Shown here: one piece after another, positions 1 through 64,000 of the stretch
How positions within the stretch are numbered: the first letter of the stretch is position 1
Layout of the letters: each line of letters starts with the position of its first letter
DNA from: Selaginella moellendorffii
Taxonomy: Eukaryota > Plantae > Lycopodiophyta
Direction of reading: 5' to 3'
Assembly (NCBI RefSeq): GCF_000143415.4
Contig: NW_003314273.1
Coordinates: 1,828,052 to 1,892,051, forward strand
Length of the DNA stretch: 64,000 nucleotides
Made by a program: the position numbers and the translations under genes
The notes under the pieces: generated by a model
Told to the model about the DNA's origin: nothing
The model's input: only the letters and a program-made list of their open reading frames with translations
The model's database searches: none

Positions 1-674
1 TTCCTTGAATGGCACCGAAAACCTTCATAAGAAACGAGCCAGCACCCTTGAGCTTATCCGGTGCCTTCCCATTCATCGCCATTTCCCTGTCAGCCTGTGA
101 AGAAAGAAACTCGAGTTTTCAGAGGAGCGTGAAAGAACAAAAAAACAGTGAGAAAGATACCATCTCCCCGACAGTGCGAAGAGCGTAGACGATGACATGA
201 AGCGCTTCCATCGCCCACGTTGATTCCCAGTTGCGATATTCTTGTAAGAAAGCACTATGGAGCAGTTGGTATCCAACAATCCATCAAAGATCAACATACT
301 TTGCCGATTTCTCGAGGGAATTGTAGGCGTCCACATAGCGATTCTGATGGTAGCACTGCATTGCCCGCGTGTGATGGAGTAGCATTTCTCCCAGCGGTGC
401 GTGCTTGTCTACCTGTTTCAAAATCCTCGCAGGATCCTGGCGGAAAAACCAGCTGAGAGAGATGCTCCTCGACTCAATGGCGACGCACCTTTGTGTGATC
501 CAGGCAGGAAGACACCGTCTCCGCGTAGGAATTCGTGGCATTGATCGCCAGCGCCGCAGCAAATGCCGATCCATCCTGGCTAGCTAAAGAATCCGTGATG
601 AGGCTCACATAATCCGCGAGCCTGCGATCGACGAAGCCGCCGCTTCCCTCCATCGCCCCGCCCCGCCACTCCAT
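1..674 (-). CDS. EER5: PCI-domain protein EER5/PCID2/THP1-like (TREX-2 subunit); 5' exons only, gene continues off the left edge
   Basis: Exons joined across short GT-AG introns read DRRLADYVSLITDSLASQDG / DPARILKQVDKHAPLGEMLLHHTRAMQCYHQNRYVDAYNSLEKSA / FLQEYRNWESTWAMEALHVIVY / ADREMAMNGKAPDKLKGAGSFLMKVFG, which matches my recollection of the plant EER5 N-terminus. Start ATG at 674 or 653. Confidence 0.85.
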
Positions 675-789
675 AGCTAGGGCTCTCACTAAATGAAATA
701 AATATTTACAAAAGAGGAGGCAAGGGTTCGATTCCTCATAGACGATAGCAAAACAAGTTAGCCAATCTATCTTAATAGAATTCCTTCCA

Positions 790-2066
790 TCACTTCTTCC
801 CAGGCCTTCCACCCTTCTTTGCACCGACATCACCAGTCTGCTTACAAACAAAAAAGAAGAAAAAATATTTTTTTCTCGTCATTTCATGGAAAAGAAATTT
901 AGAACCTACCTTCGTGCAAACGTAAATGTAGTGTAAATTCGAGTCTAGAGCTGAGTGTGGCCCGATTGAGCCATCCTCGTTGATGGGAACTGGTTCTAAA
1001 AACTCCGGGGACGACACATCGTCAAATTTCTGTGACCCGGGTCTGGCTGCAAGCAAGAGATTTTTGTGACTCTGTCAAGGAGTTATATACTCAAAGAGAA
1101 GTTTTGGAAGTAGATTTCTTACGAAGAATGTGAAGTGTTATGTTCCAGTTCAATGCTGGAACCTGCAAGTGTGGCAATCGAACTCGAGGATCACCATATG
1201 TAACCTGGACAGCACAAGACACTAAAGTGTGAATCTCTTGTAGACATTGAAAGAGGAAAAGCTTACCAAGATGTATGAAGATCCTCCTCTCAAAACTCTG
1301 GTTGCATGCATGAAACAAAATCAGCCTTGCACGAAAAGATGGAAGCTGACAGCCTCACCTTGAAACTTCTTCAAGCATTTTCGCAGCACTTATGGCTGCG
1401 CTAGTCCCACACTGGAATAGAGCAATACACTTCAAACTCTCTCAAGAGAAATCACTAAGTTTCATGCTACTCACCAGGAGTGAATCCAGCATGCCTGCAC
1501 AAAGCCAACAAACAAAAGGGGCATTTTTATGCTAGCAACTATAAGGTTTGGGATGAACTCTAGTACCTTTGTCTAGAACAGCATCGAAAGATCCATCCTC
1601 GAATGTTGATAAATCCCGCACATCCATTGTCATATCTGTGTAGACCTTGCAAATAAGACATCCACCCAAAACTTTAAACGCCAAGCCAGCCAAAGCAATT
1701 TCCCGACGAACGTACATTTAAGCTGGGGGACGTGCTGATACTTTTGCTGCATTGCCTCGATCACGACCGTGGAGATGTCAATATTGACAATCTCTTGATA
1801 GCCATCGTTCACCATATCCTCGGAAATAGCTGCTCAATTGATTTTCACAGTAAACATCCCTGTAGAGCCGAAAATAGAGAAGGAAATCGCTCACCGGCAT
1901 TCCCACAGCCGACCATGAGGATCCGTGAAGTTTTTGGGACATATTTCTGGAGCAGCGCCGACAGACCTGCGTAGCGCTGGTACCAATCGAATGTGGAGGA
2001 ATCGTTCTTGTAGCGATTGTCCCAGTAGGACGCCTCGCCATACGCCTGTGGATTCCCTCGCGTCAT
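790..2066 (-). CDS. Class I SAM-dependent methyltransferase, METTL13/EEF1AKMT4-like, multi-exon
   Basis: YGEASYWDNRY...FDWYQRY, motif I ILMVGCGN, NIDISTVVIEAM, MDVRDL..FEDGSFDAVLDKGT, ITYGDPRVRL, HYIYVCTK, spread over short GT-AG introns. ATG at 2066; stop at 790 inferred. Confidence 0.85.
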
Positions 2067-2280
2067 TCTTCCGCCAATCGTTCTCTCTTCCTCTCCCTCT
2101 GCCCTAATCCATCGCCCGGATCCAATCCAACCGCTTTGCGCCAATCCCAATTACTGATAATTAAAGCCTTGGATCCTGAGCCGCTTTGGAATGTGTGTTT
2201 GGGATCCGCGGTCCGGAGTTCCAATCCCCTACACGCGCAAATGGCGCCAAAACAAAAGCCTTTACTTAAGTTAGAAGATG

Positions 2281-4404
2281 TCAAATTTTGAAAAGATTCC
2301 TGGGCTGGGCGGCAAAGATGTTCGCCAGGAGGGCGTACGATCGCAAGCTTTTAGGGTTCATGGCCAGGACCTTCTCTGCGGCGGATGCGCCGTGCTCTTC
2401 GTCGCAGTGGATGCCAGATGATCCGAGCAAGCTCCCCCAGGCGCCGGGATCGGGCAGGAACGGCATGGAATCGATGAGCTCCTCGGCGTCTCGCAATCGC
2501 CCTGTTCGTCCGAGAAGATCCACGATGCACGCGTAGTGTTCTTGCATTGGCTGGATGCCGTGATCGGCAGCGATCGACAGGAAGTTCTCCCAGGCTTGGC
2601 TCAAGAGGCCGTCGTGGCTGCACACATGGAGAATGCTCATGAATGTGACCTCGTCCGGATCGACGCCCTCGAGCTTCATCGCGTGGAAGAGGCCGATTGC
2701 CTCGTTGGATTGCCCCTTGTAGGAGTATGCCGCGATGATCGCGCTCCAAAGAACAGGATCTTTGGGCGAGGAAGGGACGGAAATCTCATCGAACAAGCGT
2801 CTGGCATCCGACACAAGCCCGTGCCGCGCAAATCCGGCAAGCATTGCAGTCCGCGGCAGCAGATCCTGGCTGGGCATTCCATCGAAAACCTTCTTGGCGT
2901 CGATAATCTCACCCTTGTCGACGAAACCAGTGATCATCGCTGCGTGCGCGACTGAGTCCCGGGATGGAATCCTCTGGAACAGCGCCTTGGCGAGATCCAG
3001 AGCCCCGGCCATGAAGCAGCACTGGATCATCGCTGTCCAGGAAGCGATATTTCGAGCCGGCATCTCCTCAAACACTGATCTCGCCTCGTCGATGGATAAT
3101 CTCGATTCCTGAGTGTAGATCGACAGCATGAGATTGCGCGACACCAGATCCTGCCGTGGCATTCGCTGGATCGTGTTCTTGGCGTCGAGAACAAGCCCTC
3201 GCAGCGCAAATGCCCACGCCATGGCATTCCACGCCGCCAGATTCCGGAATGGAATTCTATCGAACACTGCTTTTGCGTTGTCGATCTTTCCACGCAGAGA
3301 AAGAGCTCTGATCATAGCCGTGCACGATTCCAAGCTGGGAAATTCCAGGACTTGAAAGATTCGTGTTGCCTCTACAAGGTTCCCTCTCTGGGCATGGGCG
3401 CAAAGGAGAGAATTCCAAGAGATGGAATTGGGCATCTCCTCGATCAGCTCTCTAGCTCGCACCAGATCTCCACAGCGGCAATACGCAGCGATGATCGCAT
3501 TGGAACACACGGGATTTCGATCGGGAATGCTCGCAAAGATCCTCTCTGTTTCCTCTAGATTTCCAGCGCTGGAATTCGCCATGATCAGCGTCGCGCACAC
3601 CACGGCATCGTGGCAAGGCATCAGCTCGAAGATTTCCATAGCCGCATCGATGGATTTGACCTGCGCGTAGCAGACAATCAGCGCGTTCCAGGACGCCTCG
3701 TTTCTCGCCGGCATCGCCAAGAACATCGCTTCCACTTGATCGAGATCTCCACTCTGAGCGTGCGCCGCAAGAACAACGTTCCAGGAAATCACATCGTGGC
3801 TCGGCATCCGCTGAAAGAGAGCCAGTGCCTCGTCGAGAGGATCTAGGCTCCAGGCGAGCTCCTTGATCATCGTTGTCCACGCGATGACGCAGCGCTGATC
3901 CATTCTATCGAAGATTTCCCTGGCCTTGCGCAAATCCCCGTTCTGGGCAAATGCCCCAATCATGGAGGTCATTGTCACGGCACTAGGGTTCTTCATCCGG
4001 TGGAACAAAGCGATCGCCTCACTCGGCAATCCCTGGCGGACGTAGGCGCTGATCATGGTGTTCCAGGAAGCAGTGGTTCGATCTGGCATCTCCGCGAAGA
4101 CATCTCGTGCCCTGCCCAGCTCTCCATTCGTGGCAAATGCCTGGAGCATCATATTCCAGGAGAAAACATCCGGATGATCGATAGCGGTGAAGACAGCGAG
4201 CGCATCTTTGGTGCTCCCACACCTCCCATACATTTGGATTGTGTGATTCATCACAAATGTGCTGGGGCGATGATCCAAATCCCGGATGCGCGAGTGGATT
4301 TGCTTCCCGCGAGAGAGATCCCGGCAGCACCGGAGTTGATGCACGAAGTTCTCGGCCCTGGACAGCGCTGGAGTGGGGAATCTCCCAGTTTTTGCGAGGA
4401 ACAT
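2281..4404 (-). CDS. PLS-class pentatricopeptide repeat protein with E domain (organellar RNA-editing factor type), intronless, 707 aa
   Basis: Many 31-aa S-type repeats (F..MP.R...SWN.MI.A), ending HYACIVDLLGRTGRLRDAEELIDSMPFLPD..AWGSLL (E domain). No DYW domain. Confidence 0.93.
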   Translation of the reverse strand: MFLAKTGRFPTPALSRAENFVHQLRCCRDLSRGKQIHSRIRDLDHRPSTFVMNHTIQMYGRCGSTKDALAVFTAIDHPDVFSWNMMLQAFATNGELGRARDVFAEMPDRTTASWNTMISAYVRQGLPSEAIALFHRMKNPSAVTMTSMIGAFAQNGDLRKAREIFDRMDQRCVIAWTTMIKELAWSLDPLDEALALFQRMPSHDVISWNVVLAAHAQSGDLDQVEAMFLAMPARNEASWNALIVCYAQVKSIDAAMEIFELMPCHDAVVCATLIMANSSAGNLEETERIFASIPDRNPVCSNAIIAAYCRCGDLVRARELIEEMPNSISWNSLLCAHAQRGNLVEATRIFQVLEFPSLESCTAMIRALSLRGKIDNAKAVFDRIPFRNLAAWNAMAWAFALRGLVLDAKNTIQRMPRQDLVSRNLMLSIYTQESRLSIDEARSVFEEMPARNIASWTAMIQCCFMAGALDLAKALFQRIPSRDSVAHAAMITGFVDKGEIIDAKKVFDGMPSQDLLPRTAMLAGFARHGLVSDARRLFDEISVPSSPKDPVLWSAIIAAYSYKGQSNEAIGLFHAMKLEGVDPDEVTFMSILHVCSHDGLLSQAWENFLSIAADHGIQPMQEHYACIVDLLGRTGRLRDAEELIDSMPFLPDPGAWGSLLGSSGIHCDEEHGASAAEKVLAMNPKSLRSYALLANIFAAQPRNLFKI

Positions 4405-4449
4405 CGATGTGAATCATCCTTGTCGAGAGAACTTTCTTGGAAGAACAAA

Positions 4450-5862
4450 CTAGGGTTCTTGGGCTACTAGAAGTTTTTCAAGAGCGATGTCAAATGCGTC
4501 TGGATAGCCGTCGAGGCTGGATTTCGCGTAGATAATCCTGGGAATGATGCGCGCGACAGCGTCCTGCATTGATGTCACCCGCGCCGCTGGGATTCTGGCG
4601 AGTTCTTGGATCACATCGATGCTCCCGTCGATGACGCTGTGATGCGGGAAGAAGATCGAGTAGGACTCTGGATCGCGTGGAAGATGCCACAGGTACTGTG
4701 TGTAGGCGGTGTGCTCGCTGAACACCACGGGGATGCATCCAGCGACGAGGCCATCGAAGAAACCCTTCCTGGTGGGGCTATCGCCGGGCGGCATCAGGCA
4801 GAAGATCGATCGCAAGGCGACGCAGGTGACAATCTCTGGATTTTCTTCGCAGTTGATTCTCTCGCAGCGCAGGATCGTGCACAAACTCTCGTGTCGCTGG
4901 CACTGTCTTCGTAGCGATCTTCTCATCGTCGCAGTGCTGCCGTTGCCATCGCGAAGAGCTCCAGCGAAGGACACCAGCAGGTCTCGCGACGATCCATTCA
5001 CCACTGCCAGCCACTCGTCGATCTCCCGGCGCGAATCGGGATGGAATCCAGTCGGGTATGGCAGCGCCATCTGCGAGCTCCTCCACACGTCCCGCTCGAT
5101 CAGCAGCTTGGTGGCGTTGTCCAGCTCCTGGATGGAGAGGAGACTGCTTCCCCAGCTCTCGTGATTCTCCTCGCTGCGCCCAAAGTCCCACACGATTCGC
5201 CCAAGAACAAGTACGTGATCTCTGCCTCGCTTGCGATTCCAGTGACGATTTCCTTGCAGGTATCCCAGCAACCTCTGGCCGAGCTTGTCACGCATCTGGA
5301 CTTGCTTGGTGAAGAGGTACTGCGACACATCCAAGCCCGCGTAGTATGGAATGTAGAAGAGATTGGCGAGGTGGGGATCATCCGTGAGGCACTGGTACCG
5401 TCGAAAGCGCTCGTGGATCATGATCTCGACAGCAAACTGGCCAGTTCTATACCACGAGGAAGCTGGGAGCAAGCGGCAGGATGAAACCAGCGAGGCCATC
5501 TCCCCTGGGAATTGGAGTGAATCGAGAGCTCCTGAATCATTGGAAGTGGGAGGAGTGATAACTCTTGCCGGGAGGCCCAACCCGTGGTTGCCAAGACGAT
5601 CGCACATCCAGGTGATTGGAGTTTGCGAGCTTCCACAGCATGCTCGCTCCAGGATTTGGCGGTTGAATTGGGGAGGCAATGGGTGGATGTAGACGCGCTT
5701 ACCTTGGCAGTGATCACGCTGGAACAGGGGAAACGCTTTTCTTCCAAGAAATCTGGAAGAGAAGAGCCAGCGTCGATCGGCTTGGAACTTCTTTTCTTGC
5801 GAGATCCAATTTGTGAGTAGCAGTAGCAGCATTACAGTAGCGATTGATGCGAGCTTCGCCAT
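4450..5862 (-). CDS. GT47 exostosin-family glycosyltransferase (xyloglucan galactosyltransferase MUR3/KAM1-like clade)
   Basis: N-terminal signal anchor LASIATVMLLLLL; VYIHPLPPQFN, WYRTGQF, FYIPYYAGLD, GRDHVLVLGRIVWDF, FCLMPPGDSPTRKGFFDGLVAGCIPV. ATG at 5862 (alternative 5889). Confidence 0.9.
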   Translation of the reverse strand: MAKLASIATVMLLLLLTNWISQEKKFQADRRWLFSSRFLGRKAFPLFQRDHCQGKRVYIHPLPPQFNRQILERACCGSSQTPITWMCDRLGNHGLGLPARVITPPTSNDSGALDSLQFPGEMASLVSSCRLLPASSWYRTGQFAVEIMIHERFRRYQCLTDDPHLANLFYIPYYAGLDVSQYLFTKQVQMRDKLGQRLLGYLQGNRHWNRKRGRDHVLVLGRIVWDFGRSEENHESWGSSLLSIQELDNATKLLIERDVWRSSQMALPYPTGFHPDSRREIDEWLAVVNGSSRDLLVSFAGALRDGNGSTATMRRSLRRQCQRHESLCTILRCERINCEENPEIVTCVALRSIFCLMPPGDSPTRKGFFDGLVAGCIPVVFSEHTAYTQYLWHLPRDPESYSIFFPHHSVIDGSIDVIQELARIPAARVTSMQDAVARIIPRIIYAKSSLDGYPDAFDIALEKLLVAQEP

Positions 5863-6022
5863 TTCTCTTGGAGTGGGAGCAATACACATACTTGACAATG
5901 GGAGGTATCTCCATGAAAAAGGGTGATACTTTGCTACAAAAGTTTCCAATGTAAAGAACGATACTAGGACCAAAAGAGCATATTCTCTAATTTTAAAATG
6001 AACGGTTGAGATTAACTCGGCT

Positions 6023-7242
6023 ATGTCAGCCCTAAAGCCTAGGGATTTAGGGTTTATGGAGGTGAGGATCGTCCCAGGGCGGGGAAGGGGATTGTTCGCG
6101 CTGCGCGATCTTTCTGGCGGTCACATTGTTCTTCGCGAATCGCCGCTGCTCGTCTATGGCGAGGCCGAGGCCACTGGGCCGTTCTGTGCCCACTGCATTC
6201 GTTGCGTTTCTTCCTCGTCCCCAGCGTGCGAATCGTGCTCAAAGGCGCGATTCTGCGACGAGCGATGCCGGGCAGCGGCGATAGCCTCGTCCCACACGCC
6301 GTGGATGTGCTCGGCGCTCCAGGATGTGGCGAGGGCAGGGATAGGTCACGAGGCCGAGACGCAGGCAAGGTTTCTACTCGCCGCTGTGAGCCTCGCGGCT
6401 CGCAATGCGGAGGTTTTTCAAAGGCTGCTGCTTCTGGATGGCCAGGCCAGCGTGTTCGCGAACGATCCAAGGCCCGCTGGAGTGGCTGAATTGGTCTTGG
6501 CAGTGTTGAGGACGCACTGTTTCGAGCTAGCAAAAGGACTTTCCTTGGAGTTGTTCTTGGATCTCCTGGCCAAGGACAAGATCAATGCCTTCGGTTTGAT
6601 GGCTCCCAGCTCTGGGACTGCTCAGCGCAAGGTGAGAGCTTACGCTCTCTACGCACAAGCGTCCATGCTCAACCACGACTGCCTCCCAAACGCTTGCAGG
6701 TCCGCAAGATTGATTTGATTCCTTCGTTTCTTTCACTGATCTTTCACTGTTTACACAGATTCGAGTACTTGGACAAGCCTGGCGCATCCAACACCGATAT
6801 CTACATTCGTCTCCTCCACGACGTGCCGCAAGGTAGCGAGATTTGTGTCAGCTACTTCCCTGTGAATTGGAACTACAAGGAGCGGCGGGAGAGGCTGGTC
6901 GAGGACTATGGTTTCGAGTGTAACTGCGAGCGATGCCGTGTGGAGCAGACTTGGAGCGACGGTGATGGTGAGGGAGACGAGGAAGAAGCCATGGAACACG
7001 ACCAAACGGATGGAGATGGAGTGGATGAAGAAGAAGAGATGGACAAAGATGGCGATGGCGATTTCCCTCACGCGATGTTCTTCGTCAAGTACTTGTGTCC
7101 CGAAGAGAGCTGCGGTGGAACGATGGCGCCGCTGCCAGGCAATGCGAACCTCATGGAGTGTAATGTTTGTGGTCGCTTGAGAAGCGAGCAAGAGTTTATC
7201 GATGATCTAGAGCAGCACGGCACGGCACGGCACAGTGATTGA
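6023..7242 (+). CDS. ASHR2: SET/MYND histone-lysine methyltransferase, ASHR2-like; two exons (6023-6699, 6759-7242)
   Basis: GRGRGLFA, MYND-type CAHC..CESC..FC..C, NHDCLPNACR|FEYLD, EICVSYFP, post-SET CNCERC, acidic tract, DFPHAMFFVKYLC..CGGTMAPLP. A 59-bp GT-AG intron restores the frame. Confidence 0.88.
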
Positions 7243-7405
7243 GAAAACCTGGAAATATACGAGAATTTTATTCCATTGATTCAGTTCTCTCGAAAAAACT
7301 GACCAAGCTATACTTATGGTTTGTCCCTCGAGCCAAAAGAAAATCAAAAAAAATCTCGAAAGATTACCGGTTAATCTCTTCGCAAAGCAATTCTTCGTCG
7401 CGGTG

Positions 7406-8704
7406 TTACGTCGACATGATTGGATCGTCCTTTTTCACCGACAGTCTCTCTGCAAAGATGAGAAGAAATCCATGAGCTTGAACGAGCAAAGCACGGGAAG
7501 ACATACTCAAGTACTCGTAAGAGATGATCATCGCTGATCCCCACAGGGTCATGCTCAAGAACCGCGGCACGAGGCCCCTGTAAAGTCCCTTCCAGCCATC
7601 ATCTTGTAGAAGTTGTCTCGCAGTTCCTACGACTGTGGGATTTCCTTCGCTACTCAGAACCTGGAACAAGAGTAAAAGTTTCAGCCTTGGTTCTTTGGAA
7701 CCAGCAGAGGTACCTGGAGACGTGTTTTTATAGTGTCAAATGGCGCAGTAAGCGCTGAAGCACACGCAGCAGCCACCAGGCCACCAGCAGCTTGCACCAA
7801 AACCATCTCGCTCTGGCTCGGGATCTTGTGAGTTTCTTCTGTGTAGCCGAGAGCTCTGGTACAAACACTCACAGCCATGATAAGGCAGGCATACAAAACA
7901 GCTTGTTACCTCCAAAACACGCGCTGGCTGGTGCCGTAAGAAGCCCACCACACACCGCTTGTTGGGGAGTACGTGATGACCGACATACCAAAGCCTCTGT
8001 AAAGTCCCCGGATGCCATCGGCCTTGACAATCTGGCGAACAGCATCGATGCCACCCGCGTACTTGGTTGATCCTGGAGTCCCTTGAACCATCAATCTTTG
8101 GCTCACCTGGAGAGAACGATATAAGGTGTTACTTACGAACAAAAGAAACGAACGAAGAACAAGCAACGAAAGCTACTCACCACATCGAGCGGGACGAAGA
8201 TGAACTGGGAGACGACTGAGGAGAGAAAGCCAGCAGCTCCATTCGCGATGGCGGCGGCGGTGGTGTCTGGAAAGTTGAGCTTGGACGTGAGGTTGAGCGC
8301 CGCGATCTTGGTCGTCTCGAGAGTTGTCAAGAACACCACTCTACTGGGAACAGTACCGGCAACGACGGTTCCAAATCCCCGGTAGAGTCCTCTCACTCCA
8401 TCCGTGCTAAGAATCGATCTCACAATGGCGGGAGCTTTCATATTCACCGCCTCCCCCCGCGCCACTTGCATTCTCGTCTTGACGACGGTGATCGGATAGA
8501 GCGCCGCCGACACGCCCGAGAAGAGGCCTGCCCCTACCAGATAGAATTTGGTTTTGTCAAGCCTACAAAAGAAATCGATCGATCTAAGGAAAATGCGAGG
8601 CACTGCTAGCGATCTACAAAGCCAAGGGATTGCCGCGCTCACCTGTCCCAGTTGATCTCCGCTTGCGGCACTCCCGGCTTTTGCTGCGCGGCCATCGGTG
8701 CCAT
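7406..8704 (-). CDS. Mitochondrial carrier, SLC25A44-like, multi-exon
   Basis: EINWDR|LDKTKFY, carrier signatures PITVVKTRMQ, PLDV|VSQRLM, PFDTIKTRLQ, three repeated GLYRG motifs; short introns. Confidence 0.9.
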
Positions 8705-8726
8705 AGACCTCACAAGAACCCTAAAA

Positions 8727-9185
8727 TCAAAATATTTTAATACTCTCCATAGAACTCTTCTTCTTGCGACTGCGCATAGAGTCCTCCCTCGCAATTTTCT
8801 TCTTCCAGATGCTCTTCCTCTTCTCCTTTTTCGTGCCCATCTTCCTGTCATCTTCGCGTCCACTGCCTTGATAATCCATGGGATTGATCGCAGTTCCATC
8901 TTCTTTTGTGTTCATCAAGTTCTCCTGTTCGGATCAAACATTGACGAACTTGATCGAGAGGAATGCTTTCGCCGGCACTTGCAGTACATGTCGACTAGGG
9001 AGCTTGCGACGCAAAGGGCCAGCTCGTGGATCTCGGTCAAATAGCTTGTGCAGAACATCAAAGTTAACTCGTGATCCCAGTTTCTACACACAAACAAGCT
9101 TAAAGTTTTATCAATCGACATAGCTCTCTCACACCTTTGCTTCCAGCATCTGACGTGCTGCCTCTGCCGCGGGCTCTGCCGGAGG
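8727..9185 (-). pseudogene. Relic of the 3' part of an unidentified gene; inverted paralog of 17600-18260
   Basis: Reverse complement matches the + strand at 17600-18260 (gcggcagaggcagcacgtcagatgctggaag.aaaggtg; REDSMR.RKK.S..SIK peptide). Confidence 0.55.
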
Positions 9186-12100
9186 TTTCTTTTCAGCAAC
9201 TTTTCTCGATTTTCTGGCCTGGACACATCCAAAGATGCTGGGTTTGAGGTGCAGTGGCAAACTCACATTCAAAAAGCCAAAGTCATTCGTGAAGCTGTTT
9301 ACAACACTTTTCCAGACTTTGACATGGTTGGTTTCAGAGATAAGAAGGTGAATAGGAGGAGCTGGTGCATGATTTGCTTCGTTCTCAGCAGCTGAGGCCG
9401 CTTGTTTTTGAAGAAGGCAATGTGAAGCATAGATACGAGTGTCCAGAGACATTCATTCGCATTATAGTTGATGTGGTTTATGGGCAGCAAAGGAGACTTT
9501 TAAAGGCTGTATCAAAGAAGCATCCAGTCAGAAAGTATGAGGCAGAGCAGTCAATTGTGGACCTGTACACAGCTAAATTTCTAATTGATGGAACTTTAGC
9601 AATCTTCTTCGACAAACTTTTGAAGCCCACATGTCATGGCTACGGTACTACAAGAAAGAAGGATATTTTTCGTGTTGGTAGTAGCATTGTTGAGGCTGTG
9701 GTTTAAGACAGGTGTCGTGCGTGCTCTAGTGGTTCGAATCCCTCAACTCAGTGAAGAGGTACGCAACATCTAAATTAAAGGACTTATCACTTGAGGTAAA
9801 TCAATTTCCTTTGATTTGTCTCTTGAATAGAAATGCTTTCTAATATTTCCTCTTTTCATTTGGTTTTGATCAGAGCATAGTGAAATGGCTTGAGTATATG
9901 ACTGAAGCATTTTGGGACATACAAAGTTCAAGAGAGCAGAGCTTCCAGAAAAAGGTATATTTGGACGCGGAGTTGACAAATACTCCGATGACAATCTTTA
10001 AAAGCTTTTGATTTTTTATATTTTGATTGTTTTAGAATGCGCGTCATATTGCCACAGCAAATCTAGTTGGACATAGTGTAAGTACTTACATAGCATTATT
10101 TCACAAAATAAAGTTGGAAATTAATAGAAGAAGGTGTCAATATTTAAGTTTAGTTCTAATTATCTACTTATGAGAAATTCGAGATGTAAGTTGATCTTTA
10201 CTTAAATTTCTACGTCTACTCAAAGTTTATTTTTACAACAGAATGTAAAGCCTAGCAAACACATCTCTTAGATGGATGCTGCTATACAGAAAAGAGATTA
10301 AGCACAAAAGGACAGTCTTAGAACTCTAAATCAAAAGGTTTGTTGAAGTTTCAGATTTGTTCTTATTATTGTTCTTCTAGCAGGTAGGAAAAAGAAGAAC
10401 AGAGGCTATGGAGAATAGTGAAGAATGAAGAGTTTGCAGCCAATGTAACTTCAGGTGCAAAATCTGCAATAGAAAAAGCAGGAAAAATTGTGGTATGGAA
10501 ATTAAAGATTAACTTGTATGATCTATGTTCTTAGGTGGTTCCTAGTAATCAATATGAACTACATCATAAGAAATCATCTATTCATTATGGATCCTAATGG
10601 AGGTTTGATTGGTCATGGAAGAGTGGTGCCATGCTCAGCAAATTCCACTATTCACTGCCAAAAGCTTAGGCCAATCCATTTAAGCATCAACATATGAAGC
10701 ATTTTACTAACAGTTTAGTTCACACATGTTTGAACAACTTATAGGAAACAGTTGGGTGATAAAGTACATATGCAAAGCAATCACTCTAGAAGTTCAATCT
10801 CAGGCATATATAACTTGCTTTTTATGACATATATAAAGTTCAATGAAACAGGTTGAAAAAAAAATGATTGTAATGTTATTATTTATTCTTTAGCAAAGGA
10901 AAATTGGTATAAAGTTCAATGAAACAGGTTTAATGTTATTATTTATTCCTTAGGAAAGGAAAATTAGGTTGTAATATGATCAATAACTTTTCAATCTCTT
11001 CAATCTTTGTTACCATTTGACTACTAATACATGTTATGACTTAAGAGTTAAAAAATCTAATTCACTGCTTGAAATTTTTTGGAAGTAATTGTACCTTTTA
11101 CAATTGTCCAAATTTCAACCACTTATGCTTAAGAGATGTACTGATAAGTCATAATATAATTAAAACAAACTAACCTTTAATTTGAATATCTTTCAATTTC
11201 ATGGATTTGAAGCTAATGAGGATAAAATTATTGGTTCTTGCTTTGCAAACATAAGTATATCTTTCACAGATGAATTTTGGTGTTGATGTTTTTATACATT
11301 AGTTTTTATATTGTTTAAAGTAAAGTTAGAGAAACACTGGTAGTCAATTGGATTGAAAAATGCCAAGTACTTGCTATTTGTGGAAGACACAAAAATAAAT
11401 TATAATTTAAATAATGTCACTTCTATTTCAATGCAATTTCATATTTTTAATTATCTCAATTATTAAAGTTATTAATTTATGTGATTTGTAAAAGTAAATT
11501 TTTAGCAATCATTAGAAAAACAAATTGAATCACTTAAGCCATACACCACTACTTTTATATCTTCCTTGTCCAATCCTTAGTAAGGGTGAAAAGAAAAGGC
11601 ATTTCAAATAAGATATTAACAATAAAAAAACCTTTTAAAACAAAATTTTTTTCCTTAAAAATTTAAAAAGTGTAAGGTCCAACTATACAATTACAATGCC
11701 GTATACTAATATTAGTGTAATGGATTTTGGTAGCCATCAAATTAATTTCAATCCGAACCACTTGATCCTATATACAAACTAATACAAACTAAACTTTTGG
11801 GCTAATTGATATGCATATTTTCTATATTCCTTTTCCATATTTCATACATTCATATTGGTGGAGGTGAGGGGCACCTTTGATTGTCCCTGATAAGTGCTTG
11901 GATTTAAGATTTTAGTTTAGATTTAACTTTTGTATTGTCTAGATCTAGTTTTTTCCATTTCCTTTCTTTTGTCCTTTCTATTCAGGATTTTGGTTTAGAT
12001 TTAACTTTTTGCACTGTTTAGATCTCCCTTTCCTTCTAGCTTTTTTTTTCATTTCTCTTCTTTTGCCTTTTCTTTTTCATTCATCTTTATGGTAGATTAG

Positions 12101-13685
12101 CAATCTCTTCCTCCTTTAACTCTAGAGTGACAATTGGTACAATTGCTTGATGTTATGCGATTGCAATTAAACAACCAAACTTAGTTGATGGTGGCATTCA
12201 TGACACGTGGTGCAACTCCTCTTACTCTTGGTGCCAATCCTCACGTTCGGCCGGAGTTCTTTCGCGGGAATTCTAGGGATGATGTGTACCATTGGTTTAA
12301 TCACTTCACAATGATTGCCATATATTATTCTTGGGATGATGCTCGATGTTTGCGTGAGTTTCCCACATGTCTCAAAGGGACGGCATTGCCGTGGTACAAT
12401 GGTCTGAGCGCAGCCATTCATGGGGATTGGAGTGTTCTCCTGGACATCTTCAAACACGCATTTAGACATGTTGATGATTGTGATGATGCCTTCTAATAAT
12501 TGCATCATCTTTGTCAAGGGCCATCTAAGTCAGTGATGCAATTTAGCATTTGTTTCTGAAGCCATTTGTTTCTGAAGCCTCTTGCTTCATGCGGAGCCAA
12601 ATATGTTAGAGTGGATCAAGCTAGAAATGTTGTGGCTAGCACTTTATCAAGATTTTATCAAAATTGTGCATGCATTTGCTCATGCCACCCTTGACAATGC
12701 TCTTTGCTTGGCACAACATTATGAGATGTCACTTTTTTAACTTCTCGTTGCACATCCTTCAGCTCCACTTCCTGTGAGTGATAGTCCTATTCTAATGAAG
12801 GTTGATGCTGCTACTGCTCAAGTCCAAGGACAAGTGCAAAGACGTGGTCGTGCCCGTGATGTTTTTTGCTGGGCATGTGATGAAGTTAGTCACACTTATC
12901 GGCACTGTCAGCATTTTCCAAATTAGTGGCCACCATTTTCTAGGTGGAGATCTTGGTGTCAACAATGTTTTGTTGGTGTTGCTGTAATGGAAGGTCTGGA
13001 CACCGAGATGCATCTGGGAAACGAAAAGTTGCAAGAGTAACAAAGGCATCTTATGCGAATATGTTAGTGACCCCTCCATCTTTTTTTTTAGAGTATCATC
13101 AAAGGGTTGACTTAACACCCAGTTCATCCAATATTTACTTTCCAAGCTCGTTTTTATAACAAATGGACTCCTTTTATTCTCTTCGTGTTGGTTGATATAA
13201 GTTTGAGTTTATCTTCTATTGCTCAACCTGTTACCACACATTGCCATCTAAACTTGCATCATGTAGTGGAGCCAGTTTTCATTCTTTATAACAACGGCCG
13301 TACACATGCATGTGCACATTCTTTTTCGATCTCTCCAACAATCTTTGTGTTGCAACAGTTGACCGGCTCATGAAGGAGTATCTTGATCTCTTTGAATTTG
13401 ACATATCATCTAGGGCAAAGATTGCCACATGTCATCCGATTCCAACCGAGGATGCTTATTCAATCAAGGTTTTTCTTCGTTATCGGTCACTTAAAGAGAT
13501 TAAGATTTTACATGCAAACATCAAGGAGATGTTGAAGAAGGGTGTTATTCAAAAGTCATGGAGTCTTTAAACATGTGAACTTCATCTTGTGATGAAGTCT
13601 AATGGGAGTATTTGTTTTTGCATTGACTATTGTTCGTTAAACAAAGTGATGATCCCGGATGTGTACCCTCTTCCTCACTCTACTA

Positions 13686-15485
13686 TGTAAGCGACTAATT
13701 TTTCCATTCTACTTTAGTCACTTAACCACATCTCCGACCACTTGGAAGAGTCTTTTTCACAACCTCCGTAAGTCCAATTCGGGACTTGGGGATTGATAGC
13801 CCCGAGAATGGCATCCATGCCACTCAACCTTAGCACTTGGTCCAAGTGCTCCACGTGTCCGATCCCATGACCGACACCCCAAGGTACCACTGACATATCG
13901 GCCTGTTACACTAAGACCATGCCCATTCACCTTGGTCACACCAGTGGTCTAACGCCATCTATATCACAGTCCCATCATCCGTCCATGAGTGATCATCCCA
14001 GATCCACTCGTTCGCATCCTTAGGATGCCCACAGACATGGGGAATAGCCTTCCCCAATATCTCTTTTCCAGTCCCCACCAAGTCCCTTTCTATTCGTGGC
14101 CGTGTTCGCCAACACTGCCACTGGATCAAGGCCCACAGGCTCGACCACTAAGTCCAACTATCCTCTGGGACTTCCTCACTCTGTGACTGTGTCCTTGGTC
14201 ACCACACCAAAGGGCTACTCCTCTTCCTTTCCACAGTCTGGGACTTTGGGGCAATATTTCGGAACACCGTGGCCCTACGCGGGCCTCGTGGGTACTCTCC
14301 TCGCCTTCTGCCCTTGGGTGCTCTAGCCATGGGCTTAGAACGAGGTTCCGTTGAGCCACACCAGGTATCCAAGTAGGTAGTGCCACCCACACTTGGACTG
14401 AGAGCATCGGCCAGTCGATCTCCCGGGGAAACTAGAGCCGGCTCTTGAATACTTCACCAAGCTACCCCGCTTGTCGGTCCGTATTCACTCTAGTCTTGGA
14501 CTTCCCAGTGGTCAGCTCACCACCCAACACTGGGTATGGCCTTCCTGGGCCAAACTAGCCTTTCCTGGCCAAACTGGCTCCATTGCAGTCCTCCCCCTAC
14601 TATACTTTTGGAGCTCACCAAACCCCCCAGGGTCTGGGAGACGAATGTTTTGGGCTTTCACCCTCTCGGACTCGGACTCGGACTCGGACTCGGACTCGAA
14701 CTCGGACTCAGACTAGGACTCAGACTCGGACTCGGACTCGGTCTCAGCCTCGGCCTCGGTCTCAGTCTCGGTCCCGATCTCGGTCTCGGTCTCAGTCCCG
14801 GTCTCGGTCCCGGTCTGGGTCTCGACTTCGGACTCCATCTCGGGTCCATCTCAAACTCCATCTCGGGTCCATCTCAGACTCCATCTCAGACTCCATCTCA
14901 GGTCCATCTCGGACTCCATCTCAGACTCCATCTCGGACTCCATCTCGAGTCCATCTCAGACTCCATCTCGGGTCCATCTCGGACTCCATCTCGAGTCCAT
15001 CTCAGACTCCATCTCGGACTCCATCTCGGGTCCCATCTCGGACTCCATCTCGGACTCCATATCGGACTCCATCTCGGGTCCATCTCAGATCCACCTTGGA
15101 CTCCAACTTGGGTCCCATCTCGGACTCCATCTCGGACTCCATATCGGACTCCATCTTGGGTCCATCTTGGATCCACCTTGGACTCCAACTCGAGTCCATC
15201 TCGGACTCCACTTCGAACTCCACTTCGGACCCCAACTCGGGTCTATCTCAAACACTTCCACATGTTATGTGTTGGTCCTTTTGGGTCCTTTTTTGGAGCC
15301 TCGCTTATTGCTCACTTCGTGCTTGTTCCTCAAGCACTTCATTGGGAGTTTCACTCCCACTCTCGACCTTTTCAAGTCAAAGCTTTTAGTCCAAACATGT
15401 TACGCTCGTTTGGCTTTCACTTCGGCCACTACCACGTGGCGCCTTTTCGACTCCACTTTGGGGCCTAGGGATCTTGTGTCTCACA
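13686..15485. mobile_element. 1.8-kb solo LTR-like insertion nested in the RT of the decayed Gypsy
   Basis: TGTAAG...CTCACA termini; perfect 5-bp TSD TACTA (13681-13685 and 15486-15490); host RT reading (YPLPH...WFTKLDLA) resumes after it. Confidence 0.85.
14665..15245. repeat. Compound tandem repeat: (CTCGGA)n, then (CTCGGT)n, then (CTCCATCTCGGA)n
   Basis: Directly visible 6-mer and then 12-mer periodicity inside the solo LTR. Confidence 0.95.
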
Positions 15486-17089
15486 TACTAATCTCTTGGA
15501 TCATCTAGAGTGAAGTCATTGGTTCACCAAGTTAGATCTTGCTTTTAGGTACTAGCAAGTACTGATAGCCGAAGAAAATATTCCTAAGATTATTTTTTGT
15601 ACACCATTTTGTTTGTACGAGTTCTTGGTGATGCCGTTTGGTTTGAACAATGTTCCAACAACTTTCCAGCAGATGATGGACAAAGTTCTTTATGATATGC
15701 CGGAGGTGTGTCTTGATCCACTCAAAGGGGACGTGGGAGGAGCACATTTATGATGTTTGTAAAGTGTTGGATCGGCTATGAGACATTGGTTTAAAGCTGA
15801 AGCGGTCGAAGTATGTGTTTAGATCTATAAACACAACTTATCTTAAGTACTATATTTCTTGTGATGATTTGCAAGTTGATCTTGACAAACTTATGGCTAT
15901 TCTAAAGTTCCCTACTCAGAAGTGTGTGAATGATGTGCAATGCTTCTTGGGCAAAATGTAGTATTTCAGTCGTTTTGTGGATCATCTTTTTTATCGCATT
16001 GCACCATTGCAAGTGTTGTTGAAGTCAACAATGTCATCTTTCATGTTGTCTCCGGATTGTGAGCAAGCATTCATGGATCTCAAAAAGTTATTGATGACTC
16101 CTCTGGTTTTGGCATATCCTAACTACACTTGAGTTTTCATTTTGCACATAAATGCTTCTGATATTGGTTTTGGAGTTGTGTCGATGCAAAAAAGCCCGAG
16201 TGTGCCTGGTTAGCGCCATCCCATTGCATATATAAGCTGTATATTACAACCAGCGGAAGTGAATTACTCCAGGATAGAGAAGGAGTATTTATCAGCAGTT
16301 TGGGGTTTTGAGAAATTTTATGCATATCTACATAGTTCTCAAACGTTACTAAAAGGTGATCATATTGCTATTATTTCATTATTGAAGTAAAAGAACTTGG
16401 TTAGTCGTATTATTTGGTGGGCTTTGAAATTTCAAATATATAATTTTGATATTATTTATCGCTCAAGGAGTTCTATGGCTGATGCTGATGCCCTTTCTCA
16501 AGCTCTTCTTCCTTCTCCACTTTCTTCTCATGTTTCTGATGAGCTTGTTATTCCAACATCTATAAATTTTCTAGACGAGGATTTTATGCTATTAACGGTT
16601 GCTATACTTGATGTTTAGTGTCCATAAAGTGTAGAGCGAAATCTACTTTCTTTTGATGACGTTCGCAAATCTTAAAAAATTGAGCCATGGATTCAAAGGC
16701 TTCAAGATGGGTTTGAGAATCTTATATCACTTGTTAATGGTTTGCCATTCCAGCATTTACATTTTTAATATCACTTTGAAAACAGCCTTATTTATTTTAT
16801 GGGGATGGATCCTAATGATCATTTATGGTTGGTGGTGTCTTCGCTATAAAAGACCATTAGGGTTCTCTTGTAGATAGACTGAGATCTGGAGGAACGTCAG
16901 GAGGAGGCATTGGCAGATCTATAGGTGGTATCAATTGTTCTTAATCCCTTTGTACGAAATATTTCAACCATTGCACATGCACGATTTCTGGACATTTCTA
17001 AACATTTCTGCATAATTTCTGCATTGGTCTGTAGAAACTGCTATGATGAGCTATTTTTTCTTTCTTGTAACTTGGGTCTTCACCATATA

Positions 17090-19639
17090 ACATTTGGCAT
17101 TTCAGTTTATGAAAGGATCCCATGATTTGGAAGGAGAGTCCAATCCACCTATACTTCAACTAGCTGGTAAAAAACGTTTTGATGCTAAGCAAAGAAAGCT
17201 GAAGGAGTTTCACTTGGAAGACCCTAAAGAATTGTGTGTGCGTGATTAAGGAAAGGCTTTGAAGCTTGGTTGCTTATGTATTGAACCATGCGATCTATAG
17301 CTTGATGAGGATATTGACTTAGAAACTTGGGCAACTCACATGCAGAAGAAACTTTGTCGGATCTCTACAATGAGGAGGTAAATAACATTCAACAGTCATA
17401 TCTCAATTGAGTTCATGTCCTTTGCCTACAGAAGAATGCTTACTTGAACAACAATGAGGAAGTACGATTGAAAACTGTCATCTGGACGGAAATGAACAAG
17501 AATACCCTCAGGTGTTTGTCAAATACTTCAGCTGTCAGGAGTTTTAAAACTCACAGGAACTGGAAAGGAAGCAGCAATAAGAGCTGCAAGTGAAGATGCA
17601 CAGGGCAGAGTCTGCGGCAGAGGCAGCACGTCAGATGCTGGAAGTAAAGGTGAGAAAGAGTATGTAGATTGATAACATTTTGAAAGCTGCTAAAGATATG
17701 CTCGTTTATTTACGTACAAAAAGATCACGAGTTAATTTCGATGTTCTGGACAAGCTATTTGACGGGAGAGATACGAGCGAAAGCATTCTTCTGGATCAAG
17801 TTCGTCAATGTTTGATTCAAAAACAGGAGCTGTGGCTCTGTCAGAGATTTTGTCTGGAACTGGTCCGGAGGTTTATTTTCAGCAATTTTTCTCGAATTTT
17901 TTTGCCTGGACTTCGACTGGCGTGAGGAACAGGAATTGTTTCATTGAAGTGCACGAACCTTTTCGGAGCTTGCGACGGCGCAGCGGCGATGTCAGGGGCC
18001 GATGCCTCGTCCAGATGTCATTGAAGGCCGATCAAAGGAGAATCCGCAAGGATTGGTGGACATAAAATGATCTCTGAAACTCCCAGAAGATGGAAATGCG
18101 ATCAATCTCACTGTTATGGACGAGAAGAAAGAAGTGGAATATCAATGCGATGGACAAGAAAATGGAAACGAAGGAGGAGAAGAGGAAGAGGAAGAAGAAG
18201 ATTCCAGGGAGGACTCTATGCGCAAACGCAAGAAGAGTACTACGAAGAGTATTAAAACGATTATCACTCAGCCAGCTCTCTTCTTGTTAGGATCCTGGGT
18301 GGGAAAAATCCCCCTTTCTAAGCGGGATTTTGTGAAAATCCCACTAGTGTTTTCCCTGTGAGTGTCTAGCGGGCGATGCAGTGTTGTTTCTGCTTGTGCG
18401 GTCTTTCTTTCAGTAGCTGCCGCTTGTTGGTATCCAAAGAATCAAAACAGTTTTTACCCACGATCATTATTTACAAGTTTAAGAGTGGCTGACCATGATC
18501 GGCTCTCACGGCAGAAGAGCTCGTCCAGTCGATTTATTCTTAAATGTGAATGAAGCTCCACAGCCACGGATGGCTCAAAGGTGAGGGTTCGATTCCCCGA
18601 TTTTTACTTTGGTTTCTGGCAAGGAAGACTTTCCAATTCTACTCCTGGAAGTCCGACCAAGATTCCCAAGCATGAGCAAGAACAAGCGCCGAGGCTAGAA
18701 GAACATCCCATGATGGCAAGGCCTGTCGATCCGAGTCTATTTAGATAGTATGAGTTTTTCAGCTATTCTACTGTCTCGTGACTGACGTTGGGATTAAGCA
18801 ATGGCTCCTTCGGACGGATAGCCGCATTAAGAATTTCTGTCAGCATGAAGCGGGATTGGATTCAGGTCAGCTCGATTACATTTTGAATTCGCTTCACCAA
18901 GTGGAGTTTTCTTGCGGCTCAAATTCACGGTTTTGGTGATAAGACTGCACTTACTTTCGCTGCTTGATGCCTATGTCTGCATGCAGGTGAGTTTTGTCCA
19001 TGTTTGCGCGGCAATATAGTAGAACAATCTAAATAACCTTCAAGCTTCCTGATTCTGTATTCCCAAACTCGACAAGTCTCTGCCATTTTAAATAAAAAAC
19101 TTGTAGCCCGAGGAGTTCGAGGCTAAAGCAAAAGAGTTGGAACTTCAGGAGCCTGTTAATTTCAAAAGGACATTTAACCGAAATTCTTTGCGAACATAAA
19201 AAACAAGGTGCGCCTCTGTGCAGAAGCTGCTTTGACGAGGCTTTTTTTTTTTTCCCCTACTCATCTGCTTTTCAGTTTATGAAAGGAAAGTATCTGGAAG
19301 GAGAGTCTGCATTTCAACGAGCCCAAAATAAACATTTTGATGCTGAAGGAGTACCCTGAAGAATCGCCTGTGCATGGTAAAGGAAAGGCTTCGAAGGTAC
19401 TGCATCTCTTGTTTACTTATGTATTTAACTATGTGATCTGTAGCAAACCAGTTAGCCATGTCCGAAAGTTTCTTGGAAGATTTTCAAAAGTACAATTCCG
19501 GAAACTCTGGGCAACTCAGGTGTGGAAGAAACTTTGTCGGACCTCGACGACGAGGAGGTAAATAACGTTCAACAGTTGTATCTCAAGTTCATGTCCTTTG
19601 CCTACAGATGAATGCCTACTTGAACAACACCAAAGACGT
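17090..19639 (+). pseudogene. Tandem relics of an unidentified multi-exon gene (17090-17600 resembles 19265-19639 plus 21105 onward)
   Basis: Duplicated blocks ttcagtttatgaaagga...gaaggagagtc, and a shared ~50-bp intron gtaaataac.ttcaacag...gcctacag (also at 51087, partial at 24710 and 42088). Frames disrupted. Confidence 0.55.
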
Positions 19640-21104
19640 TGATGAGAGAAGCCAGGCCTCACGGTCTAGCGCTCTATAAAGAATGAGAACACTCCCAGAA
19701 CAATCCCCTGGGATGGATCTCACACAGGACGGGAAAGAAAACTAAGAAAGCCCTAAACTGAAGGAATGCGACTCAAGCCAGGTGGCTGTACGCCACGTGG
19801 CTCTAACACTGGTACACCTGGATCTTTATCACCAGCGTGACCATTGCCGCCCACCTAGCCGGAGCCCTGCGAGGACAGGTCACATATTCCAAGTGCTTCT
19901 CGATGTTTGGAGAAAATAATAGGTGGAAGAGCCTTAGTGAATATATCAATAACCTGGTCCTCAGTTGCCACATGTCAGCTCTCCTCCCATCACTTGTTCT
20001 CTGATGTAGTGGTATTTTATTTGTATATGCTTTGTCCTGGCGTGATATCTCGGATTCTCTGAAAGAGCAATCGCCGATTGATTGTCCGAGAGAATGACCG
20101 TGGGTCCTTGTTGCCGTAGCTGCATACTCGCTACAAGCTCACGAAGCCAGCTCGCCTCTTGTGCTGCCCCTGTCAAAGCTAGATACTCTCACAGCTTGCC
20201 GCTCTCCAAGTTACCACTCCATCACCAAGGAAAAAGCAATAGCCGGATGTAGACTTCCTGTCGTCTAAATCCCCTGCATAATCTGCATCGGCATAGCCTT
20301 CCAAAATACCAGAAACCTGCCGTTGATAGCTCAAGCCAAAATTAGCAGTGCCTCTAAGATGCGCTTCACAGCTTGCTAATATTGCCAGCCTGGATTCGCC
20401 ATATGCTTAGCCACCTCTCCCACAGAATAAGCAATGTCTGGGCGGGTACAAACAGCCAAGTAGATTAAGCATCCAACGACCTGGCGATATGGCACAAGAT
20501 CCATCTGTTGCTTCTCAGCCTCACTAGGAGACATCTCAGCAGACAAATGAATACTTGCTTGCATTGGAGTAACAGAAGGGTTGAGGTTCTCAAGCCCAAA
20601 CCTGCGCAATACTTCCTCCACATAAGCTCGTTGTGAGACAAAATTGAAAGCTGAGCGTGGATCTTTCTCTGGTGCACCACATTTTAAAAGTCGACGCCGA
20701 AATGATGGTGACGATGAAGACTCTTCCGCTGCGGCTAATGGCTTGTCATGGATGACTCGAGGAGTAGAGGTGGATACCACAAGCCGTGTTCTTTGGCTGG
20801 ATTCGGCAGCAACGAATCACTCAACTTTTGACCATGAGCTATTTTTGGAGATGAGGAAATGCACTGGCCAAGTGCGACTCACAGATAACAGCTTGGAGGA
20901 AGAAGACGATGCCATCCTGTTCTAGCGTCTATGGCACTGATCGTGCCAAAAAAATTTAACCTATTGCTCTGATACCATGATGAGAGAAGCCAGGCCTCAC
21001 GGCCTAGCGCTCTATAGAGAATAGAACAATCCCCTAACATGGATCTCACACAGGATGGGAAAGAAAACTAAGAAAGCCAGGTGGCTGTACGCCACGTTCT
21101 AACA
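19640..21104 (-). mobile_element. Internally deleted Ty1/Copia element (1.46 kb); LTRs 20978-21104 (5') and 19640-19808 (3')
   Basis: TGATGAGAG...CTAACA LTR pair; PBS TGGTATCAGAGCA (tRNA-iMet) at 20965-20977; RT/RNaseH YRQVVGCLIYL..TRPDIAY and DNQSAIAL..HARTKHI; TSD GACGT/GAAGT (one mismatch); empty site gaagtacgattg at 38517. Confidence 0.9.
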
Positions 21105-21839
21105 GAAGTACGATTGAAAACTGTCACCTGGACGGAAATGAACATAGAAGACCTTCAGGTAGGCAGCTCACGTTTGTCCTGCCAGCACATTTTAAAACTC
21201 AACTGGAAGGCAAGGAAGCAGTAATAGCTGCAAGCAAAGCTTCACAAGCTGCTGCTCTGTCCGCAATTTCGTCTGGAACTGGATCCGCCACTGACATCGC
21301 TGGTGCTGCTGCCGCTGCCGTCGCGAGCTCCAAAAGGTTTGTGCATTTCCACGAAGCAACTCTTGTTTGTTCCTCACGCCATTGCACTAGGAAGTATTGA
21401 AATAAGGCTTGCAATACAGAGCAAATTCACAACCAGAGCAAACAACACAGTCCGCAACTGCCAGATACTCCTGCTATCATCGAGGAATCGGCCAACCCCA
21501 TGCATCCAAACATCGCTCACTACAGCTGCATCATCGATCTCCTCAGCTGCACCGCACACCCTTGTGGCCAAGGAGCTCAAGAAGGGAAACAATGCAAGCA
21601 AATTGTTTGTGGCATGGAATAGCAAAATGTAAAGTAAGTTTTCAAATCAAGATATTTACAAGATTCGGTCCAATGAACTTCAAGGAAGCTTCCCGAACCA
21701 AAACTCTATAGGCCATTGCAAGCGTGCCAGCTTTCAGAAATACGTGCCAGCTTGGTCCTACCGATCAGCGTGAGGCCTCCGTAAAAGAATGACTTTGTAA
21801 AAGTCCACCACCGTGATCGTGATGGAAGAAAGACGGGCT

Positions 21840-23165
21840 CTACTGCTTGGTGTCCTTAAACCACCAGTTTGCTGGAACTCCAAGCTCTGCCTTGAGATAG
21901 TCCGATCTCTTGTTCACCAGTGCGATATCCCGGGTGCCCGAGACACTGAAGGGCTTGCTCGGCCCTTGGTAGCCATCAACCAGGTGAAGCAAGGCCTCCA
22001 AGTTGTGCAGATCGGTCAAGCCACCATCTTCCCTCAGAAACGGAGAGATGTCGCTGCTGAGCTCAAACTCGGTGCCAACATGGGTGTAGGCCCATGGGAA
22101 CCTGTGGAAGATGAGCGAGATGATATCACAGCTGTCCTCGTTGACAATCACCCCTGGAACTTTGGGCACCAGGTCTGCGGCATTGCGTGCCTGGAGGACT
22201 TTGAGCCCGAGCTCGAGGCACCTGTCCTTGAAACCCCGGTTCCCAACTCGGGGTGCCGAGAATGTGAAGACGGACAGCGGGGTATTGCTCCCGGGCAGCC
22301 CAAGCTCTGTCACGTCGTAGGCGCTGAGGAGTGCAAGCGCGCCACCCAGGCTGTGGCCCGTGAACGTCATACTCAGCTGCTCGCCCTGGTAGAGCCCGAC
22401 CAATCGCTTGATCTCCGAGTGGAGCTGCTGCCTCGCGCTCATCCCGGCCTGATCGCCGGGGACTGGAGACGTGTAGATGCTGAGAAATCCCGTCTCCACT
22501 TTCACGCCTTTGGTGTTGTGATCCGTGGGGTCGAGCCCGGTGGGGCGGAGGAGATCCTTGAGGTTCTCGATCCACTCGAGCTGCGTCACCGTCCCGCGCC
22601 AGGCCACCACAATGTCGCGGCGTCCCAACCGTCGGATGGCCTCGTCCGACGTGGCAACCGCCACGAAGCCCATCCAGTTGGTGTCCGACGTCCACGAGTC
22701 GTCGCCGGGTTGGGCGTTGGAATTGGAGCGCTTGAAGAAGCTGGGCAAGCCCAGCTGCGATGTTGCGTAGAGATAGGCCGTGATTTCGTATCCTGTGCTT
22801 GGGAGTCCCACGGATTGGAGGAGCTCTTCCTTGGAGAACTTTATGTCTCCACAGAATTCCGAGCCCTCGCTGTATTCGAAGCCGTCGTAGCAAGCCTGCG
22901 CGAATTCGCCGTATCGGATGATCTCCCGCCGGAGCCGCTCGTCGATGGAGGCGTTGGCGGGCGGGAGGAGCGGACTCCAGTGGCATGCATCCCGCCAGCC
23001 TGAGCTCAGCGCCAACTGCGTCTCCTCCAGCTCCACAACGCGCGCGCCATGACCATCTCCTTCAGATCTCTCCAACGTTCTTCTCTTGAATGAGAATGAC
23101 AATGAATCTCCTTCTCTCTCCAACGGCCTTCTCTTGAATGACAGTGACAATGAAACTCGTTCCAT
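21840..23165 (-). CDS. Phospholipase A1, DAD1-like class 3 lipase, copy 1 (441 aa from ATG)
   Basis: LRREIIRYGEFAQACYD, NWMGFVAV, LGRRDIVVAWRGT, catalytic GHSLG, PRVGN, DLVPKVPG, YTHVG, HNLE; intronless. Confidence 0.93.
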   Translation of the reverse strand: MERVSLSLSFKRRPLEREGDSLSFSFKRRTLERSEGDGHGARVVELEETQLALSSGWRDACHWSPLLPPANASIDERLRREIIRYGEFAQACYDGFEYSEGSEFCGDIKFSKEELLQSVGLPSTGYEITAYLYATSQLGLPSFFKRSNSNAQPGDDSWTSDTNWMGFVAVATSDEAIRRLGRRDIVVAWRGTVTQLEWIENLKDLLRPTGLDPTDHNTKGVKVETGFLSIYTSPVPGDQAGMSARQQLHSEIKRLVGLYQGEQLSMTFTGHSLGGALALLSAYDVTELGLPGSNTPLSVFTFSAPRVGNRGFKDRCLELGLKVLQARNAADLVPKVPGVIVNEDSCDIISLIFHRFPWAYTHVGTEFELSSDISPFLREDGGLTDLHNLEALLHLVDGYQGPSKPFSVSGTRDIALVNKRSDYLKAELGVPANWWFKDTKQ

Positions 23166-24146
23166 GATCTCGATGATGGGCTTGGACAATTTTTGATACG
23201 CCTATCGATCGATCAGCTCGTCTTTGACAAGTATGGTGTCAATGAATCAGATGATCGCTTCCTAAGGAACTTCTCCCCTTGTTGTTTCTCCCTTCCTGTA
23301 GATTGCTGGTGGAATGCTGAGATTGTGGCAGAGGATTTATAGCAGTATCGCTTTCGAAGTTTTCCACCGGGTCAAAAGCATATACGAAATTCTCGCGTTG
23401 ATCTCTTCAATTTCTTCTCGAATGGGAAACATAATAGTCAAAGTTCAAACCACTAGGGTCAACTATACACAAGGAGGTATCGCGTCTTTGACCAGCGGAC
23501 TTTCACTGAAAAGCAACAAGTTGAGAGGTCGGGATCAGTGTTCTCCTCCTTTTCACCTGGTGATCAAAGGTTTAGATTGGAAGTCCTGATGCCAAGTCTC
23601 CTTGACGAACTGCCCAGAGTCTCAATCAAGGAAAGGCTCCCAAGAGCGGCGCCATCACACTCTGGGGCCACCACACTCTTGGAATCCCTGGTTGCTGCTG
23701 GCGATTGGGCACATGTGGACAATGAGATGGACACAGATGGATCCGACCTGGCAGGAAGAATGGATGCAAGGGCAAAAGAAGTGGTGGGGAAGAGGATTGG
23801 CTTGGGAATGGTGCAACAAGCAATGATCAAGATCTAATCACGGTGAGGGTTTTGACTCAGCCCGGGCTTATGCCCATTTTAGAACCGTTACAACGTTTCT
23901 AATATTTACTGGTTTGCTTAAAATGTAATTAGATATACTTATTAATATTAATATTTAATTAGATTAATCTTGTATTTATAATAATTTATGGTTTGCTTAA
24001 GCAAAAGTAAAATATATTTAATTCTACCAAATAATTGTTATTCATTTAGATTAATCTTGCATTTATAATTTCCAAACATGTTTATAATTTATAACTTTCC
24101 TAAACTCTTTATAGTTTATTTTTGGTTTGGTTAGGGATATACCACC

Positions 24147-24570
24147 CCTCAATCTCCACAGATCCAGCATCGAGCAGTAGTGTCTGGGCTGAGGCTTGAA
24201 TCCACAGTCGTTGCTCATTGAAACGAGAACTCGCATCCCTTGCCTGCGTGGCTGCAAGCAACCAAAGCACTCACATACGCAACTTGGTCGGGGATCATCT
24301 CACGAAAGTGGTCAATCGCTTGCGTCGGAATGACTACATGCGGAGATCACCGACATCCACGACACAACGTTCGATGGGAGAATGGTGCCAGGATGGAGTT
24401 CCAGGAGACGATGTTCCTCTCGGGCATGAGAGAGAGGATCTCCCAGATGCCCTTGTTGGGCATTCCCGCAAGGAGCGAGTTCAGCTCCATAGCTCGCACT
24501 CTGGGCTCTTGACGCCCGTGTTCCAGGTCACAAAGCTGGTGCGCGACAACGAGGCCCAAGATGCTGCCAA
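24147..24570 (-). pseudogene. PLS-PPR relic (other copies ~37950-38435, 41525-41950, 50400-50890, 63560-64000)
   Basis: MPERNIVSWNSIL, LVACSHAG and KPQPRHYCSMLDL fragments with frameshifts. Confidence 0.75.
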
Positions 24571-25478
24571 GAGCCCTGCATCCCAAGAAGTCCCGCCTAA
24601 TCCTCTGTAACAAACCCCTCCCCGCCACATCAGATTTCCCTGCCGAGTCATCCCTCCACGTGTTCTGTCTCACTTTATTCTACGGGCTTGTTATTGGCCG
24701 CTACAACTTTCAACAGTCATATCTCAAGTTCATGTCTTTTGCCTATAGATGAATGCTTACTTGAACAATGCCGCAATTGAAAACTGTCTTCTGGACGGAA
24801 ATGAACAAAGGAGACCTTCAGGTAGGCAGCTCACGTTTGTCCTGCCAGAACATTTTAAAACCCAAAGCAATAGCTGCAAGCAAAAGTTGCACAAGCTGCT
24901 GCTCTGTCTGCAATTTCGTCTGGAACTGGATCCGCCGCTGACATTTCTGCTGCTGCTGCCGCTGCCGTTGCGAGCTCCAAAAGGTTTGTGCATTTCCACG
25001 AAGCAACTCTTGTTTGTTCCTCACGACAGTGCACTAGGAAGTATATAGTTTGTTGAAATAAAGCTTGCAATACAGAGCAAATTCAAACCCAGAGCAAACA
25101 ACACAGCCCGCAACTGCCAGCTACTCCTGCTAGCTCACGAGGAATCGGCCAACCCCATGCATCAAAACATCACTCACTACAGCTGCATCATCAATCTCCT
25201 CAGCTGCACCGCACTCCCTTGTGGCCAAGGAGCTCAAGAAGGGAAACAATGCAAGCAAATTGTTTGTAGCAAAATGTAAATTAAGTTTTTCAAATCAAGA
25301 TATTTACAAGATTCAATCGAATGACCCAAACCAAAACTCTATAGGCCATTGCAAGCGTGCCACCTTTCAGATATACGTGCCAAACTGAGCTTGGTCCTAC
25401 TGATTAGCTTGAGGCCTCCGTAAAAGAATGAGTTTGTAAAAGTCCACCACCGTGATCGTGATGGAAGAAAGACGGGCT

Positions 25479-26804
25479 CTACTGCTTGGTGTCCTTAAAC
25501 CACCAGTTTGCTGGAACTCCAAGCTCTGCCTTGAGATAGTCCGATCTCTTGTTCACCAGTGCGATATCCCGGGTGCCCGAGATACTGAAGGGCTTGCTCG
25601 GCCCTTGGTAGCCATCAACCAGGTGAAGCAAGGCCTCCAAGTTGTGCAGATCGGTCAAGCCACCATCTTCCCTCAGAAACGGAGAGATGTCGCTGCTGAG
25701 CTCAAACTCGGTGCCAACATGGGTGTAGGCCCATGGGAACCTGTGGAAGATGAGCGAGATGATATCACAGCTGTCCTCGTTGACAATCACCCCTGGAACT
25801 TTGGGCACCAGGTCTGTGGCATTGCGTGTCTGGAGGACTTTGAGCCCGAGCTCGAGGCATCTGTTCTTGAAACCCCGGTTCCCAACTCGGGGTGCCGAGA
25901 ACGTGAAGACCGACACCGGGGTATTGCTCCCGGGCAGCCCAAGCTCTGTCACGTCGTAGGCGCTGAGGAGTGCAAGCGCGCCACCCAGGCTGTGGCCCGT
26001 GAACGTCATACTCAGCTGCTCGCCCTGGTAGAGCCCGACCAATCGCTTGATCTCCGAGTGGAGCTGCTGCCTCGCACTCATCCCGGCCTGATCGCCGGGG
26101 ACTGGAGACGTGTAGATGCTGAGAAATCCCGTCTCCACTTTCACGCCTTTGGTGTTGTGATCCGTGGGATCGAGCCCGGTGGGGCGGAGGAGATCCTTGA
26201 GGTTCTCGATCCACTCGAGCTGCGTCACCGTCCCGCGCCAGGCCACCACAATGTCGCGGCGTCCCAACCGTCGGATGGCCTCGTCCGACGTGGCAACCGC
26301 CACGAAGCCCATCCAGTTGGTGTCCGACGTCCACGAGTCGTCGCCGGGTTGGGCGTTGGAATTGGAGCGCTTGAAGAAGCTGGGCAAGCCCAGCTGCGAT
26401 GTTGCGTAGAGATAGGCCGTGATTTCGTATCCTGTGCTTGGGATTCCCACGGATTGGAGGAGCTCCTCCTTGGAGAACTTTGTGTCTCCACAGAATTCCG
26501 AGCCCTCGCTGTATTCGAAGCCGTCGTAGCAAGCCTGCGCGAATTCGCCGTATCGGATGATCTCCCGCCGGAGCCGCTCGTCGATGGAGGCGTTGGCGGG
26601 CGGGAGGAGCGGACTCCAGTGGCATGCATCCCGCCAGCCTGAGCTCAGCGCCAACTGCGTCTCCTCCAGCTCCACAACGCGCGCGCCATGACCATCTCCT
26701 TCAGATCTCTCCAACGTTCTTCTCTTGAATGAGAATGACAATGAATCTCCTTCTCTCTCCAACGGCCTTCTCTTGAATGACAGTGACAATGAAACTCGTT
26801 CCAT
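25479..26804 (-). CDS. Phospholipase A1, DAD1-like, copy 2
   Basis: Intact ORF, near identical to copy 1, GHSLG motif present. Confidence 0.93.
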   Translation of the reverse strand: MERVSLSLSFKRRPLEREGDSLSFSFKRRTLERSEGDGHGARVVELEETQLALSSGWRDACHWSPLLPPANASIDERLRREIIRYGEFAQACYDGFEYSEGSEFCGDTKFSKEELLQSVGIPSTGYEITAYLYATSQLGLPSFFKRSNSNAQPGDDSWTSDTNWMGFVAVATSDEAIRRLGRRDIVVAWRGTVTQLEWIENLKDLLRPTGLDPTDHNTKGVKVETGFLSIYTSPVPGDQAGMSARQQLHSEIKRLVGLYQGEQLSMTFTGHSLGGALALLSAYDVTELGLPGSNTPVSVFTFSAPRVGNRGFKNRCLELGLKVLQTRNATDLVPKVPGVIVNEDSCDIISLIFHRFPWAYTHVGTEFELSSDISPFLREDGGLTDLHNLEALLHLVDGYQGPSKPFSISGTRDIALVNKRSDYLKAELGVPANWWFKDTKQ

Positions 26805-29800
26805 GATCTCGATGCTCGCTCTGATGGGCTTGGACAATTGTTGATAAGCCTATCGATCGATCAGCTCGTCCTTGGCGAGTATGGTGTCAATGAATCAGAT
26901 GATCGCTTCGTAAAAAACTTCTCCTCTTCTTGGCTCTCCCTCCGTGTAAATTGCTGGTGGAATGCTGAGATTGTGGCAGAGGATTTATAGCAGTATCGCT
27001 TTTAAAGTTTGCCACCGGGTCAAAAGCATATACGAAATTCTCGTGTTGATCTCTTCAATTTCTTGTCGAATGGGAAGCATAATAGTCAAAGTTCAAACCA
27101 CCAGGGTCAGCCAAAGGAGGTATCGCGTCTTTGACCTGCAGACTTTCACTGAGCTTTCACTCTTGACTCTCATCCATTCAGTAAAGCAGTTGCGAGGTCG
27201 GGATCACTGTTCTCCTCACTTGGCGATCATAGGTGTAAATTGGAAGTCCTGACGCCAGATACTTGATCATCTCCTTGACAAACAGCCCAGAGTCTCAATC
27301 AAAGAAAGGCTCCCAAGAGCGGCCCATCACACTCTAGGGCCACCACACTCTGGGGCCACCACACTCTTGGAATCCTTGGCTGCTGCTGGTGATTATGGGT
27401 AGTCAACAATGAGCCTGTAGAACAAAGTGAGGTGGCACATGTGGTGCATCGTTAAGGGGCTTTGAAAGCCTCCCCCAATTTTAAAAATTAGATATACTTC
27501 TTAATATTAATATTTAATTATGTGAGTGCCTGGAATATGGAAAGGGAATACAGAAATGTGCATATCAATTAGCCCAAAAACCCTAGCTTATATACAGGAG
27601 CGAGTGGTTCGGATTGAAACCAATCCGACGGCTACTAAAATCCACTACGCTAATATTAGTATACGGCATCGTAGCTGTACACTTGGCCCTCACATCATCC
27701 CCTCCTCTCGGAATAATGGAAGGCCGTCAGGGTTCTTTTGTAGATGGGCCGGGATCTGGAGGAACGTCAGGAGGAGGCATCGGCGGATCTGTAGACGGTA
27801 TTAACTGCTCCTGATCCCTTTGTATGAAGTGTTTTAACCGCTGCACATGCACAATCTCTGGAGGATCGGCCTGCTGAACGTCATGCCGAACCTCATAAAC
27901 TTGCGGTCCAACTTGCCGCAACACCCGATACGGTCCTTTCCACTGCGCAAGGAGCCCCTTAGATAAACCACGTACTGTAAGATGGGGAAAACGGACTAAC
28001 ACCAAATCATCCACTTTGTACTCCGCAGGTGGACGATGATGGGAGTTGTAGCGCCGTTGTTGTCCCACTTGTACGCGGCCTAAATGTTCAACAGACTCTG
28101 CTCGGACAAGTGGAAGAATGCTTGTCAAATACTGATCCCATGACCTAGCATCAGGAGCTCGTGGCAATCGTGAAGGTAAACCCAGCTCTGTTGGTAATAT
28201 TGGATCATGACCATATAGAAGTTTATATGGTGAAGCACCAACAGAACTCTGCACCCCTGTGACATAGGCATACCGAAGAGACGGCAAATAACCATCCCAA
28301 TCCGAATGCTGAAAGTTCACATACTTCGCAATCATCCCTTTGAATGTCCGAACGAGCCGTTCCACCAGACCGTCTGATTGTGGATGATAAGCACTCGTAA
28401 AAGTGTGGCGTATCCCCAACCGAGATGTCAAAACATGAAATACCTCAGCCATAAATGCAGGACCATTATCCGAAAGAATCCGCTCTGGACAAGAATGCTG
28501 GAACACCACTCGATTGAGGAGGAAGTATCCAACAGCAGTTGCAGAGGCGCTAGCAAGAGCACCAACTTCCACCCAACGAGTCAAGTAGTCAGAAGCAATA
28601 ATAACATACTCATTGCCAGCAGTCGATCGTGGAAAAGGTCCCATAAGATCAAACGCCACCAACTCAAACAGACGGGAAACTGCAATTAACTCCAACCGTC
28701 CTTCCGCAGCACAAGGGGGAGTATTACGAGCTTGGCACCAAACGCAACTACGCACATACCGGATAATATCACGTCGCATCTCCGGCCAATAAAAAGACCT
28801 GCGCAGCTTCTCGGTGACACGACGGTGTCCCATATGCCCACCTAGAACAGGAGAATCATGGTAGGCATGGAGAAACCGCGGAATAAACACCAAAGGCACC
28901 ACCAACCGTAAATGATCATCAGGATCCGTCCCCACAAAATAAAAAAGGCCATCTTCAAGGCGATATTGAGAATGTAAATGCCGGAAAGGCAAGTCATCAG
29001 CAAGTGATGTAGGATTCTCAAACCCATCTCGAAGCCTTCGAATCCATGGCTCAATCTTTTGAGCCTCGCGAACCTCATCAAGAGAAGGTAGATCTTGCTT
29101 TGTGCCCTGTGGACACTGAACATCAAGGACAGCAACCGCCGACGGCACAGAATCCTCATCTAGAAAATCCACAGACGCTGGAACAACAGGTTCGTTAGAA
29201 ACATGAGAAGTGAGTGGAGAAGGAAGAGGAGCTCGAGAAAGGGCATCAGCATCAGCCATAGAACTCCCTGGGCGATGAACAACATCAAAATCATATATCT
29301 GAAGCTTCAAAGCCCATCAAGCCGTACGACCAACCAGGTTCTTCCGCTTCAATAATGAAGTAACAGCAGCATGGTCACCTTCAAGTAATGTCCGAGAACC
29401 ATGTAGATATGCATGAAGTTTCTCGAAACCCCAGACTGCTGCTAAACACTCCTTCTCCGTCGTGGAGTAGTTCATCTCCGCTAGTTGTAATGTACGGCTT
29501 ATGTATGCAATGGGATGGCGCTGACCAGGCACACTCGAGCTCTCTTGCATCAACACACCTCCAAGACCAATGTCAGAAGCATCCACGCGCAAAATAAAAG
29601 GTCGAGTGTAGTCAGGATATGCCAAAACCGGAGGAGTCGTCAATAGCTCTTTGAGATCCACGAACGCCCGCTCACAATCCGGAGACCAGATGAAAGATGA
29701 CGTTGATGACTTCAGCAACGCTCGCAATGGTGTAGTGCGATCGGAAAGATGATCCACAAAACGACCGAGATACTACACCTTACCCAAAAAGCGTTGCACA

Positions 29801-31151
29801 TCATTCACACATTTTGGAGTAGGGAACTTAAGAACAGCCACAAGTTTGTCAGGATCAACTTGCAAACCCTCACGAGAAATACGGTACCCAAGATAAGTTG
29901 TGTCCTTGGACCCAAACACGCACTTTGACCGCTTCAGCTTTAAACCAATATCACGTAGCCGATCCAACACTTTACAAACATCACGAACGTGCTCCTCTCA
30001 CGTCCCCTCCGAGTGGATCAAGACATCATTAATGAAGTCAGCAATCACTTTCGGCATATCGCAAAGAACCTCGTCCATCATCCGCTGGAAAGTTGCGGGA
30101 GCATTGTTCAAACCAAACGGCATCACCAAGAACTCGTACAAACCAAATGGTGTACGAAAAGCAGTCTTAGGAATATCTTCTTCGGCCATCGGTACTTGCC
30201 AATACCCAGAAGCAAGATCTAGCTTGGTGAACCAACGACTTCGCCCCAGACGATCTAAGAGATCAGCAGTGTGAGGAAGAGGATACACATCTGGGATCGT
30301 CATTTTGTTTAACGGGCGATAGTCGATGCAGAAACGAATACTCCCATCAGGCTTCATCACAAGATGAGGTTCACATGCCCAAGGACTCCGCGACTTCCGA
30401 ATAACACCCTTCTCCAACATTTCCTTGACGTTGGCTCGTAAAATCTTGATCTCCTTAGGTGACCGACGACGAACAGGAACCTTGATTGGACGAGCATCCC
30501 CGGTTGGAATCGGATGACGTGTGGCAATCTTGGCCCCAGACGATAGGTCAAATTCAAAGAGATCAGAATACTCCTTCATGAGCCGGTCAACTGCTGCAAC
30601 ACAAAGATCATCGGAGGGATCGGAAAAGGGAAAAGCAGAACAAGATGGAAACACAGAAGGAAAGAGTGGGGGAACAAAAGTAATGGAAGCAGATGTAAAA
30701 GTAGAGGGACGAAGAGGTATGGAAGTGAGAGGAATGGATGAAACATAAGGAAGTATGAGATAAGGGGGAGAAGCCTCAAAGTCACACTTGGCATGATTGT
30801 GTTGCAACCAATCCATACCAAGAATGAGGTCAAAAGCTTGACTCGGCACCACCCGCAACGACTGAAACTCAAGCTCGAGATCGCCCACACGCACAACCAG
30901 GTCCACCTCATCCCGTGCACATGCATGTGTACGGCCGTTGCCATAAAGAATGAAAACTAGTTCCACCGCACGACGCAAGTGTAAATGACAACGTGTGGTA
31001 ACAGGTCGAGCAATAGAAGATAAACTCGAACCTGTATCAACCAACACAGAGAGAATAATAGGAGACCTCTTGTTATAAAAACGAGCTTGGAAAGTAAACA
31101 CGGGATGAACCGATGCCGAGTGAACCCCTTGATGACACTCCCGAAAGAAAG

Positions 31152-31215
31152 ACGGAGGGGTCACTGATTTATTCGCGCAAGGTCCCTCCATTACTCGCGC
31201 GACTCCTCGTTTCCC
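31152..31215 (-). promoter_or_regulatory. Predicted -1 ribosomal frameshift signal (G GGA AAC plus H-type pseudoknot) at the gag-pol junction
   Basis: Heptamer at 31209-31215 is in the gag frame and pol is in the -1 frame; 6-nt spacer; stem 1 UCGCGCGAG/CUUGCGCGA, stem 2 AUGGAGGG/CCCUCCGU. Confidence 0.85.
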
Positions 31216-32328
31216 GGATGCATCTCGGCGTCCAGATCTTCCACTGCAACAACACCCACGGGACGTTGCTGATGCCAAGGTCTCCACCCAGGAAATGGAG
31301 GTCGCCAATCCGGAAAACGACGGCAACGCCGATAAGTATGACCAACTTCATCACACGCCCAACAGCGAACATCACGGCCACGACCACGTCCTCGCGCTTG
31401 TCCTTGGACTCGAGCAGCAGCAGCATCAACCTCCATTGGAACAGGACCATCACCCATAGGAAGGGGAGCGGAAGGATGTGCAGCGAGAAGTGGAAGAGGC
31501 GACATCTCATAATGTTGTGCCAAGCGAAGAGCATCGTCAAGGGTGGCAGGAGCAAGTGCATGCACAAGTCCAACAAGATCTTGACGAAGTGCTGGCCACA
31601 ACATTCCTAGCTTGATCCGCTCTGACATATTTGGCTCCGCACGAAGCAAAAGGCTTCGGAAACAAACGCCAAATTGCATCACTGACTCAGATGGCCCTTG
31701 GCGAAGACGATGCAATTGTTAGAAAGCATCATCACAATCATCGGCATAGCCGAAGGCGCATTTGAAGACGTCCAGGAGAACACTCCAATCCCCACGAGTG
31801 GCTGCGCTCAAACCATTGTACCACTGCAACGCCGTCCCTTGGAGACACGTGGGAAACTCACGCAAACGTCGAGCATCATCCCAAGAATGATATGTGGCAA
31901 TCACCGTGAAGTGATCGAACCAATGGTACACATCATCCCCAGGATTCCCGCGAAAGAACTCCGGCCGAACGCGAGGATTAGTACCAAGAGCAGGAGGAGT
32001 TGTACCACGTGCCGCGAACGCCGCCATCAACTGAGTTTGGTTGTTCAATTGCAAGCGCATAGCATCAAGCAATTGTACCAACTGCTGCTCTAGAGTCAAA
32101 GGAGGAGATTGCGGATCTGCCATGAAGATGAACGAAAAAGAAAGAGCAAAAGAAGAGAGATGACAAAAAGCTAGAAGGAAATGGTAGATCTAGACAACGC
32201 AAAAAGCTAGATCTAAACCAAAAGAAAGAACAAAAGAAAGGAAATGGAAAAAGCTAGATCTAAACGATGCAAAAGCTAGATCTAAACCAAAATCCCAAAT
32301 CCAAACACTCTTCAGGGACAATCAAAGG

Positions 32329-32346
32329 TGCCCTTCATCTCCACCA
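32329..32346 (-). promoter_or_regulatory. Primer-binding site, tRNA-Ala-like
   Basis: TGGTGGAGATGAAGGGCA, 1 nt from the 5' LTR; the first 11 nt are complementary to the recalled tRNA-Ala 3' end ...CAUCUCCACCA. Confidence 0.7.
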
Positions 32347-33558
32347 ATGTGAGTGCCTGGAATATGGAAAGGGAATACAGAAATGTGCATATCAATTAGC
32401 CCAAAAACCCTAGCTTATATACAGGAGCGAGTGGTCCGGATTGAAACCAATCCAACGGCTACTAAAATCCACTACGCTAATATTAGTATACGGCATCGTA
32501 GCTGTACACTTGGCCCTCACAATTATATTATTTTTATTTATATTAATTTATTGTTTGCATAAGCAAAAGTGAAATATATTAAGTTCTACCAAATAATTGT
32601 TATTCATTTAGATTAATCTTGTATTTAAACATATTTATAATCTATAACTTTCCTAAACACTTTCTAGTATATTTTTGGTTTGCTTAAGGTGGTAGTGGAT
32701 ATACCTAGAATATACTTGGATATTCTAGGATATTTACCATCTAACCATTACTCAATTACGCTTCAACCATTGTTTAACTGTAGGTACATGCATTCGATGG
32801 AGTATGTTGTGTCAGGAACAGCTGATGGAGTCGTTTGCATCAATACTACTGCTCACACTGGACAATTGGGTTTAGTACAGCAGCAAAAGTACTGGGAAGT
32901 ATCAATGTGTAACATATGAGTTTCTCATTTGACATTCCTTTACAGGGTAATGTTATAATTAAGAAAAATATTTATAATTTATAAACTTTCCTAAACATGT
33001 CTTAGTATATTCTAGTTTATTTTACCATTTAATGGTTAATATTCAATAAGATCAATCTTGTTTTTATAAATTATAAACATGTTTATAATTATAAACTTTC
33101 ATTTGATTAATTAGAAATATTAAGTAAACCTGCAATGCACAGCAAATTAGTATTTATTTTACCATCTAATTTGATATTTAATAAGATTAATTTTCATTTA
33201 TAAATTGTAATTTTTTTTATAATTATTGATCAAATGGATTATTCAATAATACTAAACAGGAATGAATTGTTTCACGTTTCTTGTCTTTTTCAATGATCTC
33301 CACCTTGCTCCATTTTAGAATGAGGTAGAGGGCTATCTCTCTTTCCTTTACTTTGAAGCTCATGGTGAATAGCTTTCTTCTCCATAGCTAGAAAAAGTAA
33401 TGAAGATCAAGCTCATTAGTGTCTAAACCCAGACACTGTTATTAGTGTTTGTAAGTCTTCATTCAAAAGTGGGATTAGGATTGTGATTATGACTTTTATC
33501 ATCATGGTCCTAAAGCTCATTCTGTGTGGGAGAGGACACACAAAAAGTCATGGAAACA

Positions 33559-33596
33559 TAGGGTTTAGGGTTTAAGGTTTAGGGTCTAAACCCTAG
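33559..33596. repeat. Short interstitial plant telomeric-like repeat (copy at 45938-45975)
   Basis: TAGGG TTTAGGG TTTAAGG TTTAGGG TC TAAACCCTAG. Confidence 0.75.
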
Positions 33597-34235
33597 ACAG
33601 TCCAAACGCTTTCCCTCTAGCTTGGGATGGAAAGTATATATGGACTTTTGAGCACTATTTGTAGGCTGACATTGAGAAATAAGTTACAAGACTAACACAC
33701 ATTTCGTCTTTGCAATGCTCATCTTAGTTTGGTTTTGATTGATTGATCCCACCAATGAGTTTTTATTTTATTTATTTATTTATTTCCTTTTTTTATCAGT
33801 TTCTGATGATAGAAACCGAAATGGAAGTAATTCTTATCACTACTTGCATTCCAGACCTTGCAACCTAAATCTTTTAGAACAAACTTTAAGGCTAGTACAT
33901 GCAAGAGTAATTACAAGCAATAGAAGAGAAATCAGGTCTTCAAACCATTTGAATCATAGTCTTTCAATAGATTGAGCATTTAAGATTCTCCTGGATATAA
34001 GATTGTAAAGAAAAATGTGAAATAAACTGATCTTGACTGGAAATCTTTGTTTGAGTTTTAAAGCATAATAATCTATTGCTCAAACGACTATTTTAGATAT
34101 GATAATGTTTTAATTATCCATGTTGGATTATTTTTATAACAAATATATGAAAAAACATTTGAAAGAAAACCAAGATATGAGTTTTTGAACCAAATTTACA
34201 AAGAAACATATAAATATACCCTTTGTGATTTTTTT

Positions 34236-34553
34236 GGTTTGCTTAAGCAAACCTATAGAGGGTAGTGGATAGACCTAGAATATGCTTGAATATTATAGGA
34301 TATTCTACCATCTAATGGTTGTTATTCATTTAGATTAATCTTGTATTTATAATTTATAAACTTTTTAAAACCCTTTCTAGTATATTCTTTTTATCCTATC
34401 ATCTAATGGTTGATATGTAGATTAATCTTTTGTTTATAAATTACAAACATGTTTATAATTATAAACTTATTTGATTAATTAGATTAATAAGTAAGAATAA
34501 CACTACTATTAAGCAAACCAAGCATTGTTACATACAATGTGTAGCAATTTATT
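34236..34553 (+). mobile_element. ~315-bp non-autonomous element with Helitron2/Helentron(HINE)-like ends
   Basis: 5' palindrome GGTTTGCTTAAGCAAACC after a T run; 3' subterminal IR TTAAGCAAACC (34509-34519), then an 11-bp stem-loop and Ts; empty poly-T site at ~60270. Confidence 0.7.
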
Positions 34554-36385
34554 TTAAGATTCAATTTCAAACTCATGTTATTGATGTGTTTATTTCAAGG
34601 GTTTATTTCTAAGTTATTTTTGAATTAAGCTTTTATGAATGTTTTCTTTGTGTTTATAAAAGTGTTTATATTGCACATTTTGATTAAACGAGAAGAACTT
34701 AGATGCTTACTAGCAGCAGCTAGCAGCTCATACAATACCTTGCCTAATGCATTGTAATCCAAAAAATGAAAATACCTCTAATGACTGTTGTAAATTCCAA
34801 TCTAAGTTGTGTTTTCTTACAAAGTCCCAACAGTGTTTCCGTTTGACACCTTTGTGTGAGCCCATTTGCCACACCACCATGCTGCGTGCGTGTTCTCTTC
34901 GACCAGTTCTCCTCCCAGCTTTCAGGTAAAGTCTAAAGCAGAAGGATGACTATAGACGTGAGAAACTTACTTGATCAAGTGTTCTCTTGCACTGAAGTAG
35001 TAGGCTCCTCATTATCACTATAGGAAATTTTTTTCAATGATGCTTGACGGGACCTATAATTAAGCATCTATGGTTGGAATAAGTGGATTATGAACTCGAC
35101 AAGTCATGTATCGCCACAAACGGTGCATGAAGGTCGCTAGAAACCAGTGGCTATTCAATTTTAAAATGGATCTGGGATTTCATGGATGTTGTTTTGATTC
35201 TTGTGATACCAACAAGCGGCAGCAACTTCACACAAGCAGAAACAACACTGCATCGCCCGCTAGACACCGATGTCGTATACGTGGTGAGCCAGGAGCTTGG
35301 CCATGGAAGATGTTTCTGTCATCTTATTGTGCTTGAGGAAGCGGGCCTTGAACTCATCATCATCAATGGGCGTTGCAGCCAGCCTTGCTGCAACCTGTTT
35401 TGGTGACAATCCGCGCTTGAGAAGGAAGCCCCGCCCCAATCTTGACATCCTCGCCATGTAACAGCCGCGCCTCCCTGGCTCAAAATCCATTGGCGTCACG
35501 TAGGACACCGTCGACCCCGGGTCGCCGAGCATGCCCAAGTAGTTGCTCGCTTCAAGCTGCATCTGGAGGGAGGGAGGCTTGCCCTGCAGCTGCCGCACTA
35601 TCTATAAACCATGCATGAGCAACAAATTTTTTTTTAAAAAATCAGAACGCTGAAGGCTCACTCACATGATCCGCTATTCGGAAGAGGTTCGACAGGAAGC
35701 TGTGAATAGCCGAGCACAGCCGCGCGTCTAACACGGCCATGTAGACGTTCTCCATGTAAGGTAAGGGCACACAGTAATAAGAGAAGCAAGCCTTCCGCCG
35801 TCGCCCAGATCTAGCAGGAGCTGCTCCAGCTCCACTGCACTTACAGTCCCTGTTGTTTCATTTCTTTTTGTCAATATTTTCATCTGGCTGCGAGGGAAAC
35901 TTCCATCGCTCGAGCGACTGATGAGTTGCAGAGCGGGATTTCATCAAGCAAGAAATCCAGCTTTGAGGACCTCACGTTTACAGCCTTTGGGAATTGAGCT
36001 TTATACCGTGCATATGGGTTTCTTTCCTCCAGGCCCTAAAGCAGCAAACTAAACTCGCATTACGTATTTCTTCACATACCACGCTTGGATTGTCTCGAAC
36101 AGAGCTCCACCCTCCACGGAGAAGGCGAACTGTGCCTGAAGGCAGAGATGACCCTCCGCAACTCGAGCGTGGCATCCACGGCTTCTCTCAAGCCCGGCGG
36201 CACGTCTGCAAGGTTATCCACTCCCTCCATAAGTTGGCCAACCCTGAAAAGGGACTGACGCCACGACCAAGTGCCCAGATTTCAGGTTCTTTCCAATGTG
36301 GAAGCTGTTTCCAAGAGCCATGGTTGCTCGAGAGCATTTTCCTGAGCGAAAGCCAGGAAGTTCCGGAAGCTTGCGGAGATGGTGC

Positions 36386-37316
36386 ACTCTTGCCGGGAGG
36401 CCCAATCCGTGGTTGCCAAGACCCTGGCGTGCGAGCTTTCACAACATGCTGGCTCCACGATTTGGCGATTGAATTTGGGAGGGGTTCCCTCCATACTGAA
36501 AAGTTTTTCTTCCAAGAATCTGGAAGCGAAGAGCCACGTCGATCTGATTGGAACTTTTTGCGGGATCCAATGTGTGAGCAGCAGCAGCAGCACAGTGGCG
36601 ATTGATGCGAGCGTCCACTCTGTTTCCATTTCTCTTGGAAGTTGAAAAAAGAATGAAACTTTGCAGACGGCCACATTGGTCTTCGCGAATCGCCGCTGCT
36701 CGTCTCAGTCTATGGCGAGGCCGAGGCCGCTGGATCGTTCTGTGCCCACTGCATTCATTTCTTCCAGTTCCTGGTGTGCGACGTGCTAAGATCAATGCCC
36801 GTTGGTTTGATGGCTCCCAGCTCTGGGCAAGGTGAGAGCTTCGATGCCACCCGCGTACCTGGTTGATCCTGAAGTCCCTTGAACCGTCAACCTTTGGCTC
36901 ACCTGGAGAAAGATATAGGAATGTGTTACTTACCGGGAAAGAACAACCAAGCCATAGCCACGAAGACTACGAACAAAAGAAGCAAAGAACTGAGAGAACA
37001 AGGAACGAAAGCTACTCACCACATCGAGCGGGACGAAGATGAACTGCGAGACGACCTAGGGGAGAAAGCCCGCAGCTCCATTCGCGATGGCGGCGGCGGC
37101 GGTGTCTGGAAAGTTGAGCTTGGAAGTGAGGTTGAGCCGCCATCTTGGTCGCTTCGAGAGTTGTCAAGAACAGCACTCAACTGGAAACAGTGCCGGCAAT
37201 CACGGTCCAAATCCCCGGTAGAGTCCTCTCACTCCATTGCTAAGAATCGATCTGAGCTTTCATATTGCTCGCCTCATTCTCGTCTTGATCGGGTAGAGCG
37301 CCGCCGACAAGCCCGA
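36386..37316. pseudogene. Collinear deletion-mosaic of the exostosin, SET and carrier genes (source 5560-8520), copy 1
   Basis: Successive matches to 5562-5597, 5626-5676, 5737-5875, 6113-6215, 6578-6641 and 8045-8519, in the same order and orientation. Confidence 0.9.
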
Positions 37317-39216
37317 TATGTTCTCTCGAGATTCTACTCACTGTCACAGTCGCACGACACCACCACTGGCGCCATCACGAGCCATGGTGACAGACAGGGA
37401 ACGACGAGGTCCTGCCAGAAAAGATCACCCATTAACGGAGGAAAGTGGAGAGAAATTTGGATCACATACTTGTGTTTTTTGTTTGCTCATTCCTGGCCTC
37501 CACGCAAAGCCAAATATATATGTCGATCCAGCTTAGGCACGCGGAGTGAAGTTCCACCGATTGGCACACCGAAGATGCTACGTTTGTCGTGTCCCAACCT
37601 CGGACGATCGTTCCAGCCTCGAGAAAGGAGCAAAAGCAATACAGACTGTTGCTCGAATATCTCTAACCAGCCCTAGAAACTCAACACAGTTAATCTAATA
37701 ATAAAATAATAAAATTGTGTTTTCGCCCATTCCAGCCTTGACAATTGCTTGTTTCACCCAGAACAATCCAGATCGGCAAATGTAGACATGAGATTTTATC
37801 AGAAGCTTGCGATCCTGTACCTACACGCGACCCAAAGGAAAAGATGTTCACATTCAGGATCTTACAATCTGAAGCAATTGCTAATCAAGTTGGCACAGCC
37901 TTTTCCGCAACAAGAATGCTTCCCAACACTCCGTAGTCCGACGAGCTCAAACAATGCCGACTCCTTTGCGAGCCGGCGAGCAGCGCCATCCGGGAGCTCT
38001 CTCGGCTGGCTCAATCTCCACAGATCCAGCATCGAGCAGTAGTGTCTGGGCTGAGGCTTGAATCCACAGTCGTTGCTCATCGAAACGAGAACTCGCGTCC
38101 CTTGCCTGCGTGGCTGCAAGCAACCAAAGCACTCACATACGCAACTTGGTCGGGGATCATCTCACGAAAGTGGTCAATCGCTTGCGTCGGAATGGCTACA
38201 CGCGGAAATCACCGACGTCCACGACACAACGTTCGATGGGAGAACGGCGCCAGGATGGAGTTCCAGGAGACGATGTCCCTCTCGGGCATGAGAGCGAGGA
38301 TCTCCCAGATGCCCTTGTTGGGCATTCCCGCAAGGAGCGAGTTCAGCTCCATAGCTCGCACTCGGGCTCTTGACGCCCGTGTTCCAGGTCACAAAGCTGG
38401 CGCGCGACAACGAGGCCCAAGATGCTGCCAAGAGCCCGAGGTCTCCTCCATAAGCTGCTTCTTAGTTTTTAGTTTTAAGAAAATGGAGGCCTCGGGCTTA
38501 CTTGAACAATGCCGAAGAAGTACGATTGAAAACTGTCTTCTGGACGGAAATGAACAAAGGAGACTTTCAGGTAGGCAGCTCACGTTTGTCCTGCCAGCAC
38601 ATTTTAAAACTCGCAGCAAAAGCTGCACAAGCTGCTGTTCTGTCTGCAATTTCGTCTGGAACTGGATCCGCCGCTGACATCTCTGCTGCTGCTGCCGTTG
38701 CGAGCTCCAAAAGGTTTGTGCATTTCCACGAAGCAACTCTTGTTTGTTCCTCACGCCATTGCACTAGGAAGTATTGAAATAAGGCTTGCAATACAGAGCA
38801 AATTCAAAACCAAAGCAAACAACACAGTCCGCAACTGCCAGATACTCCTGCTATCATCGAGGAATCGGCCAACCCCATGCATCCAAACATCGCTCACTAC
38901 AGCTACATCATCGATCTCCTCAGCTGCACCGCACACCCTTGTGGCCAAGGAGCTCAAGAAGGGAAACAATGCAAGCAAATGGTTTGTGTCATGGAATAGC
39001 AAAATGTAAAGTAAGTTTTCAAATCAAGATATTTACAAGATTCGGTCGAATGAACTTCAAGGAAGCTTCTCGAACCAAAACTCTATAAGCCATTGCAAGC
39101 GTGCCACCTTTCAGATATACGTGCCAAACAGAGCTTACTGATCAGCGTGAGGCCTCCGTAAAAGAATGAGTTTGTAAAAGTCCACCACCGTGATCGTGAT
39201 GGAAGAAAGACGGACT

Positions 39217-40542
39217 CTACTGCTTGGTGTCCTTAAACCACCAGTTTCCTGGAACTCCAAGCTCTGCCTTGAGATAGTCCGATCTCTTGTTCACCAGTGC
39301 GATATCCCGGGTGCCCGAGACACTGAAGGGCTTGCTCGGCCCTTGGTAGCCATCAACCAGGTGAAGCAAGGCCTCCAAGTTGTGCAGATCGGTCAAGCCA
39401 CCATCTTCCCTCAGAAACGGAGAGATGTCGCTGCTGAGCTCAAACTCGGTGCCAACATGGGTGTAGGCCCATGGGAACCTGTGGAAGATGAGCGAGATGA
39501 TATCACAGCTGTCCTCGTTGACAATCACCCCTGGAACTTTGGGCACCAGGTCTGCGGCATTGCGTGTCTGGAGGACTTTGAGCCCGAGCTCGAGGCACCT
39601 GTTCTTGAAACCCCGGTTCCCAACTCGGGGTGCCGAGAACGTGAAGACGGACACCGGGGTATTGCTCCCGGGCAGCCCAAGCTCTGTCACGTCGTAGGCG
39701 CTGAGGAGTGCAAGCGCGCCACCCAGGCTGTGGCCCGTGAACGTCATACTCAGCTGCTCGCCCTGGTAGAGCCCGACCAATCGCTTGATCTCCGAGTGGA
39801 GCTGCTGCCTCGCGCTCATCCCGGCCTGATCGCCGGGGACTGGAGACGTGTAGATGCTGAGAAATCCGGTCTCCACTTTCACGCCTTTGGTGTTGTGATC
39901 CGTGGGGTCGAGCCCGGTGGGGCGGAGGAGATCCTTGAGGTTCTCGATCCACTCGAGTTGCGTCACCGTCCCGCGCCAGGCCACCACAATGTCGCGGCGT
40001 CCCAACCGTCGGATGGCCTCGTCCGACGTGGCAACCGCCACGAAGCCCATCCAGTTGGTGTCCGACGTCCACGAGTCGTCGCCGGGTTGGGCGTTGGAAT
40101 TGGAGCGCTTGAAGAAGCTGGGCAAGCCCAGCTGCGATGTTGCGTAGAGATAGGCCGTGATTTCGTATCCCGTGCTTGGGAGTCCCACGGATTGGAGGAG
40201 CTCCTCCTTAGAGAACTTTGTGTCTCCACAGAATTCCGAGCCCTCGCTGTATTCGAAGCCGTCGTAGCAAGCCTGGGCGAATTCGCCGTATCGGATGATC
40301 TCCCGCCGGAGCCGCTCGTCGATGGAGGCGTTGGCGGGCGGGAGGAGCGGACTCCAGTGGCATGCATCCCGCCAGCCTGAGCTCAGCGCCAACTGCGTCT
40401 CCTCCAGCTCCACAACGCGCGCGCCATGACCATCTCCTTCAGATCTCTCCAACGTTCTTCTCTTGAATGAGAATGACAACGAATCTCCTTCTCTCTCCAA
40501 CGTCCTTCTCTTGAATGACAGTGACAATGAAACTCGTTCCAT
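39217..40542 (-). CDS. Phospholipase A1, DAD1-like, copy 3
   Basis: Intact ORF with GHSLG, Asp and His motifs. Confidence 0.93.
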   Translation of the reverse strand: MERVSLSLSFKRRTLEREGDSLSFSFKRRTLERSEGDGHGARVVELEETQLALSSGWRDACHWSPLLPPANASIDERLRREIIRYGEFAQACYDGFEYSEGSEFCGDTKFSKEELLQSVGLPSTGYEITAYLYATSQLGLPSFFKRSNSNAQPGDDSWTSDTNWMGFVAVATSDEAIRRLGRRDIVVAWRGTVTQLEWIENLKDLLRPTGLDPTDHNTKGVKVETGFLSIYTSPVPGDQAGMSARQQLHSEIKRLVGLYQGEQLSMTFTGHSLGGALALLSAYDVTELGLPGSNTPVSVFTFSAPRVGNRGFKNRCLELGLKVLQTRNAADLVPKVPGVIVNEDSCDIISLIFHRFPWAYTHVGTEFELSSDISPFLREDGGLTDLHNLEALLHLVDGYQGPSKPFSVSGTRDIALVNKRSDYLKAELGVPGNWWFKDTKQ

Positions 40543-42856
40543 GATCTCGATGCTCGCTCTGATGGGCTTGGACAATTGTTGATACGCCTATCGATCGATC
40601 AGCTCGTCCTTGACGAGTATGGTGTCAATGAATCAGATGATCGCTTCCTTCTCCCCTTGTTGTTTCTCCCTTCGTGTAGATTGCTGGTGGAATGCTGAGA
40701 TTGCGGCAGAGGATTTATAGCAGTATCGCTTTCGAAGTTTGCCACCGGGTCAAAAGCATATACGAAATTCTCGCGTTGATCTCTTCAATTTCTTCTCGAA
40801 TGGGAAACATAATAGTCAAAGTTCAAACCACTAGGGTCAACTATACACAAGGAGGTATCGCGTCTTTGACCAGCGGACTTTCACTGAAAAGCAACAAGTT
40901 GAGAGGTCGGGATCAGTGTTCTCCTCCTTTTCACCTGGTGATCAAAGGTTTAGATTGGAAGTCCTGATGCCAAGTCTCCTTGACGAACTGCCCAGAGTCT
41001 CAATCAAGGAAAGGCTCCCAAGAGCGGCGCCATCACACTCTGGGGCCACCACACTCTTGGAATCCCTGGTTGCTGCTGGCGATTGGGCACATGTGGACAA
41101 TGAGATGGACACAGATGGATCCGACCTGGCAGGAAGAATGGATGCAAGGGCAAAAGAAGTGGTGGGGAAGAGGATTGGCTTGGGAATGGTGCAACAAGCA
41201 ATGATCAAGATCTAATCACGGTGAGGGTTTTGACTCAGCCCGGGCTTATGCCCATTTTAGAACCGTTACAACGTTTCTAATATTTACTGGTTTGCTTAAA
41301 ATGTAATTAGATATACTTATTAATATTAATATTTAATTAGATTAATCTTGTATTTATAATAATTTATGGTTTGCTTAAGCAAAAGTAAAATATATTTAAT
41401 TCTACCAAATAATTGTTATTCATTTAGATTAATCTTGCATTTATAATTTCCAAACATGTTTATAATTTATAACTTTCCTAAACTCTTTATAGTTTATTTT
41501 TGGTTTGGTTAGGGATATACCACCCCTCAATCTCCACAGATCCAGCATCGAGCAGTAGTGTCTGGGCTGAGGCTTGAATCCACAGTCGTTGCTCATTGAA
41601 ACGAGAACTCGCATCCCTTGCCTGCGTGGCTGCAAGCAACCAAAGCACTCACATACGCAACTTGGTCGGGGATCATCTCACGAAAGTGGTCAATCGCTTG
41701 CGTCGGAATGACTACATGCGGAGATCACCGACATCCACGACACAACGTTCGATGGGAGAATGGTGCCAGGATGGAGTTCCAGGAGACGATGTTCCTCTCG
41801 GGCATGAGAGAGAGGATCTCCCAGATGCCCTTGTTGGGCATTCCCGCAAGGAGCGAGTTCAGCTCCATAGCTCGCACTCTGGGCTCTTGACGCCCGTGTT
41901 CCAGGTCACAAAGCTGGTGCGCGACAACGAGGCCCAAGATGCTGCCAAGAGCCCTGCATCCCAAGAAGTCCCGCCTAATCCTTTGTAACAAACCCCTCCC
42001 CGCCACATCAGATTTCCCTGCCGAGTCATCCCTCCACGTGTTCTGTCTCACTTTATTCTACGGGCTTGTTATTGGCCGCTACAACTTTCAACAGTCATAT
42101 CTCAAGTTCATGTCTTTTGCCTATAGATGAATGCTTACTTGAACAATGCCGCAATTGAAAACTGTCTTCTGGACGGAAATGAACAAAGGAGACCTTCAGG
42201 TAGGCAGCTCACGTTTGTCCTGCCAGAACATTTTAAAACTCAAAGCAATAGCTGCAAGCAAAAGTTGCACAAGCTGCTGCTCTGTCTGCAATTTCGTCTG
42301 GAACTGGATCCGCCGCTGACATTTCTGCTGCTGCTGCCGCTGCCGTTGCGAGCTCCAAAAGGTTTGTGCATTTCCACGAAGCAACTCTTGTTTGTTCCTC
42401 ACGACAGTGCACTAGGAAGTATATAGTTTGTTGAAATAAAGCTTGCAATACAGAGCAAATTCAAACCCAGAGCAAACAACACAGCCCGCAACTGCCAGCT
42501 ACTCCTGCTAGCTCACGAGGAATCGGCCAACCCCATGCATCAAAACATCACTCACTACAGCTGCATCATCAATCTCCTCAGCTGCACCGCACTCCCTTGT
42601 GGCCAAGGAGCTCAAGAAGGGAAACAATGCAAGCAAATTGTTTGTAGCAAAATGTAAACTAAATTTTTCAAATCAAGATATTTACAAGATTCAATCGAAT
42701 GACCCAAACCAAAACTCTATAGGCCATTGCAAGCGTGCCACCTTTCAGATATACGTGCCAAACTGAGCTTGGTCCTACTGATTAGCTTGAGGCCTCCGTA
42801 AAAGAATGAGTTTGTAAAAGTCCACCACCGTGATCGTGATGGAAGAAAGACAGGCT

Positions 42857-44182
42857 CTACTGCTTGGTGTCCTTAAACCACCAGTTTGCTGGAACTCCAA
42901 GCTCTGCCTTGAGATAGTCGGATCTCTTGTTCACCAGTGCGATATCCCGGGTGCCCGAGATACTGAAGGGCTTGCTCGGCCCTTGGTAGCCATCAACCAG
43001 GTGAAGCAAGGCCTCCAAGTTGTGCAGATCGGTCAAGCCACCATCTTCCCTCAGAAACGGAGAGATGTCGCTGCTGAGCTCAAACTCGGTGCCAACATGG
43101 GTGTAGGCCCATGGGAACCTGTGGAAGATGAGCGAGATGATATCACAGCTGTCCTCGTTGACAATCACCCCTGGAACTTTGGGCACCAGGTCTGTGGCAT
43201 TGCGTGTCTGGAGGACTTTGAGCCCGAGCTCGAGGCATCTGTTCTTGAAACCCCGGTTCCCAACTCGGGGTGCCGAGAACGTGAAGACCGACACCGGGGT
43301 ATTGCTCCCGGGCAGCCCAAGCTCTGTCACGTCGTAGGCGCTGAGGAGTGCAAGCGCGCCACCCAGGCTGTGGCCCGTGAACGTCATACTCAGCTGCTCG
43401 CCCTGGTAGAGCCCGACCAATCGCTTGATCTCCGAGTGGAGCTGCTGCCTCGCGCTCATCCCGGCCTGATCGCCGGGGACTGGAGACGTGTAGATGCTGA
43501 GAAATCCCGTCTCCACTTTCACGCCTTTGGTGTTGTGATCCGTGGGATCGAGCCCGGTGGGGCGGAGGAGATCCTTGAGGTTCTCGATCCACTCGAGCTG
43601 CGTCACCGTCCCGCGCCAGGCCACCACAATGTCGCGGCGTCCCAACCGTCGGATGGCCTCGTCCGACGTGGCAACCGCCACGAAGCCCATCCAGTTGGTG
43701 TCCGCCGTCCACGAGTCGTCGCCGGGTTGGGCGTTGGAATTGGAGCGCTTGAAGAAGCTGGGCAAGCCCAGCTGCGATGTTGCGTAGAGATAGGCCGTTA
43801 TTTCGTATCCCGTGCTTGGGAGTCCCACGGATTGGAGGAGCTCCTCCTTGGAGAACTTTGTGTCTCCACAGAATTCCGAGCCCTCGCTGTATTCGAAGCC
43901 GTCGTAGCAAGCCTGGGCGAATTCGCCGTATCGGATGATCTCCCGCCGGAGCCGCTCGTCGATGGAGGCGTTGGCGGGCGGGAGGAGCGGACTCCAGTGG
44001 CATGCATCCCGCCAGCCTGAGCTCAGCGCCAACTGCGTCTCCTCCAGCTCCACAACGCGCGCGCCATGACCATCTCCTTCAGATCTCTCCAACGTTCTTC
44101 TCTGGAATGAGAATGACAACGAATCTCCTTCTCTCTCCAACGTCCTTCTCTTGAATGACAGTGACAATGAAACTCGTTCCAT
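42857..44182 (-). CDS. Phospholipase A1, DAD1-like, copy 4
   Basis: Intact ORF with GHSLG, Asp and His motifs. Confidence 0.93.
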   Translation of the reverse strand: MERVSLSLSFKRRTLEREGDSLSFSFQRRTLERSEGDGHGARVVELEETQLALSSGWRDACHWSPLLPPANASIDERLRREIIRYGEFAQACYDGFEYSEGSEFCGDTKFSKEELLQSVGLPSTGYEITAYLYATSQLGLPSFFKRSNSNAQPGDDSWTADTNWMGFVAVATSDEAIRRLGRRDIVVAWRGTVTQLEWIENLKDLLRPTGLDPTDHNTKGVKVETGFLSIYTSPVPGDQAGMSARQQLHSEIKRLVGLYQGEQLSMTFTGHSLGGALALLSAYDVTELGLPGSNTPVSVFTFSAPRVGNRGFKNRCLELGLKVLQTRNATDLVPKVPGVIVNEDSCDIISLIFHRFPWAYTHVGTEFELSSDISPFLREDGGLTDLHNLEALLHLVDGYQGPSKPFSISGTRDIALVNKRSDYLKAELGVPANWWFKDTKQ

Positions 44183-46614
44183 GATCTCGATGCTCGCTCT
44201 GATGGGCTTGGACAATTGTTGATAAGCCTATCGATCGATCAGCTCGTCCTTGGCGAGTATGGTGTCAATGAATCAGATGATCGCTTCGTAAAAAACTTCT
44301 CCTCTTCTTGGCTCTCCCTCCGTGTAAATTGCTGGTGGAATGCTGAGATTGTGGCAGAGGATTTATAGCAGTATCGCTTTCAAAGTTTGCCACCGGGTCA
44401 AAAGCATATACGAAATTCTCGCGTTGATCTCTTCAATTTCTTCTCGAATGGGAAGCATAATAGTCAAAGTTCAAACCACCAGGGTCAGCCAAAGGAGGTA
44501 TCGCGTCTTTGACCTGCAGACTTTCACTGAGCTTTCACTCTTGACTCTCATCCGTTCAGTAAAGCAGTTGCGAGGTCGGGATCACTGTTCTCCTCACTTG
44601 GCGATCATAGTTGTAAATTGGAAGTCCTGACGCCAGATACTTGATCATCTCCTTGACAAACAGCCCAGAGTCTCAATCAAAGAAAGGCTCCCAAGAGCGG
44701 CCCATCACACTCTAGGGCCACCACACTCTGGGGCCACCACACTCTTGGAATCCTTGGCTGCTGCTGGTGATTATGGGTAGTCAACAATGAGCCTGTAGAA
44801 CAAAGTGAGGTGGCACATGTGGTGCATCGTTAAGGGGCTTTGACCCAGTAAGCCTCCCCCAATTTTAAAAATTAGATATACTTCTTAATATTAATATTTA
44901 ATTATATTATTTTTATTTATATTAATTTATTGTTTGCATAAGCAAAAGTGAAATATATTAAGTTCTACCAAATAATTGTTATTTATTTAGATTAATCTTG
45001 TATTTAAACATATTTATAATCTATAACTTTCCTAAACACTTTCTAGTATATTTTTGGTTTGCTTAAGGTGGTAGTGGATATACCTAGAATATACTTGGAT
45101 ATTCTAGGATATTTACCATCTAACCATTACTCAATTACGCTTCAACCATTGTTTAACTGTAGGTACATGCATTCGATGGAGTATGTTGTGTCAGGAACAG
45201 CTGATGGAGTCGTTTGCATCAATACTACTGCTCACACTGGACAATTGGGTTTAGTACAGCAGCAAAAGTACTGGGAAGTATCAATGTGTAACATATGAGT
45301 TTCTCATTTGACATTCCTTTACAGGGTAATGTTATAATTAAGAAAAATATTTATAATTTATAAACTTTCCTAAACATGTCTTAGTATATTCTAGTTTATT
45401 TTACCATTTAATGGTTAATATTCAATAAGATCAATCTTGTTTTTATAAATTATAAACATGTTTATAATTATAAACTTTCATTTGATTAATTAGAAATATT
45501 AAGTAAACCTGCAATGCACAGCAAATTAGTATTTATTTTACCATCTAATTTGATATTTAATAAGATTAATTTTCATTTATAAATTGTAATTTTTTTTATA
45601 ATTATTGATCAAATGGATTATTCAATAATACTAAACAGGAATGAATTGTTTCACGTTTCTTGTCTTTTTCAATGATCTCCACCTTGCTCCATTTTAGAAT
45701 GAGGTAGAGGGCTATCTCTCTTTCCTTTACTTTGAAGCTCATGGTGAATAGCTTTCTTCTCCATAGCTAGAAAAAGTAATGAAGATCAAGCTCATTAGTG
45801 TCTAAACCCAGACACTGTTATTAGTGTTTGTAAGTCTTCATTCAAAAGTGGGATTAGGATTGTGATTATGACTTTTATCATCATGGTCCTAAAGCTCATT
45901 CTGTGTGGGAGAGGACACACAAAAAGTCATGGAAACATAGGGTTTAGGGTTTAAGGTTTAGGGTCTAAACCCTAGACAGTCCAAACGCTTTCCCTCTAGC
46001 TTGGGATGGAAAGTATATATGGACTTTTGAGCACTATTTGTAGGCTGACATTGAGAAATAAGTTACAAGACTAACACACATTTCGTCTTTGCAATGCTCA
46101 TCTTAGTTTGGTTTTGATTGATTGATCCCACCAATGAGTTTTTATTTTATTTATTTATTTATTTCCTTTTTTTATCAGTTTCTGATGATAGAAACCGAAA
46201 TGGAAGTAATTCTTATCACTACTTGCATTCCAGACCTTGCAACCTAAATCTTTTAGAACAAACTTTAAGGCTAGTACATGCAAGAGTAATTACAAGCAAT
46301 AGAAGAGAAATCAGGTCTTCAAACCATTTGAATCATAGTCTTTCAATAGATTGAGCATTTAAGATTCTCCTGGATATAAGATTGTAAAGAAAAATGTGAA
46401 ATAAACTGATCTTGACTGGAAATCTTTGTTTGAGTTTTAAAGCATAATAATCTATTGCTCAAACGACTATTTTAGATATGATAATGTTTTAATTATCCAT
46501 GTTGGATTATTTTTATAACAAATATATGAAAAAACATTTGAAAGAAAACCAAGATATGAGTTTTTGAACCAAATTTACAAAGAAACATATAAATATAACC
46601 TTTGTGATTTTTTT

Positions 46615-46932
46615 GGTTTGCTTAAGCAAACCTATAGAGGGTAGTGGATAGACCTAGAATATGCTTGAATATTATAGGATATTCTACCATCTAATGGTTG
46701 TTATTCATTTAGATTAATCTTGTATTTATAATTTATAAACTTTTTAAAACCCTTTCTAGTATATTCTTTTTATCCTATCATCTAATGGTTGATATGTAGA
46801 TTAATCTTTTGTTTATAAATTACAAACATGTTTATAATTATAAACTTATTTGATTAATTAGATTAATAAGTAAGAATAACACTACTATTAAGCAAACTAA
46901 GCATTGTTACATACAATGTGTAGCAATTTATT
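46615..46932 (+). mobile_element. Duplicate of the HINE-like element at 34236
   Basis: Same termini and same flanks, within the segmental duplication. Confidence 0.7.
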
Positions 46933-48785
46933 TTAAGATTCAATTTCAAACTCATGTTATTGATGTGTTTATTTCAAGGGTTTATTTCTAAGTTATTTTT
47001 GAATTAAGCTTTTATGAATGTTTTCTTTGTGTTTATAAAAGTGTTTATATTGCACATTTTGATTAAACGAGAAGAACTTAGATGCTTACTAGCAGCAGCT
47101 AGCAGCTCATACAATACCTTGCCTAATGCATTGTAATCCAAAAAATGAAAATACCTCTAATGACTGTTGTAAATTCCAATCTAAGTTGTGTTTTCTTACA
47201 AAGTCCCAACAGTGTTTCCGTTTGACACCTTTGTGTGAGCCCATTTGCCACACCACCATGCTGCGTGCGTGTTCTCTTCGACCAGTTCTCCTCCCAGCTT
47301 TCAGGTAAAGTCTAAAGCAGAAGGATGACTATAGACGTGAGAAACTTACTTGATCAAGTGTTCTCTTGCACTGAAGTAGTAAGCTCCTCATTATCACTAT
47401 AGGAAATTTTTTCCAATGATGCTTGACGGGACCTATAATTAAGCATCTATGGTTGGAATAAGTGGATTATGAACTCGACAAGTCATGTATCGCCACAAAC
47501 GGTGCATGAAGGTCGCTAGAAACCAGTGGCTATTCAATTTTAAAATGGATCTGGGATTTCGTGGATGTTGTTTTGATTCTTGTGATACCAACAAGCGGCA
47601 GCAACTTCACACAAGCAGAAACAACACTGCATCGCCCGCTAGACACCGATGTCGTATACGTGGTGAGCCAGGAGCTTGGCCATGGAAGATGTTTCTGTCA
47701 TCTTATTATGCTTGAGGAAGCGGGCCTTGAACTCATCATCATCAATGGGCGTTGCAGCCAGCCTTGCTGCAACCTGTTTTGGTGACAATCCGCGCTTGAG
47801 CAGGAAGCCCCGCCCCAATCTTAACATCCTCGCCATGTAACAGCCGCGCCTCCCTGGCTCAAAATCCATTGGCGTCACGTAGGACACTGTCGACCCCGGG
47901 TCGCCGAGCATGCCCAAGTAGTTGCTCGCTTCAAGCTGCATCTGGAGGGAGGGAGGCTTGCCCTGCAGCTGCCGCACTACGAATTGCCTTGTCTATAAAC
48001 CATGCATGAGCAACAAATTTTTTATTTTTTTTTTATTTTTTTAAAAAATCAGAACGCTGAAGGCTCACTCACATGATCCGCTATTCGGAAGAGGTTCGAC
48101 AGGAAGCTGTGAATAGCCGAGCACAGCCGCGCGTCTAACACGGCCATGTAGACGTTCTCCATGTAAGGTAAGGACACACAGTAATAAGAGAAGCAAGCCT
48201 TCCGCCGTCGCCCAGATCTAGCAGGAGCTGCTCCAGGTCCACTGCACTTACAGTCCCTGTTGTTTCATTTCTTTTTGTCAATATTTTCATCTGGCTGCGA
48301 GGGAAACTTCCATCGCTCGAGCGACTGCAGCGATGAGTTGCAGAGCGGGATTTCATCAAGCAAGAAATCCAGCTTTGAGGACCTCACGTTTACAGCCTTT
48401 GGGAATTGAGCTTTATACCGTGCATATGGGTTTCTTTCCTCCAGGCCCTAAAGCAGCAAACTAAGCTCGCATTACGTATTTCTTCACATACCACGCTTGG
48501 ATTGTCTCGAACAGAGCTCCACCCTCCACGGAGAAGGCGAACTGTGCCTGAAGGCGGAGATGACCCTCCGCAACTCGAGCGTGGCATTCACGGCTTCTCT
48601 CAAGCCCGGCGGCACGTCTGCAAGGTTATCCACTCCCTCCATAAGTTGGCCAACCCTGAAAAGGGACTGACGCCACGACCAAGTGCCCAGATTTCAGGTT
48701 CTTTCCAATGTGGAAGCTGTTTCCAAGAGCAGAGCATTTTACTGAGCGAAAGCCAGGAAGTTCCGGAAGCTTGCGGAGATGGTGC

Positions 48786-49686
48786 TGCCAAGACCCTGGC
48801 GTGCGAGCCTTCACAACATGCTGGCTCCACGATTTGGCGATTGAATTTGGGAGGGGTTCCCTCCATACTGAAAAGTTTTTCTTCCAAGAATCTGGAAGCG
48901 AAGAGCCACGTCGATCTGATTGGAACTTTTTGCGGGATCCAATGTGTGAGAAGCAGCAGCACAGTGGCGATTGATGCGAGCGTCCACTCTGTTTCCATTT
49001 CTCTTGGAAATTGAAAAAAGAATGAAACTTTGCAGACGGCCACATTGGTCTTCGCGAATCGCCGCTGCTCGTCTCAGTCTATGGCGAGGCCGAGGCCGCT
49101 GGATCGTTCTGTGCCCACTGCATTCATTTCTTCCAGTTCCTGGTGTGCGACGTGCTAAGATCAATGCCCGTTGGTTTGATGGCTCCCAGCTCTGGGCAAG
49201 GTGAGAGCTTCGATGCCACCCGCGTACCTGGTTGATCCTGAAGTCCCTTGAACCGTCAACCTTTGGCTCACCTGGAGAAAGATATAGGAATGTGTTACTT
49301 ACCGGGAAAGAACAACCAAGCCATAGCCACGAAGACTACGAACAAAAGAAGCAAAGAACTGAGAGAACAAGGAACGAAAGCTACTCACCACATCGAGCGG
49401 GACGAAGATGAACTGCGAGACGACCTAGGGGAGAAAGCCCGCAGGCTCCATTCCCGATGGCGGCGGCGGCGGTGTCTGGAAAGTTGAGCTTGGAAGTGAG
49501 GTTGAGCCGCCATCTTGGTCGCTTCGAGAGTTGTCAAGAACAGCACTCAACTGGAAACAGTGCCGGCAATCACGGTCCAAATCCCCGGTAGAGTCCTCTC
49601 ACTCCATTGCTAAGAATCGATCTGAGCTTTCATATTGCTCGCCTCATTCTCGTCTTGATCGGGTAGAGCGCCGCCGACAAGCCCGA
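48786..49686. pseudogene. Exostosin/SET/carrier deletion-mosaic, copy 2
   Basis: Near identical to 36386-37316, with private small indels. Confidence 0.9.
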
Positions 49687-51538
49687 TATGTTCTCTCGAG
49701 ATTCTACTCACTGTCACAGTTCGCACGACACCACCACTGGCGCCATCACGAGCCATGGTGACAGACAGGGCTTCAACGACGAGGTCCTGCCAGAAAAGAT
49801 CACCCATTAACGGAAGAAAGTGGAGAGAAATTTGTGTTTCTTGTTTGCTCATTCCTGGCCTCCACGCTTGATCGAGAAAGCCAAATATATATGTCGATCC
49901 AGCTTAGGCACACGGAGTGAAGTTCCACCGATTGGCACACCGAAGATGCTACGTTTGTCGTGCTTGTCCCAACCTCGGACGATCATTCCAGCCTCGAGAA
50001 AGGAGCAAAAGCAATACAGACTGTTTATATACATCAATCAAAGCTGCTGCTAAACAAAACCTTGTTCGAATATCTCTAACCAGCCCTAGAATCTCAACAC
50101 AGTTAATCTAATAATAAAATAATAAAATAGTGTTTTCGCCCATTCCAGCCTTGACAATTGTTTGTTTCACCCATAAGGACGAAGAAATCACGAGAACAAT
50201 CCAGATCGGCAAATGTAGACATGAGATTTTATCAGAAGCTTGCGATCCTGTACCTACACGCGACCCAAAGGAAAAGATGTACACTTTCAGGATTTTACAA
50301 TCTGAAGCAATTGCTAATCAAGTTGGCACAGCCTTTTCCGCAACAAGAATGCTTCCCAACACTCCGAAGTCCGACGAGCTCAAACAATGCCGACTCCTTT
50401 GCGAGCCGGCGAGCAGCGCCATCCGGGAGCTCTCTCGGCTGGCTCAATCTCCACAGATCCAGCATCGAGCAGTAGTGTCTGGGCTGAGGCTTGAATCCAC
50501 AGTCGTTGCTCATCGAAACGAGAACTCGCGTCCCTTGCCTGCGTGGCTGCAAGCAACCAAAGCACTCACATACGCAACTTGGTCGGGGATCATCTCACGA
50601 AAGTGGTCAATCGCTTGCGTCCGAATGGCTACATGCGATTGTTCTGTCTGTCTGCGGAAATCACCGACGTCCACGACACAACGTTCGATGGGAGAATGGC
50701 CCCAGGATGGAGTTCCAGGAGACGATGTCCCTCTCGGGCATGAGAGTGAGGATCTCCCAGATGCCCTTGTTGGGCATTCCCGCAAGGAGCGAGTTCAGCT
50801 CCATAGCTCGCACTCGGGCTCTTGACGCCCGTGTTCCAGGTCACAAAGCTGGCGCGCGACAACGAGGCCCAAGATGCTGCCAAGAGCCCGAGGTCTCCTC
50901 CATAAGCTGCTTCTTAGTTTTTAGTTTTAAGAAAATGGAGGCCTCGGGCTCTTGGCTGTGGCGGATCAGCCCAAGAGACCAAAGCCACACTACATGACCC
51001 CTGCCACGTATAACACGAGGTGGCGGCTCGATCCACCGTGGCTTGGATCAACGGTAACCATTCTCTTGTGCATCAAATTTTAGGAGGTAAATAACGTTCA
51101 ACAGTCGTATCTCAAGTTCATGTCCTTTGCCTACAGATTTATAGCAGTATCGCTTTCGAAGTTTGCCACCGGGTCGAAATTCTCGCGTTTATCTCATGGA
51201 AAACATAACAGTCAAAGTTCAAACCACCAGGGTCAACTATACGCAAGTAGGTATTGCGTCTTTGACCAGCAGACTTTCACTGAAAACTTTCACTCTTCAC
51301 TCTCATCTGTCAACTAAAGCAATTAGTTGTGAGGTCAGGACACTGTTCTCCTCCTTTTCACTTGGGGATCAAAGGTGTCAATTGGAAATTCTGATGCTAC
51401 GTACTTGATCATCTCCTTGACAAACCACCTAGAGTCTCGATCAAGGAAAGGCTCCCAAGTGCGGCGCCATCACACTCTGGGGCCACCACACTCATGGAAT
51501 TCACGGCTGGACCAGCTCGATAACAGCGAGCATCGAGA

Positions 51539-52866
51539 TCAGGGAACGAGTTTCATTGTCACTGTCATTCAATAGAAGGCCGTTGGAGAGAGAAGGAGAT
51601 TCATTGTCATTCTCATTCCAGAGAAGAACGTTGGAGAGATCTGAAGGAGATGGTCATGGCGCGCGCGTTGTGGAGCTGGAGGAGACGCAGTTGGCGCTGA
51701 GCTCAGGCTGGCGGGATGCATGCCACTGGAGTCCGCTCCTCCCGCCCGCCAACGCCTCCATCGACGAGCGGCTCCGGCGGGAGATCATCCGATACGGCGA
51801 ATTCGCGCAGGCTTGCTACGACGGCTTCGAATACAGCGAGGGCTCGGAATTCTGTGGAGACACAAAGTTCTCCAAGGAGGAGCTCCTCCAATCCGTGGGA
51901 CTCCCAAGCACAGGATACGAAATCACGGCCTATCTCTACGCAACATCGCAACTGGGCTTGCCCAGCTTCTTCAAGCGCTCCAATTCCAACGCCCAACCCG
52001 GCGACGACTCGTGGACGTCGGACACCAACTGGATGGGCTTCGTGGCGGTTGCCACGTCGGACGAGACCATCCGACGGTTGGGACGCCGCGACATTGTGGT
52101 GGCCTGGCGCGGGACGGTGACGCAGCTCGAGTGGATCGAGAACCTCAAGGATCTCCTCCGCCCCACCGGGCTCGACCCCACGGATCACAACACCAAAGGC
52201 GTGAAAGTGGAGACGGGATTTCTCAGCATCTACACGTCTCCAGTCCCCGGCGATCAGGCCGGGATGAGCGCGAGGCAGCAGCTCCACTCGGAGATCAAGC
52301 GATTGGTCGGGCTCTACCAGGGCGAGCAGCTGAGTATGACGTTCACGGGCCACAGCCTTGGTGGCGCGCTTGCACTCCTCAGCGCCTACGACGTGACAGA
52401 GCTTGGGCTGCCCGGGAGCAATACCCCGGTGTCCGTCTTCACATTCTCGGCACCCCGAGTTGGGAACCGGGGTTTCAAGAACCGGTGCCTCGAGCTCGGG
52501 CTCAAAGTCCTCCAGACACGCAATGCCACAGACCTGGTGCCCAAAGTTCCAGGGGTGATTGTCAACGAGGACAGCTGTGATATCATCTCGCTCATCTTCC
52601 ACAGGTTTCCATGGGCCTACACCCATGTTGGCACCGAGTTTGAGCTCAGCAGCGACATCTCTCCGTTTCTGAGGGAAGATGGTGGCTTGACCGATCTGCA
52701 CAACTTGGAGGCCTTGCTTCACCTGGTTGATGGCTACCAAGGGCCGAGCAAGCCCTTCAGTATCTCGGGCACCCGGGATATCGCACTGGTGAACAAGAGA
52801 TCGGACTATCTCAAGGCAGAGCTTGGAGTTCCAGGAAACTGGTGGTTTAAGGACACCAAGCAGTAG
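51539..52866 (+). pseudogene. Inverted PLA1 copy 5: frame open, but start codon mutated (ATG>AGG) and normal upstream region detached
   Basis: gagatcAGGgaacgag here versus gagatcATGgaacgag in the other five copies; homology stops ~20 bp upstream. Confidence 0.75.
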
Positions 52867-53196
52867 AGTCCGTCTTTCTTCCATCACGATCACGGTGGTG
52901 GACTTTTACAAACTCATTCTTTTACGGAGGCCTCACGCTGATCAGTAGGGCCAAGCTCTGTTTGGCACGTATATCTGAAAGGTGGCACGCTTGCAATGGT
53001 CATTCGATTGAATCTTGTAAATATCTTGATTTGAAAAATTTAGTTTACATTTTGCTACAAACAATTTGCTTGCATTGTTTCCCTTCTTGAGCTCCTTGGC
53101 CACAAGGGAGTGAGCGATGATGCAGCTGTAGTGAGTGATGTTTGGATGCATGGGGTTGGCTGATTCCTCAGGAGCTAGTAGGAGTATCTGGCAGTT

Positions 53197-56100
53197 CATT
53201 CGTGATTTCTATCCCGAATATGGTATCGGAGCCCTGAGGGCTTCAGATCCTGGGACGATGGCGCTGCCTCTCAGGGCCGCTCTCTTCTCTTCAGACAGAA
53301 TCCATCGATGCAGTTCAAATGAAGGACTTCGATGAAGATGAGCTGATCACAGCTTTCTTCAAGGGGCTTAGCCGACCAATGCAACTCGCAGGGTCGCATC
53401 ATTTAAGTTCCATTAACACTTTCAGCCAGATTGTAGCCGACCTCACAGCGTTGGAGGGTTTTCTCAAGTCAGGGCAAGCGAGCTCAAATGAGAAAGAATT
53501 GGCACTCTTCGCAGGAAAGGGGAAACGATCTATCACAGTGTGGGACAGACTAGGACCAACGAACGATCAGGGCGAGAGCAGCAAACCAGAAAAGTTCAAG
53601 AAGAAAAAGAAGAATGATCGCTGTAACATTTGCAAGAAACCAGAGATTGCACAGACGAAGAGGCCAAGAAAGCTAAGGAGGCTCGAAAAGCTGAGGCAAA
53701 GAGGGCAGCAAGAAAGAACAAGTCGGCCAACTTTGCCAGGACAGCAGAAAGTAGCAAGGAAGACAACCAGGAGGATGTGGACGACCATGGCAGCTTGTTC
53801 ATGGCCACTAGTATCCAGCAGGTTGCGAAGAACGCTCTTGGCACAGAAGCAGAAGTGGTATACCTTGATTCTGGGGCAAACAAACACATGACACACCTCA
53901 GGAAATTTCCAGCAGGGAAATTGTCTAGGACATATGTGACAAGAAATCTCCTGCCACCGCCACAGTTTTCTCTCACGGAAGTAGCTGCGGATGACTCGGA
54001 AGAAAGTGACAACGAATTTCCAGTTAGGGCACGCGCAATCATACGAGGCAGAGCTGAAGGAGCCGGCGAGGGGAATGGAAGCGGCGACCAGGATGATCCA
54101 GGAGGCAACGAGGACGGTGCAGAGAGCGTGGATGGTGCTGGGGGCGATCCAAATGGAGGTGAGGGCTTGCTCCCTGAAGCTGAAGGCTTGCCACTCGACA
54201 CAGCAGGCGTTGGAACCAGTGGGAGCGCTAGGACAGCAAACCCAGTCGGCAGAGAGGAAGACCACGGTGGTGAGCGCACTATTGGCAGGACCAGGGCTGA
54301 AAATAGTGAGGGCAGTTTGAGACGTTCTGGCCGTGAGCGCGCACTCACAGAGGCTGGGCGTCAATGCAGGGAGCAGCTGGACATACAAGCAGCTAAGCGG
54401 GCTTCTCGGCAAGAAACCAAGGCTACTAGAGACCGATCAGTGACAGTGCCAATCCTCCTCCTCATCTCTCTAGACCTCTTACGATCCAGTCTTTTATTTT
54501 GCCAACTCTAGCATGGAGGAAGAAGGGGAGCAAGGCGAGAACCAGCTTCTCCTTCTCTTCAGCCATGGCCGAGATGCACTTGTTCCGAAGACCATGGAAG
54601 ATGCTCTTGCCGGACCTGATGCAGATCAGTGGCGCACTGCTCGTCAAGCTGAGTATAGCTCATTGATGGAGAACAAGACCTGGGGAGCTGCCACCTGGGA
54701 GGAAGGTGATTAAGACCAAGTTCCTCTTGCGGCTCAAGACAGGACCTGATGGAGACACGCGCTACAAAGTCAGATTTGTTGCGAGAGGATTCTCACAAGT
54801 TGAAGGAGTCGACTTCTATGAGACCTTTTCACCAGTGGTGAAGCTTGCATCAATTCGACTTCTCTACAACTTAGCAGCTCACGAAGACATGCACGTCGAG
54901 CACATGGATGTAACGACGGCGTTCCTGAATGGTGGAAGTCTACATTGAGCAACCAGCCGGATTTATTGCCAAAGGACGAGAGCACTTGGTGTGCAAGCTC
55001 AAGAAGGCCCTCTACGGCCTGAAGCAATCGCCTCGTGCCTGGTACGCAAAGATGAACTCGTTTCTTCTTGCCCTTGGCTTCGAGAGTCTCTCTGCAGACA
55101 CTAATGTGTATATTAAGCAAGTGGGAGCTCTCCTGGTGCTGTTGGCTTTGTACGTGGACGACTGCTTGCTCCTCAGCAAAAGCAAGAAGCTGATTCATCA
55201 ACTGAAGAAAGATCTCAGCTCGAGATTCAAGATGGTGGACCTTGGGAGCGTCAAGTACTGTCTTCAGAGACAGGAGGAAGGGCACACTAGAAATGTCTCA
55301 GAAGAAATATATTGAAGAGCTCCTCCAGAAATTCAAGCTTAGTGACGTCAACTCTGCATCAATGCCAATGGAAGTTGGCATGCACCTCAGTAAGGACATG
55401 GCACCTCAGACGGAAGCAGCGAAAGCAGTGATGGAGAGGATCCCGTACAGGCAGATGGGAGGCAGTTTAGTCTACCTCATGGTTTGTACCAGGCCAGACA
55501 TCGCCTATTCAGTGGGAGTGGTTTCGCGGTTCCTGGCAAATCCCGGCTTCCAGCACTGGCAGGCAGTTAAGCGTGTGTTTCGTTACCTGAAGGGGACAGC
55601 AGATTATGTTTTGTGCTACACAAAACAAGAGCAGCCTCAACTCCAGGGATTCCCGGATGCAGACTGGGCAGGGGAAGTTGATCAGCGTAAATCAACTTCT
55701 GGCTACGTCTTCAGCCTGGGCAGCGCAGCAGTTACATGGAGCAGCCAGCGGCAGCCAATCGTGGCTCTCTCGAGCACAGAGGCTGAGTATATCGGGATGA
55801 CCCAAGCAGCCAAGGAAATTCTTTGGCTCAGGACTCTGCTGAACGGTCTAAGCTACGAGCAAGGGGAGGAAACGGTTCTGCATTGCGACAATCAAGGAGC
55901 TATTGCCTTGACGAAGAATCCAAGATTTCATCGCAGGACAAAACACATCCAGGTTCAGTTTCATTTTATTCGTGAACAGGTAGCGGTGAAGAAAGTGGAA
56001 CTCGTCTACTGTGCTACCACGGAGATGGTGGCAGATATATTCACGAAGGCACTTCCACCAGCAGTGTTCGTGCAACATGTACAAGCTCTAGGCGTGAAGA

Positions 56101-56290
56101 AACGAAGTATTGCGAGCTCAACTTGAGCCCTCTTAAGTCAAGTTGACTTGTCGTGTTTGTTCATTCTCTCATTAGTCAATAAGAGAAACGCTGCTGGTGC
56201 TGGGGCCTGTTGGGCGTTTCTCTTATTGACTAATGAGAGAATGACGACAAGTTAACTTGACCTAAGAGGGAATCACGAATATTCCCTCAA
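53197..56290 (+). mobile_element. Deleted Ty1/Copia element (gag and protease relics, RT and RNaseH; integrase missing) with scrambled LTRs
   Basis: PBS TGGTATCGGAGC at 53221; YLDSGANKHMT; YKVRFVARGFSQ, MDVTTAFLNG, LKKALYGLKQSPRAW, LYVDD, DADWAG..RKSTSG, CDNQGAI..TKHI. Confidence 0.93.
56128..56270. repeat. Long inverted repeat (~57-bp stem, 22-nt loop)
   Basis: Arms 56128-56191 and 56214-56270 are complementary, with 2 mismatches and one 7-nt bulge. Confidence 0.95.
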
Positions 56291-56786
56291 TAGGTTTGTG
56301 CATTTCCACAAAGTAACTCTTGTTTGTTCCTCACACCAGTGTAGTAGGAAGTATATATATTGTTGAAATAAAGTTTGCAATACAGAGCAAATTTAAAACC
56401 AGAGCAAACAACACAGCCCACAACTGCCAGATACTCCTACTAGCTCCCGAGGAATCAGCCAACCCCATGCATCCAAACATCACTCACTACAGCTGCATCA
56501 TCGATCTCCTCAGCTGCACCGCACTCCCTTGTGGCCAAGGAGCTCAAGAAGGGAAACAATGCAAGCAAATTGTTTGTAGCAAAATGTAAACTAAGGTTTT
56601 CAAATCAAGATATTTACAAGATTCAATCGAATGACCCAAACCAAAACTATATAGGCCATTGCAAGAGTGCCACCTTTCAGATATAAGTGCCAAACTGAGC
56701 TTCGTCCTACTGATCAGCGTGATGCCTCCGTAATAGAATGACTTTGTAAAAGTCCGCCACTGATCGTGATGGAAGAAAGACGGGCT

Positions 56787-58112
56787 CTACTGCTTGGTGT
56801 CCTTAAACCACCAGTTTGCTGGAACTCCAAGCTCTGCCTTGAGATAGTCCGATCTCTTGTTCACTAGTGCGATATCCCGGGTGCCCGAGACACTGAAGGG
56901 CTTGCTCGGCCCTTGGTAGCCATCAACCAGGTGAAGCAAGGCCTCCAAGTTGTGCAGATCGGTCAAGCCACCATCTTCCCTCAGAAACGGAGAGATGTCG
57001 CTGCTGAGCTCAAACTCGGTGCCAACATGGGTGTAGGCCCATGGGAACCTGTGGAAGATGAGCGAGATGATATCACAGCTGTCCTCGTTGACAATCACCC
57101 CTGGAACTTTGGGCACCAGGTCTGCGGCATTGCGTGTCTGGAGGACTTTGAGCCCGAGCTCGAGGCACCTGTCCTTGAAACCCCGGTTCCCAACTCGGGG
57201 TGCCGAGAACGTGAAGACGGACACCGGGGTATTGCTCCCGGGCAGCCCAAGCTCTGTCACGTCGTAGGCGCTGAGGAGTGCAAGCGCGCCTCCCAGGCTG
57301 TGGCCCGTGAACGTCATACTCAGCTGCTCGCCCTGGTAGAGCCCGACCAATCGCTTGATCTCCGAGTGGAGCTGCTGCCTCGTGCTCATCCCGGCCTGAT
57401 CACCGGGGACTGGAGACGTGTAGATGCTGAGAAATCCCGTCTCCACTTTCACGCCTTTGGTGTTGTGATCCGTGGGGTCGAGCCCGGTGGGGCGGAGGAG
57501 ATCCTTGAGGTTCTCGATCCACTCGAGCTGCGTCACCGTCCCGCGCCAGGCCACCACAATGTCGCGGCGTCCCAACCGTCGGATGGCCTCGTCCGACGTG
57601 GCAACCGCCACGAAGCCCATCCAGTTGGTGTCCGACGTCCACGAGTCGTCGCCGGGTTGGGCGTTGGAATTGGAGCGCTTGAAGAAGCTGGGCAAGCCCA
57701 GCTGCGATGTTGCGTAGAGATAGGCCGTGATTTCGTATCCCGTGCTTGGGAGTCCCACGGATTGGAGGAGCTCCTCCTTGGAGAACTTCGTGTCTCCACA
57801 GAATTCCGAGCCCTCGCTGTATTCGAAGCCGTCGTAGCAAGCCTGCGCGAATTCGCCGTATCGGATGATCTCCCGCCGGAGCCGCTCGTCGATGGAGGCG
57901 TTGGCGGGCGGGAGGAGCGGACTCCAGTGGCATGCATCGCGCCAGCCTGAGCTCAGCGCCAACTGCGTCTCCTCGAGCTCGACAACGCGCGCGCCATGAC
58001 CATCTCCTTCAGATCTCTCCAACGTTCTTCTCTTAAATGAGAATGACAATGAATCTCCTTCTCTCTCCAACGTCCTTCGCTTGAATGACAGTGACAATGA
58101 AACTCGTTCCAT
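56787..58112 (-). CDS. Phospholipase A1, DAD1-like, copy 6
   Basis: Intact ORF with catalytic motifs (GHSLG). Confidence 0.93.
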   Translation of the reverse strand: MERVSLSLSFKRRTLEREGDSLSFSFKRRTLERSEGDGHGARVVELEETQLALSSGWRDACHWSPLLPPANASIDERLRREIIRYGEFAQACYDGFEYSEGSEFCGDTKFSKEELLQSVGLPSTGYEITAYLYATSQLGLPSFFKRSNSNAQPGDDSWTSDTNWMGFVAVATSDEAIRRLGRRDIVVAWRGTVTQLEWIENLKDLLRPTGLDPTDHNTKGVKVETGFLSIYTSPVPGDQAGMSTRQQLHSEIKRLVGLYQGEQLSMTFTGHSLGGALALLSAYDVTELGLPGSNTPVSVFTFSAPRVGNRGFKDRCLELGLKVLQTRNAADLVPKVPGVIVNEDSCDIISLIFHRFPWAYTHVGTEFELSSDISPFLREDGGLTDLHNLEALLHLVDGYQGPSKPFSVSGTRDIALVNKRSDYLKAELGVPANWWFKDTKQ

Positions 58113-59065
58113 GATCTCGATGCTCGCTCTGATGGGCTTGGACAATTGTTGATACGCCTATCGATCGATCAGCTCGTCCTTGACGAGTATGGTGTCAATG
58201 AATCAGATGATCGCTTCCTAAGGAACTTCTCCCCTTGTTGTTTCTCCCTTCCTGTAGATTGCTGGTGGAATGCTGAGATTGTGGCAGAGGATTTATAGAA
58301 GTATCGCTTTCGAAGTTTGCCACCGGGTCAAAAGCATATACGAAATTCTCGCGTTGAACTCTTTAATTTATTTTCGAATGGGAAACATAATAGTCAAAGT
58401 TCAAACCACCAGGGTCAACTATACGCAAGGAGGTATCGCGTCTTTGACCAGTAGACTTTCACTGAACTTTCACCTCTCATCCGTCCAATAAAGCAACAAA
58501 TTGAGAGGTTGGGATCAGTGTTCTCCTCCTTTTCACCTGGTGATCAAAGGTGTAGATTGGAAGTCCTGACGCCAGGTCTCCTTGACGAACTGCCCAGAGT
58601 CTCGATCAAGGAAAGGCTCCCAAGAGCGGCGCCATCACACTCTGGGGCCACCACACTCTTGGAATCCCTGGCTGCTGCTGGCGATCGGGCACATGTGGAC
58701 AATGAGATGGACACAGATGGATCCGACCTGGCAGGAAGAATGGATGCAGGGGCAAAAAAAGTGGTGGGGAAGAGGATTGGCTTGGGAACGGTGCAACAAG
58801 CAATGATCAAGATCTAATCACGGTGAGGGTTTTGACCCAGGGCTCATTTTACTGGTTTGCTTAAAATGTAATTAGATATACTTATTAATTTTAATATTTA
58901 ATTAGATTAATCTGTATTTATAATAATTTATGGTTTGCTTAAGCAAAAGTGAAATATATTTAGTTCTACCAAATAATTGTTATTCATTTAGATTAATCTT
59001 GCATTTATAATTTCCAAACATGTTTATAATTAATAACTTTCCTAAACTCTTTATAGTTTATTTTT

Positions 59066-59362
59066 GGTTTGCTTAAGCAAACTTGTAGGGGTGGTAATGG
59101 ATATACCTAGAATATTCTTGAATATTCTAGGATATTTTACCATCTAACGGTTTATATTTATTTAGATTAATCTTATATTTATAATTTATAAACTTTCCTA
59201 AACATGTCTTAGTATATTCTAGTTTATTCTACCATTTAATGGTTAATATTCAATAAGATTAATCTTTTGTTTATAAATTATAAACATGTTTATAATTATA
59301 AACTTTCATTTGATTAATTGGAACTATTAAGTAAACCTGCAATGTGCAGCAAATTAGTATTT
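59066..59362 (+). mobile_element. Related HINE-like element (paralogs 32677-33155 and 45056-45534; truncated at ~23910-24145 and ~41290-41525)
   Basis: T run + GGTTTGCTTAAGCAAAC ... TTAAGTAAACC + CTGCA-ATG-TGCAG hairpin + T-rich end; internal ~75-bp AT-rich subrepeats shared with 34236. Confidence 0.55.
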
Positions 59363-61963
59363 CTTTTCCCATCTAACTTGATATGGAATAAGATTAATTT
59401 TCATTTATAAATGATAAACATGTTTATAATTATTGATCAAACGGATTATTCAATAATACTAAACAGGAATGATATTTCTGCCACTCACCTAAAATAAGGA
59501 GTTAGAAAATCAATTGTTTCAAGTTTCTTGTCTTTTTCAATGATCTCCACTTTACTCCATTTTAGAATGAGGTAGAGGGCTATCTCTCTTTCCTTTACTT
59601 TGAAGCTAAGGGTGAATAGCTTTCTTCTCTATAGCTAGAAAAGGTAATGAAGATCAAGCTCATCAGTGTCTAAAACCCAGACACTGTTATTAGTGTTTGT
59701 AAGTCTTTATTCAAAAGTGGGATTAGGATTTTGACTATGACTTTATCATCATGGTCCTCAAGCTCATTCTGTGTGGGAGAGGAGGCACAAAATGTCATGG
59801 AAACAATACAGAATTTAGACAGTATTAAATGTCCAAACTTTTTGAAAGCTTTCCCTCTGGCTTCGGATGTAAAGGTGGTGATGGTATATATGGACTCTTG
59901 AGCACTATTTGTAGGCTGATGTTGAGAAATAAGTTACAAGACTAACACATCGTTTTTGCAGTGTTCATTTTCATTTGGTTCTGATTGATTGATCCCACCA
60001 ATGATTTTTTTTTTCTTTCTTTTTTTATCAGTTTGTGATAATAGAAACAGAAATGGAAGAAAGTTTTATTACTACTTGCATTCCAGACCTTGCAACCATC
60101 TTTTAGAACAAACTTTTAGGCTAGTAACTTTAGATATGATAATGTTTTAATTATCCATGGTAGATTATTTATATAACAAATATTAAAAAAAAATCCATTT
60201 GAAAGAAAACCAAGATATGAGTTTTTGAACCAAATTTACAAAGAAACATATAAATACAACCTTTGTGATTTTTTTAAAAGATTTAGTTTCATGATGTGTT
60301 TATTTCAAGAGTTTATTATCAAGTTTTTATGAATTTTTTTCTTTGTGTTTATAGTAGTGTTTATATTTAAGTTTAACATACACATTTTGATTAAACATTT
60401 CTCTTCAATGCTTTGGGAAGAACTTAGATGCTTCCTAGCAGCAGCTAGCAGCTCATACAATACCTTGCCTAATGCATTGTAATCCAAAATTTGAAAATAA
60501 CTCTAATGGACTTTTGTACTGTTGTAAATTCCAATCTAAGTTGTGTTTTCTTACAAAATCCCAACAGTGTTTCTCTTTGACACATTTGTGTGAGCCCATT
60601 TGCCACAGCACCAACAATTTTATTCTCCGTGCATGTTCTCTTTGACCAGTTATCCTCCCAGCTTTCAGGTAAAGTCTAAAGCAGAAGGATGACTATAGAC
60701 ATGAGAAACATACTTGATCAAGTGTTCTCTTGCACTGAAGTAGTAAGCTCCTCATTATCACTATAGGAATTTTTTTCAATGATGCTTAACGGGACCTATA
60801 ATTGAGCATCAATGATTGGAATAAGTGGATTATGAACTCGACAAGTCATGTATCACCACAAACGGTGCATGAAGGTCGCTAGAAACCAGTGGCTAAAATG
60901 GATCTGGGATTTCGTGGATGTTGTTTTGATTCTTTTGATACCAACAAGCGGCAGCAACTTCACACAAGCAGAAACAACACTGCATCGCCCACTAGACACC
61001 GATGTCATATACGCGGTGAGCCAGGAGCTTGGCCATGGAAGATGTTTCTGTCATCTTATTGTGCTTGAGTAAGTGGGCCTTGAACTCATCATCATCAATG
61101 GGCATTGCAGCCAACCTGTTTTGGTGACAATCCTCGCCATGTAACAGCCGCGCCTCCCTGGCTCAAAATCCATTGGCATCACGTAGTACACTGTCGACCC
61201 CGGCTGGCCGAGCCAAGTAGTTGCTCGCTTCAAGCTGCATCTCGAGGGCGTAGAAGGGGGAGGGAGGCTTGCCCTGCAGCTGCCGCACAGGTCGAGCGAA
61301 TTGCCTTGTCATGCATGAGCAAAAAATTAAATAAATAAATTTTTTAAAAAATAAAAATTAAATAAAAATCAGAATGCTGAAGGCTTACTCATTCGGAAGA
61401 GGTTAGACATCTGAATAACTGAGCCACAGCCGCAGTCTAACACGGGCATGTAGACGTTCTCCAAGTGTGTAAGGTAAGGGCACACAGTAATAAGAGGAGT
61501 CACCCAGATCTAGACTTACAGTCCCTGTTGTTTCATTTCCTTTTGTCAGTATTTTGATCTGGCTGCGAGGGAAACTTACATCGTTCGAGCAGAGCGGGAT
61601 TTCATCAAGCACGCCTTTAAAAGCAGCAAACTAAACTCCACAGTCCTTGAGGTTGAAACTGGGCATTACGTATTTCTTCACATGCCACGCTTGGATTGTC
61701 TCGAAAAGAGCTCCACCCTCCACGGAGAAGAAGCAACTGCGCCTGAAGGCGGAGATGACCCTCCGCAACTCGATGGCATCCACGGCTTCTCTCAAGCCAT
61801 CCACTCCCTCCATAAGTTGGGCAACCCTAAAAAGGGACTGACGCCAAGTGCCCAGATTTCAGGTTCTTTCCAATGTGGAAGCTGTTTCCAAGAGCCATGG
61901 CTGCTCGAGAGTATTTTCCTGAGCGAAAGCCAGGAAGTTCCGGAAGCTTGCGGAGATGTGTGC

Positions 61964-62855
61964 ACTCTTGCCGGGAGGCCCAATCCGTGGTTGCCAAGAC
62001 CCTGGCGTGCGAGCTTCCACAACATGCTCGCTCCAGGATTTGGGGATTGAATTTGGGAGGGGTTACCTTCATAGTGAAAAGTTTTTCCTCCAAGAATCTG
62101 GAAGCGAAGAGCCACGTCGATCTGATTGGAACTTCTTGCGGGATCCAATGTGTGAGCAGCAGCAGCACAGTGGCGATTGATGCGAGCGTCCACTCTGTTT
62201 CCATTTCTCTTGGAAGTTGAAAAAAGAGTGAAACTTTGCCGCTGCTCGTCTCAGTCTATGGCGAGGCCGAGGCCGCTGGATCGTTCTGTGCCCACTGCAT
62301 TCATTTCTTCCAGTTCCTGGTGTGCGACGTGCTAAGATCAATGCCCGTTGGTTTGATGGCTCCCAGCTCTGCGCAAGGTGAGAGCTTCGATGCCACCCGC
62401 GTACCTGGTTGATCCTGAAGTCCCTTGAACCATCAACCTTTGGCTCACCTGGAGAAAGATATAGGAATGTGTTACTTACCGGGAAAGAACAACAAAGCCA
62501 TAGCCACGAGGACTACGAACAAAAGAAGCGAAGAACTGAGAGAACAAGGAACGAAAGCTACTCACCACATGAAGATGAACTGCGAGACGACCGAGGGGAG
62601 AAAGCACGCAGCTCCATTCCCGATGGCGGCGGCGGCGGCAGCTGGAAAGTTGAGCTTGGAAGTGAGGTTGAGCCGCCATCTTGGTTGCTTCGAGAGTTGT
62701 CAAGAACAGCACTCAACTGGAAACAGTGCCGGCAATCACGGTCCCAATCCCCGGTAGAGTTCTCTCACTCCATCGGTGCTAAGAATCGATCTGAGCTTTC
62801 ATATTGCTCGCCTCATTCTCGTCTGGATCGGGTAGAGCGCCGCCGACACGCCCGA
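61964..62855. pseudogene. Exostosin/SET/carrier deletion-mosaic, copy 3 (most diverged unit)
   Basis: Same fragment junctions as copies 1 and 2. Confidence 0.9.
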
Positions 62856-64000
62856 TATGTTCTCTCGAGATTCTACTCACTGTCACAGTTCGCATGAAAC
62901 CACCACTGGCGCTATCACGAGCCATGGCGAGACAGGGCTTTAACGACGAGGTCCTGCCAGAAAAGATCACCCATTAACGGAGGAAAGTGGAGAGAAATTT
63001 GGATCACATACTTGTGTTTCTTGTTTGCTCATTCCTGGCCTCCACGCTTGATCTAGAAAGCCAAATATGTCGATCCATAGGAGGGAAGTAAAGCTTAAAT
63101 CTACACCACTAGCCGCGATCTTGGATGTCCAATCGTGAAAGGCACGCGGAGTGAAGTTCCACCGATTGGCACACCGAAGATGCTACGTTTCTCGTGCTTG
63201 TCCCAACCTCGGACGATCATTCCAGCCTCGAGAAAGGAGCAAAAGCAATACAGACTGTTTATATACATCAATCAAAGCTGCTGCTAAACAAAACCTTGTT
63301 CGAGTAGGCAATATCTCTAACCAGCTTCGCCAATTCCAGCCTTGACAATTGCTTGTTTCACCCATAAGGACGAAGAAATCACGAGAACAATCCAGATCGG
63401 CAAATGTAGACATGAGATTTTATCAGAAGCTTGCGATCCTGTACCTACACGCGACCCAAAGGAAAAGATGTACACTTTCAGGATCTTACAATCTGAAGCA
63501 ATTGCTAATCAAGTTGGCACAGCCTTTTCCGCAACAAGAATGCTTGCGCAGTCCGATGAGCTCAAACAACCTTTGCGAGCCGGCGAGCAGCGCCATCCGG
63601 GACGTAAGGCATGGTTTCCAGGAGCTCTCTCGGCTGGCTCAATCTCCACAGATCCAGCATCGAGCAGTAGTGTCTGGGCTGAGACTTGAATCCACAGTCG
63701 TTGCTCATCGAAACGAGAACTCGCGTCCCTTGCCTGCGTGGCTGCAAGCAACCAAAGCACTCACATACGCAACTTGGTCGGGGATCATCTCACGAAAGTG
63801 GTCAATCGCTTGCGTCGGAATGGCTACACGCGGAGATCACCGACTTCCACGACACAACGTTCGATCCAGGATGGAGTTCCAGGAGACGATGTTCCTCTCG
63901 GGCATGAGAGCGAGGATCTCCCAGATGCCCTTGTTGGGCATTCCCGCAAGGAGTGAGTTCAGCTCCATAGCTCGCACTCGGGCTCTTGACGCCGTGTTCC

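Follow-up and report, generated by a model that had tools for sequence, protein, structure and literature searches.

A probable non-autonomous Helitron2/Helentron-like transposon in a lipase-array spacer of Selaginella moellendorffii

The stretch of Selaginella moellendorffii DNA analysed here (the window, 64 kb) contains intronless class-3 lipase genes arranged in tandem, along with gypsy elements, one PPR gene and one GT47 gene. The closest database relatives of the lipases are S. moellendorffii phospholipase A1-Igamma1-like proteins, with identities of 98% and 84%. When the window is compared with itself, positions 21104-27521 and 38516-44905 prove to be 98% identical, 32521-37650 and 44900-50025 form a segmental duplication at 97.4% identity, and the unit that we call D (~56288-64000) emerges as an older paralogue, 85-95% identical. 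The spacers of units A, B and D house the short repeats that are our subject, which we designate copies a to d. Other repeats share this DNA. A 5-kb gypsy-type element (27521-32521), with protease, reverse transcriptase and integrase open reading frames and an ATTA duplicated at its edges, lies inside copy d; it is missing from the 98% duplicate (~44900), so its insertion postdates the segmental duplication. At 11671-16841 there is a diverged relative in inverted orientation. Interstitial plant telomere-type repeats (TAGGGTT x 3.9, 33559-33589) occupy the spacer between the repeat cluster described below and copy a.

Copy a (34236-34555; this copy and all its features are given on the plus strand) is 320 bp of non-coding DNA between lipase genes, with a GC content of 24% and a longest stop-free stretch of 28 codons; Pfam searches with the small open reading frames around its insertion gave no match. 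A run of seven Ts (34229-34235) adjoins its 5′ end and represents target sequence; the run is found at the unoccupied site in unit D as well. The 5′ terminus itself is a perfect 18-bp palindrome, GGTTTGCTTAAGCAAACC (34236-34253), whose first 11 nt (34236-34246) serve as the 5′ member of an asymmetric terminal inverted repeat. The 3′ member, TTAAGCAAACC (34509-34519), is the exact complement of 34236-34246 and is subterminal: beyond its last base, 29 nt remain up to the T tail and 36 nt up to the end of the segment. Three nucleotides further on begins a weak hairpin with a 6-bp stem, CATTGT-TACAT-ACAATG (34523-34539), and the segment closes with the T-rich tail TTATTTT (34549-34555), which either forms the 3′ end of the element or is the second half of a duplicated T-rich target. 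Half of the element is taken up by a pair of AT-rich subrepeats (34301-34371 and 34392-34459, spanning 34301-34459) that are 80% identical over 71 bp and that TRF did not call as a tandem array; the second contains a 16-bp palindrome, GTTTATAATTATAAAC (34451-34466). An earlier note on this DNA had described a T run, an 18-bp palindrome, a subterminal inverted repeat, a stem-loop and terminal Ts at this segment, and all of them are present. Its details call for some revision: the inserted segment runs 2 nt beyond the proposed end at 34553, the subrepeats have a period of ~87-91 bp instead of ~75 bp, and the string given as the stem-loop does exist (34524-34548), but its 11-bp stem needs two mismatches and is no better than that of shuffled sequence.

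The terminal motifs are heavily over-represented in the window. With up to three mismatches, GGTTTGCTTAAGCAAACC has 6 matches where 0.03 would be expected, and the TTAAGCAAACC 11-mer with up to one mismatch has 19 where 1.3 would be expected. All 11 of the perfect palindromes of at least 16 bp in the window fall within the Helitron2-like repeat family, and they consist solely of the 5′ palindrome and of palindromes in the second subrepeat (33069-33096, 34451-34466 and 59276-59303, duplicated at 45448-45475 and 46830-46845). That subrepeat houses an overlapping pair of perfect ones, AATTATAAACATGTTTATAATT (22 bp) and the 16-bp palindrome named above. In folding calculations on copy a, the hairpin of the 5′ palindrome has a predicted dG of -6.4 kcal/mol (z = -3.5 relative to shuffles), and the 3′ hairpin is no more stable than shuffled sequence (z = -0.7). 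Folded as single-stranded DNA, the entire element reaches a dG of -37.8 kcal/mol, compared with -21.8 +/- 3.6 for shuffles (z = -4.5), and this predicted structure has the two terminal repeats base-paired to each other, with the 3′ hairpin coming immediately afterwards.

The boundaries of copy a are defined by a paralogous site in unit D, which lacks the element and reads ctttgtgatttttttaaaagat (60261-60282, plus strand). In a global alignment of units B and D, the gap starts exactly at GGTTTGC, base 1 of the palindrome, and ends after ...GCAATTTATTTT, at which point D has two extra As. The gap thus coincides exactly with the segment, and the earlier observation that unit D is without it stands. 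Over the 85 bp upstream of copy a, B and D are nearly identical, with 48/50 matches in the nearest 50 bp; downstream, the flanks match at 35/50 positions, a low figure that we attribute to later indels between these old paralogues. A strict empty-site rule (Thomas et al. 2014, PMC4067079) asks that a chimeric query of 100 bp match at 90% or more, and the joined flanks match the D site at 81/100, short of that threshold. Because T-rich direct repeats stand at both ends of copy a, the D state could reflect deletion of the element instead of a site that was never filled. Even with a deletion in D, copy a stays a discrete unit with ends defined by its family.

The direct repeats at the ends bear on the mode of insertion. 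Copy a is flanked by ATTTTTTT / ATTTATTTT, imperfect T-rich repeats of 8-9 bp, and copy b, the second full copy, by TAGTATATTTTT / TAGTATTTATTTT, likewise imperfect and T-rich, of 12-13 bp. These flanks could be duplicated target, the element's own tail or, at copy b, a doublet native to the host subrepeat. The last possibility arises because the doublet TAGTATATTC-TAGTTTATTC is also found inside copy b with its halves uninterrupted (59211-59230), so that the apparent target-site duplication (TSD) of copy b may be native subrepeat sequence. Taken at face value, the flanks of both copies would suit a cut-and-paste miniature or an otherwise unclassified DNA element that makes variable T-rich TSDs of 8-13 bp, with its resemblance to Helitron2 a coincidence. 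We regard that explanation as quite improbable. The ends of the segment are not inverted repeats of one another, the right repeat lying 29-36 nt inside; the bases just outside the two repeats do not match (TTTT versus AAGC or TGCA); the doublet of copy b exists without an insertion between its halves; and Helitron2 itself has been reported with variable TSDs (PMC3627910). Either outcome, TSD or no TSD, is compatible with the literature on Helitron2/Helentron (HLE2) elements.

Two more specific DNA-transposon assignments were rejected. A miniature element (MITE) of a terminal-inverted-repeat superfamily needs inverted repeats flush with its boundaries and a TSD of fixed length; the earlier note had named terminal, MITE-style repeats as the finding that would overturn its own assignment, and the right repeat was instead found to be subterminal. 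A piggyBac-like parse, which reads the cluster as TTAA-flanked GCAAA..GGTTTGC units, leaves copy a with a TTAA-bounded interior that has no inverted ends.

Further copies of the element allow its boundaries to be examined at other sites. The copy at 46615-46934 (plus strand) is the same insertion as 34236-34555; it belongs to the 97.4% segmental duplicate, differs at 1 of 318 positions and is therefore not independent of copy a, which is found only in B units. Copy b is best seen in unit D (59066-59367, plus strand), where it matches the 5′ palindrome at 17/18 positions and carries a 3′ repeat, TTAAGTAAACC (59327-59337, plus strand), and a hairpin, CTGCA-ATG-TGCAG (59337-59349, plus strand), followed by the tail TAGTATTTCTTTT. 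This hairpin has a 5-bp stem that differs from that of copy a and occupies the same place, and its stability is no better than that of shuffled sequence. The same old insertion of copy b is present in unit B (32677-33160, with a duplicate at 45056-45539; plus strand), where part of the 5′ palindrome is lost; the B and D versions are 95.6% identical over the 3′ 181 nt. Copy b of unit B also contains a foreign, GC-richer piece of 221 bp (32745-32965, duplicate 45124-45344) that replaces ~27 bp and for which we found neither a source within the window nor a Pfam match. The piece resembles either filler DNA or a scrap of a gene with intron-like edges. As copy b of unit D is without it, it arrived in place after the split of B and D and was not captured during transposition.

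Copies c and d are older layers of the same cluster. In unit D, a 134-bp 5′ part of copy c (58932-59065, plus strand) is separated from its remainder (~59368-59450) by copy b. Once joined, the two pieces follow copy a colinearly, with 87% of the aligned columns identical, which places copy b as a nested insertion at a T run in copy c and provides a second, independent test of the element boundaries. Copy c in turn sits inside copy d, of which unit D retains a 78-bp 5′ stub (58854-58931, plus strand). The paralogues of copy c lie at 23990-24123, 41368-41501, 32553-32676 and 44932-45055; those of copy d lie at 23911-23989 and 41289-41367, with decayed versions at 44870-44931 and 27486-27520, the latter interrupted by the gypsy element. 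The base preceding the 5′ end is a T in each of the four kinds of copy, and the two full copies, a and b, stand directly after T7 and T5, respectively. The homology between copies a and b is bounded by the same two boundaries as the gap between B and D, and both copies have CAATGTG[C/T]AGCAA[A]T 3′ of the right repeat. Related copies had been listed in the earlier note, and those exist; its list fell short of the 5′ ends at 23990, 41368, 58854 and 58932 and of the decayed ones at 32553 and 44932.

In a sensitive search of the window, the family is confined to two loci ~1 kb apart within one duplicated intergenic region, at which about four insertion events are visible in the 64 kb. The 'family' of the earlier note is seen at just these two loci, and no dispersed copy was seen in the window. 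A scan of metagenome contigs with the 18-mer returned 12 loci that have only the 18-19-mer in common; we take them to be chance matches. The d/c/b cluster occurs, variously decayed, downstream of every lipase copy and thus predates the array.

This confinement would suit a different explanation, namely that the segment is a local, non-mobile repeat: an AT-rich, palindrome-rich piece of spacer duplicated by slippage or unequal exchange, and deleted in unit D between T-rich direct repeats. Every copy lies in one type of spacer of one tandem array, copy a is bounded by T-rich direct repeats and the alignment of the B and D spacers contains several other indels, of 12-18 bp. Moreover, unequal exchange has clearly altered the layout of the array. 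Within unit A, the spacer at 24124-24150 (duplicate 41502-41528) begins with the first ~25 nt of copy b and then reaches a junction at ~24147, beyond which comes sequence whose other occurrences, with matches at 38010, 50443 and 63638, are ~5 kb farther along. The spacer thus jumps in the middle of copy b, which puts one unequal-exchange or deletion breakpoint of the array inside the Helitron2-like element. Nevertheless, several observations make a non-mobile origin unlikely. First, the gap between B and D matches the 5′ palindrome and the end of the a/b homology to the base. Second, copies a and b are only 84% identical and their 3′ tails differ, whereas copy b has kept 95.6% identity between B and D, which argues that copy a is not a recent local copy of b. 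Finally, matched 5′ and 3′ repeats and a whole-element fold at z = -4.5 would be unexpected in a random duplicated piece.

We favor the reading that copy a (34236-34555) represents a short rolling-circle transposon, non-autonomous and without coding sequence, from the Helitron2/Helentron (HLE2) branch; it would be a plant counterpart of the animal HINE/DINE-1 elements. We put the probability of this reading at roughly two in three. In Helitron2, the 5′ repeat lies 0-2 bp from the end and pairs with downstream bases to form a 5′ hairpin, the 3′ repeat closely precedes a hairpin and stands ~20-30 bp from the end, and the 5′ side shows a preference for T, with insertion after TTTT without a TSD and, in some families, variable TSDs of 7-19 bp (Bao & Jurka 2013, Mob DNA 4:12, PMC3627910). 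Copy a has a 5′ repeat within this 0-2 bp range that forms its own hairpin, and its matching subterminal 3′ repeat stands just upstream of a hairpin, albeit a weak one (z = -0.7). It therefore resembles Helitron-1N1_CRe of Chlamydomonas and Helitron-5_SMo in having a terminal 5′ repeat in a hairpin and a subterminal 3′ repeat followed by a hairpin, and resembles Helitron2 in being short, non-coding and placed directly after TTTT; the likeness to Helitron-5_SMo is drawn from its published description. There are also differences. In copy a the 3′ repeat stops 29-36 nt short of the end, against ~20-30 in Helitron2, and T-rich repeats possibly flank full-length copies here, whereas in Chlamydomonas Helitron2 the TSDs occur mostly with 5′-truncated copies (PMC3627910). 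The end structure, the subrepeats and the T-run site accordingly fit the Helitron2/Helentron-like label given in the earlier note; the accompanying claim of no TSD fares less well, given the T-rich flanking repeats.

The comparison with HINEs is similarly close without being exact. HINEs have subterminal inverted repeats of 12-15 bp that are often palindromic, a 3′ palindrome of 5-10 bp, a 3′ repeat 38-60 bp from the end, central repeats that make up as much as about half of the element, T-rich targets and terminal Ts that vary in number (Thomas et al. 2014, Mob DNA 5:18, PMC4067079). As in HINE/DINE-1 elements of mites, mosquitoes, Drosophila and oyster (Thomas et al. 2014; Sci Rep 10:15107), the target of copy a is T-rich, the number of its terminal Ts is uncertain and its ends are defined by a paralogous empty site. 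By contrast, its repeat measures 11 bp (13 with two flanking Ts) and not 12-15 bp, it has no microsatellite block, its subrepeats are two in number and do not form an array, and its host is a plant. In land plants, HELIANO detected HLE2 in 6/8 classes, with 13 HLE2-positive plants (Li et al. 2024, NAR 52:e79). Copy a shares short terminal inverted repeats and T/T insertion sites with these elements, for example HelenSM92 of Sphagnum, but the HELIANO families are autonomous and defined by their RepHel genes, and here there is a non-coding derivative alone.

If the Helitron2/HINE reading is correct, a plausible history of the locus can be outlined, in which we infer the enzyme, the single-strand route and any duplication of target bases from the form of the ends. 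A Rep-helicase supplied in trans by an autonomous Helentron/Helitron2 elsewhere in the S. moellendorffii genome would recognize both ends, the 5′ end as GGTTTGCTTAA folded into its own hairpin and the 3′ signal as the complementary TTAAGCAAACC followed by the small hairpin. The enzyme would nick the DNA and peel off one strand starting at the 5′ end, and transfer would stop upon pairing of the 3′ repeat with the 5′ repeat, a pairing that has been proposed as the signal ending rolling-circle transfer (Bao & Jurka, PMC3627910). A T run would then receive the freed single strand. Copies d, c and b would have arrived in that order, nesting one in another downstream of an ancestral lipase gene, and the cluster would have been copied with each gene duplication. 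Later, after divergence of B and D and before the 97% duplication that yielded the copy at 46615, copy a would have inserted after TTTTTTT in the unit B spacer.

Read from the minus strand, the same sequence invites comparison with a SINE-like retroposon that ends in ...GCAAACC plus an A run, has variable A-rich flanks and uses a TTTT/AAAA site resembling that of a LINE endonuclease. The D site is indeed TTTTTTT/AAAA, and on that strand copies a and b have A-rich flanking repeats, of unequal length in the two. However, ARAGORN and Rfam searches returned no tRNA-like or other RNA family match at E <= 1, an internal TTTT on the minus strand would stop polymerase III, the empty site already has the A run, and the 11-bp inverted repeats and the palindromes would be left unexplained. 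We judge this origin very improbable. A tRNA-derived SINE in particular was rejected, on the blank ARAGORN and Rfam results and on the A/T run already in place at the empty site. Also rejected was a canonical Helitron (HLE1), which has a 5′ TC, a 3′ CTRR after a hairpin, an A/T insertion site and no inverted repeats: copy a has ends of GG... / ...GCAATTTATTTT, a T run as its target and an 11-bp inverted repeat.

Elements of this class, their occurrence in S. moellendorffii and their occurrence in land plants are already published. Helitron-5_SMo of this species was among the named examples when Helitron2 was defined in 2013 (PMC3627910). In view of this and of the HELIANO survey, the statement in the earlier note that such elements are best known outside land plants was too strong. 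Our literature search found no paper pairing Helentron or Helitron2 by name with Selaginella and none containing the terminal motif strings, which suggests that this particular non-coding family may be undescribed outside Repbase. A more ambitious proposal is that the copies represent an uncatalogued lycophyte HINE-like family that was active after one round of duplication in the lipase array and before another, prefers T runs between its own subrepeats and duplicates a variable T-rich target even for full-length copies. We consider that proposal unlikely as a whole. If true, TSDs around full-length copies would depart from the rule drawn from Chlamydomonas Helitron2 of no TSD for full-length copies.

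More broadly, copy a and its relatives offer a compact land-plant example of Helitron2/HLE2 ends with boundaries placed at base level. Standard Helitron finders, tuned to TC...CTRR, miss such elements, and the example can be used in repeat annotation of Selaginella and for tools directed at non-autonomous HLE2 elements. For the locus itself, copy a and the nested cluster date steps in the growth of the phospholipase A1 gene array.

Follow-up and report, generated by a model that had tools for sequence, protein, structure and literature searches.

Within a stretch of 64,000 nucleotides of the Selaginella moellendorffii genome (the window), a segment of 0.9 kb resembles parts of three neighbouring genes that lie about 30 kb away, and this segment, here called the digest, recurs in the long units of a tandem gene array. 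How did pieces of three genes come to stand side by side in the spacer of an unrelated gene family, and does the arrangement do anything? We found that the digest is an unprocessed (DNA-level) pseudogene relic, and we consider it likely that a single local duplication at the DNA level, followed by decay through deletions, produced it and that it was then carried along as the array grew.

The genes that the digest resembles form a live locus in the left part of the window:

5542-8521: source segment of the digest, spanning the GT47, SET/MYND and carrier genes
4450-5889, minus strand: GT47 exostosin gene (Pfam Exostosin_GT47, E = 2e-62)
6056-7242, plus strand: SET/MYND gene, with Pfam SET and zf-MYND in exon 1
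~7406-8700, minus strand: mitochondrial carrier gene (Pfam Mito_carr, E = 1e-17)

These identities were assigned with Pfam exon by exon, leaving the SET and carrier exons unjoined, and the SET and zf-MYND signals are both weak on exon 1 alone. A PPR gene of 707 residues lies to the left of the GT47 gene. The window belongs to one haplotype, in which exact matches of its PPR and lipase proteins place it at about GL377577.1:1,828,052-1,892,051 in the same orientation; in the second haplotype of S. moellendorffii (GL377580.1), the PPR-GT47-SET-carrier genes are found at 626-631 kb with 97.8% identity to the window and are followed, as in the window, by a lipase array, which there extends from ~642 kb to beyond 692 kb. 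The NCBI model of the carrier (365 residues) starts at 9452 and includes an additional upstream exon (window 9129-9452), while the haplotype-2 model (356 residues) starts further in. Since the carrier-like reading frame starts only near 8700, this upstream exon may be an annotation artefact.

In a global alignment, 36365-37318 follows 5542-8521 in the same order and on the same strand. The 878 aligned bases contain 78 substitutions (91.1% identity), the alignment has 24 deletions and 9 insertions, and ~68% of the source length is missing. The copies of the digest in the window and the parts of the first copy are as follows:

36365-37318: digest copy 1, in unit U1, a collinear, deletion-eroded copy of 5542-8521
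48765-49688: digest copy 2, in unit U2, with junctions as in copy 1
61942-62857: digest copy 3, in the older unit U3, with junctions as in copy 1
36365-36639, minus strand: GT47 5' fragment, starting with the second ATG (MAKLAS...) and ending near codon 115 of the called protein
36646-36664: promoter island of 19 bp, a remnant of the GT47/SET bidirectional promoter (source 5916-5934)
36668-36840, plus strand: SET/MYND exon 1 in two pieces (source 6118-6239 and 6578-6640)
36841-37318, minus strand: carrier fragment (source 8045-8521), comprising parts of two exons and the intervening intron

When 36386-37316 was compared with the window by BLAST, collinear plus/plus blocks were obtained at 5561-5872, 6118-6239, 6578-6641 and 8041-8519, together with full-length copies at 48786-49686 (99%) and 61964-62855 (92%); more sensitive settings gave no match within the window beyond these source blocks and the three copies. 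A preliminary description of this DNA had proposed that three neighbouring genes are compressed into a 0.9-kb collinear digest in each full unit, and BLAST, alignment and exon-wise Pfam all bear this out. The junctions that it had seen recurring at 48786 and 61964 belong to the copies at 48765-49688 and 61942-62857, respectively. Its count of roughly eight fragments in the original order is a fair one: the global alignment has five blocks of at least 50 bp (5561-5675, 5727-5872, 6118-6239, 6578-6640 and 8045-8521), or ~14 blocks if each gap of at least 9 bp is allowed to split them. The match of the 19-bp promoter island stands at z = 5 against shuffles, and past either end of the digest the homology is not significant when compared with shuffles.

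None of the three gene fragments is whole. The GT47 fragment breaks off near codon 115 and carries frameshifts and deletions of 51, 10 and 9 bp, SET has lost its ATG, with the two exon 1 pieces abutting at 36787/36788, and the carrier is reduced to ~480 bp; many of the gaps in the digest have lengths that are not multiples of three. The carrier intron (~36906-36995) is retained with its GT and AG intact and has gained an insertion of 37 bp. Given that both splice sites are still present, the copy was made from DNA, as had been proposed from the kept intron boundaries.

The repeating unit that carries the digest belongs to a tandem array of class-3 lipase (phospholipase A1-Igamma-like) genes, in which the digest occupies the long spacer:

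39220-40575 and, further, at 21840, 25479, 42860 and 56790, minus strand: five of the six intact class-3 lipase ORFs
51532-52863, plus strand: sixth intact lipase ORF, inverted
21104-27521 and 38516-44905: lipase gene blocks of the full units
27520-32521: Gypsy element, present in unit 1 only, with 175-bp LTRs that are 98.9% identical
32521-38498 (U1), 44900-50950 (U2) and 58900 to the window end (U3, older): long spacer B

The six intact lipase ORFs of the window are 97-98% identical to each other, and a window lipase ORF shows 98% identity to an S. moellendorffii phospholipase A1-Igamma1-like protein; the lipase cluster (P0001) comprises 20 member sequences. Two lipase genes and the 6-kb spacer B make up a full unit of 12.4 kb. 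From left to right, the spacer comprises AT-rich sequence containing Helitron-like relics, the pseudogene of an orphan gene (P0125), the digest, an unmatched stretch and a 430-bp segment. There is also a short unit of 3.6 kb, which is without 32707-38009 and has its junction at 24136/24148. This junction cuts an AT-rich element that is uninterrupted both in the long units and in an independent member of its family at 34236. The short unit thus arose by deletion from a long one, whose spacer represents the ancestral state, and the converse history, in which the spacer was inserted into a short lipase unit, was rejected because the short unit truncates an element that is continuous in the long ones.

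In haplotype 2, the array (GL377580.1 642-699 kb; L001, L002, L009 and L011) holds at least 10 lipase ORFs in the order lipase-B-3 lipases-B-2 lipases-B-3 lipases-B, so that the grouping of lipases differs between the haplotypes (2+2 in the window versus 1+3+2+3). The digest stands at the same place in every readable long unit of both haplotypes. At least three haplotype-2 units contain it complete, a fourth copy there is cut ~40 bp in by an assembly gap at GL377580.1 693,725-693,825, another stretch of Ns being at 692,229-692,503, and across the two haplotypes there are at least seven full-length copies.

Several other elements were observed in and around the array. A second Gypsy copy (11656-16992) lies in the opposite orientation with ~82% identity to the copy at 27520-32521; in haplotype 2 it is reduced to fragments matching 11993-12874 and 16517-16948, and in the window it contains a long low-complexity ORF (14536-15468, with Gly-Leu and Ser-Pro-Arg-Thr runs) that has internal tandem repeats at 14661-15253. 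Two fragments of Copia-type reverse transcriptase (20376-20780 and 55294-56092) are weakly alike (57%). The AT-rich element at 34236-34553 is 318 bp long and starts with a perfect 18-nt palindrome. It occurs in U1, U2 and the haplotype-2 spacers but not in U3, and was therefore inserted after the separation of U3.

To the right of the digest, the spacer contains the following:

37319-38009: right flank, unmatched in the source, in Pfam and in the dispersed loci described below
38010-38437, minus strand: 430-bp segment found in every lipase unit, short or long
~38100-38330, minus strand: pseudogene shard of a PLS-type PPR gene, within the 430-bp segment

Searches of Pfam and of the fetched loci with 37319-38009 and with 34.6-35.1 kb gave no match. 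We take the shard to be of the PLS type from its motifs ...RDIVSWNS... and ...ACSHAG..., and it is unrelated to the neighbouring PPR gene of 707 residues. Flanking gene shards, one PPR and one of no assigned kind, had been noted earlier: the first is this fragment, and the second is the P0125 pseudogene on the left side, where the features are:

35115-36260, minus strand: P0125 pseudogene (XP_024544859-like), nearly full-length and intron-bearing
36255-36405, plus strand: junction piece, made up of ~90-110 bp of no matched origin and the first ~40 bp of the GT47 fragment
L005:6338-9313, L006:8583-11323, L007:8139-11416 and 14907-15699, and L008:8240-11462: dispersed ~3-kb repeat, 86-96% identical overall

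The P0125 pseudogene of the spacer has kept its ATG and carries frameshifts and deletions in every unit, more of them in U3. Its decay is of the same style as that of the digest, and in U1 no deletion exceeds ~30 bp. Within it, an ORF of 112 residues (35263-35598, minus strand) has a single match among 1.84 billion representative proteins, namely P0125 (308 residues), an uncharacterised S. moellendorffii protein, with 86% identity over the C-terminal 116 residues (E = 3e-54); no Pfam, PDB or ESM Atlas match was found for this ORF. Intact P0125 genes reside in the dispersed ~3-kb repeat, once on GL377625.1 (L005) and at three places on GL377565.1 (L006-L008). The gene in these repeats (P0125-P0128) has four exons, encodes 308 residues and is apparently intact; identity is 97-99% among its copies and ~88% between them and the spacer pseudogenes, and outside their own cluster no relatives were found among the 1.84 billion representatives. 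The 5' boundary of the repeat starts TCACGTAAG, and LTR elements abut it.

Each dispersed P0125 repeat also contains a piece of 125 bp (for example, L005 6623-6748) that matches 36255-36405, including the left junction of the digest. Within the GT47 part of this junction piece, 19 nt match the live gene exactly, while the SET part, the carrier part and most of the GT47 part of the digest are absent from all four dispersed loci. The dispersed repeats have the piece ~1.25 kb upstream of P0125 and in inverted orientation to it; in the spacer it borders directly on the pseudogene. Since the junction is common to the spacer and the dispersed repeat, the two share ancestry, and the dispersed repeat may either descend from the lipase spacer or have exchanged sequence with it. 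The P0125 tree consists of two clean clades and, being unrooted without an outgroup, does not separate donor from recipient. That the ~110 bp to the left of the digest are diverged GT47 coding sequence was considered and found no support in any frame.

The order of events was read from five copies of the digest (U1, U2, U3 and two haplotype-2 units). All five have 18 deletions and 6 small insertions in common, among them the large losses of 338 bp, 1404 bp and ~245 bp, the last of which is complex and takes in both start codons along with the GT47/SET bidirectional promoter; a gap of ~51 bp is likewise common to all copies, and its position as placed by the aligner varies among them. The presence of the large junctions in U1, U2, U3 and the two haplotype-2 units indicates that the digest was essentially finished before the unit was amplified. 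With the source as the outgroup, every private difference inside the digest proves to be a deletion: U2 has lost 28 bp, U3 has lost 29 and 10 bp, and U1/U2 have lost 3 bp. A further private deletion of 12 bp lies in the left flank of U2. Erosion therefore continued in single copies after amplification. Overall, the digest has lost ~2.0 kb and gained ~60 bp, and its gaps range in size without a break between 1 and 1404 bp. The deletion ends show 0-3 bp of microhomology, most joints having 0-1 bp, and no GT..AG or CT..AC was found at the ends of the digest deletions examined.

The aligned bases of the digest differ from the source by ~9%, those of U1 and U3 from each other by 3-4%, and those of U1 from U2 or from the haplotype-2 units by ~1% or less. 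Before amplification, indel events and substitutions stood at about 24 : 56. Substitutions at codon positions 1, 2 and 3 number 24:14:24, and the carrier intron and the exons show about the same divergence, a pattern that looks neutral, as would be expected of a copy that was never under selection. The U1-U3 identity of 96-98% in the digest is the same in the GC-rich flanks on both sides, so that the digest shows no excess conservation between units relative to these flanks; the AT-rich part diverges faster.

Taken together, the contiguous source, the preserved order and strand, the intron and intergenic remnants, the neutral substitutions and the later private deletions favour a local duplication, for which we propose the following course. 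A contiguous segment of at least 3 kb, running from the interior of the GT47 gene through the SET gene into the carrier gene, would have been duplicated into the adjacent lipase spacer, its left end coming to lie beside a copy of the orphan gene P0125. With GT47 and carrier truncated, this copy would have been dead from the outset and would then have lost about two thirds of its length, in three large stretches (~245, 338 and 1404 bp) and some 15 small ones, through the usual deletion-biased decay of plant pseudogenes; the joints with little or no microhomology are such as illegitimate recombination might leave. Unequal crossing-over would subsequently have amplified the 12.4-kb unit, placing the finished junctions in every long unit of both haplotypes, after which each copy would have lost further bases independently.

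The original duplicate may have been longer than the digest now reveals, for a second, scrambled relic is found closer to the live locus:

17604-18449, minus strand: inverted copies of source 8735-9224, with 73-89% identity

In this relic, a piece of the lipase unit interrupts the pieces of the carrier 5' part, and a 78-bp piece of the P0125 3' end follows. Because it keeps source 8735-9224, which lies beyond 8521, it suggests that the original duplicate reached at least 9224 and that its descendants lost different parts. The surrounding patch at the proximal edge of the array (17384-19630) consists of 75%-identical copies of the lipase-unit start and the inverted 8735-9224 pieces and contains an internal duplication (17097-17453 versus 19267-19629). 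An inverted copy of the whole patch is located at GL377580.1 696.7-698.2 kb, at the far end of the stretch read.

The preliminary description had named two possible origins, a Helitron- or Pack-type capture and an old local duplication eroded by serial deletions. Local duplication with serial deletions fits all the tests run, and capture gained no direct support from them. If capture were the origin, a Helitron, a Pack-type TIR element or the ~3-kb P0125 repeat would have taken up the three-gene segment together with the P0125 and PPR pieces, landed ~30 kb away and then been amplified by the array, a course of events that we regard as unlikely. The spacer does mix fragments of at least three unlinked origins, as gene-capturing transposons produce, and four of its five pieces are on the minus strand. 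The ends that such transposons should leave are missing, however. The GC-rich part of the spacer contains no inverted repeats, and none bracket the digest, the spacer or the whole unit, the sole palindromes in the spacer being AT-rich relics at 32.9-34.5 kb. Target site duplications of MULEs are 9-10 bp long, and a direct repeat flanking the digest as a target site duplication was not found. Gene-fragment-carrying DNA transposons (GingerRoot and MULEs) are documented in Selaginella lepidophylla, where GingerRoot has TIRs of 100-150 bp and a target site duplication of 6 bp (PMC6839031); neither such TIRs nor such a duplication is present around the digest.

Helitrons start with 5'-TC, end in a 3' hairpin followed by CTRR and insert between A and T. 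A scan of 32.0-38.7 kb on both strands for a GC-rich hairpin followed by CTRR-T found no Helitron end at the digest; the single hairpin+CTRR match in this interval lies inside the P0125 pseudogene. The spacer-specific segment starts with TAGAA and ends with GCTGG rather than TC...CTRR, and the short unit, being a deletion, is not an empty site. The AT-rich Helitron-like family, defined by the palindrome GGTTTGCTTAAGCAAACC and two end motifs, has no match between 34.6 and 38.5 kb, and all matches to its motifs lie to the left of the P0125 pseudogene (left of 34.6 kb). A link to a mobile sequence is the junction piece 36255-36405, which occurs in all four dispersed P0125 repeats, so that a part of the composite did move. 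When these unlinked sites were checked for Helitron cargo, the 125-bp piece and the P0125 gene proved to be dispersed, but the digest was absent from L005-L008, where only ~40 bp of the GT47 fragment accompany them and the piece is inverted at a distance of 1.25 kb from P0125 instead of adjacent to it. The preliminary description had been ready to give up capture for a mosaic that exists only in this array and has no transposon ends; such ends are indeed lacking, whereas the left-junction piece of 125 bp occurs outside the array.

This dispersed piece also allows a different reading, to which we give only a small chance: the composite of P0125 gene and digest might be, or have been, the cargo of an uncharacterised TIR-less mobile element, the ~3-kb P0125 repeat itself, which would have arisen in the lipase spacer or passed through it and taken the GT47 junction with it when spreading to other scaffolds. 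If this were true, a dispersed orphan gene could be traced to this spacer, and the digest would mark how such elements acquire host DNA.

It is similarly doubtful that the digest was assembled in one step, as a patchwork of filler DNA at a double-strand break or through template switching (of the MMBIR/FoSTeS type) along the neighbouring locus. Many joints in a short stretch and the high ratio of indels to substitutions before amplification (about 24:56) would suit a patchwork, and the nearby relic at 17.6-18.45 kb is truly scrambled, with its lipase-unit piece in the middle. In the digest itself, on the other hand, gap sizes run continuously from the smallest to the largest, most joints have hardly any microhomology, and deletions of this kind occurred again later in individual copies. 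The adjacent P0125 pseudogene, which is of similar age and free of large deletions in U1, might seem to set the digest apart, but three large deletions in 3 kb versus none in 1.2 kb is no significant difference. A spliced read-through retrocopy was rejected, given the kept carrier intron, the lack of GT..AG deletion ends and the lack of an A-run at either end.

That the digest copies form a regulatory locus, transcribed for instance by read-through from the minus-strand lipase ~1.9 kb upstream and acting on SET and carrier through small or antisense RNA, would fit any origin but appears very improbable. In its favour, identical stretches of 21-51 nt are still shared with SET exon 1 and with the carrier exons by U1, U2 and a haplotype-2 copy, the longest reaching 43-51 nt, and there are at least seven full-length copies in the two haplotypes. 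Against it, all copies are direct repeats and so give no hairpin RNA, the NCBI annotation of these units contains no genes other than lipases in either haplotype, GT47 has essentially no 21-mer in common with the copies, hardly any such matches survive in the old copy U3, and the digest is conserved no better than its flanks. No peak of 24-nt small RNAs exists in S. moellendorffii, and earlier work found CHH methylation to be missing in adult aerial tissue (PMC5569507, the latter as cited there). An siRNA role of the digest thus has weak priors, and, judged from its sequence, the digest would be an ordinary genomic relic with no sign of function.

As a locally duplicated and decayed relic, the digest is an object of a well-known kind, and this instance is unremarkable beyond its decay series and its value for the provenance of the P0125 repeat; nothing points to a new mechanism or function. 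It does show, cleanly and on a small scale, how deletion bias erodes a pseudogene in a compact plant genome, with the parent adjacent as the outgroup and five dated copies, and the left junction that it has in common with the P0125 repeat is of some minor use as a marker of the origin of that repeat. It also carries a caution, in that one decayed local duplicate in a tandem array can mimic a family of gene-capturing transposons and, once multiplied by the array, inflates the apparent count of gene fragments.

Compared with known systems, the digest resembles most unprocessed pseudogene fragments of plants in its intron and intergenic remnants, its truncation, frameshifts and lost start codons, and its parents next door. 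Unlike the usual fragments of this kind, it comprises three adjacent genes on both strands, compressed to one third, and it has been multiplied as a passenger of an array, so that it resembles a repeat family. Like the cargo of Helitrons, Pack-MULEs and GingerRoot, it presents intron-bearing fragments of host genes side by side and far from their parents; it differs from such cargo in that it has no defining ends, that its copy number comes from array amplification, and that its three fragments derive from one contiguous locus and keep their own order. With filler DNA and template-switch patchworks it has in common a short mosaic of nearby sequences with little microhomology, but the digest strictly keeps the order and strand of its source, and single copies underwent comparable deletions later. 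The lipase array itself, with long and short units, haplotype-variable number and order, high identity and a hitch-hiking spacer, behaves like other tandem gene arrays formed by unequal crossing-over and has nothing unusual about it: the array is the vehicle, not the finding.
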